Origin: a virus
Strand: one strand, 5' to 3'
DNA: 64,000 bases
Virus record (IMG/VR): IMGVR_UViG_3300027741_000002
Coordinates: 1 to 64,000 of that record
The position numbers and the translations under genes are program-made. Shown here in pieces: positions 1-64,000 of this stretch. The notes under the pieces were generated by a model that was not told the origin of the DNA, searched no databases, and saw nothing but the letters and a program-made list of their open reading frames with translations. Positions within the stretch are counted from its first letter, which is position 1; every line of letters begins with the position of its first letter.

Positions 1-2328
<2,328 letters not shown>

Positions 2329-2342
2329 CCCCTTCTTAAAGG

Positions 2343-2381
2343 AAGCTGCCCGTTCTTCTTCGGAAGAGCGGGCAGTTTTTT
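2343..2381 (+). terminator. Rho-independent terminator
   Basis: Stem CTGCCCGTTCTTC / GAAGAGCGGGCAG with a cUUCGg tetraloop, followed by a T6 tract, just after the stop at 2328. Confidence 0.9.
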
Positions 2382-2447
2382 ATGCTCGTCTTTAAGATAA
2401 ACATCGAGATTTATAGTATAGTATGCCCCATACCATTGCAGTAGTGA

Positions 2448-4208
<1,761 letters not shown>

Positions 4209-4244
4209 AATAAAAATATAACAAACCGAAAGGCGTAGTAACTA

Positions 4245-4562
4245 ATGGCTACAACCTCAAAGGTTCTTTTTCGCGGAGCAGCGACAACGAACACAGCAAC
4301 AACCTTGTACACCGTCCCAACGACAAGTACAACAACGGTCGTCACCAGCATCATCGTGACAAACACCGCGGCGTCCGGCGCAACATATACGCTTGCCATC
4401 GACGGAGTTGCAATTGCGACAACCGTTTCTATCGCCGCAAATGATACGGTCATCATGGATCTTAAGCAGGTCATTCCTGCAAACGCAACACCAAAAATTA
4501 TCGCGGGTGGAGCGTCAGCGATTACCGTCAACTTTCACATCTCGGGAGTTGAAATAGTCTAA
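4245..4562 (+). CDS. Small virion structural protein (TLYTVP family)
   Basis: 105-aa beta-rich ORF; paralogue of 9689..10027; stop overlaps the next start. Confidence 0.65.
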   Translation: MATTSKVLFRGAATTNTATTLYTVPTTSTTTVVTSIIVTNTAASGATYTLAIDGVAIATTVSIAANDTVIMDLKQVIPANATPKIIAGGASAITVNFHISGVEIV

Positions 4563-5401
4563 TGCCCATTCAACGTCTCTCGAACGCGGGACAGAGTGGA
4601 TATCGCTATAAGTCTCTTATAGCGGGAATCACGCCTGTTGCGTCGGTGCCTACCATTGGAACCGCTACCGCGCTTACGTACTCTACCGCGTCTGTTACGT
4701 TCACCGCACCTGGCGCTTACGGGGCGACTACGTTCACCGCAACGTCGAGCCCAGGAGGACTTACAGGAACAAGCGCAACGTCTCCTATCACTGTAAGTGG
4801 ACTGTCTGAGCAGACCGCGTATACGTTTACTGTCACCGCGACGAATGCTACAGGGACATCGAGACCAAGCGCTGCATCAAGCTCGATTACTACGCCTGTT
4901 GCTTGGTTTCCCGATAGTGGATATGACTCTCTTGCAACTGTAACTCTATCAACTTCTGCAACATCAATTACCTTTGCAGGTATTCCTGTGGGGTATAGCC
5001 ATTTGCAGATTAGAGGAACATATACAGGAACGGATGTTCCAATTCCTCGCTTTAATGGAGATAGTGGTTCTAATTACTCTTTTCACGGTTTAAGAGGTAA
5101 TGGAAGTGCCGCGTCTGCTTATGCAGTAACTAATAATAATAATTTACAATTAGGCACCGTTGTTTCTCCAACTTCAACATATCCACTTTCTTTTATTTTT
5201 GATATTTTTGATTACGCCAATGTAAATAAATACAAGACTACAAGGTCTTTAGGTGGTTCTGATCAAAACGGTTCTGGTGGACCTGATTTTTCTTCTGGAG
5301 TGTGGATGAATACATCTGCGATTACTTCTATAACTATTCCAATAGGTGGTTCTGGTACTGCTTATCAATACTCAACCTTTGCTTTGTATGGGATTAAATA
5401 A
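4562..5401 (+). CDS. Virion protein with fibronectin type III-like domain
   Basis: FN3 signature (ITVSGLSEQTAYTFTVTATNATG) plus a C-terminal domain shared with the next two genes (SITF.GIP..Y..L.I...F.LYG). Confidence 0.7.
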   Translation: MPIQRLSNAGQSGYRYKSLIAGITPVASVPTIGTATALTYSTASVTFTAPGAYGATTFTATSSPGGLTGTSATSPITVSGLSEQTAYTFTVTATNATGTSRPSAASSSITTPVAWFPDSGYDSLATVTLSTSATSITFAGIPVGYSHLQIRGTYTGTDVPIPRFNGDSGSNYSFHGLRGNGSAASAYAVTNNNNLQLGTVVSPTSTYPLSFIFDIFDYANVNKYKTTRSLGGSDQNGSGGPDFSSGVWMNTSAITSITIPIGGSGTAYQYSTFALYGIK

Positions 5402-6690
5402 TGGCTACTAATACTTATGTTGCGCTACAATCTACAACTGTAACGGGAAGTCCTGTATCTAGTGTTACTTTTGATTTAACTACAATTAGCGGTTATACAG
5501 ATTTAGTAGTAGTAATTAACGGAACAACAACTGATGCAAGTACCTCTAATCTATGTATTCAATTTAATGGAGATACTAGTTCTACCAATTATTCAGCAAC
5601 AAGAATTTTGGGTGATGGCAGTTCGGCTTCTTCAGGAATACTTTCTAATCAAGCTTATGTAATGATTGGCGATGTAAATAACGCTAGATTTTCTTCTATT
5701 GTTAATATTCAAAACTATTCAAATAATACTACTTACAAAACCGTTCTTGCTAGAACGGGAAATGCAAGCGCTTATTTAGGTGCTTATGTAGGATTATGGC
5801 GCAATACTGCCCCTATTACTAGCGTTATATTTTCTAGGGCAGCAACTACTTTTACTGTAGGTACAACCTTCTCCCTCTACGGCATCCGCGCACAAGCAGT
5901 ACCCACTGCCAAAGCAACTGGTGGAACTATTACTTATGCAGCAGATGGATATACCTATCACGCATTTACATCATCAGGAACCTTTACTCCTAACCAAGCA
6001 CTATCTTGCGACGCACTTGTAGTTGCAGGTGGTGGCTCAGGTGGTCGTTCATACGGCGGCGGTGGTGGAGCAGGTGGACTACTTGGCTTTACTGCTCAAG
6101 CATTTAGCGCAACAGGTTACGCAGTAACTGTAGGCGCCGGTGGCGCTGCTCAAACAGCAGATACTTTTAGAGGCAACAACGGTAACGACTCACAGATTGC
6201 TGGACTCACACTTGTTAAAGGTGGCGGTGGCGGTGGTTATGACGCCGGTGGTGGAACTGGAGCAACCGGTAATACTGGTGGTTCTGGTGGTGGCGGTTCT
6301 CGCACATATGCTGGAGGCGCAGCAACATCCGATCAAGGTAATCGTGGTGGAAATATTTCTTCCGGTAACGCAGGAGCCGGTGGTGGTGGTGCAGGAGCAC
6401 AAGGCACAGATGGCTCTGGTAGTGCAACAACAGGTGGCGTAGGTTCTTCTTCTTATTCACAGTGGGGCCTTGCAACTACTACTGGTCAGAATTCCAGTGG
6501 AACTGTTTACTACGCCGGTGGCGGTGGTGGACAAAGCGCTGCTGGTGGTCTTGGTGGCGGTGGTCAGAACGTATCAGGTTTACCTTCATATAACTCATCA
6601 GGAACTATCAACACTGGTGGTGGCGCAGGTGCTGACTCAACAGTTGGTTCCGGCGGTTCAGGCATTGTCATTATCAGATACGCGTCATAG
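5401..6690 (+). CDS. Glycine-rich virion protein
   Basis: Shared N-terminal domain, then YTYHAFTSSGTF...VVAGGG...GSGIVIIRY glycine-rich domain. Confidence 0.75.
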   Translation: MATNTYVALQSTTVTGSPVSSVTFDLTTISGYTDLVVVINGTTTDASTSNLCIQFNGDTSSTNYSATRILGDGSSASSGILSNQAYVMIGDVNNARFSSIVNIQNYSNNTTYKTVLARTGNASAYLGAYVGLWRNTAPITSVIFSRAATTFTVGTTFSLYGIRAQAVPTAKATGGTITYAADGYTYHAFTSSGTFTPNQALSCDALVVAGGGSGGRSYGGGGGAGGLLGFTAQAFSATGYAVTVGAGGAAQTADTFRGNNGNDSQIAGLTLVKGGGGGGYDAGGGTGATGNTGGSGGGGSRTYAGGAATSDQGNRGGNISSGNAGAGGGGAGAQGTDGSGSATTGGVGSSSYSQWGLATTTGQNSSGTVYYAGGGGGQSAAGGLGGGGQNVSGLPSYNSSGTINTGGGAGADSTVGSGGSGIVIIRYAS

Positions 6691-6702
6691 GGAGATTAAC
6701 TA

Positions 6703-8052
6703 ATGCCAGCAAATTATGTATTACTAGAACGCATTCAACTTAACGCCTCGGCAGCATCAGTCACATTCAGCAACATTCCACAATCTGGCTATACCGATTT
6801 GAAAATTGTTGTATCTGCGCGTGGCACAAATACAGGAGCCACCAATGATTCCCCTGCATTGCAATTTAATGGTGATACTGCAACTAATTATACTTATCGC
6901 AGACTTTATGGAACAGGTTCGGTTGCTGGTAGTGACACAACAAGTAATGGTTATGCTTATACGGCTTACACAGGTTATGCAAATGCTACGGCAAATACTT
7001 TTGGTAATTCTGAGATATACATTCCTAATTATTCGGTTTCGGGAATACAAAAATCCATATCTTCCGATGGTGTTTCAGAAAATAATGCCACTACGGCTTA
7101 TATGGCTTTAATGGCAAATATTTGGACTGGAACTGCGGCAATATCAAGTATTAACATAGCGCCTGTAAATGGTAGCGGTTGGGCTCAATACAGCACCTTC
7201 TCACTCTACGGACTAGCCGCAGTAGACACTACACCCGCTATCGCTCCAAAGGCTAGCGGTGGAAACATTCAGACTGACGGTACGTATTGGTACCATACAT
7301 TCCTTAGCAGTGGAACATTTACCCCTGCTACATCATTAAGTTGTGATGTGTTACAAGTTGCTGGAGGCGGTGGAGCGGGTGGATATGGTGGTGGCGGTGG
7401 AGCAGGTGGAGTATTAAATTCTAATACTCAATCATTTGCATCATCAACTGCTTATGCCGTAACTGTTGGTGCAGGTGGTACTGCTGGGGCCAATAATGCA
7501 AACGGTGGGCAAGGAAATAACTCATCAATTATTGGCGGTTCACTTTCAATAACCGCTACTGGTGGTGGTTATGGCGCGGGACAAAGCGGAACTGTTGGTG
7601 GTAATGGCGGTTCAGGCGGTGGTAGCGTAAAAGGTAATTCAGGCGGTACTGCAACATCAGGCCAAGGTAATAATGGTGGTAGAGGTTATACAGATTATTC
7701 ACAATACAACTATGGCGGTGGTGGTGGCGGTGCTGGCGCAGTAGGTGGTAATAGCGCAAATTCTTATGGTTATCTTTCAGGTAGCGGTGGTAACGGAACT
7801 AACACTTATTCATCTTGGCTTAGCGTAACTGGAACTGGTGTTGGTGGTTATATCGCTGGCGGTGGCGTTGGTGCTTTCTACGATTGGGAAAACGCTTCTG
7901 CGGGTACTGCTGGTTTGGGTGGCGGCGGCGCAATTAATACTGCTGGTAAAGTTAATACAGGTGGTGGTGGCGGTAGTAAAAATACATCCGTTGGCACAGA
8001 TGGAACTGCTGGCGGTTCAGGCATTACAATTATTAGATACTTAGCATCATAA
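6703..8052 (+). CDS. Glycine-rich virion protein (paralogue of 5401..6690)
   Basis: Same architecture: YWYHTFLSSGTF...VAGGG...GSGITIIRY. GGAG Shine-Dalgarno upstream. Confidence 0.75.
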   Translation: MPANYVLLERIQLNASAASVTFSNIPQSGYTDLKIVVSARGTNTGATNDSPALQFNGDTATNYTYRRLYGTGSVAGSDTTSNGYAYTAYTGYANATANTFGNSEIYIPNYSVSGIQKSISSDGVSENNATTAYMALMANIWTGTAAISSINIAPVNGSGWAQYSTFSLYGLAAVDTTPAIAPKASGGNIQTDGTYWYHTFLSSGTFTPATSLSCDVLQVAGGGGAGGYGGGGGAGGVLNSNTQSFASSTAYAVTVGAGGTAGANNANGGQGNNSSIIGGSLSITATGGGYGAGQSGTVGGNGGSGGGSVKGNSGGTATSGQGNNGGRGYTDYSQYNYGGGGGGAGAVGGNSANSYGYLSGSGGNGTNTYSSWLSVTGTGVGGYIAGGGVGAFYDWENASAGTAGLGGGGAINTAGKVNTGGGGGSKNTSVGTDGTAGGSGITIIRYLAS

Positions 8053-8110
8053 ATTCTTAATCATTCTAGCTCAAAACGCGCTATAATATGCACATCGCAA
8101 AGGAGTAACC

Positions 8111-9685
<1,575 letters not shown>

Positions 9686-9688
9686 ACT

Positions 9689-10027
9689 ATGGCAATACAA
9701 TATAAAGTCCTAGGGCAATCTGCTCCTAGTGCATCAACAGACACAACTGCTTACACAGTACCAGCGGGTACAGGAAACTATGCGGTTGTTTCTACAATAA
9801 ATATAACAAACACTGGTTCATCTTTTACAGATGAAATCAGAATTGCGGTAGTTCCTTCTGGTCAATCATTAAGTTCTAAACATTATATTGTTTACAATGT
9901 GGGTGTATCTGTAGCATCATCTCAATCTTATACATTGGGTATTGGTCTACAACCTGAAGATGTAATAAATGTTTGGAGCACATTAGGAACTTCATCATTT
10001 AGCATATTTGGAACGGAGAACTCATAA
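9689..10027 (+). CDS. Small virion structural protein (YTVP family)
   Basis: KVLGQSAP...AYTVP...SFSIFG.E pattern; paralogue of 4245..4562. Confidence 0.65.
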   Translation: MAIQYKVLGQSAPSASTDTTAYTVPAGTGNYAVVSTINITNTGSSFTDEIRIAVVPSGQSLSSKHYIVYNVGVSVASSQSYTLGIGLQPEDVINVWSTLGTSSFSIFGTENS

Positions 10028-10569
10028 TGGCTACAAATCAATTACAATCAAATTCAAAGTTACGGCATCTTGCTACTTTCACTTCATCAGGAACTTTCAC
10101 CCCACCTGCTGGTTGCAATCTAGTTTATGTAGCAATTCAAGGTTCATCAGGCGGCGGCGCAGCAGGCGGTCCTGAGCGTTATGGCCAATACACGGGTACC
10201 TCTGGTCAAAATGGAATTTGGGGCGCTGGCTATGTTCAGGTAGCACCTGGTGTTGGATGTTCCGTTGTTGTTGGCGCAGCAGGTCCTAGAAGCGGAACCA
10301 GTACCAACGCAGCAGGCGGTAATGGTGGTACTTCATCATTTGACAATGCCATTACTGTTGTTGGTGGTAGGGGTGGAAACAATAACCCAGGTGCATCATT
10401 GTCTGCGCAAACAAGTTTACCAACAGTTAACCCTGGTGCATCAACATTGACTCGTGCTTCTTCAGCAACAACATCTAGTTCAAATGTTACTACTGGTGGT
10501 TCTGGTGGCTATGGAAATGCTCAAGGCGGCATAGGGACACAAGCAACTATTTATATTTACGCATACTAA
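10027..10569 (+). CDS. Glycine-rich virion protein
   Basis: FTSSGTFT.P motif with Gly-rich body. Confidence 0.65.
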   Translation: MATNQLQSNSKLRHLATFTSSGTFTPPAGCNLVYVAIQGSSGGGAAGGPERYGQYTGTSGQNGIWGAGYVQVAPGVGCSVVVGAAGPRSGTSTNAAGGNGGTSSFDNAITVVGGRGGNNNPGASLSAQTSLPTVNPGASTLTRASSATTSSSNVTTGGSGGYGNAQGGIGTQATIYIYAY

Positions 10570-10577
10570 GGAGAAAA

Positions 10578-10772
10578 ATGAAAACATTTGCAGTTTTAAA
10601 AGATAATGTAGTAGAAAATGTTATTGTTGCAAACACATTAGAAATAGCAGAACAAGTTACTTCTAGTTATTGTGTTGAAGTAAAGCCTGAAACACCAGCA
10701 CACATAGGCGATACATGGGATGGTACAACATTTATTCATGCACCAGTAGTTGAGGCACCAGTAGCAGAATAA
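10578..10772 (+). CDS. Small tail-fibre-associated protein
   Basis: FAV...V.NVIVA...IG..WDG..F pattern typical of small genes that follow glycine-rich fibres; AAGGAG SD. Confidence 0.6.
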   Translation: MKTFAVLKDNVVENVIVANTLEIAEQVTSSYCVEVKPETPAHIGDTWDGTTFIHAPVVEAPVAE

Positions 10773-11251
10773 TGCTTTGGTCTGAAAAGGTTATTAATTT
10801 TATAGGCTTGCCTAGACCTTTTTTCTTTACTCAATCAAAAGATTGGTTTAGAAATAACAAAAGGTTTGTTTATAAAAAATCACCAGTTCCATTTCAATCT
10901 ATGCCAGGTTTGCCAGAAGGTAGTGTTATTCGCCTTAACATTGAAAACGAAGAAAGGGCAGTTAAAGAAAACCTTTGTCCGTTTTGCGGTATTAAGATAG
11001 ATGAAGAAGAAACATCTATTAGGCGGAAGATTGAAACAGCAGTATTTAAATCAACCAGTGATTATGTTCCCTCAGATTTTTACCCGTTTCATATTACATG
11101 TATGAAACAAGGTAGAATTTATTGTCCATTTATGAGAGAACTTAAAGACAAAGATTTTCAAATTGCTTCTACTAAAGAACACTTAAAGTTTTTAAAAGAA
11201 AACTTTGATAAGTATTTTGTAATAGACTGGAAAAATAAAAAAAGGGGATAA
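10772..11251 (+). CDS. Hypothetical protein, possible Zn-binding (CPFC...HxxC...CP)
   Basis: 159-aa ORF coupled to its neighbours; Cys/His pattern. Confidence 0.55.
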   Translation: MLWSEKVINFIGLPRPFFFTQSKDWFRNNKRFVYKKSPVPFQSMPGLPEGSVIRLNIENEERAVKENLCPFCGIKIDEEETSIRRKIETAVFKSTSDYVPSDFYPFHITCMKQGRIYCPFMRELKDKDFQIASTKEHLKFLKENFDKYFVIDWKNKKRG

Positions 11252-11252
11252 C

Positions 11253-12005
11253 ATGATTGTTCAGATTATAGGATTACCAGGCAGTGGCAAGACAACCCTT
11301 GCCATTGAACTATCAGATAGAATCAATGCTGTTCATTTAAATGCAGATTATGTTCGCTCTACTGTTAATTCAGACTTAGGCTTTACTGTCGAAGATAGAA
11401 TTGAGCATGCTCGGCGTATGGGTGAAATGGCTCGTATGCTTTCTGGTCAAGGGTTAGATGTTGTAGTTGATTTTGTATGCCCAACACAAACAACTCGCCA
11501 ATCGTTTGGAAAACCAGATATTCTTATATGGATGAACACAATTCAAGAAGGTCGTTTTGAAGACACTAATAAACTGTGGGAAGACCCAATTGAATTTGAT
11601 TATCGTTGGATGAGCTATGACGCAGAGGGTCAAACAGATGCAATCATTAACCAATCTGGGTTATACGATTGGAAAGAACCAACTACTCTTATGCTAGGTC
11701 GATACCAACCTTGGCACGAAGGGCATCACGCGCTTTATAACGAGGCAAAAAAGCGCACGGGGCAGGTAATGCTTGGTGTTCGCAATACTCAGGGAACAAG
11801 TCCTAAAGACCCACTTTCTTTTGATGAAGTAAAAGACTACATTTCCCAAGACCCTCACATGACACGCGCAATGATAGTAAAAATGCCTAACATTACTAAC
11901 ATTGTGTATGGTAGAGATGTTGGTTATAAAATTGAACAAGTATCGTTAGGAGCAGACATTGAAGCCATTTCAGCAACTGAAAAACGCAAGCAGCTCGGCA
12001 TTTAA
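11253..12005 (+). CDS. cysC: Adenylylsulfate (APS) kinase-like domain fused to HxGH nucleotidyltransferase domain
   Basis: P-loop GLPGSGKTT, LNADYVR, DLGFT.EDR.E..RR.G. C-terminal GRYQPWHEGH (HxGH) and ISAT motifs. Confidence 0.75.
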   Translation: MIVQIIGLPGSGKTTLAIELSDRINAVHLNADYVRSTVNSDLGFTVEDRIEHARRMGEMARMLSGQGLDVVVDFVCPTQTTRQSFGKPDILIWMNTIQEGRFEDTNKLWEDPIEFDYRWMSYDAEGQTDAIINQSGLYDWKEPTTLMLGRYQPWHEGHHALYNEAKKRTGQVMLGVRNTQGTSPKDPLSFDEVKDYISQDPHMTRAMIVKMPNITNIVYGRDVGYKIEQVSLGADIEAISATEKRKQLGI

Positions 12006-12021
12006 ATATTGGTGGGTTGGA

Positions 12022-12288
12022 ATGGAAAATATTGGTAAAGCAGAAGAAAGATTATGGTCACAGCCGACAAAAGTAAACTCAATTTTTTGGGCATCCCATG
12101 CTCGATCACTTGCTAAAGCAGTTAGTTGGAGATTTTTTGGCAATTTAATTTCTTTTATAATTATTTATGAACTAACGCATAAAGCTAAACTAGCTCTTAT
12201 TGCTTCAGGTATTGAGTTAGTGGTTAAAATTGTTCTTTATTATTATCACGAAAGGGTTTGGAACAAAATTAAATGGGGTAGAGAGTGA
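12022..12288 (+). CDS. DUF2061-like small membrane protein
   Basis: RSLAKAVSWR...K.VLYY.HERVW.KIKWG signature; start codon uncertain. Confidence 0.7.
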   Translation: MENIGKAEERLWSQPTKVNSIFWASHARSLAKAVSWRFFGNLISFIIIYELTHKAKLALIASGIELVVKIVLYYYHERVWNKIKWGRE

Positions 12289-12956
12289 TTTACTCCCCCG
12301 ACCATAATTTTCTTCTATTAAAAAACCATAAAGTAGGTGGCACTTCTCTTGAAGTTCCTCTTTCTATGATTGTTCCAGATAATGCAATAGTAACCCCAAA
12401 GACTTCGGATAATCCAGCATGGAAATTAGATGAGCCTAAAATTGCTGGGTATAAACCTCGCAATTATGAAATTGGTTTTTATAACCACATCCCTTATGTG
12501 GATATTGCAAACAAACTTGATTTAAGTAAAGCCAATGCCTATGTATTTGTTCGACACCCCTATAAAGCAGTTTTGTCTGATTTTTTTCATAGATTATACT
12601 TTATTCAAAAAAATTTTATTTGGAACACGCTAGAAAAAGAAGAACGGCAAAACTTGGTCGACAGATACTTTAATGACGATTTAGGGTGGATTTGGTACAG
12701 AAGCTCAAAAAACATATACCTGCACTATGACGGAAGCCTTGCTGTTAATAAAATACTATACTATGAAAACGGAATAGAAGACGAAATTAACGCAGTTTTG
12801 CCCTTACACAATTTACCAAAAATACAATTAAAAATAAGAGAAAAAGCGTTTAGGCCAACTAATATTGTATACACAGATGTTTTTAATCAAAGCCACTTAA
12901 ACATGATTCAAGATAGTTGGCAATGGGAGTTTGAAAATTTAGGATACAGCATATGA
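12285..12956 (+). CDS. Sulfotransferase family protein (Sulfotransfer_2-like)
   Basis: 5'-PSB-like KNHKVGGTSLE and 3'-PB-like FVRHPY..VLS motifs; ends FENLGY. Confidence 0.7.
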   Translation: MIYSPDHNFLLLKNHKVGGTSLEVPLSMIVPDNAIVTPKTSDNPAWKLDEPKIAGYKPRNYEIGFYNHIPYVDIANKLDLSKANAYVFVRHPYKAVLSDFFHRLYFIQKNFIWNTLEKEERQNLVDRYFNDDLGWIWYRSSKNIYLHYDGSLAVNKILYYENGIEDEINAVLPLHNLPKIQLKIREKAFRPTNIVYTDVFNQSHLNMIQDSWQWEFENLGYSI

Positions 12957-13672
12957 CAAAAAAAATATTAGTCTCATTACCTGTGTACAACGAAGCTCGT
13001 TTATTAAAACGGGCTGTTCATAGCATCCTTGAGCAAACACATGAAAACTTTTCTTTAGTTATAATCAACGATAACTCTTCAGATAACTCTTTAGAAGAAG
13101 CAAATAAATTTTTATACGATCCAAGAGTTCGTGTTATAAGCAATGAAAAAAATAAAGGGTGTTTTTATAGTAAAAATCTTGGAATACGTTTTATGGAAAC
13201 AGAAGATTACGACATTTATACAACTCACGATGCCGATGACTTTTCACAACCAACAAGGTTTGAAGAAATTTTAAATGTTTTTAATGAAGATGAAAATATT
13301 TTAAACGTTCAAGATTTAGAAATAAGAATAGGAAATCCTCCACCAGAATGGTACAACCCACCTTTTACACCAATGATAAATATAGCCCACGGATTTTTTA
13401 GCAAAAAAGCTTTTGAAATATTTGGTTATTTTGATAATACAGAGTACAGTGGTGACGAAGACTACTGGCAAAGAGTAGTGCGCTACTGTAAACAAAATCC
13501 ATTTACTTGGAGAAGGTTAGATAAGGTTTTATATTATGCAGAAGTTACTGATGATAATATGATTTTAAGATACGATGACGATTTAAGAGTAGTGTACAGG
13601 GAAAAGTTTTTTAATGAAATAAATGGCATGTCAAAAACAAACAATTTTTATAGAAGCTTTTTTGAAAAATGA
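12953..13672 (+). CDS. Glycosyltransferase family 2
   Basis: LPVYNE, IINDNSSDNS, N.G, HDADD (DxD) and ED motifs. Confidence 0.9.
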   Translation: MTKKILVSLPVYNEARLLKRAVHSILEQTHENFSLVIINDNSSDNSLEEANKFLYDPRVRVISNEKNKGCFYSKNLGIRFMETEDYDIYTTHDADDFSQPTRFEEILNVFNEDENILNVQDLEIRIGNPPPEWYNPPFTPMINIAHGFFSKKAFEIFGYFDNTEYSGDEDYWQRVVRYCKQNPFTWRRLDKVLYYAEVTDDNMILRYDDDLRVVYREKFFNEINGMSKTNNFYRSFFEK

Positions 13673-14508
13673 TCCCACTTTTTGTTGGTGGAACAGGAAG
13701 AAGTGGAACAACTGTTTGCTTAGAGTATTTAGGAAGCCATTCAAAAATTTATGCAAGTAACCCAATAGAAATAAGAGTTCTAACAGAAAAACACGGCCTT
13801 TTAGATTTATTTGAAACAAAAAATATTTCTACCTTTAACACATACTTTGAAAAAACATGGAAGTATGGAACTAATAAAACTATAGGGTTACAAAATTTTA
13901 TAGATATTGAAGAACTCTTTGACGACTTAAAAAAAATAAATGCAAATATAACTGAAGAAACAATTAAAAATTTTTATTTTAATCTTATTATAAAACAAAA
14001 GGGGTTTAAGCAAGGATCTTTATATATAGGTGACTCAACCCCATCAAATATAAGGTATTCTCACAGAATAACTCAAATAATGCCAGATTCTAAGTTTATT
14101 CATATGTTTAGAGATGGCAGAGACTCTGCCTATTCTATCTATAAAATGAGAGACTACTTTTCTGTAGAGGGGTCTAAAAATGAATTTGACTGCCTTGATT
14201 GGTGGTACGATAGGATTACACAGTCTTTTGAGTCATTAAACCAGATAAATAAAGAGCAATACATAAACGTACGATTAGAAGATTTTGTTGAAAAACAATC
14301 AATTTTTGAACAGGGTAAAATATTAAAGTTTTTAAATATAAATAATGAAGAAAGATTAAAAAAATATTTTGCTAAAAACATTAATAAAAATAGCATGTCA
14401 ATTGGTGAATGGAAAAAACTTAATTCGTGGGAAGAGTTTGATAAAGCGTATTCTAATATCCTTGTAAAATTAAATAAAAAAAATATTAATATAGAAAAAT
14501 ATTATTAG
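13669..14508 (+). CDS. Sulfotransferase family protein (Sulfotransfer_3-like)
   Basis: FVGGTGRSGTT, KFIHMFRDGRD.A.S and VRLEDFV motifs. Confidence 0.85.
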   Translation: MIPLFVGGTGRSGTTVCLEYLGSHSKIYASNPIEIRVLTEKHGLLDLFETKNISTFNTYFEKTWKYGTNKTIGLQNFIDIEELFDDLKKINANITEETIKNFYFNLIIKQKGFKQGSLYIGDSTPSNIRYSHRITQIMPDSKFIHMFRDGRDSAYSIYKMRDYFSVEGSKNEFDCLDWWYDRITQSFESLNQINKEQYINVRLEDFVEKQSIFEQGKILKFLNINNEERLKKYFAKNINKNSMSIGEWKKLNSWEEFDKAYSNILVKLNKKNINIEKYY

Positions 14509-14515
14509 GAGCAAT

Positions 14516-15412
14516 ATGAGAGCACTGGTTACAGGCGGAGCTGGATTTATAGGCTCTAATTTAGTAGATGCGCTTATAAGTCAGGGTCACGAAGTAGTGG
14601 TCATAGACAATGAATCGGCTGTTTCTAATGAAAAGTTTTATTGGAACTCAAAGGCTGAAAACCACGTATTAGACATATGCGATTACGATCAAACCAAAGG
14701 ACTTTATTTTAAGGCAGATTACGTGTTTCATTTTGCTGCCCAAGCTCGTATTCAAAGAACGATAAATGAACCTCTTGAAACTATACGTGTAAACTCTTTG
14801 GGAACAGCAACTGTTTTAGAATGTGCAAAAGAAGCGGGCGTAAAAAGGGTTGTTTATTCGTCTACTTCTTCCGCTTATGGAAAAAACCTAGTGCCCAATG
14901 TGGAGACTCAACCTAACGATTGTTTAAACCCCTATTCTATTTCTAAAGTAAACGGTGAGGATCTATGCCGCTTTTATACAAATCACCACGGTTTAGAAAC
15001 TATTTCTTTACGTTATTTTAATGTCTATGGAGAACGCCAACCAGTAAAGGGTATTTATGCGCCCGTTGTTGGTACGTTTAAAAGACAAAAAGAAATTAAG
15101 ATGCCGCTTACTATTGTAGGGGATGGTGAACAACGCCGTGACTTTACGTATGTTAAAGATGTAGTTAACGCCAATATTTTAGCTGCAACAAAAGATGTAG
15201 ACCCCACATTTTTGGGACAAGTATTTAACATTGGTAGTGGAGTAAACTACTCAATTAATGAAGTTGCTAGCATGTTTAATCACAACGTTATTTACACTAA
15301 ACCGCGTCCAACGGAGGCAAAAGAGACTCTTTCCAACATAGAAAAAGCAAAATCTGTATTAAACTGGTCTCCACAAGTGGGTCTTAAAGAATGGATTTCT
15401 AATAATGATTAG
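14516..15412 (+). CDS. NAD-dependent nucleotide-sugar epimerase/dehydratase (GalE/WbpP-like SDR)
   Basis: TGGAGFIG, SSTSSAYG, YxxxK (YSISK), LRYFNVYG and GDGEQRRDFTYV motifs. Confidence 0.93.
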   Translation: MRALVTGGAGFIGSNLVDALISQGHEVVVIDNESAVSNEKFYWNSKAENHVLDICDYDQTKGLYFKADYVFHFAAQARIQRTINEPLETIRVNSLGTATVLECAKEAGVKRVVYSSTSSAYGKNLVPNVETQPNDCLNPYSISKVNGEDLCRFYTNHHGLETISLRYFNVYGERQPVKGIYAPVVGTFKRQKEIKMPLTIVGDGEQRRDFTYVKDVVNANILAATKDVDPTFLGQVFNIGSGVNYSINEVASMFNHNVIYTKPRPTEAKETLSNIEKAKSVLNWSPQVGLKEWISNND

Positions 15413-16391
15413 GCACATAAACATAGACCCAAATGGATTATGCAACGCAAAATGTTGGTTTTGCCCAGTAGCATATTTGGGCAATCCAAAAGAAAATCGG
15501 GGAACTATGACCATAGAAACTATGGAAAGTATCCTTAAGCAAATTGATGAAGGTCGCGGAGATTTTGTTGCCGACAATATTGAAATATATAATAACCCAA
15601 TTCATTATAATGAAACTCTTTTATACCCTCATTTTGAAGAGATGCTTGCCCTTCATCGTAAATACAACATTAAAATGTATTTATTTTCAAACGGTGTTAA
15701 TTTGACGCCGAACAAATCAGATTTGATAAATGATTATCGAGATGTTGTAACAGATATTATTTTAAATGTTCCTTCTATAGAACGAGAACAGTGGTCAAGG
15801 TTTACGGGATTTAATCCAAAAATTTTTGATAAGTTAATTGCCAATTTGCAATACGCAAATGACACCTTGTATCAAACTTTTAGCGGAAAAAAATTAATGA
15901 TATTAGTTAATGGAATTAGTCCAGAAGCTAAGTTTGAAAATGGTGGATGGATGGAAGTTTTGGAAAATGCTCCATTTTATAGCGATGAAGAGCATAAAAA
16001 AATAGTGAATACAATGCAATCAATGTTTCCAAACATTATGGTTTTTTTAAGAAACAATTTATCTGATAGAACAAACATTCTCTCTAGCTTAAAAGTCATC
16101 TCAAACCAAGCAGCAATTAAAACCCAACAGCATGGAAAAGTTATTGGGTGTGGATTTAACTACACAGAAGAAGAATTATTTATTTCTGCTACAGGAAACG
16201 TTTATTTGTGTTGTGCAGATTTTAATTATGAAACAGTGTATGAAAACATAAATAATAGAACAATTAAAGATATTTGGAATAGTCAAGAAAGAAAAAATGC
16301 AATTCAAAAAGCATATGAGGGTGTATGCAAAGAGTGCTTTAGGGCTGTGTGGGATGAAGGCGTAACACCGCCATTAAGTTCAAGTATTTAA
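15405..16391 (+). CDS. Radical SAM protein with SPASM/twitch-like C-terminus
   Basis: CNAKCWFC (CX3CX2C); C-terminal C...GNVYLCC...IWNS...CKEC. Confidence 0.88.
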   Translation: MIRHINIDPNGLCNAKCWFCPVAYLGNPKENRGTMTIETMESILKQIDEGRGDFVADNIEIYNNPIHYNETLLYPHFEEMLALHRKYNIKMYLFSNGVNLTPNKSDLINDYRDVVTDIILNVPSIEREQWSRFTGFNPKIFDKLIANLQYANDTLYQTFSGKKLMILVNGISPEAKFENGGWMEVLENAPFYSDEEHKKIVNTMQSMFPNIMVFLRNNLSDRTNILSSLKVISNQAAIKTQQHGKVIGCGFNYTEEELFISATGNVYLCCADFNYETVYENINNRTIKDIWNSQERKNAIQKAYEGVCKECFRAVWDEGVTPPLSSSI

Positions 16392-16393
16392 AA

Positions 16394-17053
16394 ATGATAA
16401 ATAAAATAATTTGGCAAACATATGAGTCTGAATATGACGAGCTTCCAGATAAGGCTAAAGAGTGTGTTGAATCTTGGAAATCTTTAAATCCAGATTGGGA
16501 ATTTAAATATGTTTCTGGAAAAGAAAGAGCCATATTTGTAGAAGAGCATTTTGGTGAAGAGTGGAAAAATATATACACCTCCTATAAATTAGACGTATTA
16601 AGGTCAGATCTATGGAGGTATATGTGCCTTTATATAAATGGGGGTTTATATACTGATCTTGATATGATTTGTAAAAAACCAATAGAAAGTTGGTTAAAAA
16701 CAGATTCAAAATTTGTTGTTTCTAGCGAACCTAATATATGGGGATATACACAGTCTATTTTTGCATCAGAATCATCTAGTATTTTTTTAAAAGAGCTTTT
16801 AATTAGCATTAAAAACAAGTACTATGAAAATATAACGTATAAAAGCGTAGTTGATTACGAAATAAATGAGGTTGGGTACATAATTTTTACAAATTCAATA
16901 TTAAAAACGTTAGAAAAAACTAAAGAGGGCGTACAAGAGTTTTTAGGTGCGAACTCTTACATTATTCATAAAGAGTCCATACAACATTATCGTGCGGGAA
17001 ATGGAAGTATATTTGGACCGGCTTATAAAGCATGGAAAACAGAGTCATTTTAG
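16394..17053 (+). CDS. Glycosyltransferase family 32 (Och1/Sur1-like, DxD)
   Basis: KIIWQT, W..LNPDW, SDLWRY..LY..GGLYTDLD motifs. Confidence 0.9.
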   Translation: MINKIIWQTYESEYDELPDKAKECVESWKSLNPDWEFKYVSGKERAIFVEEHFGEEWKNIYTSYKLDVLRSDLWRYMCLYINGGLYTDLDMICKKPIESWLKTDSKFVVSSEPNIWGYTQSIFASESSSIFLKELLISIKNKYYENITYKSVVDYEINEVGYIIFTNSILKTLEKTKEGVQEFLGANSYIIHKESIQHYRAGNGSIFGPAYKAWKTESF

Positions 17054-17162
17054 GTTTTTAACGCAAAAAAAATGTGGTATATTTACACCTACAAAACCCC
17101 ATAACAATGAGAGAATGGTCTTATAAAAAGCGCAATAAAAACATAGTAAAGGACATAGATAG

Positions 17163-17456
17163 ATGACAAAGGCAAGAGCAACTGGAACCACTGGTGGAGA
17201 TAAAGGCGCCCTCGTTGTAAGAACAGGGTCTACTACTGCTGCTCCTCTTACAGTGGGCACTGATGGTCAAGTACTGACCGCATCATCTTTATCTACAACA
17301 GGTCTGGAATGGACTACAGTCTCTACTACACCAACTCTTAAACAAGTCTTTACTACATCAGGTAGCACATCCTTACCAGTTGGCTCAAGTTCAAGTCCAG
17401 CAAATGTGTCAGTTATTGTTGTTGGAGGAGGCGGTGGCGGGGGAAGCTGTTTCTAA
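17163..17456 (+). pseudogene. 5' fragment of a glycine-rich virion protein
   Basis: DKG.L.V...L.VGTDGQVLTA.S...GLEW then FTTSG...VIVVGGGGGG, ending abruptly where the glycine-rich domain should begin. Confidence 0.6.
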
Positions 17457-17640
17457 GCAAGCTCGACACGCGATGATCTCTATACCTATCGGTCATCATC
17501 CGCAAGGTGCGTGGGGCGGAAACCCTTACGAGATCCACCACGAGGAAGATTGGTCTACCGAGAGAGTTCTTCAGGCTTTCCCTGGAATCATTGAACATAA
17601 AGAGTTTGACATTACTGGCGTATTTATAGCAAAGTTTTAG
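17443..17640 (+). pseudogene. 3' fragment of an enzyme gene (probable class I methyltransferase C-terminus)
   Basis: EAVSKQARHAMISIPIGHHPQGAWGGNPYEIH.EEDW reads as a protein C-terminus with no start or RBS of its own; it is fused out of frame to the preceding fragment. Confidence 0.45.
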
Positions 17641-17671
17641 TAAGTAAAAGAACACTTTCTAAATATATTCT

Positions 17672-17689
17672 TGATAAGGTATCCACATG
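17672..17689 (+). promoter_or_regulatory. Extended -10 promoter giving a probable leaderless mRNA
   Basis: TG-A-TAAGGT, then 6 nt, then ATG (17687); no SD sequence. Confidence 0.55.
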
Positions 17690-18751
17690 AAAGTTGCCGC
17701 ATACGCCATCTCGTTGAATGAAGAAAAACACGCTGCCCGCTGGGCTGAAACTACAAAGGGTGCGGACTTCCGCCTTGTATGCGACACTGGATCCACAGAC
17801 CGCACCGTTGAGATCCTACGCGAGCACGGCGTGACTGTCTATGAGATTAGCGTCAAGCCTTGGCGCTTTGATGTCGCCCGTAACACCGCACAAAGTCTGC
17901 TGCCTAACGACATAGATGTCTGTTTGAGCTTAGACATGGACGAGCTCGTAGATGAGAACTTCTTTGAGGAAGTTAAGAAGCAGTGGGTAGACGGAGCTAC
18001 AAAAGGTTGGTGTGAGTTTGACACCGGACACGTTTGGTGGGGTTGCCGCCTTCACTCACGACACAAGATGTATTGGAAATATCCAATTCACGAGGTTTTT
18101 GTTCCTTCGCTTGATACGGAAGCTATCAGCTGCCAAATTCACGGAGTTAAGATGTATCACAAGCCTGACGATACAAAATCTCGCGGCCAATACTTGCCTA
18201 TGCTTGTCGCCGCGTCAAAAGAGTTTGGCGAGGATCACCGCATATGGGTTTACCTATGCCGTGAGTATTACTTCTATAGACAATGGGAACTTGTTATTAG
18301 CGCGGCTGAAAAGGTAACTGAGTTTAGTAAAGACTGGTATATCGAACGCGCGGCAGTCTGTCGTTGGGCGTCGGAGGCTTTGCGCAACATCGGCAAGAAG
18401 GAAGAAGCGCACGCCTGGGCAGACAAGGCAATTGAAATTGATCCTTGTGGAGAAAATTACTACGAAAAAGTTCGCTGCTACTACGACTCCGGCGACTGGG
18501 GCGGAGTCTGGGAAACATGTAAGCTTGTCGCCGCATGCGCTAAGACAGATCACTATCTTTCATCCGAGGCGCTATGGCGTTGGCAACTTGACGACATGCG
18601 CGGACTATCTGCACATTATTTAGGTGACAGAGATAAGGCTGTACAATATGGAGAGTTAGCGCTTGCCGGTAACCCTGACGACGAACGTTTAAAGACAAAC
18701 CTAAGATTTTATCGAGCAGGAATTGAGGCACAACTAAATGGAACAGCCTGA
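17687..18751 (+). CDS. Glycosyltransferase family 2 with TPR repeats
   Basis: YAISLNEE, DTGSTD.T, WRFDVARN, LDMDE (DxD) and IHE motifs; helical TPR-like C-terminal half. Confidence 0.88.
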   Translation: MKVAAYAISLNEEKHAARWAETTKGADFRLVCDTGSTDRTVEILREHGVTVYEISVKPWRFDVARNTAQSLLPNDIDVCLSLDMDELVDENFFEEVKKQWVDGATKGWCEFDTGHVWWGCRLHSRHKMYWKYPIHEVFVPSLDTEAISCQIHGVKMYHKPDDTKSRGQYLPMLVAASKEFGEDHRIWVYLCREYYFYRQWELVISAAEKVTEFSKDWYIERAAVCRWASEALRNIGKKEEAHAWADKAIEIDPCGENYYEKVRCYYDSGDWGGVWETCKLVAACAKTDHYLSSEALWRWQLDDMRGLSAHYLGDRDKAVQYGELALAGNPDDERLKTNLRFYRAGIEAQLNGTA

Positions 18752-19601
18752 TGTATTTGTTGCACTTCTTGTAAAGCAAAAGGAAGCGGTACTACCTCTA
18801 TTTCTTGAGTCGCTTGAGGCGTGGGATTACCCTAAGGAAAAATTATTTTTATATATCCGCACAAATAACAACACCGATAATACCCTTCAAATCTTAAATA
18901 ACTGGGTTGAAAAGAACGGGCATCTATATAAGGGTTACAAGTACGAGACTGAAAACGTCGAGCAGGCTGTCGAGCGCTTTAAGCAACACGAGTGGAATGG
19001 CGAACGTTTTAGGGTACTTGCAAAGATTCGCCAGCAAAGTTTTAACGAGTGTCTAGAAACCAACTGCGAATACTACTTTGTAGTTGACGTCGATAACTTT
19101 ATTTTCCCAGAGACGTTGAACGAGCTTATTAAACTTAACCTGCCAATCGTTGCTCCGTTTATTCGCTATGCTGTTGCGTTTGGTGATAACGTAGATGACG
19201 AGGAAACCGCCAAGGAGCGCGAAGGACACCTTGGACAGTATTACGCTAACTACCATCACATCGTAGATGACTACGGTTCAATCGTGGCAAACGATAGCTA
19301 CTACCACATACTGGATCAAAGAGTTAAAGGAATAGTCGAGTGCATGTGTGTTCACTGCACATACCTCATTAAGCGTGAGTATCTTTCAGAGCTTTCATAC
19401 CTAGAGGATTCTGACCGCTGGGAGTACATGGTCTTTTCTAACTCCGCGCGCGATAAGAAAATTACACAATACTTAGATAACAGAACTATCTATGGTATCC
19501 TGACGCTATCAGAAAATGCACGCGCATCGCGTTGGTGGTACGAGTATCTAAAGGATAAGGAAGATAGAGCTGCGGCGTATAAGGATCGCTGGCTACAGTA
19601 G
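18738..19601 (+). CDS. Glycosyltransferase resembling the N-terminal GT-A domain of procollagen galactosyltransferase (COLGALT/PLOD-like)
   Basis: LPLFL..LE.WDYPK.KL.L...TNNN.DNT..IL..W, W..ERF..L.K.RQ, YYF.VDVDNF, IVAP, Y.N and VH.TYLI. Motif order matches COLGALT as recalled. Confidence 0.7.
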   Translation: MEQPDVFVALLVKQKEAVLPLFLESLEAWDYPKEKLFLYIRTNNNTDNTLQILNNWVEKNGHLYKGYKYETENVEQAVERFKQHEWNGERFRVLAKIRQQSFNECLETNCEYYFVVDVDNFIFPETLNELIKLNLPIVAPFIRYAVAFGDNVDDEETAKEREGHLGQYYANYHHIVDDYGSIVANDSYYHILDQRVKGIVECMCVHCTYLIKREYLSELSYLEDSDRWEYMVFSNSARDKKITQYLDNRTIYGILTLSENARASRWWYEYLKDKEDRAAAYKDRWLQ

Positions 19602-20111
19602 AGGTTTTCCCTTCTTAGGCTTCTTTTTCTTTTCCTTGTCGCGCTCGCTCTTTGCTAATTTTTCCTCGCGTTGAACATGATATGCATCAACCGCATTTGC
19701 ACTTGTTCGTGAGCGCCAGGTAAAATCACAAGCCTCACATTGAACAAGACGCATTGTTGCCCAACGCCCTCCGCCTGGAACGTCTAAAACTAATGTCTTA
19801 AGTTTATTTGGTCGTGCATTACAAAATGGACACTGCGGAAAACGTTGACGTCGAGATTCCTGCCCGTTCCATGATACGGAAAGTGTGCGACGAATTTCTC
19901 CTTCGTCCTTTCCTCCCCAGATACCCCAGATCTGCTTATGCTCTAACGCCCACTTTAAGCATTCTTTTCTTACAGGACATGAGAAGCAAAGATTCTTTGC
20001 TTGATATTTTTCTGCAGGCTCAGATGAAAAGAAGAAGTCCTTAAACTCGTCGTTTACCTGTTGCCCACATGCAGAATCTTTTTGCCAGCCTAAGTCTAAC
20101 GATCCGCTCAT
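19593..20111 (-). CDS. whiB: WhiB family transcription factor with C-terminal Zn-ribbon extension
   Basis: W...AC...FF...AK.LC..CPVR.EC..WAL...WGIWGG; extra CPFC...CEAC and a Lys-rich tail. Confidence 0.9.
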   Translation of the reverse strand: MSGSLDLGWQKDSACGQQVNDEFKDFFFSSEPAEKYQAKNLCFSCPVRKECLKWALEHKQIWGIWGGKDEGEIRRTLSVSWNGQESRRQRFPQCPFCNARPNKLKTLVLDVPGGGRWATMRLVQCEACDFTWRSRTSANAVDAYHVQREEKLAKSERDKEKKKKPKKGKPLL

Positions 20112-20452
20112 TCTGCGACTACCTCAACCCATGTAACAGGAGTTAGGTTGTCTACACCGTCGCCTTCGCGTGTTTCGCCATCTTCATCACATGCTGTTAA
20201 CTCGTTGTCGCCATCTACTTCTCCCGCATAGCCATAGTTAATCAATGAAGAATCAAGATACTTAAATCCGTTGCCTAATGACACGGATACACCGTCACGC
20301 TGGAGGGCAGATGCCAATGCGCGACGAATAAGCTCGTTCTCTAGATCTACATGATCCTCTGTGAAGAAGGTAACCGAATAGTCGTGAAGAGGCTCGTAGC
20401 CTTCACCCGTCCATTCCTTCCACAAAAGCTCACCTATACGTGAGTCTTTCAC
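20108..20452 (-). CDS. Hypothetical acidic protein
   Basis: 114-aa ORF with GTG start and AAGGGG SD; overlaps whiB start (ATGA). Confidence 0.6.
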   Translation of the reverse strand: MKDSRIGELLWKEWTGEGYEPLHDYSVTFFTEDHVDLENELIRRALASALQRDGVSVSLGNGFKYLDSSLINYGYAGEVDGDNELTACDEDGETREGDGVDNLTPVTWVEVVAE

Positions 20453-20591
20453 AATTCCCCTTAGCGTGCTGTCGTTAAGGGAATATTACACTACAAGGTA
20501 GATGTTTGCGCGGATAAACGCAGATTATTTTTAAGTAATAAATTACCTCAGGATAGGTATGAAAGTGTCTCTAAGAGTCACTGAGCAATGC

Positions 20592-21119
20592 CTACATATT
20601 GTTGTAGGTGCCTAGTTGCAGGACACCGTTGACGTCAGGCCATAGATATTGATAATACTCAGGGCGATAACCTTTATCCTCTGGCCAGCCAAACTGTGAG
20701 TACCACTCGTAGTCCTTACGCAGTAGCGCAACCCTGTGGGTAGATGCGATTTGCTCGTATGTGTCTTTATCCTTAAACCAGTAAGGGAATGTTAGCTCGT
20801 CGCTGATGCGATCTAGCTCAAGCGCGCGAGTTAATGTTCCTTGAATCTTAGGAATCATCGTAGATTTGTAACCGCGCTTAAGCCACTCGTCACACATTGT
20901 AGTTGCGTATAAGGCTAGGGCTTTTTCGTGGCCTTCCCACATCTTCGCCGCAGGGTGATTGCGCCAGCCTTTAGGGTCACGGTGCTCGCCTTGTGGATTT
21001 AGCGAGGTAAGGACAAGCATAAGCTGCCATGCCTCAAGTACCTGTTTGTTAAGGCGCTTGTTATCTAGCTCCTGAGCAATACGCTCAAAGGAGTCAGTTT
21101 GTGGTACAAATGTTTGCAT
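20592..21119 (-). CDS. Pyrimidine-dimer DNA glycosylase / endonuclease V-like (MSMEG_6728 family)
   Basis: MQTF.P...LD.KRL.KQ..E..Q, GW.NHPA..MW.G.E, W..RGY and H...LLRKD...Y motifs. Confidence 0.8.
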   Translation of the reverse strand: MQTFVPQTDSFERIAQELDNKRLNKQVLEAWQLMLVLTSLNPQGEHRDPKGWRNHPAAKMWEGHEKALALYATTMCDEWLKRGYKSTMIPKIQGTLTRALELDRISDELTFPYWFKDKDTYEQIASTHRVALLRKDYEWYSQFGWPEDKGYRPEYYQYLWPDVNGVLQLGTYNNM

Positions 21120-21133
21120 GTATTCGTCCGTTC

Positions 21134-21154
21134 GTCATTGTGTAAATTATAACA
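21134..21154 (-). promoter_or_regulatory. Extended -10 promoter (TG-T-TATAAT-N6-AATGAC)
   Basis: Consensus extended -10 upstream of 21119; member of a repeated promoter family (see findings). Confidence 0.7.
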
Positions 21155-21158
21155 GGAA

Positions 21159-21458
21159 CTATAGCTCGTCGGGCTTAGGCTCCTCCTGTGCCGGTTCTTC
21201 CTCAAGTTCTTCCTCTAAGTCTAGCCCATCAAGTTCACTGGATGAGACATATATTCCAACAACGGTTAGACGGCCACATATGTAGCAATCGCCAACTGCA
21301 CCAGGGGATAGCTCGATGGGTATGGTGACGTTAATAAGACGGGTAATGATGTTGCCGTTGATATCAACGCTGTCAGCTTCCCACAAACTGTTTTCTTCAA
21401 TCCAACAGCGCTCGCAGACTGGCACGGGATCACTATCATACGTGCGCAGATTTCTCAT
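21159..21458 (-). CDS. Hypothetical Zn-finger-like protein (CxxC...CxxC, acidic tail)
   Basis: CERC and CYIC; coupled to the upstream gene (TAATG). Confidence 0.55.
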   Translation of the reverse strand: MRNLRTYDSDPVPVCERCWIEENSLWEADSVDINGNIITRLINVTIPIELSPGAVGDCYICGRLTVVGIYVSSSELDGLDLEEELEEEPAQEEPKPDEL

Positions 21459-22720
21459 TAACTAGCAGTCTCCATAGGGCTACTGTACCACTTTTTCTTA
21501 GCGTAGTGTCTAGAGAATCCCTTATCTGCGTCGATAAGATATTCACGATCTCCGATTAACTCTGCGTCTGGTCCTTGTGGATTCCCATCAAGTGAATCCT
21601 TAACAGCATTTCCAAGCCAGTTGGCAGCCTGCACTGGAACAGCCTTTCCCCATACAGCCGCAAGAAGTGAGTAGTCGCGTGCAGCTTCAATATTCCAATC
21701 ATCAGGAAGTCCCTGCATACGAGCAGATTCTCGATGTGTAATAAGTCGTGGCTGCGTCGGGTGAACAACGTGATCTAGCGCGGAGCCAGTCAATACGTTA
21801 CACCAGTGATCTTCTTTCCAACGATACGGCTGTGAAAACCCTAGCTTAAAGTTATTACGAATAACGCGAGGAGAAATGTCAATCCATTTTTGCGGAAACT
21901 TACCGTCGTTTAAGTCTACCGCTTTCTTTAGCGCTTGCCCAGTGTCGCCATTTCCTTCCCAGCCGTCATTTCCGATGATACTAAAGATCTCTTCAATGCG
22001 CTGCGCATGAATATTTGTTTTACCGATGTGACCGTCAACCATTCCGTCCTTTGTGCGTAGATGCTTAACCCACTTAGAAGGAGCAGGCGCGGTGTACTTT
22101 TGCTTGTTCCATGTCTGAGGCATCTCCGCAAGATCACCGATGATGTCCATAATGCGTGGAAGTTCTTTTGGCTCGGTAATCGGAGTTGAAAACTTAAGCC
22201 CTGATTCAACTGCTACCCAGAAGTAGCGAGGACGATACGAAAATCCACCAACCTGTAGGTTGTTTTCTTTAACGTGGTATAGGTCATACTTTTTACCTGA
22301 GATCTGTTCAACCATGTCGCGATACTTAACCATTACATCGCGTCCCTGTGTATACGCCTGTTGAACACACTCAAAAACAATAGCGCGTGGTTTCACTCGT
22401 CCTGCGTATTTCATAAAGGCTACGGTGTGCTCGTGCGCCTTAGAGTCAGGTCCACGATTTGCTGGGCCAGACCATACGGACCAACCAGAGCAGGGAGGAC
22501 AGCCCATAACTATGTCTGCTTTTTGCACGCGCCATTCGTTAGGATCATCTGAAAATTCTGCTGTCCAGTCATCTCCAAGAAGATGACGGTTGTTATCTGC
22601 GACAGCATTTCCAAAGTTTAATGTTCCAGTGCGTTGAATCATCTTCATGTCATTTTGCACAAAGCCGAGACTCATGAACGCGGCAAGGCCGTTGCAGTCA
22701 ATAAAGGTATGTTGTGACAA
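21458..22720 (-). CDS. C5-cytosine DNA methyltransferase-like protein with atypical cofactor-binding motifs
   Basis: Motif IV GCPPCSGWS, VI FECV, VIII SYRPRYF and IX R.ITHRE.AR.QG.PD are present. Motif I reads DCNGLAAF and motif X reads GKAVP. Confidence 0.82.
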   Translation of the reverse strand: MSQHTFIDCNGLAAFMSLGFVQNDMKMIQRTGTLNFGNAVADNNRHLLGDDWTAEFSDDPNEWRVQKADIVMGCPPCSGWSVWSGPANRGPDSKAHEHTVAFMKYAGRVKPRAIVFECVQQAYTQGRDVMVKYRDMVEQISGKKYDLYHVKENNLQVGGFSYRPRYFWVAVESGLKFSTPITEPKELPRIMDIIGDLAEMPQTWNKQKYTAPAPSKWVKHLRTKDGMVDGHIGKTNIHAQRIEEIFSIIGNDGWEGNGDTGQALKKAVDLNDGKFPQKWIDISPRVIRNNFKLGFSQPYRWKEDHWCNVLTGSALDHVVHPTQPRLITHRESARMQGLPDDWNIEAARDYSLLAAVWGKAVPVQAANWLGNAVKDSLDGNPQGPDAELIGDREYLIDADKGFSRHYAKKKWYSSPMETAS

Positions 22721-22784
22721 GGCTTAGCCCTTCGTAGTTCCTAGGGTAGGACCTTATACCGACATCTTACTTACCGCGCGTTAT

Positions 22785-23105
22785 TTACGCAGAAAGATTA
22801 GCGTTCTTTTCTAGCTCCAACATACCTACCTCATACCCGCAACCCGCGTATCCCGCGATGTCAATCCAAGTGTCTCCCTGGAACCCAGACTTGTTTGCGT
22901 AGCGTGCAACCTTTAACCCGACCATCATCATTGCAACGTCTTCGGTAGATATATCGACTCCAAGAATCATTGACCATACCTTCGATATACGTGCAAAGTT
23001 TTCCTCAGGTCTTCCGTATTGCGCGTCCCTATCACCTGCAATTATTTTTGCGGCCTCGCGTAAAGCCTCAACGCGATACTGAACTACTGCATCATTTTCT
23101 GTCAT
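22785..23105 (-). CDS. DUF6378-like phage protein (nucleotide-metabolism associated)
   Basis: L.EA..II.GDR..QYG.P..NF.RI...W...DVA.MM..LK.AR...D.W.DIAGY pattern. Confidence 0.75.
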   Translation of the reverse strand: MTENDAVVQYRVEALREAAKIIAGDRDAQYGRPEENFARISKVWSMILGVDISTEDVAMMMVGLKVARYANKSGFQGDTWIDIAGYAGCGYEVGMLELEKNANLSA

Positions 23106-23305
23106 TTGTCTTCTACCTTCGTGCGAATAGTGATGATCCCTGTAAGTATGTTGCCGTCATCAAGTTTATCCTTGATCTGCAACTCTGAGTCCGTAGGCAA
23201 GGTTGCGCTTTCGTCACCGCAAAAATCTTGCCAACGCTTCTTAGCACCTTCCATAATCTCAGTTAAGGTAGATCCTGTAATGTAGAACTCAACTGTAGAT
23301 CTCAT
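23102..23305 (-). CDS. Hypothetical protein
   Basis: 67-aa ORF translationally coupled on both sides. Confidence 0.55.
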   Translation of the reverse strand: MRSTVEFYITGSTLTEIMEGAKKRWQDFCGDESATLPTDSELQIKDKLDDGNILTGIITIRTKVEDK

Positions 23306-23724
23306 TATTGAACTTTCTTCTGAAGTTGATAAGGCGCGTAGTGTGAGCCATCAAGTACAGGCTGCTTGTCGTCATTAGACTTAAAGATAATATCGCCATA
23401 GCGAATTCCAACAACCTTACCTCTGCGTCCGTTATGCATCGCACCAGTAGATCCTTGATATGCGTCAAGTTTTACGCGTACCTGATCTCCAACAGTAATC
23501 GCTCCTGGTTGTGCGTCAACCCATATCTCATTAGCAACCTCTGGTGTTATAGCGTAGCCAAGTGCAAGTTGGTTAAATAGCGCTAATACCTCTTTTTGCT
23601 GAGGATTAGATAACTTCAAAGGTTCCCACGCGGAAAGAAGTTTTAGTAGTGCATTTCCAACTCCTACCTTAACCTTTGCCTCCTGCATTTGTTCTTTAAT
23701 CCACTCTTTGTTAATCTCAGGCAC
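23305..23724 (-). CDS. Hypothetical protein with SH3/KOW-like C-terminus
   Basis: VGDQVRVK...HNGRRGKVVGIRYGD; coupled to neighbours. Confidence 0.55.
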   Translation of the reverse strand: MPEINKEWIKEQMQEAKVKVGVGNALLKLLSAWEPLKLSNPQQKEVLALFNQLALGYAITPEVANEIWVDAQPGAITVGDQVRVKLDAYQGSTGAMHNGRRGKVVGIRYGDIIFKSNDDKQPVLDGSHYAPYQLQKKVQ

Positions 23725-24202
23725 TGTAATCTACCTCCTTAGGCAAACATTTAGCACACATATCCGGGCTTGCGCCGCGGCCGACGTCATCAATTGCGCG
23801 CTGACATAGAGTACACTTTACTCCTACGTCCTTAACCTTGTACCCATTAAGCTGGCGTTCCTTGTTGCGTTCCATCTTTTCAAGATAGAACTTATCGAGC
23901 ATCTCGTCAGTTCCGCCCGCCGCAACGATGATATTTGCGACAAAGTGCAAGACGTCAACAGCCTCCTTGATGATCTCTTCACGATCTGCGTATGGAGCAT
24001 CATGTTGCCAAGGCTTCCACGATATTGCCTGACGCATCTCTGCAAGTTCGTCATCGATGGCGAGCATGTTCCAACGCATATACTCAACTAGACGACGAAT
24101 ATTTTGAGGCTTATCGCCTTCCATTTCTTCATAGTTAATAAAGTACACATCTTTTTGTAGATCACGTGTACGTCTTAACCAGTTATTGAACAAGATAGAC
24201 AT
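23717..24202 (-). CDS. All-alpha (dimeric) dUTPase/dCTPase, MazG-like superfamily
   Basis: DELAEM...WKPW...EEIIKEAVDVLHF...Y.EK..RN..RQ..GY; C-terminal CxxC...CxxC. Confidence 0.82.
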   Translation of the reverse strand: MSILFNNWLRRTRDLQKDVYFINYEEMEGDKPQNIRRLVEYMRWNMLAIDDELAEMRQAISWKPWQHDAPYADREEIIKEAVDVLHFVANIIVAAGGTDEMLDKFYLEKMERNKERQLNGYKVKDVGVKCTLCQRAIDDVGRGASPDMCAKCLPKEVDYSA

Positions 24203-25229
24203 TGGTTTGCTCTTTTCTCGTAAATAAACCTAACGCCTGTGTTAGGTTTATGGTTGCTTCTCTTCGTGTAGGAATGCTCGCTAGATACGTCTTACGTTGT
24301 TCTAGTGCAAGCGTAGTACGCTCCTCCTGGGACATACTTTCAATACTTGAGGCAAGATGCGTCCAGGAAGACCCAAGAATACTACTTTCTTTCCAGTCTG
24401 TAGCGATTGCAGTTAATGCGTTCATGCATTGAGCGTATCTATAACTCCACCACGTGCTTGAAGAATACGGTGGAATAAGAGCGCCTATGCTAGCTGCAAT
24501 TTGTACATCAACCTGCGCGTCGCTCCATGACTTGTTCCACTTCATAGGGACAGTAGGATTTGACAATGTAGCCGTAGTTGTTTTAACCCATCGCGTAGAG
24601 TAATTTTCCACTGCCCACTTATCACGACGCTCTGTCTCAATCATGTCCTGTGTTGAGATTAAAAATGAATCTAAGTTAATTGCCTTAAGAGAATCACGCG
24701 CTCCTTCAGGTAAAAGATTTGCAACGTGCTCTTCCTCGTTTGTCCATGGCAATGACGGATACAACGTTACAGGCCAAGGCTTTGTGAGAAGGTCCTCTAT
24801 TACCTCTATAAGGTTATTAAGCATGTTCGATTCCGACGCGTGGCTAAATCCCTTGCGGTACGAGTAAAAAGGCTTGGTGAGGTTGTCAGGCGTCTTAACC
24901 ATTGCGCGTAGGCTTGCAGTAATCTTTGCAGGCTCTGGCGCGTCAATAAATAGATGCAGCTTAGGTGAATCAAGCAGCACATCCATAACACTTAACGCAC
25001 CATAGACATGATTTGCACTTAAACTTGTAATAGGGCTGATGCCGACAAGTACCGCGTCGTATTGTTCAAGATCCTTTGTGTTCCAGGATACCTCTGGGTT
25101 TTCCTGAATAACCTCGTGACCTTGTTGTTCAAGAACACGTCTCATTACTCCGGCAAAAGATAACGAGCGCAGGTTAGCCTTCTCTGACGCATGAGATGCA
25201 GTCATACCTGTGATAAGAATTTTACTCAT
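24183..25229 (-). CDS. Putative GT-B-fold glycosyltransferase-like protein (paralogue of 25226..26443)
   Basis: KILITGMTA...L...GHEV...DL..YDAVLV N-terminus; C-terminal GALIPPY..TWWSYRY......TD parallels its neighbour. Confidence 0.5.
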   Translation of the reverse strand: MSKILITGMTASHASEKANLRSLSFAGVMRRVLEQQGHEVIQENPEVSWNTKDLEQYDAVLVGISPITSLSANHVYGALSVMDVLLDSPKLHLFIDAPEPAKITASLRAMVKTPDNLTKPFYSYRKGFSHASESNMLNNLIEVIEDLLTKPWPVTLYPSLPWTNEEEHVANLLPEGARDSLKAINLDSFLISTQDMIETERRDKWAVENYSTRWVKTTTATLSNPTVPMKWNKSWSDAQVDVQIAASIGALIPPYSSSTWWSYRYAQCMNALTAIATDWKESSILGSSWTHLASSIESMSQEERTTLALEQRKTYLASIPTRREATINLTQALGLFTRKEQTNVYLVQ

Positions 25230-26443
25230 ACGAGAGTACCGTCTGCATTTCTTGCTATGCCTTTATCTTCTGCAACTGCACGCTTAATGATACGGTCACA
25301 GTGTTCAACAAATGCGGAGTATTCTGGTAAATATGGAGCAAGAGCGGCGCGTTGCGCCATTGCTGCTTCATGCAATTGCGTGTCTGTCATCTTTTCAACA
25401 TCAGGAATCTTTAACTTATACGCATCACCTAATGGATCGCCCTCACCCTTATCGGTTACAAGAATAGAGCCGACATGCGCTGCGTAGAGGAAACGTGAGC
25501 GCCACCAACCAGAACCAGCGTGTGGATACGGTGGAGAAAGAATTCCCCAGTGCTTGTTGTAAAATTCAAGTACATCTTGTTCGGTATCAAAACGTTGGCC
25601 GCCAAGCTTCTTAATAAGTTTACGACTGCCTACAATTTCTACATGCCAATCAGGATTTTTTCTTTCAAGCCAGGTGTCATGTGGCATAAGAGCTCCAAGA
25701 ACCCAAGCCTTTTTCTTGTGCTCTGGCTGAAGCGCAGTTACTGGTTGAAGTGTTGGAATTACAGTTGATGTTGGGTCAAGAGCTTCAATAGGTCCTAGCT
25801 CAACAGGCATGCGCTTGCGCACGATAGATCTATCACCGAAAGAATACATAGGACAAACTGGAACCATACCTGCAGTCCAACGATCTGCTATGAGATCACG
25901 TGCTGCCTCTACTAAACGTTTTTCATAAGGCTGAACGTTCTCGTCTGTATCCATCATGTAGTAACGTTCAACGTAGCACTTCTTAGCGGCCGCCGGGTTT
26001 AATTCTCTGACACGCTCGAGAGCTGCGTCAATATCTGCACGACTAAAGTAAGTTGCGCCTTCGTCACCGCGATGTTCAGTTCCTACAAGTAGATGCTTAT
26101 ACAACATCTCTGGTTTACGAATTAAAGCGCGAGCGCCGTTAAATACTGTATTTGTTTGCCAATCATCAAAGAATCCTACGCAAGGCAAGCCTGATGATAA
26201 AACGTATAGCGCACCCATAGCGCCTTGACGTCCGTTAAGTGAGTTTAACGGTGCAAGGTTTACCCACGCTGCATCATAAGACGACAGATCCTCGCCAGGA
26301 GTAACCTTGCGCCAATCAACATCGTGACCAGCTTCTCGTAATGCTTTGACGATAGAAGCAGGCACGTCAATTTTTTGGATTGTGCGCTTCTCAGTGTTAA
26401 TCTGGAGCGCAGTAAAACCCGTAACGATTATCTTCATACCCAC
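25226..26443 (-). CDS. Putative GT-B-fold (DNA) glycosyltransferase
   Basis: KIIVTGFTA...LREAGHDVDW...YD, FFDDW, and C-terminal Y...WGILSPPY..AGSGWWRSRF..A...GSILVTD resembling a GT-B donor-binding region. Confidence 0.55.
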   Translation of the reverse strand: MGMKIIVTGFTALQINTEKRTIQKIDVPASIVKALREAGHDVDWRKVTPGEDLSSYDAAWVNLAPLNSLNGRQGAMGALYVLSSGLPCVGFFDDWQTNTVFNGARALIRKPEMLYKHLLVGTEHRGDEGATYFSRADIDAALERVRELNPAAAKKCYVERYYMMDTDENVQPYEKRLVEAARDLIADRWTAGMVPVCPMYSFGDRSIVRKRMPVELGPIEALDPTSTVIPTLQPVTALQPEHKKKAWVLGALMPHDTWLERKNPDWHVEIVGSRKLIKKLGGQRFDTEQDVLEFYNKHWGILSPPYPHAGSGWWRSRFLYAAHVGSILVTDKGEGDPLGDAYKLKIPDVEKMTDTQLHEAAMAQRAALAPYLPEYSAFVEHCDRIIKRAVAEDKGIARNADGTLV

Positions 26444-26450
26444 TACCTTT

Positions 26451-26516
26451 CTAAGTAGATTTGGAATATCACCTATTCACTGTACCAGGAATAGGTGATA
26501 AACCAGACGTACTTAG
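26451..26516. promoter_or_regulatory. Long inverted repeat / hairpin downstream of SSB
   Basis: Perfect 12-bp arms TATCACCTATTC (26467-26478) / GAATAGGTGATA (26489-26500), plus outer arms CTAAGTA / TACTTAG. Confidence 0.7.
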
Positions 26517-26524
26517 CGTACTAT

Positions 26525-27055
26525 TTAGAAGGGTGCTGAAGGTGGAGCAGCAGCAACTACTGGCGCTGGTGCAGGTGCAGGCGCTGGTGCAGGTGCAGGC
26601 GCTGGTGCAGGCGCTGCAGCTGCAGGGGAAGCAGGAATACCTGCTGGCGCTGTAGCTACATAGTACATCTTAATTTCGTTCTTCTTTTGGCCTTGCCATG
26701 TGCGAGAGCCAACTTGTGCACGAAATGCGCGACCCTTAACTGCCTGCTCGATTGCAGCGTTAGAAGGACTGGTTGCAAAGAACTCACGGCCTAGACCGAG
26801 AGCTGCCATCTTGCGGAAAAACATACCAAGAGCAGCAGGTGATTCTGGAGTAACAACTAAGTTATCCCAAACAAGACGCTTGTTATGTGCGCCGCCCTGG
26901 ACCTGTGCTTTAAGCGAGAACATAGTCTTGCCTGATTGTGAAACCTTTGCAACAGCTTCCTGAACTACGAGATCGTAGTCACCATCTGGTAGTGGTTCGA
27001 AACTGCCTACATCTCCGGCGTCTTTTACAAGATCGCCCCAATTGAGTGAACTCAT
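26525..27055 (-). CDS. Single-stranded DNA-binding protein (DUF669-like)
   Basis: FEPLPDGDY...SQSGK.M...G....R.VWDNL; Pro/Ala linker ending in PF; follows Sak4-like ATPase. Confidence 0.8.
   Translation of the reverse strand: MSSLNWGDLVKDAGDVGSFEPLPDGDYDLVVQEAVAKVSQSGKTMFSLKAQVQGGAHNKRLVWDNLVVTPESPAALGMFFRKMAALGLGREFFATSPSNAAIEQAVKGRAFRAQVGSRTWQGQKKNEIKMYYVATAPAGIPASPAAAAPAPAPAPAPAPAPAPAPVVAAAPPSAPF
26562..26618. repeat. Tandem 18-bp/12-bp repeat encoding the (PA)n linker of SSB
   Basis: GGCGCTGGTGCAGGTGCA x2 plus partial copies. Confidence 0.8.
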
Positions 27056-27060
27056 CTGGT

Positions 27061-27840
27061 TTATTCTCCTGACTTAGTTGTTGGTGGTGTTACTGCTGGT
27101 ACACTTGGACCGAAAATCATGTCAAGCATGCGTTCGATTCCAAGGTTTTCTTGTTCAACGATCTTTCCAAGTCGACCTTGTACTCGCTCGCCTGCTTCGT
27201 ATTCGTCTGTGCGTTCTACGTACATACGACGTGCCTTAAACGGTGATTGCAGTGGGTCCGGATTAGGAAACGTTTCTACTGTAATTGCGCCAAGGATGTC
27301 ATAGAAGTAAGGTGCTTGAATTGCAAGCTGACCCTGTAGGTACGGACGTGAACGACCGTCTGCTCCAGGGCGTGCCATAGCAGTCAATACAACAGCTTCT
27401 AATGGTTGTGTAGGGTGCATTGTTAAGTCACGCAGATCACGCAATAGCGCACCCATGTGACGAAGTAGCTCGCCCCATTGTTGCATCTTCATTTGTTCAG
27501 TGCCTGCAATTGAATCCATGCACTTCACTTGAAGTTCAGAGATAGAGTCAATGATAAGTGACTTGAACTGATGCTTTCCAGTTTGTAACCACTGGAATGT
27601 TTTGAGAACAACATCGTAGTCGCGAACGTTAACGACTACAGTATCCCAGGTGCCATCAGCAACTGGAGGTTCTTCTCTAATAGGGTCCCAATACTTAACG
27701 GTGATAGGTAGGAATCTGTGCCCACCCTCAACGTCAAGCATGAGACGCGGATATGGTGCGGTTACTGCGAAGGTTGATTTACCAACCTTTGATTCGCCGT
27801 AAACCATGATTGTCAACGAACGTTGTACGTCAGACATCAC
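27061..27840 (-). CDS. Sak4-like AAA ATPase (AAA_24) / ssDNA-annealing protein
   Basis: YGESKVGKST Walker A, LDVEGG and IIDSISE Walker B; lies between the nuclease and SSB. Confidence 0.82.
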   Translation of the reverse strand: MMSDVQRSLTIMVYGESKVGKSTFAVTAPYPRLMLDVEGGHRFLPITVKYWDPIREEPPVADGTWDTVVVNVRDYDVVLKTFQWLQTGKHQFKSLIIDSISELQVKCMDSIAGTEQMKMQQWGELLRHMGALLRDLRDLTMHPTQPLEAVVLTAMARPGADGRSRPYLQGQLAIQAPYFYDILGAITVETFPNPDPLQSPFKARRMYVERTDEYEAGERVQGRLGKIVEQENLGIERMLDMIFGPSVPAVTPPTTKSGE

Positions 27841-27876
27841 TGTTTCCTTTCATCTCTTTGTTTGTTTGTAACATTA

Positions 27877-28806
27877 TTAAGCGTTACCCTTCTTCTCTTC
27901 AACGCCGTAATAGGCATATGGATCCGAAGGTTGGAACGCGTCTTCAAGTGCAGCTTCAGCTGCTGAACCGTCGTCAAACATCGGACATATTGAGAAGAAT
28001 GAGCATTTCCACTTGCAGTCGCGCGAAGGACTAGGGTACACGATAAAACGATGATCTCCACCTTCTTGAAGCGCCTTACGTGCGTCCATCATGTTTGTTA
28101 AAACACCGTGGATACGTTGCCAAAACGAGCGCAAGGCAAAAACATTATGTCGTACCTCAATTTGCTCATAGAAAGGAGGCTTTGCATTTGCAGAGCGCTT
28201 AACCTTCTTAAGCATAGTAAAGATTCCGCCTTCAGAGCGTTCACCTTCTTTATTTTGCGCTGTTTCAAGCATCATATAAGTAAGAATCTGTTCGTTCATG
28301 TGCGCCATGGCAGAGAAGTCGGTAAATGAGCCGCCGACTGTCTTAAAGTCTCTAAACATGCGCACTCCGTCAGCCTTGCGACGAACACGCATATCAATCT
28401 TACCTTGAAGGATAACCTCACCGTTAAGCAAAGGCATCTCGATGATCTCTTCAGTAGAAATCATCTCTAGTTCTGCGTCAATTCCATTTTCATCTACCCA
28501 TTGAAGGTAACCCTCGAGCATAATGCGTCCAAGCTCTGCCTCAGAGTCTAAATCGTAGGTATCGCGAAATGATTCCTCAAGAATGAGCTTATCTTTTGCA
28601 ACAAGTTCAGAGTGAGCCTCAAGAAGTGGAATACCTTTGCCGTAGTACATATCAAGAGCTTCGTGAACACGAGATCCAAGTGCAAGAGCACCAGTCATCT
28701 GCTGAGTTCTAGGTTGAAGGCGACGGTAGTAGCTAAGCCACCATCGTCTGCGGCAGTCCTTGAAGGTTTGAATCTCCGAGTTTGAGATTCTTATTGGATC
28801 GGTCAT
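27877..28806 (-). CDS. PD-(D/E)XK Cas4/RecB-like exonuclease
   Basis: S.SEI.TF..C.R.W, G..VH..L, E...GKID...DFKT, Q...Y and C.W.C.F..IC motifs. Confidence 0.88.
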   Translation of the reverse strand: MTDPIRISNSEIQTFKDCRRRWWLSYYRRLQPRTQQMTGALALGSRVHEALDMYYGKGIPLLEAHSELVAKDKLILEESFRDTYDLDSEAELGRIMLEGYLQWVDENGIDAELEMISTEEIIEMPLLNGEVILQGKIDMRVRRKADGVRMFRDFKTVGGSFTDFSAMAHMNEQILTYMMLETAQNKEGERSEGGIFTMLKKVKRSANAKPPFYEQIEVRHNVFALRSFWQRIHGVLTNMMDARKALQEGGDHRFIVYPSPSRDCKWKCSFFSICPMFDDGSAAEAALEDAFQPSDPYAYYGVEEKKGNA

Positions 28807-30605
28807 AGTTTTCCTGCCTTATCGTCTTTGAGTAGTGAGAGAAGCTTATCCTTGTCCTTTACGATTTGTTCAAAGTTATCAGCCTTAGTTGACAGGACCT
28901 GAATAACTCTTTCCTCGATGGAGCCATCTGTGACGTAGTCTGTGACGATAATCGAGTCATGAATTTCAGATCCAATACGGTGCACACGGTCAAGTGCCTG
29001 CTTGTGATCTACAAGTGACCACGGACGCTGTAACATTACTAAACGACGAGCTGCAGTAAGTGTAATTCCAACACCGCCAGCCTGTGCTGTAAAAAGTATC
29101 CACTTGATCTTGCCGGATTGGAAATCGTCAACTGCTTGTTGACGCTCATCTTCATCCTGGGCGCCAGTGATGAGACCATGTGGAATCTTAGCCTTAGTCA
29201 TTTCTGCACTAAGTAAATCTATAAGTTGTCGTGATACAGCGCAAACCGCAACTGAGTCATCGCCAAAGTCACCGTTTGAGATATCGTCCATAAGAGAATC
29301 AACCTTGCACGAAGGCTCGGCAAGAATTGCACGCATCTCTCCAGTTTCCTCGTTTACATCCATTTCTGCGTAAGAACTTGCAAACTGAAGCAGACGGATT
29401 GTCTGTGTTAGTGCTGAAGGCGCGGTAATTGCCTCGCCGTTTTCAAGCTCTGCAATCATAGTGTCACGCATCTGGTCATAAGCTTTCTTTTGCTTAGTAG
29501 ACATTTCAATATCGCGACGTTCAAACATCATTTCAGGAAGCCAAGGCAATACCTTTGCCTTAAGCATACGACGCATGCGAGGATTTACAGTTGCGTAGAA
29601 TTCTTCCTCCATGTGAGGCTTTACGCCTAACACCATCATGCCGCCGAAGGCATTCAACATAACGTTAACCATACGGTCAACCCAACGTGTCTTGCTTGGC
29701 CACTCTTCAGGTGATAACCAGTGAAGGATTGACCATAAGTCTAATACGTTGTTGGCAATAGGCGTGCCTGTTAGTGCAAAACGAATATCTGCATCTCCTG
29801 TTGCAGCCCATAGGGCACGAGATTGCTTTGATTTTGGCTCCTTAGAGCGGTGGATCTCATCTGCGACGACAGACTTGAAATCAATCATGTTAAGCTCGCG
29901 CTTGTGAACCTCACAGCGATTTACAGTAACCTTTTCATCATGCCCGCCGCACTCCTGACACCGCGCAAGGGCAATAGACCCGTAGGACGCAAGACGAGAA
30001 TGTGAGCGCAAGGACTCCCAGTTAATAACGTACACATCAGCTTCGTTTTCAAAGATCTTGCGACGTGCGGTAGCTGAACCTTTAATAACTTCTACATCAA
30101 CTCCAGGCCACCACATGTCGAACTCACGCTTCCAGTTCTTTTTCAATGTGTTAGGGCATACGATAAGCGCAGGGAATACTTCTTCCCCGTCATCTTGAAG
30201 CTTCTTTAGTGCTCTAATTGCCTGCGCTGTTTTACCTAGACCAGGCTCATCGGCAAGTAATGCTCTACGGGCTACTGATAGGAATTTAACGCCTGCGCGC
30301 TGGTGGGGAAACAGGTCCTCGTTGCCCTCTTCCAGGGTTTCTAGGTCACGCAAAGTGTTCGCTGGGGTAATACGTGTGGTAACTTCGTTGGTTGCCCACG
30401 CGGTCAATCTAGGGCCAATTTGAAGGTCAGTTTTGAAGGTACTGCGTAACGCTAAACATGTTGCCCAACTTGTAGGCACGTTCCAAACCTGAGTTTTTGC
30501 ATCCCACTTTGCTCCTGGAATACTCTTGCAAAGTTCCTTAAGACGCCACTCAGTATTGATAACTACGTGCTTGCCTGATTCATCAAGCTCTACGTCAACT
30601 GGCAC
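28803..30605 (-). CDS. SNF2-family DNA helicase
   Basis: LADEPGLGKT, DEIH, LTGTP..N, AGGVGITLT and QALDRVHRIG motifs. Confidence 0.92.
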   Translation of the reverse strand: MPVDVELDESGKHVVINTEWRLKELCKSIPGAKWDAKTQVWNVPTSWATCLALRSTFKTDLQIGPRLTAWATNEVTTRITPANTLRDLETLEEGNEDLFPHQRAGVKFLSVARRALLADEPGLGKTAQAIRALKKLQDDGEEVFPALIVCPNTLKKNWKREFDMWWPGVDVEVIKGSATARRKIFENEADVYVINWESLRSHSRLASYGSIALARCQECGGHDEKVTVNRCEVHKRELNMIDFKSVVADEIHRSKEPKSKQSRALWAATGDADIRFALTGTPIANNVLDLWSILHWLSPEEWPSKTRWVDRMVNVMLNAFGGMMVLGVKPHMEEEFYATVNPRMRRMLKAKVLPWLPEMMFERRDIEMSTKQKKAYDQMRDTMIAELENGEAITAPSALTQTIRLLQFASSYAEMDVNEETGEMRAILAEPSCKVDSLMDDISNGDFGDDSVAVCAVSRQLIDLLSAEMTKAKIPHGLITGAQDEDERQQAVDDFQSGKIKWILFTAQAGGVGITLTAARRLVMLQRPWSLVDHKQALDRVHRIGSEIHDSIIVTDYVTDGSIEERVIQVLSTKADNFEQIVKDKDKLLSLLKDDKAGKL

Positions 30606-30692
30606 TGTTTGTCGTTCCTTTCGTCATTATTTCGCTATACTAACAGGATTTAACAGAAAATGTTTATCATTTCTGCTTAGTATCTACTTTAT

Positions 30693-31145
30693 TTATTGTA
30701 GGAGCCTTCTAGGGATCCATCCGAGCTTTACACACTGAAGAAGGGCATGTCGTATCGCATCGAGTGCGTGTCCGTCACCGCCAACAAACCAGTATTCTAG
30801 CTTCTTAAGTTTAGGATTATCAAACATCGCCTTGGCGTCGGAAGGTGACTGGAAGATAACATCATCTGCCTTTCTTCCTGCGTCCATAAGACATTGCTTA
30901 AGAATGCCAATTTGCTCAAGGCTGTAGGGAGCCTGTGTCTTTTTAGCAGTCTGGGCGTTAATGATAAAGCGCTCACAGACAACGGTCACATCAGGATATT
31001 CAACAAGTGTGTCGCGAATAGGCTTAGCATATTCTTCTTGTTGATATTCCCCAGCCCAGAGTAAGACAGGTTCTTCACCGCGCTCAAACGAGAATAAAGT
31101 CATGCCTGTTGCCTTGCCTGGGTCTACAGAAAGAATATATTTCAT
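30693..31145 (-). CDS. RuvC-like (RNase H fold) Holliday junction resolvase
   Basis: ILSVDPGKATG, VVCE and H..DA..H motifs. Confidence 0.72.
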   Translation of the reverse strand: MKYILSVDPGKATGMTLFSFERGEEPVLLWAGEYQQEEYAKPIRDTLVEYPDVTVVCERFIINAQTAKKTQAPYSLEQIGILKQCLMDAGRKADDVIFQSPSDAKAMFDNPKLKKLEYWFVGGDGHALDAIRHALLQCVKLGWIPRRLLQ

Positions 31146-31357
31146 TTTGCTACTTTCTTTATGTCAAGATCAATGTACTTTGAGGCCCAGCGAAGAACTG
31201 CCGCACTGATTAGTATGTCATCAAGTTGACCCAAGACAGGAATAAAGTCTGGAATTAGATCAATAGGATTAAGTAAGTACAAGACAAGAAGCACAAGAAC
31301 AACTTTGACTCTTAGCGGCGCCTGCGCATCTCTTACTTGGCTCCATATACGTTTCAC
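31142..31357 (-). CDS. YkvA/DUF1232 family small membrane protein
   Basis: Y.L.PIDLIPDFIPVLGQLDD signature. Confidence 0.88.
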   Translation of the reverse strand: MKRIWSQVRDAQAPLRVKVVLVLLVLYLLNPIDLIPDFIPVLGQLDDILISAAVLRWASKYIDLDIKKVAK

Positions 31358-33180
31358 TAGTACTTCTCTCCCCAGTTCTCCATAGGACCATCAATGCCTG
31401 CTGTAAGTGGAACTGCCCACCCTTCGGTAGTAGTCATACATTCCTTAACAATGCGTTTGATTTCATCAACGTCCTTACGTGGCGCGTTGAGAACAATTTC
31501 ATCGTGTACAGGAACGATAAGAAGTTCGGTTAAGTCTGCCTGATCTAGTTTTACAAGATTTGCCTTAAAGATCTCAGCCGCGCCTCCCTGAGCTAGATAG
31601 TTAAGCAGCGTGTAAACTCGATCTTCATCGCAAGGAAGCCTGCGACCTGTCCAGGTATAAACATACCCTTGGCCTTCTGCTTTAAGACGACGCATTCCAA
31701 CGTCTTCAATTTTCTGCTGGAATCCAGTCATGCCAGGGAAACGCGCATCAAATTGGTTAACTACAGTCTTCATAATGCTCTCGGGAACTCCTGCGGTAAG
31801 CGCTTGTTTTGCGACGCCTGCGCCGTAGAGACGACCGTAAATCATTCCTTTTATAAGACCTCGTCGCTTGTCTGAACGCTGGAAGTTTGGATCGCTGTAT
31901 ACTTCTTTTCCAATTTCAGTAAACGGATCTGAGCCAGTAAGGTCTGCCTGATGAAACATACCGATAAGGTTTGGATCTCCTGTAAGAGAAGCCACCATTC
32001 GAAACTCTACCTGATCTAAATCTGAGGTAACAATGACGTGGTCATCATCCTTAGGAATAAACGCACGGCGGACAACGTCGTCGCCCTTAGGCAATGTCTG
32101 TAGCGCTGGGTTTTGGATAGACATGCGAGACGTGCGAGCGCCAAGCGTTTTTACAGATGGGTGCACAAATCCATTAACGTTATCATTAAGGAAGTTAGCA
32201 AAGTATGTGTTAGCAAGTTTATCTGCCTTACGTTGCTTTAACACAATCTCGGCTAAAGCCTTTACCTCGTCATTGCCTTCAATGGTAAGCAGCTTAAGTT
32301 GATCTTTTGAAGCTGATTTTTGTCCTGAAGGCGTAAATTCGTTAATCTCTGCGCCAAGTGATTCTAGCAAGCGCACTAGTTGAAGGTTACTGCCGATAGA
32401 GACGCCGTTGTATTTTTCTTTAGCCCAAGTCTTAACTGAGCCTGCGTACTCTGTTAGCTCATCAAACTTCTTTTTAGAGTAATCAAGGTCGATACGTGCG
32501 CCGTTAATTTCCATACGGGTAACAATGCGACGTGTTGCCATTTCTAGCTCGTATGCCTGGTTGTACACACCGCCAGGGCCACATTTTTCATAAAACTTTT
32601 CCCATAAGCGCATAGTCAAGATGCAGTCTAAGGCGCCGTATGCCCAGTAAGGCTGAAAGTTAGTAGGAACAGTTCCCCACGTCCAGCCGTTAGTTGCTAG
32701 CTCTGTATCTAATGTATCCTGCAATGCAACCGCACGCCCATCGACATATAAAGCTGCAAGACGTTTTAATGCGCCAACACCAAGTGGATCAATGATGTGT
32801 GCCATAATCATAGTGTCGTGCGCACGGTGCCAAGGCAATTTCCAACGTGATTGAATGTCAAACCATCGTGCCTCGAACGCAATGTTATGACAAACGATTT
32901 GTCCATCAAACTTATCCATAGCTTGATAGAACGCGCCAGCCCACTCGTCCCACGCCATTGCCCATGCCTGTTGCCCATCGCCAACCTGCACTAAACGTAA
33001 GCGTCCATGCCAAGGAGATAAAGCGTCCTTACGATCTTGTCCTGGATACTCTCCAGTTTCAGTATCAATCGCAATCGCATCGTGAGGACGTCGCTCACCA
33101 AGCCAGGTTAGAAACTCGCCTGCCTTTTCAACGCTATCTACGAGGTGAAGTTGTACGTCACCTAATCCTTCAACTGTCAT
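31357..33180 (-). CDS. polA: DNA polymerase family A (3'-5' exonuclease + polymerase, no 5'-3' exonuclease)
   Basis: ExoI AIDTET, ExoII HNIAFE, motif A SDLDQVEFR, motif B R...K...YG..YG and motif C VHDEI. Confidence 0.95.
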   Translation of the reverse strand: MTVEGLGDVQLHLVDSVEKAGEFLTWLGERRPHDAIAIDTETGEYPGQDRKDALSPWHGRLRLVQVGDGQQAWAMAWDEWAGAFYQAMDKFDGQIVCHNIAFEARWFDIQSRWKLPWHRAHDTMIMAHIIDPLGVGALKRLAALYVDGRAVALQDTLDTELATNGWTWGTVPTNFQPYWAYGALDCILTMRLWEKFYEKCGPGGVYNQAYELEMATRRIVTRMEINGARIDLDYSKKKFDELTEYAGSVKTWAKEKYNGVSIGSNLQLVRLLESLGAEINEFTPSGQKSASKDQLKLLTIEGNDEVKALAEIVLKQRKADKLANTYFANFLNDNVNGFVHPSVKTLGARTSRMSIQNPALQTLPKGDDVVRRAFIPKDDDHVIVTSDLDQVEFRMVASLTGDPNLIGMFHQADLTGSDPFTEIGKEVYSDPNFQRSDKRRGLIKGMIYGRLYGAGVAKQALTAGVPESIMKTVVNQFDARFPGMTGFQQKIEDVGMRRLKAEGQGYVYTWTGRRLPCDEDRVYTLLNYLAQGGAAEIFKANLVKLDQADLTELLIVPVHDEIVLNAPRKDVDEIKRIVKECMTTTEGWAVPLTAGIDGPMENWGEKY

Positions 33181-33649
33181 TTACGTCCTCTGTTATTACT
33201 ACCTCGATGTTGCATTTCTTAAAATAATCTACAGTTGCATCCGGCAAACGATGAGCCGACCGCTCTCCAATACGCATAACGACACGAGTAATTCCAGAGT
33301 TAGAGATTAACTTAGCGCACTGATAGCATGCTGCATCTGTTATGTATATGGTACCACCTTCTACGCGAGAACGGTCAACGTATAACAACGCGTTAGACTC
33401 CGCGTGAATCGACGGGCACGAATCATATGTGTTATCGAGTGCAGTTACGCCTTGCGCGCGGGGGCACCAGTCTATACAGTCTCCTTCAACGGGAAACAAA
33501 GCTGCAGGGCCATTGTACCCAGTCGAGCTTATACGTTGGTCCTTAGACACAACAACAGCTCCAATGTGAGCACGACTGCAGCGAGATCTTTGCGCGATTG
33601 CATCTGCAACCTGCATCCAGACCTCGTCCCAAGAAGGGCGATTACTCAT
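33170..33649 (-). CDS. dCMP deaminase
   Basis: RPSWDE..M..A...A.RS.C, GYNG, HAE.NA and CxxC motifs. Confidence 0.92.
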   Translation of the reverse strand: MSNRPSWDEVWMQVADAIAQRSRCSRAHIGAVVVSKDQRISSTGYNGPAALFPVEGDCIDWCPRAQGVTALDNTYDSCPSIHAESNALLYVDRSRVEGGTIYITDAACYQCAKLISNSGITRVVMRIGERSAHRLPDATVDYFKKCNIEVVITEDVNDS

Positions 33650-33809
33650 CTATTTCCTTAAAAAGCGATGTTGTAAGAATTTTTGACACTAAGTGTAGTG
33701 CCTCCTTCTTGCTAAAACCCGCGGACTTAAGCTCAATGTACATCTCGTGCAATTGAACTGTTGCCTCTCGAAGCGGACTTTGATCAAACCCCTCTAGTTC
33801 CTTACTCAC
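33642..33809 (-). CDS. Small hypothetical protein
   Basis: GTG at 33809 with AGGAG SD; HEMY..L..AGF...EAL pattern common in phages. Confidence 0.6.
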   Translation of the reverse strand: MSKELEGFDQSPLREATVQLHEMYIELKSAGFSKKEALHLVSKILTTSLFKEIDE

Positions 33810-34845
33810 TGCGTTCTCCTTTCTGGTTTGCCCATAGCCGATCACATTTGTTTATATATTTATTTGTAATTGAGACTGCAAACTCTATTGCCTCAGATGA
33901 TATTCTGTACATCACATTATGGTGTTCTGGAGCAAGTATTTTCCCCCAGTAAGGAACCAGCTTATCAACTAGAGGCTTAAAGCTGTCAGAGAACGAGTTG
34001 TCACGAACAAGAAGAGGGTTGTCATCTCCAGGCTTCATCTGAAGTCTATCCCACATCTGTGCGATATCTTCTTCTGGTGTTATTGTTTTTGCGAATACTC
34101 TATTTGCAAAGTTGTTGTTAATTCTTTCGTGTACTTCCTTACGCGCCTTAAACCTCTTAAGACTTGTGTAAGGTAGATGACATATTAACCAATCTTCCTT
34201 ATTAGACGCGGCAACAGTTGTATCCCATAACTCCCAGAACTTGCCGTCGCCATATTTAAGTTGATGCTGTCCTGCATCAACAAAGTCACCGGAGTTGTTT
34301 TTTACCAGGATCTTTGAGGGAACCCTAAACTCGTGAAGAAGTTTCTCGTTTCTCTTAACCTGCTCGTGGAACTCGTCACGATCTCCTACGTGATTTACAG
34401 ACGTCACATAGTGATCTACAAGCTGGTAATCATCTAGTCTAGTGTCAATAAATCCTGCAGGTACTATGTAGTTTTCTAGCTGCATAGCTATGGCATTCCA
34501 TTTTTCACCTAGATTAGATAAAAGATCCTCTATATCTTTGTCGGTAGGGCTAACTAAAAACTCGTCCGCGTCGAAGATAAAGTTCCAGTCAGGATTTTCT
34601 TGATTACTGATATGTAGAAGAATATTAGTTAAGGCTTCCTGGTCAAATAGGTTATCCTCATATCTAAATACCTCTATCTGATCCGGCCAAACCTTTTGCA
34701 GCTCGGCAAGACCATTTTTTGTGTCGTCGGTGCTGGAGTGGTCAATAACAAAAACTTTATCAACATGGTAAAAAAGCGCATGTGAGATAGAGAGACCCAA
34801 CAAAGGCCACTCGTTTCTTGCTACGACTACTCCATGAATTTTCAT
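33802..34845 (-). CDS. Glycosyltransferase family 2-like (GT-A)
   Basis: RNE, IDHSSTD.T, FDQ, FDADEF (DxD), K...G.H and H.P motifs. Confidence 0.82.
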   Translation of the reverse strand: MKIHGVVVARNEWPLLGLSISHALFYHVDKVFVIDHSSTDDTKNGLAELQKVWPDQIEVFRYEDNLFDQEALTNILLHISNQENPDWNFIFDADEFLVSPTDKDIEDLLSNLGEKWNAIAMQLENYIVPAGFIDTRLDDYQLVDHYVTSVNHVGDRDEFHEQVKRNEKLLHEFRVPSKILVKNNSGDFVDAGQHQLKYGDGKFWELWDTTVAASNKEDWLICHLPYTSLKRFKARKEVHERINNNFANRVFAKTITPEEDIAQMWDRLQMKPGDDNPLLVRDNSFSDSFKPLVDKLVPYWGKILAPEHHNVMYRISSEAIEFAVSITNKYINKCDRLWANQKGERSE

Positions 34846-35693
34846 TTTTTATTGACTGCCTTAATCATGGCGTTTGCATACCACTGCTCGAAATGGTGAA
34901 GGCCGTACAGAAGAGCTTTTTCCTCGTGATGAATTGCTGCAGTTAGTGCGTCCATGGCAAAGTTTGAAACTTCTCCCCAAGAGTTGCCCACTATCGCAGG
35001 GATCTTTTCGTACGGAACGTACGTATGCTTTAGACTTTCTGCAGAGTCGTAGTGTTGCTCGTAGATATGAAGAGATCCGACGTGATGGTGATACGTTCCT
35101 GGCTCGATGCCCAGGATAGATGCTATAGCAAGTTGAACGCGGGTAAACTGGAAGAAGTCATACGCCGCTCCTAGCCATACGTCATTTGAACGCATGTACA
35201 CGCTCATGTTAAGTTTGTTGTTGCGAATTCTAAATTGATGCAGGATAGTGCACGGGTAATCTCGCTTATTTGCAAGAAGATCTAGCTCCGGATTCCAAAT
35301 CGTAACGACCGCCTGTCGTGTATCTGGGTCTGCCTTAAGTCTTTCAACTATAGGAGCATACTGTGACTGTGTGCGAATTCCATATGCTCCGTGAAATAGT
35401 CCGTTGTCCTCGGTATAGTTAGCAAACTGTGGGCCGATGGCAATAACAAGTTTAGGTGTGCTTGCACCTGCGATAAGCTGGCAAGCCTCAACCGCACCGA
35501 TACCTGGAACAGTTCCACGTCCTACACCTAAAGGTAAGGTGTTATACACGTCTTCAATGCGAATAATCGCATCCTCAATCTCGCGGGTCTTCATACCGCG
35601 AGGAGCTGCCTCCTTGCCATACTTAAGAACGTGCTGAACAAGGTCAACGTATCCGTTAACTCCGTCAGGTATATTGATTATCGCAGTATCCAT
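34842..35693 (-). CDS. Thymidylate-synthase-superfamily enzyme of the dCMP hydroxymethylase type
   Basis: PRG..T, YG.R, D.DTRQAV, PCT, MRSND.WLG..YD (Asp at the ThyA Asn177 position) and GSLHIY. Confidence 0.85.
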   Translation of the reverse strand: MDTAIINIPDGVNGYVDLVQHVLKYGKEAAPRGMKTREIEDAIIRIEDVYNTLPLGVGRGTVPGIGAVEACQLIAGASTPKLVIAIGPQFANYTEDNGLFHGAYGIRTQSQYAPIVERLKADPDTRQAVVTIWNPELDLLANKRDYPCTILHQFRIRNNKLNMSVYMRSNDVWLGAAYDFFQFTRVQLAIASILGIEPGTYHHHVGSLHIYEQHYDSAESLKHTYVPYEKIPAIVGNSWGEVSNFAMDALTAAIHHEEKALLYGLHHFEQWYANAMIKAVNKK

Positions 35694-36694
35694 TGATCAT
35701 CCCTATCTTTTTTGTTAGATAAACGTGTAATAGCTTCGCCGTACTCTTCTTTTCTTGAGTTAAAGAACCGTCGCACATATTGCGGGTGAGATGTAACGGT
35801 ATACATGTAGTCTGGAATGTTTGCGTTACGTAACCCGCGCTCTGCAAGACGCCCTAGTGCAAGTATAGGAGGTCTGCGTAGAGTAGCCCACAGATCATCA
35901 AAACGCTCTGCGGACATGTCATTGATGTTGACAATACCCATCGTCTTCCATGCGTCAGACTCTAGCGCGGTAAGTAGAAATTCGCCAGAGTTTCCATCAA
36001 CAGGCATAAATGGCAGGATAGTTTCCTCGCCGTATTTCTTAGTGATGTTTCTTGTATCTCCTACAAGTAACACGCGTGGAAATCTTTGTCCGATGTACTC
36101 TGGAAATTTTACCAGTGCCCTTGCGTCCTCCTGAAATACCTCGGCGCGACTGATTACATGCGAGGCAAGTTTTGGTATCTCTTCAATTGAATCAGGGGAG
36201 GGTGTTAGACGCGCGGCAAGTCCTGCAGAGTTTGCAGCAGCGGTATGATACAGCTCTAAGATTTGTTCGAGCTCATTTGCCTGTATGTAATCGTCACCGC
36301 GAGTGTTAAGACGACGAGTAATAACATCAAGAGGTTGATACAACCAAAATTGAGCTACACCGCGGGATTTAAGAAAGAGCTCTGTCCAACGCCACCCTGC
36401 AACACCAAGTAAACCGTATCCGTCGCCAGAACCAGTCTCAGGACGTTTAACAGCGGCATATGTTACCTCGCCCCAGTGCCAACGGTCTGCAACCGCAATA
36501 CGTTGAGACCAATCTACCTTTTCAATAGACGTAACGTAGTCGTATAAAACCCATCGACGCGACATCTCTTCTGGCTTAGACTTATGGTAGAACTCGATTT
36601 CCTGCTTAGGAAATTTGTCAGTAAGTTGTTTTTGTATCTCAGACACAAGGGTAGATTTACCTGAGGCGTCTGTACCTTCAACTACTATAAACAT
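35678..36694 (-). CDS. dNMP (thymidylate-kinase-like) kinase fused to a uracil-DNA-glycosylase-like domain
   Basis: N-terminal IVVEGTDASGKST, DRW..GE..Y, RL..RGD. C-terminal YIG...VLLVGD...PF...GNSG.FL...N...ALG..A...HPQY. Confidence 0.75.
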   Translation of the reverse strand: MFIVVEGTDASGKSTLVSEIQKQLTDKFPKQEIEFYHKSKPEEMSRRWVLYDYVTSIEKVDWSQRIAVADRWHWGEVTYAAVKRPETGSGDGYGLLGVAGWRWTELFLKSRGVAQFWLYQPLDVITRRLNTRGDDYIQANELEQILELYHTAAANSAGLAARLTPSPDSIEEIPKLASHVISRAEVFQEDARALVKFPEYIGQRFPRVLLVGDTRNITKKYGEETILPFMPVDGNSGEFLLTALESDAWKTMGIVNINDMSAERFDDLWATLRRPPILALGRLAERGLRNANIPDYMYTVTSHPQYVRRFFNSRKEEYGEAITRLSNKKDRDDQWILR

Positions 36695-36708
36695 TCACTA
36701 CGTCCTTT

Positions 36709-36729
36709 GTCTCTAAGAAAATTATAACA
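36709..36729 (-). promoter_or_regulatory. Extended -10 promoter for the nucleotide-modification/replication operon
   Basis: TG-T-TATAAT-N6-AGAGAC, then AAGGA SD upstream of the ATG at 36694. Confidence 0.7.
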
Positions 36730-36741
36730 CTAAATAGTTGT

Positions 36742-37212
36742 TTAAGGAATAAGCTCTATCCTATACACCGACTCAATTCCACGGTCAATATCAGACGCGT
36801 CCTCTAAAAGTCTCTGGGCAACATTGGTAAGGTATCGTGCGCCGCCTTGGTCGTATTTATATAACGCATCTAAGACAGGAGTTGGCTCCTCGGATACCTG
36901 TGCCCAATAGCGATGCTTCTCCGGAAAGATAATCGCAACACTACGTGTAGGACGACACTCCTCGCAGGGAAGAGAATCATCTACCAACGTAGAGATAGGC
37001 ATTTCCGTAAGAGCGTATCTTTTTACCAACGGGCATGCAGCTCCGTGGAAGATTAGGGATATGCCTATACGAGAAAGAATATACGAGCCGTTATCCGTTT
37101 TATATAGCTTAAACTCGATCCAGCGATACGTCCCTGGTCGCCAGGAAGATGATTCAGCAAGAAGCTTACCGCTAAACTGCAGCGTGCGTGACCCATCTTT
37201 TACTTCATGCAC
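36742..37212 (-). CDS. Hypothetical protein
   Basis: 156-aa ORF with H..C and CxxC residues. Confidence 0.6.
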   Translation of the reverse strand: MHEVKDGSRTLQFSGKLLAESSSWRPGTYRWIEFKLYKTDNGSYILSRIGISLIFHGAACPLVKRYALTEMPISTLVDDSLPCEECRPTRSVAIIFPEKHRYWAQVSEEPTPVLDALYKYDQGGARYLTNVAQRLLEDASDIDRGIESVYRIELIP

Positions 37213-37390
37213 TAGTTATCTCTTCTCGTCGTTCGTCTTGTGTTTGATTAACTATATCATTAACGTTCATTATTTGCGTTAAATCTGCACGCAAAGATGC
37301 GATAGTTCCTTCGTACTGCGAGGTGATCTCGCCGATACGCTGTTGAAGTGCAATAATCATAAGTTCGTGTTTTGTCTTTGGCGTCTCCAT
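37205..37390 (-). CDS. Small coiled-coil protein, probably leaderless
   Basis: TAATAT, 6 nt, then ATG, with no SD; helical heptad pattern. Confidence 0.55.
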   Translation of the reverse strand: METPKTKHELMIIALQQRIGEITSQYEGTIASLRADLTQIMNVNDIVNQTQDERREEITSA

Positions 37391-37399
37391 GGAGGTATA

Positions 37400-37624
37400 T
37401 TACTCTGACTCTATGGATGTGTATTGAGCCTCGAGCGCGGCTATTTGAACATTGTAGTTCCCAATTACCTTGTTTGCACTGGCCACTATTGAGGCTTCAG
37501 GTGCATCTAGGGCATTTTGCTCGATAAGGTTTAACTCGGCGTTAAACTTATCAACTTTTATTCCTCGAATACGAGAAGCAACTATAGTTAATTTTTGCTC
37601 CTTAGTTATATCTTTATCTGACAT
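37400..37624 (-). CDS. Small helical protein (paralogue of 37668..37889)
   Basis: MSD.....QK..I...I..IK...F..EL...E...IG.Y..QI..LE pattern shared with its neighbour. Confidence 0.6.
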   Translation of the reverse strand: MSDKDITKEQKLTIVASRIRGIKVDKFNAELNLIEQNALDAPEASIVASANKVIGNYNVQIAALEAQYTSIESE

Positions 37625-37667
37625 TTTCTTCCATTTCTATTGTAGTTATTTATTTTATTTTTAGTAT

Positions 37668-37889
37668 TTATACTGCCAAATTAGACTTTAAAGATTCTAA
37701 AGTGCTAATCTGTAAGCTGTAATCTCCGATTATTCTAGTTATATTCGTGTGTATTTCATTATCTACACTTCCTATAGTCTCTAACTCTACTTTTCTGAGT
37801 TCATGACTGTACTGCTCAGCCTTAAGTTCCATAATATGGGCGTTAATTATTGCTATTTTTTGATCATTATTAAGTTCTATATCTGACAC
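37668..37889 (-). CDS. Small helical protein, possible fibre chaperone
   Basis: AAGGAG SD; paralogue of 37400..37624; follows the receptor-binding-like gene. Confidence 0.6.
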   Translation of the reverse strand: MSDIELNNDQKIAIINAHIMELKAEQYSHELRKVELETIGSVDNEIHTNITRIIGDYSLQISTLESLKSNLAV

Positions 37890-37938
37890 GATTGCTCCTT
37901 TTCTTTTTTATATTCTCTAGTATATGGTGTAGTTGTTA

Positions 37939-39822
37939 TTATACGCTTTGTGAGAATCCAGATGTGTATGTTTGTCCATTAGTTCCTAATATTGTTGCTT
38001 GGTAGCTTCCCCACCTGCTAGCGGTAGTTGTTGGAGTATCTCCGTCTGTTGTTCCTATTCTATAGTTCCACGGTATACCGTTAATATTTCTAGAGCTAGT
38101 TGTATAGGACCTAGTGCCACTTGCAATGATAGTTCCAGTAGAGCTTCCAGAACGAATTCTCCACGGGTAGCTAGGGTTTCCAGACGTACTTCCACTCCAA
38201 TAGGCGTTATCCCATCCCCAGTTAAACGTAGATCCAGACCTAAAGAAATACGGAGGATTAGTGTTTAATGATATAGACGGTGTAACAAAAGAGGACGCGG
38301 TAATAAATCCGACGCTAGCACTTGCCGTGTCATTAGTGATAGACGTTAAAGTCACCGTAATATTGTAAAAAGTACTTGCAGATAGACCGCCTAAAGATAC
38401 TGACGTGGCAGTAGTACCGGTTAAAAATACCGGCCCTCCGCTTATGCTATATGTGTCTTGATTTGTAGATGACCAAGAAATTGTTGCGCTACTAGTTGTT
38501 ATTGAAGTTGCATTAAGTCCGCTTATAGTAGGAATAATTGGTGCCTGAGTTACAGTAAAAGAGAATGGAGAACTCCAATCACTAAATGTTGAACTAGGAA
38601 CGGTATCACCACTAGGAACGGTGCTTCCATCATTTACAGCAACAGATCTGACATACGCATACCAAGTGCCAGCGCTAGTAGGTCCAGAACTATCTGTTAC
38701 AGGACTAGATGCCCCAAAACCGTCTGGTGTAAATGAAGGACTTGGTGTTGATGTAGTAGATTGCCACCAAATTTGATAGTAAGGTCCCGAGCCACCAGAA
38801 AAATAAACGGATACAGGCTGTGAATTAGAGTTTCCAGCGGACACAAAAGAAATACTTGGAGGAGTCAGTACGGACGTAGTAGAAAATGTAACACTTCCAT
38901 AGTTAATTCCAGTAAAATAGTAGTTGTTTGCTCTCACTAAAACCGTGTACGAGGTGCCACCTGAGAGACCGGTAATATTGGCAGAGGTGTTTGCTCCTGT
39001 AGATGTCCAGCTTGCTCCTCCGTTTGTAGAGTAGTCATAGCTTTGAATCGCGGACATTCCTGTACTTTCTCTAACAGGAGCTGTCCAAGACACAGTGGCA
39101 GAAGTTCCGGTAATGCTAGAAGCGGTAACTGAGGTTGGTGCCTGGGAAGATGAACCTTGATCTGCAAGTACACTAAAGTATCCGTCATCGTTAGATCCGG
39201 AGGTAACAGACGACGAGGCAAGCCACACCGGATGAGTTGACGTACCAAACTCTGTAAACGATGTAGCAAATGCATTTGTAGTTCCAAAATAAACCCTATA
39301 CTCCGCACCGACAGTTCTGCTGGTAGTAATCGTACTATTGCCAGTTCGTGAGCCGTCAATATAGTATGCGGTGGCAGCGTATGTGGAAGAAGGAAAAGAA
39401 ACTAATTTAATTAACGCATAGTCTTGTCCGTTAATAAAATGAACCTCGTACTGGATTTCAAAATCAGTCCCGCCTGAGAAACGTTTTCCACGCCAAAAAA
39501 CGTAAAATCTTGTGTCACTTGAGGCCCAACGTACAGAGTTCATCACGAGGTCCGCTGGAAGTATGCCTAGTACACGACCTACAGTATCTGATATACTTAT
39601 AGCAGACTGTCCCGAATCAAGTGCGATATAGCCGTTTGTTCCAATATGCAACGTGCTCCCGAAAGAGAAAGTGCTGGACAGCCCAGTTCCTGGCCAAACT
39701 TGAGTCCAACCTGTTGTTTTTTTAATATAAGCTGCAGAGGCAGAAACCCAGCCGGTAGTTTTCTTAAAGTGTACACCTGTGGCAGCGACCCAACCGGTGG
39801 TTTTCTTAAAGTGTACTGTCAT
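37939..39822 (-). CDS. Tail fibre / receptor-binding-like protein with FN3 domains
   Basis: N-terminal (VHF/YI)KKTTGW x3; FN3 signatures (ATVSWTAP...ITGLSGGTSYTVLVRA; LSASTFYNITV); Ser/Thr-rich. Confidence 0.72.
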   Translation of the reverse strand: MTVHFKKTTGWVAATGVHFKKTTGWVSASAAYIKKTTGWTQVWPGTGLSSTFSFGSTLHIGTNGYIALDSGQSAISISDTVGRVLGILPADLVMNSVRWASSDTRFYVFWRGKRFSGGTDFEIQYEVHFINGQDYALIKLVSFPSSTYAATAYYIDGSRTGNSTITTSRTVGAEYRVYFGTTNAFATSFTEFGTSTHPVWLASSSVTSGSNDDGYFSVLADQGSSSQAPTSVTASSITGTSATVSWTAPVRESTGMSAIQSYDYSTNGGASWTSTGANTSANITGLSGGTSYTVLVRANNYYFTGINYGSVTFSTTSVLTPPSISFVSAGNSNSQPVSVYFSGGSGPYYQIWWQSTTSTPSPSFTPDGFGASSPVTDSSGPTSAGTWYAYVRSVAVNDGSTVPSGDTVPSSTFSDWSSPFSFTVTQAPIIPTISGLNATSITTSSATISWSSTNQDTYSISGGPVFLTGTTATSVSLGGLSASTFYNITVTLTSITNDTASASVGFITASSFVTPSISLNTNPPYFFRSGSTFNWGWDNAYWSGSTSGNPSYPWRIRSGSSTGTIIASGTRSYTTSSRNINGIPWNYRIGTTDGDTPTTTASRWGSYQATILGTNGQTYTSGFSQSV

Positions 39823-39831
39823 AGTGTATAA

Positions 39832-41235
39832 CTACCCTCTAAGCCAAACGTCACCGGCAACACCGTCGTATACCGTAGGAGCAGCGGTATTAAAATATAT
39901 ATTTCTTATAGATACAGAATTGTTTGATGAATCTGAGCTATAGTTACCAAACTGATATAGTTGAAATGTCCCTGGTGAAACTCCAGTACCTAATTGAATT
40001 GACATATTAGTTGCGCCAATCTCCATGTATGACGTGCCACTTGTGCCTTGATTCATTTTTATAAATGGATATGAAGCAAAAATACCGTAGGTTGTTGCCG
40101 CTGGCCTCATAAAAAGACTTGCAGTTTCTACAAGGGTGTCTTGAAGTGTTATAGACTCTATGCCGTTAGATATTTCTCCAGGATTTGGAAATGAAGCGGA
40201 GGAAGAATAGAAGCTAATTGTATTTGCTTGACTAGACGACATCACTATTCTGTCAGTGCTTCCGCTTGTACTTAAGTTTAGTGATCCTCCATTGATCGTT
40301 CCTCCGTTAATGGTTGGCGATGTAATGGATACTGATGCCATAACTGTGCCTGCAGTAATTTGATTTGCGTTAATCTGACCTGTATAAATTGTTCCCGTGC
40401 GGAGAGTGCCTGCGGTTAGAACATTTACGTCAAGCGTGTTTGCTTGGATGCGACTGGCGGATATAAAACCTGATGTAATTTTTGCCGCGTCAAGATTAGC
40501 AATCACAGCGTTAGCAAGAGTGTTAGCTACCCAGGCGGTTCCATTGAATGTGTACTGAGCTAGCACCTCTGAGGCGACATCTGTGCTCGCCATCTTCCAC
40601 CAAAGATCACCATTTTTATATGCTATGCCTCCGCTGTCAGAGGTGCCAGATGCGTCTGCAGTAGAACGAATAATTCTATTTTTACCATTAGCTGTATTTG
40701 TAGCGGCAGTTGCTGCCTGCGCTGCCGCAGTAATTGCGGTGTCTTGAATATTAGTCCAAGCGGTGCCGCTCCACACATACAACTTGTTGCCGTCATCCGT
40801 GTCGTACCAGATGTCGTTTGTCTTTAGACTTGCGCCAGAAGGTGCGGTAGTCTGTGCATATATTGTATTTTTTCCATCAGCGGTTAGCTGAGCGTTTGCA
40901 TCTGTGACAGGGACAAAATCATTAAGTGTTGCACTGTACACATTTGTTGCACCGTCATCTGGATTTACCCAGGTAAAACCTTCTTTTAGATATTCTGTTG
41001 GCTGCGTTGGTGAGACAACGGTAGTGCCAAACGCTGCCTCGTTAGGAGTAATAGCATCAGCTGCAACTGTTTTTGTAGTTACCGCGCGAAAGCCAAGTTT
41101 CTCAGTTGTTACAACGTTTGCTTTAAGACGTTTTGGTGAAGGATTTTTTTCAATCTTTCTAACACGACTTTCAACGCTAACTATAATCTTGCCGATTCCT
41201 TGACGGCGTCTTCTTCTACTGACCACGCTTATCAA
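39832..41235 (-). CDS. Minor tail / tail-tip protein
   Basis: ADGKNTIY...P...DIWYDTDDGNKLYVWSGTAW, I.A.KITSG.I.A..I repeats and GDVW end; follows the hub gene. Confidence 0.75.
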   Translation of the reverse strand: MISVVSRRRRRQGIGKIIVSVESRVRKIEKNPSPKRLKANVVTTEKLGFRAVTTKTVAADAITPNEAAFGTTVVSPTQPTEYLKEGFTWVNPDDGATNVYSATLNDFVPVTDANAQLTADGKNTIYAQTTAPSGASLKTNDIWYDTDDGNKLYVWSGTAWTNIQDTAITAAAQAATAATNTANGKNRIIRSTADASGTSDSGGIAYKNGDLWWKMASTDVASEVLAQYTFNGTAWVANTLANAVIANLDAAKITSGFISASRIQANTLDVNVLTAGTLRTGTIYTGQINANQITAGTVMASVSITSPTINGGTINGGSLNLSTSGSTDRIVMSSSQANTISFYSSSASFPNPGEISNGIESITLQDTLVETASLFMRPAATTYGIFASYPFIKMNQGTSGTSYMEIGATNMSIQLGTGVSPGTFQLYQFGNYSSDSSNNSVSIRNIYFNTAAPTVYDGVAGDVWLRG

Positions 41236-43183
41236 CCTGCGCTTCCGTGACTAGTGTTAACTCAACTTCCTCGCCAAAACTTGGAGTGTCTGGAACCGTT
41301 ACCTTGTATCCGTCTATCTTGCGAACGATAACGGTGTCACGCACCTCAAGATCACTTGCAAGACGCATGCGAATAAACTCGTCTTCAACTATAATCGAGC
41401 ACCAGTCTCCCGGAACGTATTCCCCGATAACAGGTGATAAAGATCCGTTAACCCTAACCTTGATGTCTGATATTGGAGGACGTGCCTCTGTTAGATAGCG
41501 CTCCGCGTGTGAGTAAAGCAGCTCTTCATCTTGAACCTCGCTGCGAGTTTCATTGGCGTCAAGGATAGGCCAACCGTTAAGAAGCATGTCCGTTGCGGTT
41601 GCAACCGCATACGGTTGGCTAATGTTACTGCCTAGATCCGGGATATTTCCTACGACAAAGAAACGTGTTGCCGCGTTCTCGGCGTTCTCTTCCATGGTAA
41701 CGTTAATGATGCTTCCAGGATACTCGAAGACAAGTTGATCCGCGCCATAACGACTAGGAGGAGATACCTCTCCTGCGGCAGGAGGATTTGGATAGTCAAT
41801 TGCAATTAAGACAAACGTGCGGGTAAACGTAGGTATATCTCCAACATAGACAAGATCACAGTCAATGCGATACTCGAAGCCGTCAACTGTATCCGAGTAC
41901 GCGTCTAGTTCCTCACCTGCGGACTTTAGTTCGTATCCACGGTAGTTGGTATTTGGCACGTTCTTACCGCTATACGCATCTGTAGAGTACTGTAGGTCAA
42001 TGTCAGAATTTCCAGGATACGGTCCGTACGTTCCGTATTTAGCCGTAGGTTGAACTACAGCGGTGCCTGCCGCAACTGCGGTTGATGCCATGTCACTATC
42101 CGAGACATATATAGTAAATGTAGTAGCGGTAGGCGTTGCTAGTATGTATTGCTTGCCGTCAAAAACGGTAAGGAACGTTGTAGGATCATCTACACCGGAC
42201 AGCGTAACATATTTACCGGCGGTAAATCCATGCGAAGTAGACGTAGTTAATGTTGCAACATAGTCTACGACCGACTTAGACGTAACTGTCTTAGTTATAG
42301 TTGATACTGAAGCCGTAGCCGATGAGGCTATGGTAAACGTAGTAGTAGTAGGAGTTGCAATGACATCCCACAGACCGTCCAAGGTCCCGTTAACGTTATA
42401 GATCTCCACCGTCTGCGTAGGTATAACGTCGTGTGCGGTAGCCGTTGTAATCCTAGTTACTCCTCCGGGGGCGGTGACTGAAGTAATCTGTAGCTCTGTC
42501 GCAAGTGCAGGTTCGATATCCGTGTTAGGGAAACTGATCCCGCTAAAATCAACGAGGATCTCGTCAAGAAGTTGACGTACAAAATCATAGGTATCAACGC
42601 GCGCGTAGACCGTTACACCTGGGTATGAACCGTTAGGTACCGACGTTCCGGTAATTGTAAACGTCGTGTTGCTGGGAGAAGTTGCAATTGTATAATACCC
42701 GCTATATTGAAAATCTCCAACTTCTACGAACGAGATTCTTACCGCCGACCCCACAGGAAAAGCGTACTCTAAGGCTTGAAGTGTTCCGGTAATAGTTCCG
42801 CCTGAGACAACAAGATCCGCGCCAAAATCATGTGTCCATGTCTTCCAGATATCACGGTGGTGGAAGTAGCTTGTAAACTCTGAAGCCGAGACGTTAAGTG
42901 AACGTGAAACTACGTCGTATGACCGGTGCCACACTATACCGCCCCAGATACATACGCCGTCGCGCACTACGTATAGTCCTGTTTTTCCAGGCATGGTGCT
43001 GTTATATATGTCCATAGACGAGGTATCTGGAATTACCGGAATAGTTCCGCCAAACGAGCCCGCGGCCTTAATCGAACGCTCGAATGAGACACCGCGAAAT
43101 GGAATTTCAGCAAGTACCTGGTTTGTTAAAAGATCGGTAGTAAAATAGCGGTACTCTACGGATACCGTATCGGTCATTACCAT
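41216..43183 (-). CDS. Minor tail protein (baseplate hub / Tal-like)
   Basis: YRYF.TDL......E.P...VSF, R.G..IWGGIVW, GFEYRID, FEYPG.I and GWP.LD motifs; second gene after the tape measure. Confidence 0.78.
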   Translation of the reverse strand: MVMTDTVSVEYRYFTTDLLTNQVLAEIPFRGVSFERSIKAAGSFGGTIPVIPDTSSMDIYNSTMPGKTGLYVVRDGVCIWGGIVWHRSYDVVSRSLNVSASEFTSYFHHRDIWKTWTHDFGADLVVSGGTITGTLQALEYAFPVGSAVRISFVEVGDFQYSGYYTIATSPSNTTFTITGTSVPNGSYPGVTVYARVDTYDFVRQLLDEILVDFSGISFPNTDIEPALATELQITSVTAPGGVTRITTATAHDVIPTQTVEIYNVNGTLDGLWDVIATPTTTTFTIASSATASVSTITKTVTSKSVVDYVATLTTSTSHGFTAGKYVTLSGVDDPTTFLTVFDGKQYILATPTATTFTIYVSDSDMASTAVAAGTAVVQPTAKYGTYGPYPGNSDIDLQYSTDAYSGKNVPNTNYRGYELKSAGEELDAYSDTVDGFEYRIDCDLVYVGDIPTFTRTFVLIAIDYPNPPAAGEVSPPSRYGADQLVFEYPGSIINVTMEENAENAATRFFVVGNIPDLGSNISQPYAVATATDMLLNGWPILDANETRSEVQDEELLYSHAERYLTEARPPISDIKVRVNGSLSPVIGEYVPGDWCSIIVEDEFIRMRLASDLEVRDTVIVRKIDGYKVTVPDTPSFGEEVELTLVTEAQVDKRGQ

Positions 43184-43230
43184 CTAAGTTGTACCTCATT
43201 AAGTAGATTTGTCGTTGAATACATTGTATA

Positions 43231-44868
43231 CTATCCAAGCCAGGCAGATCTGTAGTAGACAGCTAGAGATGCGGTGCTTGTTGCGGTCCCGGAATCTACA
43301 AAGCTAAAGTAGTTATCGCCTGGAGCTAGAAGAGTCCACTCCGCAAGAACGTCGACAAGACTACGCTTGCCGACCGCGTCTCCGTTAAGTGTAACTACGT
43401 GGTCGCGCGTATCAATCTCAAGAACATCCGCGGTAGACGTAATTGTTCCAGAGGCAGCCGACGATACTACGTTTGTAGCTGTCTTAGCGTAGGTTAGCGT
43501 AGTAGTTGTCGGGACAGTTAATATCGTAAAGGTACCGTTGAACGTAGCGTTTACGCCGGATACAACTACAACGTCACCTGCAAGAAGGCCATGCGCTGCC
43601 GCCGTGGTTAGCGTGGCAATGTTACCTGTTAGAGCCTTGTTAGAAACGGTAGGTGTCAGGACTCCGCGCAGAGACTCGATAATTGTAAGAGACTCGTTTG
43701 TAGTCTGGTTGAAAATAGTTGCGGGTCCTGTTAGCGGACCTGAGATCTGCAAGATCACCGGCGCGTATGCATTACCGGTGTTAGTTATCGTGCCGGCACC
43801 TGAGCCTTCAACACCCGAGTTTGCTCCTTGGATAGTTACGTAGCGATAGCCAAGCTCGTCCTCCGCGTACCACTCGTACTTAAGAGGGTCCGGAGCACGT
43901 AGTCCGATAGAAAACTCCGTGCGTCCTCTTGCGTTAATTGTTTTAATATCAGGACGCCCACTAAGACGCACATAGGAAGCCTTGGTTGGCTCCTCGTCAA
44001 CCTTAATCCACGCGCCTACGTAGACTAGATCAGTTTCCTTAATAAGCTTATCTCGCGACACCTGAACTAGCGAAGGGTCAGGAGTAAGGAACACTCCATT
44101 AAGGGTTAATTGACGCGCTTGATAGCGTCCACGTACATCGTAGGACCCGTCTCCCCAACCACGTGGAATATCACGAACCTCCGGCTCTGGGTGCACCCAC
44201 CAGCCTTCAATGTCCGTACACACCCATACCACGCCGTTCTCATCGATAGTATTAAGAATAAGATCTCCGATAGCAATATCAGCGTTAAGCTTCATTCCCG
44301 TGATATGAGGAATTGGCAAAGGTGTAAGACCTAGGTTTACCTGTGTGTTCTCGTATGACTGAGTTACATCGTCAAAGTATTCTCCAACGTATGATGCATT
44401 CTCAAGAAGAATCGCATCAACTAAGAACTTCTTACCAGCCGTTCCAGCTAGAGGTTGAATTACAGATATGGTAGCTGCAACCGCAAGTGCAGGCGCTACC
44501 ATTACGCCTTCTAGACGAGTAAAATCACTGCCTGTAGGAATTTCTATCGCATTAGTTGAACTTGTCGAGATAAGCGTCCCACCGGAGACAGCGGTATACC
44601 ACTTGACGTCAATTCTTAGCGTGCCTGTTTCTTGATTATCAGGCACCTTTACGTATGCGGACACCGCATATGAAGACGCAGCTGTCACCGCGATTCGTGA
44701 AGCTGTAACAACACCGGAGTTAATAGAGGCAGCCTTTGTAATCTGCAAGCATGACGTTCCGTAGAACGAGTCGGTGGTGATACGCGCGATGGTTGATGAT
44801 CCAGTAGAAGACCAACCGGTTATGTCTGTCTTAAATGAAGGATTAGTTACTAAGTTAACTCTTGACAT
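43231..44868 (-). CDS. Distal tail (Dit-like) protein with N-terminal carbohydrate-binding-like module
   Basis: NLVTNPSF.TD..GW (CBM-like), IEGWW, R.LTLNG, L.APDP.KY, N.GN...P and L.PG.N motifs. Directly follows the tape measure; ATG at 44868. Confidence 0.8.
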   Translation of the reverse strand: MSRVNLVTNPSFKTDITGWSSTGSSTIARITTDSFYGTSCLQITKAASINSGVVTASRIAVTAASSYAVSAYVKVPDNQETGTLRIDVKWYTAVSGGTLISTSSTNAIEIPTGSDFTRLEGVMVAPALAVAATISVIQPLAGTAGKKFLVDAILLENASYVGEYFDDVTQSYENTQVNLGLTPLPIPHITGMKLNADIAIGDLILNTIDENGVVWVCTDIEGWWVHPEPEVRDIPRGWGDGSYDVRGRYQARQLTLNGVFLTPDPSLVQVSRDKLIKETDLVYVGAWIKVDEEPTKASYVRLSGRPDIKTINARGRTEFSIGLRAPDPLKYEWYAEDELGYRYVTIQGANSGVEGSGAGTITNTGNAYAPVILQISGPLTGPATIFNQTTNESLTIIESLRGVLTPTVSNKALTGNIATLTTAAAHGLLAGDVVVVSGVNATFNGTFTILTVPTTTTLTYAKTATNVVSSAASGTITSTADVLEIDTRDHVVTLNGDAVGKRSLVDVLAEWTLLAPGDNYFSFVDSGTATSTASLAVYYRSAWLG

Positions 44869-44869
44869 T

Positions 44870-47800
44870 TTATGAACCGCCCTTACGCATCTGGAATGCA
44901 ATCTGGCGTGAAACCATATTGGCAAGCTCTGATTCGTTCATACCTGGAGATGGATAAACGTTAATAATGTTCCCACCTGAGCCACCAGCAAGAAGTTTAA
45001 TCATTGACTTGTCACGCTTAGATAGACCGTCTGGGTCAAGAGGCTCAACGCGCTCTGGACGACCAGCTTCTCCGATACGCGCAATAGTTCCTCCAAGTGA
45101 AGGATTAACTACGCCACCTAAAGCAAAGTTAGGTATTTGTGGAATGTTAATTCCAAACTGAGTACCACGACCAGGAACACCAACGATATCTGGGATCTTA
45201 AACGAGATCTTGTTCATTGCACGAATAAGAACGTTTATCAAATTTATTACCATATTGATAGCGCCTTTAAGGCCGTCTGTTAGCCAGCCCCAAATATTTC
45301 CTGCGCCTCTAGCAAATCGTGCGCCAAGACCAGAAACAAAGGTTACTATAGTCTCAAATATAGCCTTCGCGCCAGTCCATGCAGCGTCAAGTCCTGTCTT
45401 TAGAACGTTCCATACAAAGCTAATTGCAGTTGTGACTAGTCCAATATATGTCTTTACTCCTGCAACAATAAGATCCCACACGAATTTAATTGCAATCCAT
45501 ACAGCGTCAAGAGCGGTCTTTAGAATGTCCCAAACAAACTTAATGACAGTAGTTATAGTTGAGATGTAGAGTTTGATACCTGCGACAATGAGATCCCAAA
45601 TTATCTTAATTCCATCCCAGACAAGTTGAAGTCCTGTCTTCAGAACGTCCCAGACAAACTTAATAACAGTAGTTACAGCATCTATGTATAGCTTGACTCC
45701 TGCGACAATGAGATCCCATATTACCTTAATAGCATCCCATACTGCTGAGAGGGCTTCCTTAAATCCATTCCATGCCTTTGGAAGCCATTCAACAAGCCAG
45801 TCGATGACAGAGCCAACTGCGTCCTTAATGGCAGCCCAGACCTTTTGAACAAGCTCGCGGAAGGCTTCATTCTTCTTGTAAAGTACTACAAATATTGCTA
45901 CCAAAGCTGTTATTGCTACAACAATTACGCCGATAGGATTAGCGGAAAATGCAATAGAAAGAAGCATCCACGCAATTCTAAATCCTTCAATAATAACCTT
46001 AAATATCTTAAACACGTTCATAAGCATAGACAGTGGCTTAAGCACTAAGAATAGAAGTCCGGCGCCAAAGGTAGAAAACAGAATGCTTACTGCTGTAAGA
46101 GCTAGAGCAATTCCGTGGAACGGTGCGGTAAAGTTTAGAATTGCCTTAATCACTTTATTGTTAAGAATGGCTAGAACAACCTTTGCAAGAACATCAAAGG
46201 TACCAAAGAAGGTCTTAATTGTAGAGGTATTGGTGAGAGCGTCAATTATCTTTGTGATTGTTACAACAAGACTTGCGAGCGCAGGTGCGCCTTCGTTTGT
46301 CTTTGCTAAGATACTGCCAAACGGCTCCGCTGCCTTGCCAATTGTGTCCCAGAACTTCTTGATGTTTGGGTCATCGCCAAGCTTTAGGATTTCCTTGACA
46401 AACTTACCGACGTTACTTAAGATTGATTTAGTGTTCTCAGCAGCTCCTGCAAAGTAGGACTTAAGAGTTGCCTGACCTTCTGTTGATCCAGAGAATGCCT
46501 TAAATGCTCCTGTAATATCCTTAAAGTAGTCAAGCATGATCTGGCCGCCAGTGCCAGGACCTGTATTAGCCTTAATGATGTTACCAAGGCCACCTGCGAT
46601 GTTTCCAATGATCTTTCCAACCTCGGCAGCAACTCTACCAGCCTCGTTAAAAAATGCCTTAAGCTTCTCTGGATCTGCGTTAAGCTTTTCGTCAAGAGAC
46701 TTTGTAGTTTTAGTTAAGTAATCAAGAAACCTTTGTAGCAGTGGATCTACTGCTTGAAGAATAGAAAGAAAGACACCCCAAAGATTACCGGTAATTCCAC
46801 CAAGTTTACCGATAGCAGTTGCTGCATTAGTAAACACTGTTGTAAGCTTAGATAGATTAGCAGGAGCTGTAATTGCATTAGAAATAGATATCGCGACGTC
46901 ACCAAGTGCTGTTCCTACTTCCTTAAGACCAGTCTTTAGTATAGGGAAGGCCTTATCAACGAGAGTTGTAATCGCTGTTTGTAGTGGAGGAAGAAGAGCT
47001 CCTGCGGCTGCCTCTTTTAACTTTTTAATCTCTGGTTGAAGATTAGAAATAAAGTTAGCAAAATCTTTTTGTGATGCTGTTAAATCAAATAATGGATCTA
47101 TAGATCTACCAGAACGACCTTTTGCCGCGTCTGACTGTGCACGAGCAAGAGCTTCTTCTGCATCTTTTTGCTTCTGTAGCGCATCAACTTCAGCCTTTGA
47201 CCTGGCGTCTCTTGCGTCAGCAACTGCGCTATCTGCCTGTGCCGCGGCTTCACGCGCCGCAACAACCGAGTCAAGACCGTCAACGCCGGTTTTTGCAAGA
47301 CGCTGCTGCTCCTTGGCAAGATCAGAGTTTTTGTCCTTAGCACGACGAAGGTTAAGGTCAGCCTCCGCATACGCAAGTTGCGCCTCACGACGAGCACGAG
47401 AATTAGGTGGAAGATCTTGGACACGTGCTAAAGCTTCGCGCGCCTTTTCAAGATCAAGGCCCGCGCGCTTTTCAGCAAGTGCGGCATCCTCTGCATCAAA
47501 ACCCATTTGTTGAAGTTGCTCGTTACCATCTTTAAGCGCGGTGGTAAGAGCTTCCTGAGCTTTTGTAAACTTATTTTTTGCGTCTGTTACTTCTTTATCA
47601 GCTCTAGTTAAGGCTTCTGTGTTACTTGTAACTACTCGTAGAAGAGCTTTTTCAGCGTCTGTAACTCTACGTTTTGCAGCAGTGTCACTCGCTGCTGCCA
47701 TATTCTTTTGCTTATTAAGCGCGGTTACGGCCTTGAATACACCCGATAAGGCAAGCTTAGCTGTTATCGCACCTATGCCGATGTCTACTAGACCGGCGCC

Positions 47801-48151
47801 TAAAGCTAGAGCAGCGGGAGCAGCAGAAAGTAAAGCTCCTCCGAGAGCAACAACGCCTCCTGCAAGAGCAGCTACGCTGCCAAGTAATTCAGAAATAACA
47901 GTTCCAACTACTAGCCCTGCTGCTTGTAGACTGTATAAAGCTTTTCCTTGACTTTCTATCTTCTTTGCAAAATCAGAGCCTATACCAATTTTTGACATGT
48001 TTCGTGTAAACGATGTGCCAAATGCGTTTCCTGCATTTGACCCTACTCGAGAGGCGACACCTTCAAGTTTTTGCAAGTCTCTACGTACTGAAGACTCAAA
48101 ACCAGTCGTTATAGGCCTAACAATTATGTATGCCTCACCGACTACTGCCAT
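44870..48151 (-). CDS. Tape measure protein
   Basis: 1093-aa Ala/Leu/Gly-rich helical protein, VGEAYI.V start and periodic Trp repeats; follows the tail chaperones. Confidence 0.92.
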   Translation of the reverse strand: MAVVGEAYIIVRPITTGFESSVRRDLQKLEGVASRVGSNAGNAFGTSFTRNMSKIGIGSDFAKKIESQGKALYSLQAAGLVVGTVISELLGSVAALAGGVVALGGALLSAAPAALALGAGLVDIGIGAITAKLALSGVFKAVTALNKQKNMAAASDTAAKRRVTDAEKALLRVVTSNTEALTRADKEVTDAKNKFTKAQEALTTALKDGNEQLQQMGFDAEDAALAEKRAGLDLEKAREALARVQDLPPNSRARREAQLAYAEADLNLRRAKDKNSDLAKEQQRLAKTGVDGLDSVVAAREAAAQADSAVADARDARSKAEVDALQKQKDAEEALARAQSDAAKGRSGRSIDPLFDLTASQKDFANFISNLQPEIKKLKEAAAGALLPPLQTAITTLVDKAFPILKTGLKEVGTALGDVAISISNAITAPANLSKLTTVFTNAATAIGKLGGITGNLWGVFLSILQAVDPLLQRFLDYLTKTTKSLDEKLNADPEKLKAFFNEAGRVAAEVGKIIGNIAGGLGNIIKANTGPGTGGQIMLDYFKDITGAFKAFSGSTEGQATLKSYFAGAAENTKSILSNVGKFVKEILKLGDDPNIKKFWDTIGKAAEPFGSILAKTNEGAPALASLVVTITKIIDALTNTSTIKTFFGTFDVLAKVVLAILNNKVIKAILNFTAPFHGIALALTAVSILFSTFGAGLLFLVLKPLSMLMNVFKIFKVIIEGFRIAWMLLSIAFSANPIGVIVVAITALVAIFVVLYKKNEAFRELVQKVWAAIKDAVGSVIDWLVEWLPKAWNGFKEALSAVWDAIKVIWDLIVAGVKLYIDAVTTVIKFVWDVLKTGLQLVWDGIKIIWDLIVAGIKLYISTITTVIKFVWDILKTALDAVWIAIKFVWDLIVAGVKTYIGLVTTAISFVWNVLKTGLDAAWTGAKAIFETIVTFVSGLGARFARGAGNIWGWLTDGLKGAINMVINLINVLIRAMNKISFKIPDIVGVPGRGTQFGINIPQIPNFALGGVVNPSLGGTIARIGEAGRPERVEPLDPDGLSKRDKSMIKLLAGGSGGNIINVYPSPGMNESELANMVSRQIAFQMRKGGS

Positions 48152-48187
48152 GGTGTCACCTCCTTCCTTTTTTCTAGTTCTTAGTTC

Positions 48188-48588
48188 TTAGTGCCCAAGT
48201 GGAGAATCTAGGATGTCACCAAAAGGCTTAGGCGCATTTGCGTTTACACTAGTTGGTTGTAGATACGGCTTAGGCTTTTTCTTTGGTTCAAATGGTTTAA
48301 GCTCTGGTTCACTTACCTGAGGATCATCAAAGTCCATAGCACCTGAAGCGTAGCTGCTTCCTTCTTTCTTAGAAGCATACTTATACTCGCTGTTATACAG
48401 ATCTGAATAGATAGAAGATCTTGTCTTATCGCGAGCTTCAGCCTGCTCAGGAGTGCTGTAGTTCATGTCATCCTCAAGGAAGTAGTGAAGAACGTCTAGC
48501 ATGTCACTAAAATCCATGCTTGCAAGTTGTAGTCCGTTCACTAATGCTCGTCCATTCACATAAGGCCATAGGTCAATCCCCCACTCTA
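48188..48588 (-). CDS. Tail assembly chaperone, downstream (T-like) ORF
   Basis: In the -1 frame relative to the upstream chaperone; open as ...LLEWGIDLWPYVNGRAL... upstream of the called GTG at 48559. Confidence 0.65.
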
Positions 48589-48927
48589 GGAGACTGTAGG
48601 CTGCTCTTCCGGGCGTCCTGAGTACTCCTCAACAAGCCACGCTGTGATTTCTGCAAGTGTCTCAACTGTTACGATCTTTTCAGGGTGCTCGCATAGGATA
48701 TTAAAGCGCTCAAAGCTCTCTTCAACTAGTACCTTCTTAAAGAAGGTGTTAATCAACGCAGCAGATTTTGCAGGATCAGACGAGCTTGCATCTGTAATAA
48801 GGCTAAGCATAGTCTTACCTTGTACCTGTGCAACACAGTTAAAATCTTCCCCATGAAGCTTAAAAGAAAGAGGCTCTCTTGCCTCTTGCCCAGTACCTGA
48901 ACCAAAGTCCTTGAATCTATTAGTCAT
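48586..48927 (-). CDS. Tail assembly chaperone (G-like)
   Basis: Ends L..I..WLVEEYSGRP; two genes upstream of the tape measure. Confidence 0.75.
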   Translation of the reverse strand: MTNRFKDFGSGTGQEAREPLSFKLHGEDFNCVAQVQGKTMLSLITDASSSDPAKSAALINTFFKKVLVEESFERFNILCEHPEKIVTVETLAEITAWLVEEYSGRPEEQPTVS

Positions 48928-48981
48928 GTTTTCTTCCTTCGTATTGTGTTAGTGTCTTTATCGAGACGCTTGTCTCAATGT

Positions 48982-49371
48982 TTATCTTATCAAATATAGG
49001 TTATCGGTGAGATACCTATTCGGCCGTGTTCCGGGATGTCGTACAGCGTGCGTATATATAACTCTTCCACCTGAAGAGAAACGCAACACGTTTGATCTAT
49101 TTGGAACGATAATGTGAGGCTTAGTGCCTTCGTGGTGCAGCAGCGCGTAATGTAAGCTAGAGCCTACCATCACATATTGACCGCCCATGCCACCGCGCTC
49201 GTGACGCATGTGAATAGAAGCTTTTAACTTTCCTGTTTTAACACCCGCCTGCATTTTTGCAGCAATAACAATACGAGTAGCGCGCTCGGCAAGATGTCGT
49301 CCTACCATGCCGGTAGGACTTTTTAACATCTCATCCATTGCTGCCTTATTAAAGACTACCTTTACTACCAT
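48982..49371 (-). CDS. HK97 gp10-like tail completion protein
   Basis: KTG.LKASI, YAL.HHEGT.PH and V.HPGT.PNRYL motifs. Confidence 0.78.
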   Translation of the reverse strand: MVVKVVFNKAAMDEMLKSPTGMVGRHLAERATRIVIAAKMQAGVKTGKLKASIHMRHERGGMGGQYVMVGSSLHYALLHHEGTKPHIIVPNRSNVLRFSSGGRVIYTHAVRHPGTRPNRYLTDNLYLIR

Positions 49372-49874
49372 TACGGAACCACCAACGTTGCCTGCATCTT
49401 AGTGGTTTGAAAGCCACCTTCAGCGGTTGCGGCCTCGACTGTAGCGATAACACCCATGCCAAACTCGCCAGGTTCCCACTGATCTAACTTGTTGATAAGC
49501 TCCATAAACATATATGCATCAACCGCGGAGATCTCCGAGCCTTCTTGAATCTTTTCACCTGTAGGGGCTTTTCCGTTAGAACCTACGACAGGTATCGCAC
49601 GAGAAATAGTAATACTCAACACCGCGCTACGAGGCGACGTTGCTCTTTGTGGTTGGCTAGCCTGATCACCTGGAAGTCCTAGGTACATCTGGACAAATGA
49701 AACGCAGAGTTGCTCGCAGTCAATCGCAGGATCACCCATCGTCCAAAATTGGCGACTAGGCACAGGAACGTTATATTCCTCATATGTTTGAACTACCTTA
49801 TAAAGAACGCTATCTAGAAAGTTCTTAAGGTGCAGTGCATCAGCACTTACCGAGGCTATGTTAACAATTTGCAT
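49371..49874 (-). CDS. Tail terminator / head-tail connector protein
   Basis: Position in the neck module; P..DC.QL.V and EGG motifs. Confidence 0.55.
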   Translation of the reverse strand: MQIVNIASVSADALHLKNFLDSVLYKVVQTYEEYNVPVPSRQFWTMGDPAIDCEQLCVSFVQMYLGLPGDQASQPQRATSPRSAVLSITISRAIPVVGSNGKAPTGEKIQEGSEISAVDAYMFMELINKLDQWEPGEFGMGVIATVEAATAEGGFQTTKMQATLVVP

Positions 49875-49884
49875 GTTAGCCTCC

Positions 49885-51249
49885 TCAGTTATCTAATGTG
49901 TAGGTAGGTGTAGTAGGTGTACCAAGTCTTAGGGAGAGATTGCCAGACGCAATATACACAGTTTCTTCGTTCTTTGTCGCGTAAAGATCCCACGTTCCTG
50001 GGTCAACAAATCCTGCGTAGGCATAGGCATCTGCGTAGGAAACCGACAACGTTAAGGTGTCGCGTGACTCGTTTGTAACAAGTGCCGTGCCTGTAGTTGC
50101 AACACGAGCAATATTACTCGCGACCTTGGCAAACATAAACGTAGTAGTCGTAGGGACATCTGCTATATAGTAAGAGCCGTTAAATGTTGCATCTACACCT
50201 GAGATTGTCACGTAGTCGCCTACTGAGAACCCGTGGGCAGTCGACGTAGTGATAATCGCCATGTTATCCGCGATTTGCTTAAATGATACTGACTTAGAGA
50301 TATCGTTAATGATAGTGTTAATAGACACGGCGCCAGATCCTAGGTCACGAGTTTTGCTGCCACTGTAGTTGCCTATCTTAAGTGTAGGAACCCAGGCATC
50401 ATCAAGAACTAAGAACGCGGCGTTGATGTAGTCAATGTTAACGTCTAGCGTTCCGCCGTCCTTGCCTGTGATATTCATATCAAGAACGCTTGGTGCAAGT
50501 GAAAGGGGCTTAGGAATGTGTCGACGTGCACGAGGAACATCTGGAGAAAATACACGAGCCTTCGCGCGCGCCTTGTCTGGGTTTGCAGACTTTAAAAATA
50601 GATCTACGATGTATAGACCTGTTCGCATGTCGGCGATGAAGTCCTGGTTGTCAAGAATAGTATAGGAGATACCTTGACGTGAAACAGAGGTGATACGTTG
50701 TGGAAGATCGCAGTCGTCACCGTTCCAAAGTTTAATAAACTCTGTCGCAAGAACGCGGGCTGCAGCTCTACCAGACGCAGGAGGAGGAGATCCGTATGTA
50801 TAGGTAACCTCGATGTTGCACGGTGCCCAGGCGGTGCCTGAACGTGCCTGAAGGGTTGAATGATCTACTAGATAATAGTTGGATGGATCAACTATCTTTC
50901 CTGTGCGGTCACGGACTGAGTCAATCTTAATAACAGGCCGTCCGCGTAGGCGTAGGCGGGTAGACGGGGACATGCCGTCTGTAGTTAGCTCCGCGTAGTC
51001 GTCAAATTCATCAAAAGGAATGTTGTACATGTCGCCGCCAACAAGCTCCGGCGTGTAGTTGCGTGCAGATGCACCTAGGCGATACGCGCGAGACGCGCAT
51101 ACATACTTCTCGCTGACTGTTGTAATTCCACCGTACTTGCGACCAGACATAGACCATAGAAGCTGAGACGCTACTTTTACGGCGTCGTATGCGTATTCAT
51201 GATCCGCATAGGAGTCAAGCTCTTCAACGCTAACCCAAAGGTTTGACAC
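49885..51249 (-). CDS. Head-to-tail adaptor with C-terminal extension
   Basis: A...AS..LW.MSGR.Y, VTYTYG..PP..G..AA..LA.E, C.LP.R.TSV.RQG.S and TGL..VD motifs. Confidence 0.75.
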   Translation of the reverse strand: MSNLWVSVEELDSYADHEYAYDAVKVASQLLWSMSGRKYGGITTVSEKYVCASRAYRLGASARNYTPELVGGDMYNIPFDEFDDYAELTTDGMSPSTRLRLRGRPVIKIDSVRDRTGKIVDPSNYYLVDHSTLQARSGTAWAPCNIEVTYTYGSPPPASGRAAARVLATEFIKLWNGDDCDLPQRITSVSRQGISYTILDNQDFIADMRTGLYIVDLFLKSANPDKARAKARVFSPDVPRARRHIPKPLSLAPSVLDMNITGKDGGTLDVNIDYINAAFLVLDDAWVPTLKIGNYSGSKTRDLGSGAVSINTIINDISKSVSFKQIADNMAIITTSTAHGFSVGDYVTISGVDATFNGSYYIADVPTTTTFMFAKVASNIARVATTGTALVTNESRDTLTLSVSYADAYAYAGFVDPGTWDLYATKNEETVYIASGNLSLRLGTPTTPTYTLDN

Positions 51250-51293
51250 TTATCTATCCCGTCTAATCGTCGTTAATGTATATTTTAATAGAG

Positions 51294-51337
51294 GAGCGGC
51301 ATGCCTGTGTTGGTGGTAACACATCGGCACGCCGCTC
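51294..51337 (-). promoter_or_regulatory. Stable hairpin downstream of the major tail gene
   Basis: GAGCGGCGTGCC-GA-TGTGTT / AACACA-GGCATGCCGCTC stem of ~18 bp with no U tract. Confidence 0.65.
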
Positions 51338-51348
51338 ACATTCTATTA

Positions 51349-52395
51349 TTAAGCGACTGGATCGTCTACTGACGCGATGATGAAGTCTGTTGCATTATCA
51401 GCGTTGTAGTACTTGTCTCCAGGTACGTTGTATGCAGTTGTTGAGCCCTGTGAAGTGAAGTCGGTCACCGCACGTGAGTTAGAAGTACACAAAGCTGTAC
51501 CGGCATCTGATACAGATGCGATAGAGCCTGTAGTAGTTGTTGTATATGTAAATGTTGTTGTTGTTGGTACTGTTGCGATTGTGTATGTACCATTGAGAGC
51601 AGAGTTAGTTAGACCTGCGATAACTACTGAGTCACCAACTTCAAGGGTATGAGCCGTTGATGTAGTGATTGTAGCAGTTGTTCCAGTACGAGCAACGTTT
51701 GAAACAGTCTTTGAGATATCATCGTGCCAGCGATAGAAGCCCTTGCGTCCTGTTGGAGCCCAGCCGGAACGTGCATATGAGTATGGGCGCTCTGTTGCAA
51801 CTGGGAACTCCCAGCGACCGTCTAGTCCCACTGAGAATGCTGTGTTGCCAAGACCGTAGCCCTGGAAGCTGTTTGCAAGCAAACCGTTTTCAATAACGCG
51901 GTCACCTGAAAGGCGAAGCTTGCAGTATGGGAATACCCAGTGGAAGTAAGGATATGTTGCTGCCTTCTTGCCGTCAATGATTGCGTTAGACCATGTCTCG
52001 ATAGCAACACCGTAGCCTGCAGGGTCATCGCCTACTGCAGGAGAAGACCAGCCGACTGACTTACGATCTGGTGAAGCATATGTGCCTAGGTTCTTGCGAA
52101 GTAGTAAACCACCTGAGATAAGCTGTGTTAGCTCTTGATCTGGTTCTGCGATTGCAAGTTCCATAGAGATACGCTTAAGTGTATCTGGAGACTTGTATGT
52201 TACAGCAACTGCGCCGTTAGCGCCCTTTTCTGTAATTTCATCGCCTTCTTCATATTCAGGCGTAAATGATAGACGCATGAAAGCTGATGTTGTGTAGCTG
52301 TCGCCAGGCTGATTCAGGAGGTTGCCAGATGCGTCAAGTCGAGTTACTCGAATTGATACACCCTGAATACTGGCGGCATATTCTTGAGTTGCCAT
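51349..52395 (-). CDS. Major tail (tube) protein with C-terminal accessory domain
   Basis: IRVTRLD..G, PEYEEGDEIT.K.ANG, G.AIE.W and Y.HW.FP motifs; biased codon usage typical of high expression. Confidence 0.85.
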   Translation of the reverse strand: MATQEYAASIQGVSIRVTRLDASGNLLNQPGDSYTTSAFMRLSFTPEYEEGDEITEKGANGAVAVTYKSPDTLKRISMELAIAEPDQELTQLISGGLLLRKNLGTYASPDRKSVGWSSPAVGDDPAGYGVAIETWSNAIIDGKKAATYPYFHWVFPYCKLRLSGDRVIENGLLANSFQGYGLGNTAFSVGLDGRWEFPVATERPYSYARSGWAPTGRKGFYRWHDDISKTVSNVARTGTTATITTSTAHTLEVGDSVVIAGLTNSALNGTYTIATVPTTTTFTYTTTTTGSIASVSDAGTALCTSNSRAVTDFTSQGSTTAYNVPGDKYYNADNATDFIIASVDDPVA

Positions 52396-52441
52396 TTTTT
52401 ATATTTCTCCTTATTTCGAAGCGGCTGCTAATACGTATATT

Positions 52442-53314
52442 TTACGCGGTTAAATCAACTCTGACTGCAAGATAAATTGAACTGTCGAAGTAGACCGAAG
52501 CTGCTCGGGTAGCCTTGATACGCATATTGTTGGCGTTCCCCGACACATCGTAGCCTTGTGCTAGATTGTCGTTTACTACATCTGGCTCGCCGAGGAGGAC
52601 CTTGACCGTGCCAGTTGCGTAAATCCATTTGTTTGTGTCTGACGCCGTTGCGCCTGTAACGCCTACCGGTCCATTACCTGAGTAGCCTGAACCGACCACT
52701 ACTGGTGTTCCACCGAGAGTTTGTAGGTGTTCTTTTTCCTTATTGTCAAAAAGCATGTTATTTGTTGAGTTTAGAAGTGCGGCCATATCACGTGTCATGT
52801 GAATAATTCCCTGCTCGCCTGCCGCAGAAACTACAGCTATTCTGTGCTCTAGTAGTGCTAGCGCGCGACGTGGAGATAGCGCTGTACCGCTGTTAAGAAC
52901 GGTTGCGCCTGAGCCACGTGTAAGATATGGATTAGATAATGATTGACCGGAAGATATAGCTCCGTCCCACAGCTCGGTTTCACAAGCATCCTGGCTGATA
53001 CCTTCAAGTTGACGGATAGCGCGTGCAAAACGATCTTCGCCTACGATGCCTAATGTCGAGCCTTGATCTTCTACTTCAATAAAGAAAGGTGTGTGATATG
53101 TGTATCTTGGTGACGCTGGGTCACTAAAAAGTACTTTAGAAGTGCTACTAGTCTCATCCCAATTACGGCCGTAGTTTGGTCGTGTATCCCATCGCTGGTT
53201 AAATCCTCGAACCCATTTGTCTTCAGCTACAGGAGAGTCAGGCTTAGCTACAACGAAAAGACCAAATGCCGATGGCACGATCTTCGGAGCTTCAAATGTT
53301 CCATCGAACGCCAT
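52442..53314 (-). CDS. Minor capsid / capsid-associated protein
   Basis: Directly after the major capsid; E.ELW, ALA.LE, G.IH, L.T..GTPVV.G.GY and WIYATG.V motifs. Confidence 0.6.
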   Translation of the reverse strand: MAFDGTFEAPKIVPSAFGLFVVAKPDSPVAEDKWVRGFNQRWDTRPNYGRNWDETSSTSKVLFSDPASPRYTYHTPFFIEVEDQGSTLGIVGEDRFARAIRQLEGISQDACETELWDGAISSGQSLSNPYLTRGSGATVLNSGTALSPRRALALLEHRIAVVSAAGEQGIIHMTRDMAALLNSTNNMLFDNKEKEHLQTLGGTPVVVGSGYSGNGPVGVTGATASDTNKWIYATGTVKVLLGEPDVVNDNLAQGYDVSGNANNMRIKATRAASVYFDSSIYLAVRVDLTA

Positions 53315-53363
53315 GCTCTAATTCCTAACTTAAAGTTTGTTTAATAGTGTCGTACTTCGTATC

Positions 53364-53389
53364 GGGAGCGCTCATTTCTGAGCGCTCCC
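53364..53389 (-). terminator. Hairpin (terminator/stabiliser) after major capsid gene
   Basis: Perfect 11-bp arms GGGAGCGCTCA / TGAGCGCTCCC with a GAAA loop on the - strand; no U tract. Confidence 0.65.
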
Positions 53390-53411
53390 TCAACGACTTT
53401 ATCGAGTAATC

Positions 53412-55463
53412 TTAGTATTCGATAGTTGTTGCTGATGCGCCACCAAGTAGGTCGCGTAGAGCAGATGCTGTACCGTTTACGTTGATTGTTGATGTCACCT
53501 TAAGTGATTCAACTCCAACAAGTGCAACATTTTCGAAGGTTTCAACGAACATCTTGTAATCGTTAGTACCAACGAGTGTTGAGTCACGGATAATTCCGAG
53601 ATCCATTGTGCCACCATCTAGGAACAAGAATGTTCCTTCAGCGAACAAGTACCAGACAAATGTGTCTGGGAATTCGTTCATTGCGCCTGCTGATTGAGCA
53701 CCAAATGGTGATGCGCCAGCTGGTGTGTCAAGTGAGTAAGAAGCATTGATACCGCGTGCTGCGATATATGCATCAATCTCACCGTAGGCGTTCATTGATT
53801 CATCGCCAGGCATTGATAGTGTAAGGTCAGCTGCCATCGCGTCCTTGATCCATGCTGGGATGATTGCGCGAAGTGGCGCATCAGCCTCTAGACGGTGACG
53901 TGCACGGTATGCTGCCGCTGCGCGGCCAAGCTGTACTAGGAAGTCGCGACCCATACCTACGAGAGATGTGGATGTGACTGCTGTCGAAGCTGCACCGATG
54001 TTTGCTAGAAGGTTTCCTTCAGCTTCGCGTGCGTGCTGAATAAGACCAAGCTCGTTGTGACGAGCAATCAATTCAGGATAAGCACGTGTTAGAAGGTTAC
54101 CAAACTGTAGCTGTAGTGTTACTGCATCAGTTGAGACTGTTGTCTCAGATGCTGCTGTTACAGTCAAGCTTGTCTTAGCTGATGGTGATGGTGTCTGTGC
54201 TGAATCGTTTGCAGCGGTCCAGATTCCTACGGCGCTGCCGTAATCTGCTAGAACTGGTGGAACGATGTAGCGGATACCGCCACGATCTGCCTGGAAGCGA
54301 GGTAGAGCATCACGGACTGGGCGTACATTGCTGCCGAGACTGAAAATGTCGTACTTAACTTCGAATGGAGCCTGGTGTCCGCCAGATGCAACGAGTGCCT
54401 CTGGGCCGACTACAGATTGAATCTTGTTCCAGTTAGCTTCTGCATCCTGTGTAAGGGTGCGCTCTTCTGGGAACTTTGTGGTGACAGAAGCAACAATGTG
54501 CTGCTCTCCATCTCCACCGTTTACACGACGTAGTGTGTGGATACGCTTTGCCATTGCTTCGGCAACTCCACTCATGTCGTTAATTGTGCTGCCAGCTGTG
54601 TAGCCAGGAATGTCAGCGCCGGCAGTGATTGCCACTGTAGCAGCTGATACCTGAGCAACAGGGCGGCGATCAGCTGGAGCTTCGATTAAAGCGTCCAACT
54701 CGTTGTTTGCGGCGGCGGTCACTGGTGCCTCCTGATCTTCCTGCGCGATTGGCGCTTCGATTGTTTCTGGTTCTGTTGATGGTACCTCTTCTTCAGCTGA
54801 CGCTACAACTGCTTCTTCAGCAGGTGCTTCTGCAGCAACTTCAGGTTCGGTCGATTCTGTTTGTACTTCTTCTACTGTTGAAAGCTCAGCTTGTGGAGTT
54901 GCCTCGACTGTTGCTTCTGCAGCAGCTTCAACTTCTACAGCAGCCTCGGCTGCTGGTTCGGTCTCAGTTGCAACAACTTCTTCTGGAGCTGATAGTTCAG
55001 CTACAGGCTCGATTGTCTCTGTTGTTTCTGTTGGTTCTACTGAGGTTGAAAGCTCAGATCCTGTTTCCACAGATGTTGACGCTGCCATAGGCATTTCCTT
55101 CTTCTCTTCTTCGGGAGTTTCCTTAGCTTCTTCAGCTGGATCTCCTTCAGTCTCGGCAGGAGTCTCTGCAGGCATTTCGTCTGCTGGGACATCTTCTGCA
55201 GGAACATCTTCTTGGCCTTTAACACGCATTGCTGCTTCCGCAGCACGTGCTGCAAGCTCTTCAGCTGCAGCTGCGCGATTCTTGATTTCACCGCGAACGG
55301 TGTCAAGCATATCGGCTAGTGATGTCATGGCGTCTACTGTCTGAGGAGTAGGATCTTCTTTTTCAACCGTTTCAAACTCATTGACGATGGCTGTCTGTAG
55401 GTCGGCGAGTTGATCCTCGCCAAGCTCAGTCAGGCTGTCAAGCATTGTTTTAATTTGGTCCAC
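53412..55463 (-). CDS. Major capsid protein with fused acidic N-terminal scaffold-like region
   Basis: ~250-aa Glu/Ala/Pro-rich N-terminus, then LVASGG..AP....Y, RPVRD.LP.F.A.RGG, LDGG..DLG..RDS.L...NDY..F.ETFE; strong SD. Confidence 0.85.
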   Translation of the reverse strand: MDQIKTMLDSLTELGEDQLADLQTAIVNEFETVEKEDPTPQTVDAMTSLADMLDTVRGEIKNRAAAAEELAARAAEAAMRVKGQEDVPAEDVPADEMPAETPAETEGDPAEEAKETPEEEKKEMPMAASTSVETGSELSTSVEPTETTETIEPVAELSAPEEVVATETEPAAEAAVEVEAAAEATVEATPQAELSTVEEVQTESTEPEVAAEAPAEEAVVASAEEEVPSTEPETIEAPIAQEDQEAPVTAAANNELDALIEAPADRRPVAQVSAATVAITAGADIPGYTAGSTINDMSGVAEAMAKRIHTLRRVNGGDGEQHIVASVTTKFPEERTLTQDAEANWNKIQSVVGPEALVASGGHQAPFEVKYDIFSLGSNVRPVRDALPRFQADRGGIRYIVPPVLADYGSAVGIWTAANDSAQTPSPSAKTSLTVTAASETTVSTDAVTLQLQFGNLLTRAYPELIARHNELGLIQHAREAEGNLLANIGAASTAVTSTSLVGMGRDFLVQLGRAAAAYRARHRLEADAPLRAIIPAWIKDAMAADLTLSMPGDESMNAYGEIDAYIAARGINASYSLDTPAGASPFGAQSAGAMNEFPDTFVWYLFAEGTFLFLDGGTMDLGIIRDSTLVGTNDYKMFVETFENVALVGVESLKVTSTINVNGTASALRDLLGGASATTIEY

Positions 55464-55592
55464 TGTCCCTCCTCTGGGCCAGTCATGATGAACAAGATTA
55501 GTTAGTTCATCTCGCTAATCAGTCAAGGCCGAGGGACTTATACGCGGTTGCGTTAAGGCACTCCACCTAGATTGAATAATACATTATATTTT

Positions 55593-58500
55593 CTAGGTTA
55601 ATAGTCGAAGAAGTTTACTTAACTCAGAGGAAATCTCCTGCTGAGTATAGTAGTCTCCACCGGACATAAAGGACCGCAAGCCCACGGTTGCCTCTTGAGC
55701 ATCTTTTGCACCGATCTTGTCTGTCACTCGTGACAGCATATCGTCCATAAGATTTTTTAAAGCTGGAGGAAGATCACTGTAGCGAACTTTCTCTGTTTCA
55801 CTCCCAAACGGCAACGGCAGGTTAGCAATAACCTCGCCTAAGGCTTTTGCCGAGGAACGAACATTTTCTAGTGCCTGTGGATTTAGAGCTCCAGAGTCTA
55901 GTCTATCTACGATACCAATAACATCGTTGGCAGCCTTAGCTGCGTCCTGGTAGTTACCGACCTCGTTGAGCTGCTCTGCCTTGGCTACTTTTTGCACTAC
56001 GTCTTGAAGACCAGCTGCGCCAAGATCTTGCTTAATGCGTGCTAGAACTTTACGAAACTTGCCTTTTTCATCACGCGGTTGAGTGTCAGGAGTATATTTA
56101 CCCTGCGCTTGAGCCTCAACCGCTAATGTTTTTCCCATATCATCGCCTAGCTTAGCGGAAAACTCGGCTAACCGCGTACGAAGATCATCAACGTCCTCGT
56201 CTACCGTGGATAGCGATTTCCATTCGTCGGGGACAAGATCCGGTCGGTCAAGTTTCTTAGCCATCTTCGTGATATGGCGACGAACCGCGGCCTTATGTCC
56301 AGCCTTAGCTCTACCGTACGCCTGCACCGCGTTCTTTACATCTTCAACGTTAGTGATAGGGAATGAACCGTCAGGAAGAGCTCTTCCTTCCTTGGCAAGC
56401 TGCATTCTTTTTGCTCGTGAGACAGTCGCAAATTCATCATCGTAGCGAGGCGCGCCATGAATACGGGCGTAAGCTTCAGCTGCCTTAATTGAAAGCTGAG
56501 CTTCCTTCTCTTGACGGACTATATCAAACTTTGCCTTTGCGACATCCGCTTTTGTAGAAAGTTGCGCGTTTTCTAACTGCTCCAGTTTTTCAATTCTAGA
56601 GCTTAATTCTGCGACAGGATCTGACTTCATGCGTGCAAGTACTTGAGCACCTGCCGCAACCAATGCCATAACCGCACCTGAGGCTACTCGAGCGCGTGCA
56701 ATAGGGAAGCCTGGTACGTTTACCTGGCAAACAGCCACAAGCTCGAGCTGACCCTTAATTGGACGCCAGTCACCGGAAGGCGCAGACGCACGAAGGGCAC
56801 GAACTTGCTCTGGAGATGTGCCTGGACGTAAAGCACCAGATACCCAGATACCAAATGCATCTTCTCCTGCATGGACATCTGCAATTGCTGAGCCAGTGTC
56901 GTCATAGTGACGAGCAGCTTCGTGAGCAGATGCTTCTAGTGAAGCGTGGCCTCCGGCTAATGTTAATTGGCCTACAGGAACATCTGTTCCTTCGTCTGTG
57001 CGAACAACACCCGTGTGGAAGTAGGCGTACTTGCTCTTTGAGCGCGGTGGACGAGTCCCGAATGACATTCCAATATGATCAACATGCCATGCAGCAATGT
57101 GACCAAACACTCGGCCGTCATCGTCTACAGTCAAAGGCGTTGCCTGACGCAGTTGCGGATTGTCAAACCACGAGGTAGGTGGTGTTACTGGGATAGAACC
57201 TGCAACAAGGCCACACGCAACAAGCGCTGACGCTTCAGTGGGATCCATTTCATCGGCGTATACTCCGTCTGGGATAGTCACGCTGTCCTCCTGAGTCTTG
57301 TCATTATCGACAAGGTAGATTTGGCACTCTTGAAATGCCGGTTTAGGCACTAGAGTTACCGCCATAACACGCGCATGAGTAATCATGAGCTTGTCCGTTC
57401 CGATTTTACCATCTTCTTCATTTTCAGATAATTCAGCTATATGCTGGCTTGCCTCGAATTGATCTAGGTCAGCGGAAACACCGCGGATAAATCCTTCGCG
57501 CACGAGACGCTCGGCTTCCTGTCCGTATGCACCGGAGTCAAAGACTCCTGTGGCGTTTCCAATTCCATTTTCAACACGCTCCATGTGATCAATGCGGCCG
57601 ACAACAACTGAGCCGTTGTGGCCTTCATCTGTCTTGATCTGCCACATCAAAGGAAGAGGCAGTTCACGGATCTCAATCGCGCCCTTTTCAAACTTGCGAC
57701 CGTCTCCAGACTCAAGATCCTCTGGGATAACGAGAGGAATTGTAAATGCTGCGCCATCAGGCATCTCTACCTCGGCCCCAGCTGTAATGACACGCAGGCG
57801 CGCATCGGCAGCCCTAGCAGAAAGCACAGAAGAAGATAATACGTCTTCATATGAGTTAATACCGTCGATGGCAAATACTCCTTTGTTATGGCCAGGATTG
57901 TTCTTATCGCCAGGCCACATTCCTGTCATTTCATGGTGGCGCAAGGAGCAATACCCCTTAGCACGTGGACCCATGTACTTCTTTAGGTGTCGATAGCAAC
58001 GTGTCCAATCGCCGGGAGTTCCCCAGCGAATCTTTAGTCCACCCTTACCGATTGTCCAGTAACGGCGAAGTGTTTCCGCGTTGCCTCTATTTTGATCTAA
58101 TCCACCGGCTGCGGTCATACCGTAGTCACATTCCTGAGCCATTAAATCATCATCCATAAGAAGAATAATGATCTCATCGTCAGGTTCAAATGTTGGGTCA
58201 TAGATGTCATCAGGAGTGCTGATGATGTCATCAATGTCCATTCCCATATCTTGAGGAGTAACCTCGGTAGTTGGTAGTGTTTCAGAGACAAATTCTTCTA
58301 CAGAATTATTACGAGCACGGTCACGCTTTGCATGGGTGGAGGTGTAGATACCAATCGCGTCCTTATGACGAAGTTGACAATAGCCTTTAGCGCGAGGTCC
58401 TAGGTACTTAGCGAGGTGACGAACACAACGTGCCCAGTCTCCCTTAGTGCCCCAACGAATCTTTGCCGCACCTTTTCCGCTTGTCCAATAGCGACGTAGT

Positions 58501-60704
58501 GTTTCAGCATTACCGCGATTACGATCTGGTCCTCCAGCAGCTGTCATCATCATGACGTTCCCGTTAGCACCCCATAGAACGGTAATGATGTCTGAATCAG
58601 AGTAAGCAGATGAGACTACAACTGGGATAACACCATCAACCTGCTGAATTACGCTCTGTAGTGATTCTCCGTCAAGAGGTACGACAGGCGGTGGAGTAGC
58701 GGACTTAATATCAGCAAGAACGGACTCATCTCTAACCCACTTCTTATCCTTACGTGCGTAGGTCATTGGCTCTAGTGACGTAGAGCTTGCAGGGACTAGA
58801 GAAATTAAGTCTAGAACAGCCGATGGATCATCCTGAGATACTACAGCAAAGAACATAGGCTGTACGTCGCTGCTTTCTGGTGCCATCTCTACAGAGTTGC
58901 CAGGCTTATTTTGATTAGTCTCTTGTTCCTTTATTTTCTTTGCATCTTCAGGAGACTCATAGGAGCCACTGCCACGAACTACAGGTTGGTAGTAAACCTT
59001 GTTTGGATAATAGTAGCTTCCGTCCGAGCCTTTTACCTTCTTGTTTAGAAAGCTTTTAAGAACAGGGTGCATATATGGATCTGTGATTAACTTTACGCCT
59101 GTTAACTTTTCAAGAGCTGTTAGATTTTCTGTTTTTGCAGGTTGAGGAACTTGTCCTGGTCCTGTGATAAGTTTTCTTTTCTTTTCAGGAGTAGCGTTTG
59201 GGACACCTGCGCTAGGAGTAGCAGGATTGGCGTTAAACGCATCACGTTGTGATTTAACCCACGTTGGCCAATCTGAAAGAATAGTCGCAAGGTCTCCTTG
59301 AGAAAGTGCTGGAAGAGTTCCAGGAATTCTTGCGTTAGGACGGTCAATAGGAGCTCTAGGTTGACCTAGAATTCCAGAGGTATCGAGTGGGGTTACATCA
59401 ACAGTGTTGTCTACCGGAGCTGTAACAACACTTTCAGGAGCGGTTGCAACAGCCGGTACATCAACAATACTTCCGGAGTCTAACTGGACCTTAAGTGATT
59501 GCTTTGCAGGATCTATTGAAACAATATTTCCTGAGCCTTTAGCTGCATCTCCGCCGATAACAACTCTTGATCCAACCTTAGCAAATCTTCCTGTCTTATC
59601 ACGTACCTGTTGTTGAGCCTTAGCAGAACGCTCTTCAGGAGTATAGTTTCCGTCCTGATTTACTGGAGTATCAGAAGGAGTAACAACCGCTGCTGTAATA
59701 ACTCTATCTATAAGTTTGTAATCTAGCTCTGAGGCTGCCTTCATAATCATGTCAGCTTCATCGTAGTTGATATCAAACAACGAGACGTAGTGTCCTGGAT
59801 TTTCCTGTAGACACGCAGAGATAAAGAGTGCAGACTCCGCATCAATCTCAACGTGAGTTTTTTCAACAGTGTCGTCTGGATTGTCAAGAGCTAGGTCGTA
59901 GCTTGCAAAGTCAGAGTGTACATCTGGCATAGAGTGCCAGAACCCTGCATCCCACACGGAAACGTTATAAGCATCATCTACCTTATAGAGACGGTCAATA
60001 CCAGAGCCGTCCATACGCATGCGGGCAAGAAACTCAACTGCTCCATTATCGGTGGCTGCCGCAATCTTAAATGCGTCAACGTCTGCGTCATAGCTGGTAT
60101 CTGTTGCGTAGTTATACGCGTCTTCTTCATAGCCGTGATCTGTGTAACCGTCAGCTCTTAACGCTTTTTTGTTCTCGCGCTCGACGATTGTCTGCGCCCA
60201 TTTCCATCCCGCGTCTCCGCCCCAGAGAGCCCACGCAATACGCCCGCGAGAAGGAAAGCCTTCTTCACCTGGCTTATAGCCCGTCGCCTTCTTATCAACT
60301 TCATGACGAGGAAAATACTTAGCAATATGACGAACTTTTTCAATTCCAATTTGGCCACCTTTCGCCAACGTACGCGCTGTGTTAAGACCTACAGGTGTTC
60401 CACCACGATGAAACTCCTTGTGCCAGTCTAAAGCACGGTTAGCTTCCTCCTGGGCGCCTTTAGGAATGGTATACATACGACCGGCGGATGAAACGATGCT
60501 TACGTTCAGGGTCGTTAATGCAGCCTGCGCAAGCTCGGCAGTAGACTCATCAAACTCTATGCTGTCGTCCTGCCACTTTGCAGAAGCAATAAGGGCTGAC
60601 AGTGGGCCAGAATCAACTACAACGTTTTCTTCAACGTCAATAACAACGCCGCTGTTCTCGTTAGAGAATAGAACGTGCGAACCATTCTTACCTACGATAT
60701 CCAT
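55593..60704 (-). CDS. Large multidomain capsid maturation (prohead) protease protein
   Basis: Directly upstream of the capsid gene. Protease-like region SGDGR.F...LPLPLMWQ...GH.GSVVVGRI...GVSADLD...TLV..PAF, then GRVFGHIAAW...SGDWR and ALPDGSFPI domains. Likely start ATG 60704. Confidence 0.75.
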   Translation of the reverse strand: MDIVGKNGSHVLFSNENSGVVIDVEENVVVDSGPLSALIASAKWQDDSIEFDESTAELAQAALTTLNVSIVSSAGRMYTIPKGAQEEANRALDWHKEFHRGGTPVGLNTARTLAKGGQIGIEKVRHIAKYFPRHEVDKKATGYKPGEEGFPSRGRIAWALWGGDAGWKWAQTIVERENKKALRADGYTDHGYEEDAYNYATDTSYDADVDAFKIAAATDNGAVEFLARMRMDGSGIDRLYKVDDAYNVSVWDAGFWHSMPDVHSDFASYDLALDNPDDTVEKTHVEIDAESALFISACLQENPGHYVSLFDINYDEADMIMKAASELDYKLIDRVITAAVVTPSDTPVNQDGNYTPEERSAKAQQQVRDKTGRFAKVGSRVVIGGDAAKGSGNIVSIDPAKQSLKVQLDSGSIVDVPAVATAPESVVTAPVDNTVDVTPLDTSGILGQPRAPIDRPNARIPGTLPALSQGDLATILSDWPTWVKSQRDAFNANPATPSAGVPNATPEKKRKLITGPGQVPQPAKTENLTALEKLTGVKLITDPYMHPVLKSFLNKKVKGSDGSYYYPNKVYYQPVVRGSGSYESPEDAKKIKEQETNQNKPGNSVEMAPESSDVQPMFFAVVSQDDPSAVLDLISLVPASSTSLEPMTYARKDKKWVRDESVLADIKSATPPPVVPLDGESLQSVIQQVDGVIPVVVSSAYSDSDIITVLWGANGNVMMMTAAGGPDRNRGNAETLRRYWTSGKGAAKIRWGTKGDWARCVRHLAKYLGPRAKGYCQLRHKDAIGIYTSTHAKRDRARNNSVEEFVSETLPTTEVTPQDMGMDIDDIISTPDDIYDPTFEPDDEIIILLMDDDLMAQECDYGMTAAGGLDQNRGNAETLRRYWTIGKGGLKIRWGTPGDWTRCYRHLKKYMGPRAKGYCSLRHHEMTGMWPGDKNNPGHNKGVFAIDGINSYEDVLSSSVLSARAADARLRVITAGAEVEMPDGAAFTIPLVIPEDLESGDGRKFEKGAIEIRELPLPLMWQIKTDEGHNGSVVVGRIDHMERVENGIGNATGVFDSGAYGQEAERLVREGFIRGVSADLDQFEASQHIAELSENEEDGKIGTDKLMITHARVMAVTLVPKPAFQECQIYLVDNDKTQEDSVTIPDGVYADEMDPTEASALVACGLVAGSIPVTPPTSWFDNPQLRQATPLTVDDDGRVFGHIAAWHVDHIGMSFGTRPPRSKSKYAYFHTGVVRTDEGTDVPVGQLTLAGGHASLEASAHEAARHYDDTGSAIADVHAGEDAFGIWVSGALRPGTSPEQVRALRASAPSGDWRPIKGQLELVAVCQVNVPGFPIARARVASGAVMALVAAGAQVLARMKSDPVAELSSRIEKLEQLENAQLSTKADVAKAKFDIVRQEKEAQLSIKAAEAYARIHGAPRYDDEFATVSRAKRMQLAKEGRALPDGSFPITNVEDVKNAVQAYGRAKAGHKAAVRRHITKMAKKLDRPDLVPDEWKSLSTVDEDVDDLRTRLAEFSAKLGDDMGKTLAVEAQAQGKYTPDTQPRDEKGKFRKVLARIKQDLGAAGLQDVVQKVAKAEQLNEVGNYQDAAKAANDVIGIVDRLDSGALNPQALENVRSSAKALGEVIANLPLPFGSETEKVRYSDLPPALKNLMDDMLSRVTDKIGAKDAQEATVGLRSFMSGGDYYTQQEISSELSKLLRLLT
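57930..58542 (-). repeat. Internal duplication of a ~58-aa module in the protease polyprotein
   Basis: TAAGG.D.NRGNAETLRRYWT.GKG..KIRWGT.GDW.RC.RHL.KY.GPRAKGYC.LRH occurs twice. Confidence 0.9.
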
Positions 60705-60705
60705 T

Positions 60706-61299
60706 TTACTTCTTCCCTGTTTCGTTATTTCCGGGTTGAGCGTCAAACACTATATCTCCTACAAATCCGTCTGCTGTTTGACCATCCATGTAATCTAACA
60801 GCCATGCATTAGGCCCATTTGGATCTACCGAGCCAAGCGCAGCAAATACTAGTTCAATCATACCAGAGGCTGTGATTTCTTGCTCTGGATCTTCACTTGA
60901 AAGCTGCTCGTAAAGTTCAGGATAGTCTTGGAATACTTGGTCCATATCGTCTGACGCAACGGCGAGTCCTGTCCCTATATCGTGGCCTTGCTCATCTTCG
61001 TATACTCTCTGCATAGAAAGCTTTTCGCTTGAGATTGCAGTCTTTTCGCTTGCTTCGTCTATAGGTGCAGAAAAGAAAAAGTTAGATAAGCCGATAGTTG
61101 CAATAGCTAGGTAATCATCAATCTTTAAAGTTTTTGGATCTTTGTCTATCTTGCTCATGAGAAGCTCTACGCGCTTAGCGGAATCAAACATAGGATTCTT
61201 GTCATCTCTAAAGATGTAGGAAAATCCTTTATCTGTAGCCATAATTGAGAACATATGTGAATTGTCCTGTGAGTCATACCCGCGAATTACTTTTATCAT
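60706..61299 (-). CDS. Hypothetical acidic protein in head module
   Basis: 197-aa ORF with AAGGAG SD, between the effector-like gene and the protease gene. Confidence 0.65.
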   Translation of the reverse strand: MIKVIRGYDSQDNSHMFSIMATDKGFSYIFRDDKNPMFDSAKRVELLMSKIDKDPKTLKIDDYLAIATIGLSNFFFSAPIDEASEKTAISSEKLSMQRVYEDEQGHDIGTGLAVASDDMDQVFQDYPELYEQLSSEDPEQEITASGMIELVFAALGSVDPNGPNAWLLDYMDGQTADGFVGDIVFDAQPGNNETGKK

Positions 61300-61308
61300 T
61301 ATGTCTCC

Positions 61309-63999
61309 TTAGTTCCAGAAAGATGGCTTAAGAATGCGTAGGAATCTTGCATGAACAGCGCCATTTGGCTTCAACATTGCGTCAAGACGCTGATTGATTG
61401 CATCGCGGTAGTTATTTAAGCTTCCCCACTGGGCAATAACCATGTCAAGCTCTTTTCCAGCCAGCTGAATGTTTCCATCCTTAAGACTTTCGCGTAAGTT
61501 ATTTGCTTCATTTCTAAACAATGCCAGCAAATCTTCTTCCTTCATAGCGCGAGTAAGCGCAGGCATTGTTAGATCATAAATCTTGCCGTCGCCTTCACCA
61601 AGTATAGCGTCAAATAGATACTGGTTTCTATCTCCTGGCTTTAACGCAAAAGAAGATAATGAATGGTCAATTGGGAAGATACGAATTTGAGATGGATTGA
61701 CTCCGTCAAGTGCGTAGAGGATGTTTCCATTATGGCGATCTTGATTGTTGATGAGCAGATCGAGAAGAACTACGCGTGCAGCGTCTTCAGGAGTATGCAT
61801 CTTGTTAATAAAATTATCACCGTTAAATGTTACTTTGCTACCATCAAGCGCTACAAGTGTACCGGTCGTGCCGTCATAGACCTTTGATGCAACCCGTGGC
61901 TCGCTGCCGAGAGGAAGTGTAGATCCAGCTTCCTGCATAACAAGAACATTAGGATTATCACTGCTTACTAGCGTGTTGTATGCTCCTTCAAATCCAATAC
62001 CGCGCGCGATATTAGTTGCGGCAATCTCGGAAAGAGGTCCACTAATATCATAGTTAGTTGCTAGATCATCCTTCTTGACATAGAAGCGTTGTCCCGATGC
62101 AACATGAGTAGCAAGCCATGTGTCGTTGTAACCTGACTCATACATGCCAAGACGTTTAATATCAAAGCCTTTAACCTTATTTTGCGAGATGTCTTCTATA
62201 GTAGCACTAGCAAGATCTGTTCCTACGCCAAAGTCGGTAGAATTAAGTAGAGGGTTGTCTGCCTTAGCCTCGGCGTGAAGTGCCTTACGTAGTTGGAAGA
62301 TGTCCTGCATTGGCAGATCTCTTCCTTCCTTAGTTAAAAGTTGTTTTGTAACATATGTATTAAGCGCTGTCTTTGCAGCTGGAGAAAGAACTGCTAGAGA
62401 TCTATTGTTTTGCAGTACGTCTCTGATTTCAGCTAAGTACTGCCCAAGCTCTGAGTTCTTATTGCCAAACTCGTTACTGTTTGCAGTCATGACAAATTCA
62501 CGACCGACGTTAGGCTTATTTTCTTTTGCCTCTATACGCTTACGCGCTGCACGAATCTGATCATAATTTACTGACTGTACTTGCTCCTTGACTGTAGGAT
62601 CAAGTCGCTTGACGCCCATCCAGCCATTTCTTGCCATAAGATCTTTACCGGTCCAGGTCTTTGCACCTGGATACCAACCAACAAGAGCAAGCTCCATAGG
62701 AGTTGGCGTCTTATTTAGATCTAATCCGCCGTCACGAAGTTTAGCCGCTGTTGCTTTTTCCTGTAGACGTTCAATCTGTGCAATTACACCTTTGTCCGTA
62801 GCTACACGTCGCATCAGTCTTAATCGTGTAAATACTTCACTCTCTGCACTGGCAGGAGTTTCCCAGTTAAATCCGTTTAGCGCCCAGACAAATCCACCTT
62901 GGTAGCTTCCTCCACCTGCAGCCTGCACATGAATTTCCTTAACTCCATTGGCGATATACCAATCTTCCATAAAACGGTTATACGCTGTAGCAAATCCAGA
63001 TTTTTTATCCTTAGCGTTATTTATAGCTAGGTAGTTATTCTTTACCTGCCACTCGAAGTTGTTAGCTCCTGTATTAGGATCTACAGCTGATTTACCACTA
63101 ACTGTTCTATTTATCGTTCCGATGCTTCTGCCATTAGAGTCTAAAACATTCATTGCGATACTAAGACTCACGGGCTGATTGCCAGCTTGTAGTTCTTCCT
63201 TTGTTCCGCTTAAGAATACATTAAATCCACCAAATGTTAGCGAGTAGTTATTCTTTCCAAACGTTACGCCATCGCGAACACCGTAGGTATCCTTCATCAT
63301 CGCGTCAAGCTGCTCTTTTTTCTTAGTGACTTCTAAAGATAGCGCTTCTTTTTGTGCTGCAGGAGCCGCACGGAACTCGAGGATAGCTAGTTGATGATCA
63401 ATAGCTGCCTGCTTAATACTTTCAAGAGTTACACGATCTTGAGCTGCCCTAGCAATTTCTCCCGCGCGCAGACCCCAGACAGAGTAGTCGCTTTGTTTTG
63501 CATCGGGATTTGTGAATTCTTTTAGACGATCTGGAGTAGTTCCAAGATCGTTAACACCTTGGATATTTCCTTCAGTTGCAATTGCTCCAGGGTTAAGAAC
63601 CGGTGCGTCAAGGCGTGATGATACATCTGGAACTGGCGGAGGAGTAGGTGCCTGTCGCTGAGCTTCATTAGGAACTGCCTGCTGCGCATCTCCAGTTGCT
63701 CGTACCTTAAGTGCAGAGCGAACTGCTACTGACCCGTCGTCAAAACGCACACGAACATAAGGAATACGTTCACCTGTGCGTGAGTCAATATTTTGAACTG
63801 CGATAACTGTTCCAGTGCGGCCATCACGAGAAGCACGAATACGTGTTCCCTTGCCCATAACCTTACCTGCAATATCAAGAACTGTGTTGTCTGGGTGATA
63901 CCCACGATTTTCTGGTCCCGGGTAGACAGGCGCTGGGTTATTAGCTGCAGGAGAATCTACACTTACTGTCTCTACAGGTTGCGCTACTTCTGGCGCTTG
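61309..63999 (-). CDS. Large polyvalent head-associated protein with GNAT-like and HipA/PI3K-like kinase domains (5'-truncated by the window)
   Basis: Frame stays open from 63858 to the window edge. GNAT-like K.SGFAT...Y...GV..I...A...GG..WA..GF; kinase FYVKK, E..A, D.LI.N.DRH.GN and PIDH. Confidence 0.72.
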   Translation of the reverse strand, partial: QAPEVAQPVETVSVDSPAANNPAPVYPGPENRGYHPDNTVLDIAGKVMGKGTRIRASRDGRTGTVIAVQNIDSRTGERIPYVRVRFDDGSVAVRSALKVRATGDAQQAVPNEAQRQAPTPPPVPDVSSRLDAPVLNPGAIATEGNIQGVNDLGTTPDRLKEFTNPDAKQSDYSVWGLRAGEIARAAQDRVTLESIKQAAIDHQLAILEFRAAPAAQKEALSLEVTKKKEQLDAMMKDTYGVRDGVTFGKNNYSLTFGGFNVFLSGTKEELQAGNQPVSLSIAMNVLDSNGRSIGTINRTVSGKSAVDPNTGANNFEWQVKNNYLAINNAKDKKSGFATAYNRFMEDWYIANGVKEIHVQAAGGGSYQGGFVWALNGFNWETPASAESEVFTRLRLMRRVATDKGVIAQIERLQEKATAAKLRDGGLDLNKTPTPMELALVGWYPGAKTWTGKDLMARNGWMGVKRLDPTVKEQVQSVNYDQIRAARKRIEAKENKPNVGREFVMTANSNEFGNKNSELGQYLAEIRDVLQNNRSLAVLSPAAKTALNTYVTKQLLTKEGRDLPMQDIFQLRKALHAEAKADNPLLNSTDFGVGTDLASATIEDISQNKVKGFDIKRLGMYESGYNDTWLATHVASGQRFYVKKDDLATNYDISGPLSEIAATNIARGIGFEGAYNTLVSSDNPNVLVMQEAGSTLPLGSEPRVASKVYDGTTGTLVALDGSKVTFNGDNFINKMHTPEDAARVVLLDLLINNQDRHNGNILYALDGVNPSQIRIFPIDHSLSSFALKPGDRNQYLFDAILGEGDGKIYDLTMPALTRAMKEEDLLALFRNEANNLRESLKDGNIQLAGKELDMVIAQWGSLNNYRDAINQRLDAMLKPNGAVHARFLRILKPSFWN

Positions 64000-64000
64000 A

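Follow-up and report, generated by a model that had tools for sequence, protein, structure and literature searches.

A phage protein with the DNA cytosine-C5 methyltransferase fold carries a conserved lysine in a rebuilt donor pocket and co-occurs with a predicted hydroxymethylcytosine pathway

We find that a gene in a 64,000-nucleotide stretch of viral DNA (IMG/VR record IMGVR_UViG_3300027741_000002, positions 1 to 64,000, hereafter the window; the complete genome is 129.5 kb) encodes a 420-residue protein that resembles a DNA cytosine methylase and retains the residues that attack cytosine, but in which the methyl-donor pocket is rebuilt around a conserved lysine. Family members co-occur with genes predicted to replace cytosine with hydroxymethylcytosine (hmC), and we tentatively infer, from sequence, gene content and models alone, that the enzyme carries out non-methyl covalent chemistry on hmC-type phage DNA. 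An earlier note made from the sequence alone had described this gene as a C5-methyltransferase with intact catalytic motifs, an atypical motif I, no evident motif II acidic residue and a natural Asn-to-Lys change in motif X, and had proposed that it may transfer a carboxymethyl or other non-methyl group, or may act on hmC. That observation is confirmed, down to the position of the Lys codon, while the proposed interpretation is only partly supported: the rebuilt pocket and a possible action on hmC fit what we find, the latter best matching the genomic context although it remains inference, whereas the specific carboxy-SAM reading is not supported. The features discussed here are collected in Table 1.

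Table 1. Features of the lysine-type gene and its genomic neighborhood, in window coordinates
Coordinates (strand)	Feature	Supporting observations
21458..22720 (-)	Gene for the 420-aa lysine-type C5-methyltransferase-fold protein (P0001)	TTG start, GAAGGG 7 nt upstream of the start; AlphaFold2 model pLDDT 95.6, pTM 0.93; best Foldseek matches DNMT1, MET1, ZMET2, 3G7U and HaeIII
21644..21646 (-)	Codon AAG for Lys359, at the motif X Asn position (HhaI Asn304, SpCmoX Arg350)	Lys in 121/121 close homologues; 122 Lys and 3 Arg among 128 sequences
22487..22498 (-)	Motif IV, PPCS (PPC, residues 75-77, 22490-22498): catalytic Cys77, with Ser78 where canonical enzymes have Gln (HhaI Gln82)	Cys77 column, 119 Cys, 7 gaps and 2 others among 128; Ser78 column, 105 Ser; SpCmoX also reads PPCS
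22607..22699 (-)	Rebuilt motif I-II region (residues 8-38): DCNGLAAFMSLGF ... RTGTLNFGN	Close homologues: Asp8, Asn10, Gly11 and Leu12 in 110/110 ungapped; Arg30, Gly32, Phe36 and Gly37 in 121/121
22367..22372 (-)	Motif VI, Glu117-Cys118 (Glu117 of FECV, 22370-22372); ECV in place of ENV, ESV in most of the family	Glu in 127/128; next residue Ser in 120 and Cys in 5
22226..22234 (-)	Motif VIII, Arg163-x-Arg165	Arg163 in 125/128, Arg165 in 128/128
21527..21565 (-)	Family-specific C-terminal beta-hairpin after motif X (…LIGDREYLID…)	Conserved in the close family and in the family consensus GExIGDRExLID; strands 387-390 and 393-397 in the model
23717..24202 (-)	MazG-like / all-alpha dUTPase_2 nucleotide pyrophosphohydrolase; conserved upstream partner, candidate dCTPase (inferred)	PF08761, 3.3e-11; same cluster within three ORFs upstream of the enzyme gene in 14/18 loci, directly adjacent in 9/18
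24183..26443 (-)	Two paralogous GT-B-like proteins (348 and 405 aa), candidate DNA glycosyltransferases	No Pfam hit; atlas match to T4-Gluco-transf clusters (score 0.96); low-confidence fold of the 405-aa protein (pLDDT 63.7) matches GT-B enzymes, best TM-score to T4 beta-glucosyltransferase 1qkj, 0.47/0.53; leads only
34842..35693 (-)	Thymidylate-synthase (TS) homologue with the 5hmdCMP-synthase signature	PF00303, 3.2e-26; best solved relative is the CMP hydroxymethylase MilA; Asp at the ThyA L143 and N177 positions, Asp169 kept
35678..36694 (-)	P-loop nucleotide-kinase-like protein next to the TS homologue; candidate hmdCMP kinase (inferred)	Weak AAA_18 and dNK hits; phrog_761 'thymidylate kinase', 5e-13
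33170..33649 (-)	dCMP deaminase	PF00383, 9.7e-19

Membership in the C5-methyltransferase fold is well supported by the predicted structure, as a fold search returns only C5-methyltransferases (DNMT1, E 3.4e-20; 3G7U, TMt 0.76; HaeIII, TMt 0.71-0.72), and homologues are named 'site-specific DNA-cytosine methylase' in databases. Family profiles respond less uniformly: Pfam PF00145 gives E 1.5e-18 and 67.8 bits against a cut-off of 22, but only profile positions 58-322 align, such that the motif I-III part is not recognized, while NCBIfam dcm (TIGR00675) gives 34.4 bits against a cut-off of 100.65. Motifs IV, VI (Glu), VIII and IX, the motif order and a large TRD are shared with canonical enzymes (M.HaeIII 1DCT, M.HhaI, the prophage CP-933R protein 3G7U and the DNMT1/MET1 catalytic domains), but motif I FxGxG reads NGLAA, the motif II Glu is Gly, PPCQ reads PPCS, ENV reads ECV, GN reads GK, and an extra conserved hairpin follows motif X.

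The register of the lysine, which the earlier note had set as a point to be checked, was established in three ways. A phmmer alignment places GKAVPV on GNAVPV of M.HaeIII (1DCT), a profile of the family does the same for HaeIII, 3G7U and MET1, and hhalign places Lys359 on Arg350 of SpCmoX, the natural DNA cytosine C5-carboxymethyltransferase of Synechococcus phage S-B43 (PDB 8YF3; PMC12783734). In the same alignments Asn10 falls on the motif I Phe, Leu12 on the first Gly of GxG, Gly32 on the motif II Glu and Thr33 on Phe48 of CmoX, while the motif III Asp has no aligned partner. Residues expected to bind the adenosine and ribose of AdoMet are thus replaced, as are the Asn of motif X and the Gln after PC.

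These substitutions do not reflect chance or decay, and the rebuilt donor pocket is under strong purifying selection. The family counts in Table 1 derive from 128 sequences, comprising P0001 (the protein studied here) and 127 of 150 listed cluster representatives, after 23 shorter than 330 aa were dropped. Of 80 related loci, 25 were chosen for selection analysis and 24 pairs were computed, of which 16 are saturated and were not used; in the 8 unsaturated pairs dN/dS is 0.029-0.056 over the gene and 0.011-0.072 over the N-terminal 64 codons. None of the 25 relatives has an internal stop, the one flagged stop being the natural stop codon.

The family looks phage-only. Of 50,697 phage records 15 match, all actinophages, with the next phage hit at E 1e-9 compared to 1e-59 or better within the family, and of 55 pattern matches in 185,579 species genomes only 1 is a family member, which sits in a phage-type module. 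A megablast search of positions 20000-26000 against phages found nothing, the WhiB protein of the window used as a query against genome contigs found no relative, and neither of two proteins, P0160 and P0248 (the latter a cluster representative of the family), found relatives in viral contigs. We found no paper on this lysine-type family, nor any of the terms sought in PMC8670742 or PMC10666283, although the supplementary tables and networks of PMC12783734 might list related sequences.

The gene lies downstream of a MazG-like gene and of GT-B-like or sugar-nucleotide genes, with conserved synteny that also includes an NTP-transferase and an epimerase. A TS homologue is present in 20/21 records that carry a family member (the genome studied here, and 3/3, 13/14 and 3/3 in three further sets); the one miss is a fragment estimated to be 28% complete, and 7/7 of the metagenomic records at least 90% complete have it. 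All 19 TS homologues inspected have Asp at the L143 and N177 positions and keep Asp169, which meets the 5hmdCMP-synthase criteria of PMC13326640; plain methylation of the phage's own DNA would therefore be odd, as the earlier note had argued. These co-occurrences are not independent events, since all records share one replication module (helicase, PD-(D/E)XK, AAA_24) and may be one old lineage. The gene set is reminiscent of the T4-type hmC system (dCMP hydroxymethylase, dCTPase, dNMP kinase and glucosyltransferases), in that this phage has the TS homologue with the L143D/N177D signature, a MazG-like NTP pyrophosphohydrolase, a kinase, a dCMP deaminase and GT-B-like proteins; T4 is not known to have a C5-methyltransferase-fold component, while here such a gene is a conserved member of the module.

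We consider a role on 5hmC-type DNA the most likely of the readings, although it remains tentative. What the analysis shows is that the protein belongs to a phage-restricted, lysine-type branch of the fold, that it keeps the machinery for covalent attack on a flipped-out cytosine (Cys77, Glu117 and Arg163/Arg165), that the two residues lining the space around the transferred group in canonical enzymes and the adenosine-holding residues of motifs I and II are changed, and that the gene is a conserved part of a module with GT-B-like or sugar-nucleotide genes and a MazG-like gene, in phages that also carry the TS homologue with the 5hmdCMP-synthase signature. That the phage DNA carries (glycosyl-)5-hydroxymethylcytosine in place of cytosine is inferred, from a residue signature and from gene content, as are the catalytic activity of the protein, that it is not an ordinary methylase of C5-H, and that it works on 5hmC-type DNA. 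In this view, Cys77 would add to C6 and the resulting enamine would let the C5-CH2-O substituent be eliminated or exchanged by an exocyclic-methylene or retro-aldol route, the kind of reaction that C5-methyltransferases perform in vitro on 5hmC without AdoMet, with Lys359 acting as acid/base or as the anchor for an anionic leaving or incoming group held in the rebuilt former SAM pocket.

Precedents for the individual elements of this model are available. In CmoX, Arg350 contacts the carboxymethyl group, and the wild-type enzyme accepts Cx-SAM only and not SAM (PMC12783734); introduction of a cationic residue at this site is described as a general way to turn methyltransferases into carboxymethyltransferases (PMC13288465). 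Gln82 and Asn304 of M.HhaI lie next to extended transferable groups, and Q82A lowers methylation about 16-fold (PMC3526304). An engineered M.SssI couples thiols to 5hmC, and M.HhaI hydroxymethylates GCGC sites (PMC7176277); covalent Cys-C6 catalysis is used in such AdoMet-independent reactions to add aldehydes to C5 of cytosine or to replace the OH of 5hmC by thiols, but these are laboratory reactions of ordinary methylases, and nothing shows that the present protein performs them. The known 5hmC reactions of C5-methyltransferases are slow in vitro side reactions, and no natural enzyme of this kind is known. One representative, P0248, is fused to a 5-hmdU DNA kinase helical domain (E 5e-40), but this fusion is a single cluster representative, no HMUDK-type kinase domain is found in the present genome, and the kinase beside the TS homologue shows no similarity to the HMUDK-like part of P0248, such that a phospho-hmC leaving group has no support here. 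Further, most of the wider family keeps the motif II Glu (77/128) and a Gly-rich loop, which points to a nucleoside-type cofactor and thus to group transfer rather than cofactor-free chemistry; the protein in the window belongs to a sub-branch that has lost them. A more far-reaching version, not excluded but rather unlikely, is that the enzyme no longer transfers methyl from AdoMet and instead rewrites 5hmC already in phage DNA, with the hydroxymethyl (or glycosyl-oxymethyl) group eliminated or exchanged after Cys77 addition and an anionic partner held by Lys359 and Lys/Arg30, which could be a small keto or aldehyde acid or an amino acid, installed in its place. The product would be a new sequence-specific hypermodified cytosine, and the enzyme the first natural use of 'atypical' reactions known only from test tubes.

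Of the alternatives, a CmoX-like group transferase survives best, although it is doubtful. Here, a carboxymethyl or other anionic group would be transferred from carboxy-SAM or an unknown sulfonium donor onto C5 of cytosines that remain unmodified, with Lys359 in the part of Arg350. Both proteins are phage-encoded, share the fold, a cationic residue at the HhaI Asn304 position and Ser after PPC, and CmoX serves DNA hypermodification; the motif II Glu is often kept in the wider family, and some members are fused to O-methyltransferase-like domains that could, by inference, esterify a carboxylate, although these FkbM- or UbiG-like class I fusions could be ordinary multi-methylase fusions. The engineered precedent M.MpeI N374K cited in the earlier note is confirmed, and homologous M.CviPI variants likewise use CxSAM, whereas no support for the Dcm N436K mutant also cited there was found in the papers examined; these engineered enzymes are single-site mutants of otherwise canonical enzymes that still bind an adenosyl cofactor, while here the whole cofactor half is rebuilt and the change is natural and ancient. 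CmoX keeps Phe25, Glu47/Phe48, Asp69 and ENV, but the first three of these, which hold the Cx-SAM adenosine, are Asn10, Gly32 and Thr33 here, and Asp69 falls in a stretch that is missing. The published census criteria of an SPPC motif plus Arg are not satisfied, as this protein reads CPPC, the family mostly NPPC, and the cationic residue is Lys. Nor is the family specially close to CmoX (23% identity), with 8YF3 scoring 66.7 bits against the family profile compared to 99.9 for HaeIII, and ranking below HaeIII, 3G7U, MET1 and HhaI.

A source of Cx-SAM is also lacking where we looked. While CmoX sits beside CmoA and a ligase, no CmoA was found in the window, as the earlier note had stated, nor in the complete genome at E up to 1, nor in any of 17 related phage records (0/18 in total), in a search that scores the S-B43 CmoA at 2.5e-34. 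Among potential hosts, 0/5 named actinobacterial genomes match, and of 301 sampled Actinomycetes genomes 0 reach the CmoA cut-off and only 3 score 94 bits or more. No Asn-synthase-type (CmoY-like) ligase is present in the genome. The fused or adjacent class I methyltransferase domains score as FkbM- or UbiG-like rather than CmoA, and a 170-aa ORF annotated 'class I SAM-dependent methyltransferase' in DSL-LC01 matches nothing in Pfam or NCBIfam and has no counterpart in the window. Finally, C5 is expected to be occupied in the phage's own DNA. A pathway coupled to a TET/JBP dioxygenase, as in phage TET/5mYOX-coupled cytosine methyltransferases (PMC8256090), was rejected, since the only hit in the genome, outside the window, scores 16.9-17.2 bits against a cut-off of 34.9 and is a 2OG-FeII_Oxy_3 protein.

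An ordinary AdoMet-dependent 5-methylcytosine methyltransferase with unusual but tolerated motifs, acting on residual cytosines of phage DNA or on host DNA, is unlikely. The fold, the intact catalytic motifs, the Pfam score and the database names favor it, but the replaced motif I and II residues, the low NCBIfam score, the inability of CmoX, with its cationic residue at this position, to accept SAM, the effect of Q82A in M.HhaI and the co-occurrence with a predicted 5hmdCMP synthase argue against it. In addition, the TRD is alignable across the whole family (mean 27% identity), while TRDs of restriction-modification methylases generally are not. Less likely still is a host-directed enzyme that attacks unmodified cytosine in host DNA, by covalent adduct, deamination or marking, while the phage's hmC DNA is immune, as a functional analogue of the cytosine-specific host-DNA shut-off of T-even phages. 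Retention of the covalent-attack residues beside an altered donor pocket, and an hmC pathway that would give self/non-self discrimination, are compatible with this, and a DenV-like DNA glycosylase lies two genes away in this phage and in DSL-LC01; however, this neighbor is seen in only 2/18 loci, the strict conservation of the rebuilt pocket and of Lys359 is not explained, and there is no precedent. A decaying or purely structural relic, suggested only by the eroded SAM motifs, is contradicted by the selection analysis, the nearly invariant catalytic residues and the confidently predicted fold.

C5-methyltransferases are among the best understood DNA-modifying enzymes, and natural departures from methyl transfer were unknown until CmoX was described in 2025. 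The family described here is a second, independently evolved branch with a cationic residue beside the transferred group that, unlike CmoX, has no carboxy-SAM supply detected in the genomes searched and is linked to a predicted hmC and glycosylation pathway in which C5 should already be occupied. Cultured relatives exist (Gordonia phages GMA2, Phendrix and GodonK, and Micrococcus phage Kurnik), and the reaction of this enzyme could reveal a new DNA base in abundant freshwater and soil actinophages, explain how such phages evade restriction, and provide a new enzyme for site-specific labeling or reading of 5hmC.

The record analyzed here is a complete 129,506-bp viral genome with direct terminal repeats, of which the window is the first 64 kb; the features discussed are collected in the table below. 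The enzyme gene begins with a TTG codon, with GAAGGG 7 nt upstream of the start, and encodes a 420-aa protein that Pfam recognizes as a C-5 cytosine DNA methylase (E 1.5e-18, 67.8 bits), although only profile positions 58-322 align and the part carrying motifs I-III is not recognized. The NCBIfam dcm model gives 34.4 bits against a cut-off of 100.65. An AlphaFold2 model built on 101 sequences is very confident (pLDDT 95.6, pTM 0.93), and a Foldseek search with it returns only C5-methyltransferases, namely DNMT1, MET1, ZMET2, prophage CP-933R 3G7U and M.HaeIII.

Coordinates of the features discussed in the text (window numbering unless stated)
Feature	Position	Strand	Description
Low-G+C block	about 10000-18000	+	G+C 0.31-0.40, against about 0.45-0.50 elsewhere; block of plus-strand genes, possibly a horizontally acquired island
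WhiB protein and DenV-like pyrimidine-dimer glycosylase	19593..21119	-	Two genes
Pyrimidine-dimer DNA glycosylase	20592-21119	-	T4 endonuclease V-like (PF03013, 2e-20), two genes downstream of the enzyme gene
Enzyme gene	21458..22720	-	420 aa, TTG start
Lys359 codon	21644-21646	-	AAG, motif X
Spacer	22721-22784		64 bp, position of the extra ORF of phage DSL-LC01
DUF6378 protein	22785-23105	-	2.9e-29, directly upstream of the enzyme gene
MazG-like / dUTPase_2 protein	23717..24202	-
Two paralogues	24183-26443	-	348 and 405 aa, no Pfam family; candidate DNA hmC glycosyltransferases
Thymidylate-synthase (TS) homologue	34842..35693	-	Predicted 5hmdCMP synthase
2OG-Fe(II) oxygenase	about 100467-101096 of the same genome, outside the window (1222-1851 of its stretch L003)		209 aa, 2OG-FeII_Oxy_3, 3.1e-12
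Extra ORF of phage DSL-LC01	11428-11940 of OQ999401 (L001)		170 aa, annotated 'class I SAM-dependent methyltransferase'
Split family gene	about 10001-11469 of viral contig L104		Read as two ORFs of 91 and 324 aa

We find that the residues and coordinates given in the earlier note are exact, with PPC at residues 75-77, Glu117 in FECV, Arg163-x-Arg165 and Lys359 all in place, and its observation of a lysine in motif X is confirmed. The register of this lysine holds in three independent alignments: phmmer against M.HaeIII places GKAVPV on GNAVPV, a family profile searched against the PDB does the same for HaeIII, 3G7U and MET1, and a profile-sequence comparison with SpCmoX of Synechococcus phage S-B43 (taken from MN018232) places Lys359 on Arg350 (probability 98.4%, E 5.7e-15, 305 columns). 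The same alignments show that Asn10 stands for the motif I Phe (CmoX Phe25), Leu12 for the first Gly of GxG, and Gly32 and Thr33 for the motif II Glu and Phe (CmoX Glu47 and Phe48), while the CmoX stretch carrying Asp69 has no counterpart here. Ser78 follows PPC where HaeIII, 3G7U and DNMT1 have Gln; CmoX also reads PPCS.

These features reflect neither chance nor decay. A homology search returned 307 proteins at E up to 1e-5, and in an alignment of the query with the best 120 of these (61-95% identity), Trp357, Gly358, Lys359, Ala360 and Val361 are invariant (121/121). The rebuilt N-terminus is as conserved as the rest, with Asp8, Asn10, Gly11 and Leu12 present in 110/110 ungapped sequences, and Arg30, Gly32, Phe36 and Gly37 in 121/121. 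A scan of 1.84 billion cluster representatives gave 809 hits at E up to 0.001 and 140 at E up to 1e-30, and the query was analyzed together with 127 of 150 of these proteins, 23 shorter than 330 aa having been left out. Among these 128 sequences, the motif X position is Lys in 122 and Arg in 3, the catalytic Cys is present in 119 (7 gaps), the Glu in 127 and Arg165 in 128; Ser follows PPC in 105, the motif VI Asn is Ser in 120, the motif I Phe position is Gln, His, Asn or Glu in most, a basic residue occupies position 30 in 107, and the motif II Glu is kept in 77. The wider family therefore looks less eroded than the sub-branch in this window. One cluster representative, P0249, carries an insertion of roughly 330 residues between the second Pro and the Cys of the catalytic PPC motif, ending in VVHN followed by CSGF, which looks like an intein splitting the active site, and in one viral contig (L104) the split reading of the family gene could be a frameshift, a sequencing error or a split gene.

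Codon analysis against 24 relatives gives dN/dS of 0.029-0.056 for the 8 unsaturated pairs, and 0.011-0.072 over the first 64 codons; the remaining pairs are saturated, and the one 'stop' flagged is a natural stop codon. The cofactor half is about as conserved among distant members as motifs IX-X (37% against 38% mean pairwise identity), the TRD is alignable across the family at 27%, and a conserved C-terminal hairpin (GExIGDRExLID) that follows motif X has no counterpart in HaeIII.

Published work bears directly on the position occupied by Lys359. 5-carboxymethylcytosine is natural, and CmoX of phage S-B43 makes it from carboxy-SAM (Cx-SAM) supplied by a phage CmoA; in the 1.9-Å structure 8YF3, Arg350 replaces HhaI Asn304 and touches the carboxymethyl group, and wild-type CmoX accepts Cx-SAM only, while the R350N mutant accepts neither Cx-SAM nor SAM (Yang et al. 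2025, PMC12783734). The census in that study required an SPPC motif plus Arg350, so this family would not have been counted. Of the two engineered precedents cited in the earlier note, M.MpeI N374K is confirmed by PMC13288465, which states that cationic residues at the homologous site also convert M.CviPI, while no confirmation was found for Dcm N436K. HhaI Gln82, Tyr254 and Asn304 crowd extended transferable groups, and replacing Gln82 lowers methylation about 16-fold (PMC3526304); both pocket residues, Gln82 and Asn304, are changed in this family.

The enzyme gene lies on the same strand as the WhiB and glycosylase genes, the DUF6378 gene (whose PHROG relatives are annotated 'phosphofructokinase', which looks like a propagated misannotation), the MazG-like gene, the two unannotated paralogues, a recombination/replication block (DUF669, AAA_24, PD-(D/E)XK, SNF2 helicase, PolA), and a dCMP deaminase, a GT2 glycosyltransferase, the TS homologue and a P-loop kinase. 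The best solved relative of the TS homologue is the CMP hydroxymethylase MilA. By the 2026 criteria of PMC13326640, in E. coli ThyA numbering, N177D marks a dCMP substrate, L143D/E marks hydroxymethyl rather than methyl, and D169N marks 5-hydroxy-dCMP synthases; the protein in the window has Asp at 143 and 177 and keeps Asp169, which predicts a 5hmdCMP synthase rather than a thymidylate or 5-hydroxy-dCMP synthase. The 405-aa paralogue gives only a low-confidence model (pLDDT 63.7) that matches GT-B glycosyltransferases, with the best TM-scores to T4 beta-glucosyltransferase, and its language-model look-alikes include T4-Gluco-transf clusters; these are leads, not proof.

Among 50,697 phage records, 15 match the enzyme at E up to 1e-5, of which 13 are Gordonia phage records (GenBank and RefSeq copies both counted), one is Micrococcus phage Kurnik, and one is Actinomycetia phage DSL-LC01, at 66% identity and syntenic with the window. 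The next best phage hit has E 1e-9, against 1e-59 or better within the family. DSL-LC01 has an extra ORF directly upstream of its enzyme gene that matches no Pfam or NCBIfam model and is absent from the window, where only a spacer lies. A motif IV DNA pattern, which covers only part of the family, found 55 places in a search of one genome for each of 185,579 species, and only 1 of the 55 encodes a family member, which sits in the same phage-type module on a 17.5-kb contig of a MAG. In 18 loci (the window, 4 named phages and 13 viral contigs at 30-50% identity), a MazG-like gene lies within three ORFs upstream in 14 and directly adjacent in 9, with one more added by the annotation of the Kurnik record; further upstream lie GT-B-like genes, an NTP-transferase and an NAD-dependent epimerase. 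The glycosylase neighbor, in contrast, is shared only with DSL-LC01 (2/18 loci).

A TS homologue is present in 20 of 21 records that carry a family member: the genome of the window, 3/3 named phages, 13/14 further records, where the one miss is a fragment estimated to be 28% complete and 7/7 records at least 90% complete have it, and 3/3 more distant records whose enzymes read ARGV or SKGV at motif X. These records share one replication module, and the association is therefore old and stable but is not a set of independent events. All 19 TS homologues inspected, of the 20, carry the Asp143/Asp169/Asp177 signature.

We then asked whether a source of carboxy-SAM could be found. CmoA (TIGR00740) was not detected in the complete genome at E up to 1, nor in any of 17 related records at E up to 0.01, while the same search finds the biochemically validated CmoA of S-B43 at 2.5e-34 and 115.6 bits. 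An actinobacterial host is inferred from WhiB and from the named relatives; 0/5 named actinobacterial genomes match at E up to 1e-5, and in a sample of 301 genomes of the class of one of them, 0 reach the cut-off, 3 score 94-163 bits and 32 more give weak generic hits, a tally that includes one unpublished genome with a 25.7-bit hit. No Asn-synthase-type ligase was found. In the PDB profile search, 8YF3 (66.7 bits) ranks below HaeIII (99.9), 3G7U (89.9), MET1 (about 89) and HhaI (77.6), and the cationic residue and the PPCS motif therefore look convergent with CmoX rather than inherited from it.

Some long family members among the cluster representatives are fused to class I methyltransferase domains, FkbM-like in P0142, P0160 and P0164, and UbiG-like in P0192, P0197 and P0223, while P0248 carries a 5-hmdU DNA kinase helical domain (5e-40). 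This last fusion links the fold to hydroxymethyl-pyrimidine hypermodification, but it is one cluster representative, and no such domain was found in the genome studied here. A TET pathway finds no support in this genome, since the weak, sub-threshold Tet_JBP hit outside the window is an ordinary 2OG-FeII_Oxy_3 protein.

The analysis establishes a strongly conserved, phage-restricted protein of predicted C5-MTase fold with intact covalent-catalysis residues, a cationic and a small residue at the two positions that flank the transferred group, and a rebuilt adenosine site, embedded in a predicted hmC and glycosylation module with no carboxy-SAM supply detected. What it does to DNA is inferred from sequence and gene content alone. 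That it is not an ordinary AdoMet methylase is likely, and the interpretation offered in the earlier note, a candidate carboxymethyl- or non-methyl transferase that may act on hmC, is partly supported. Among the alternatives, a CmoX-like transfer of an anionic group to residual cytosines appears unlikely, ordinary methylation somewhat more so, and a host-directed role is doubtful. A relic is very improbable given the conservation and selection described here.

Our preferred reading, still tentative, rests on the inference that the phage DNA has little or no C5-H cytosine. There is chemical precedent, in that engineered M.SssI couples thiols to 5hmC and M.HhaI adds formaldehyde to GCGC sites (PMC7176277). 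In this view, the enzyme most likely acts on 5hmC-type DNA by Cys-C6 covalent catalysis, a route that would allow elimination or exchange of the C5-CH2-O substituent, with Lys359 serving an anionic or leaving group.
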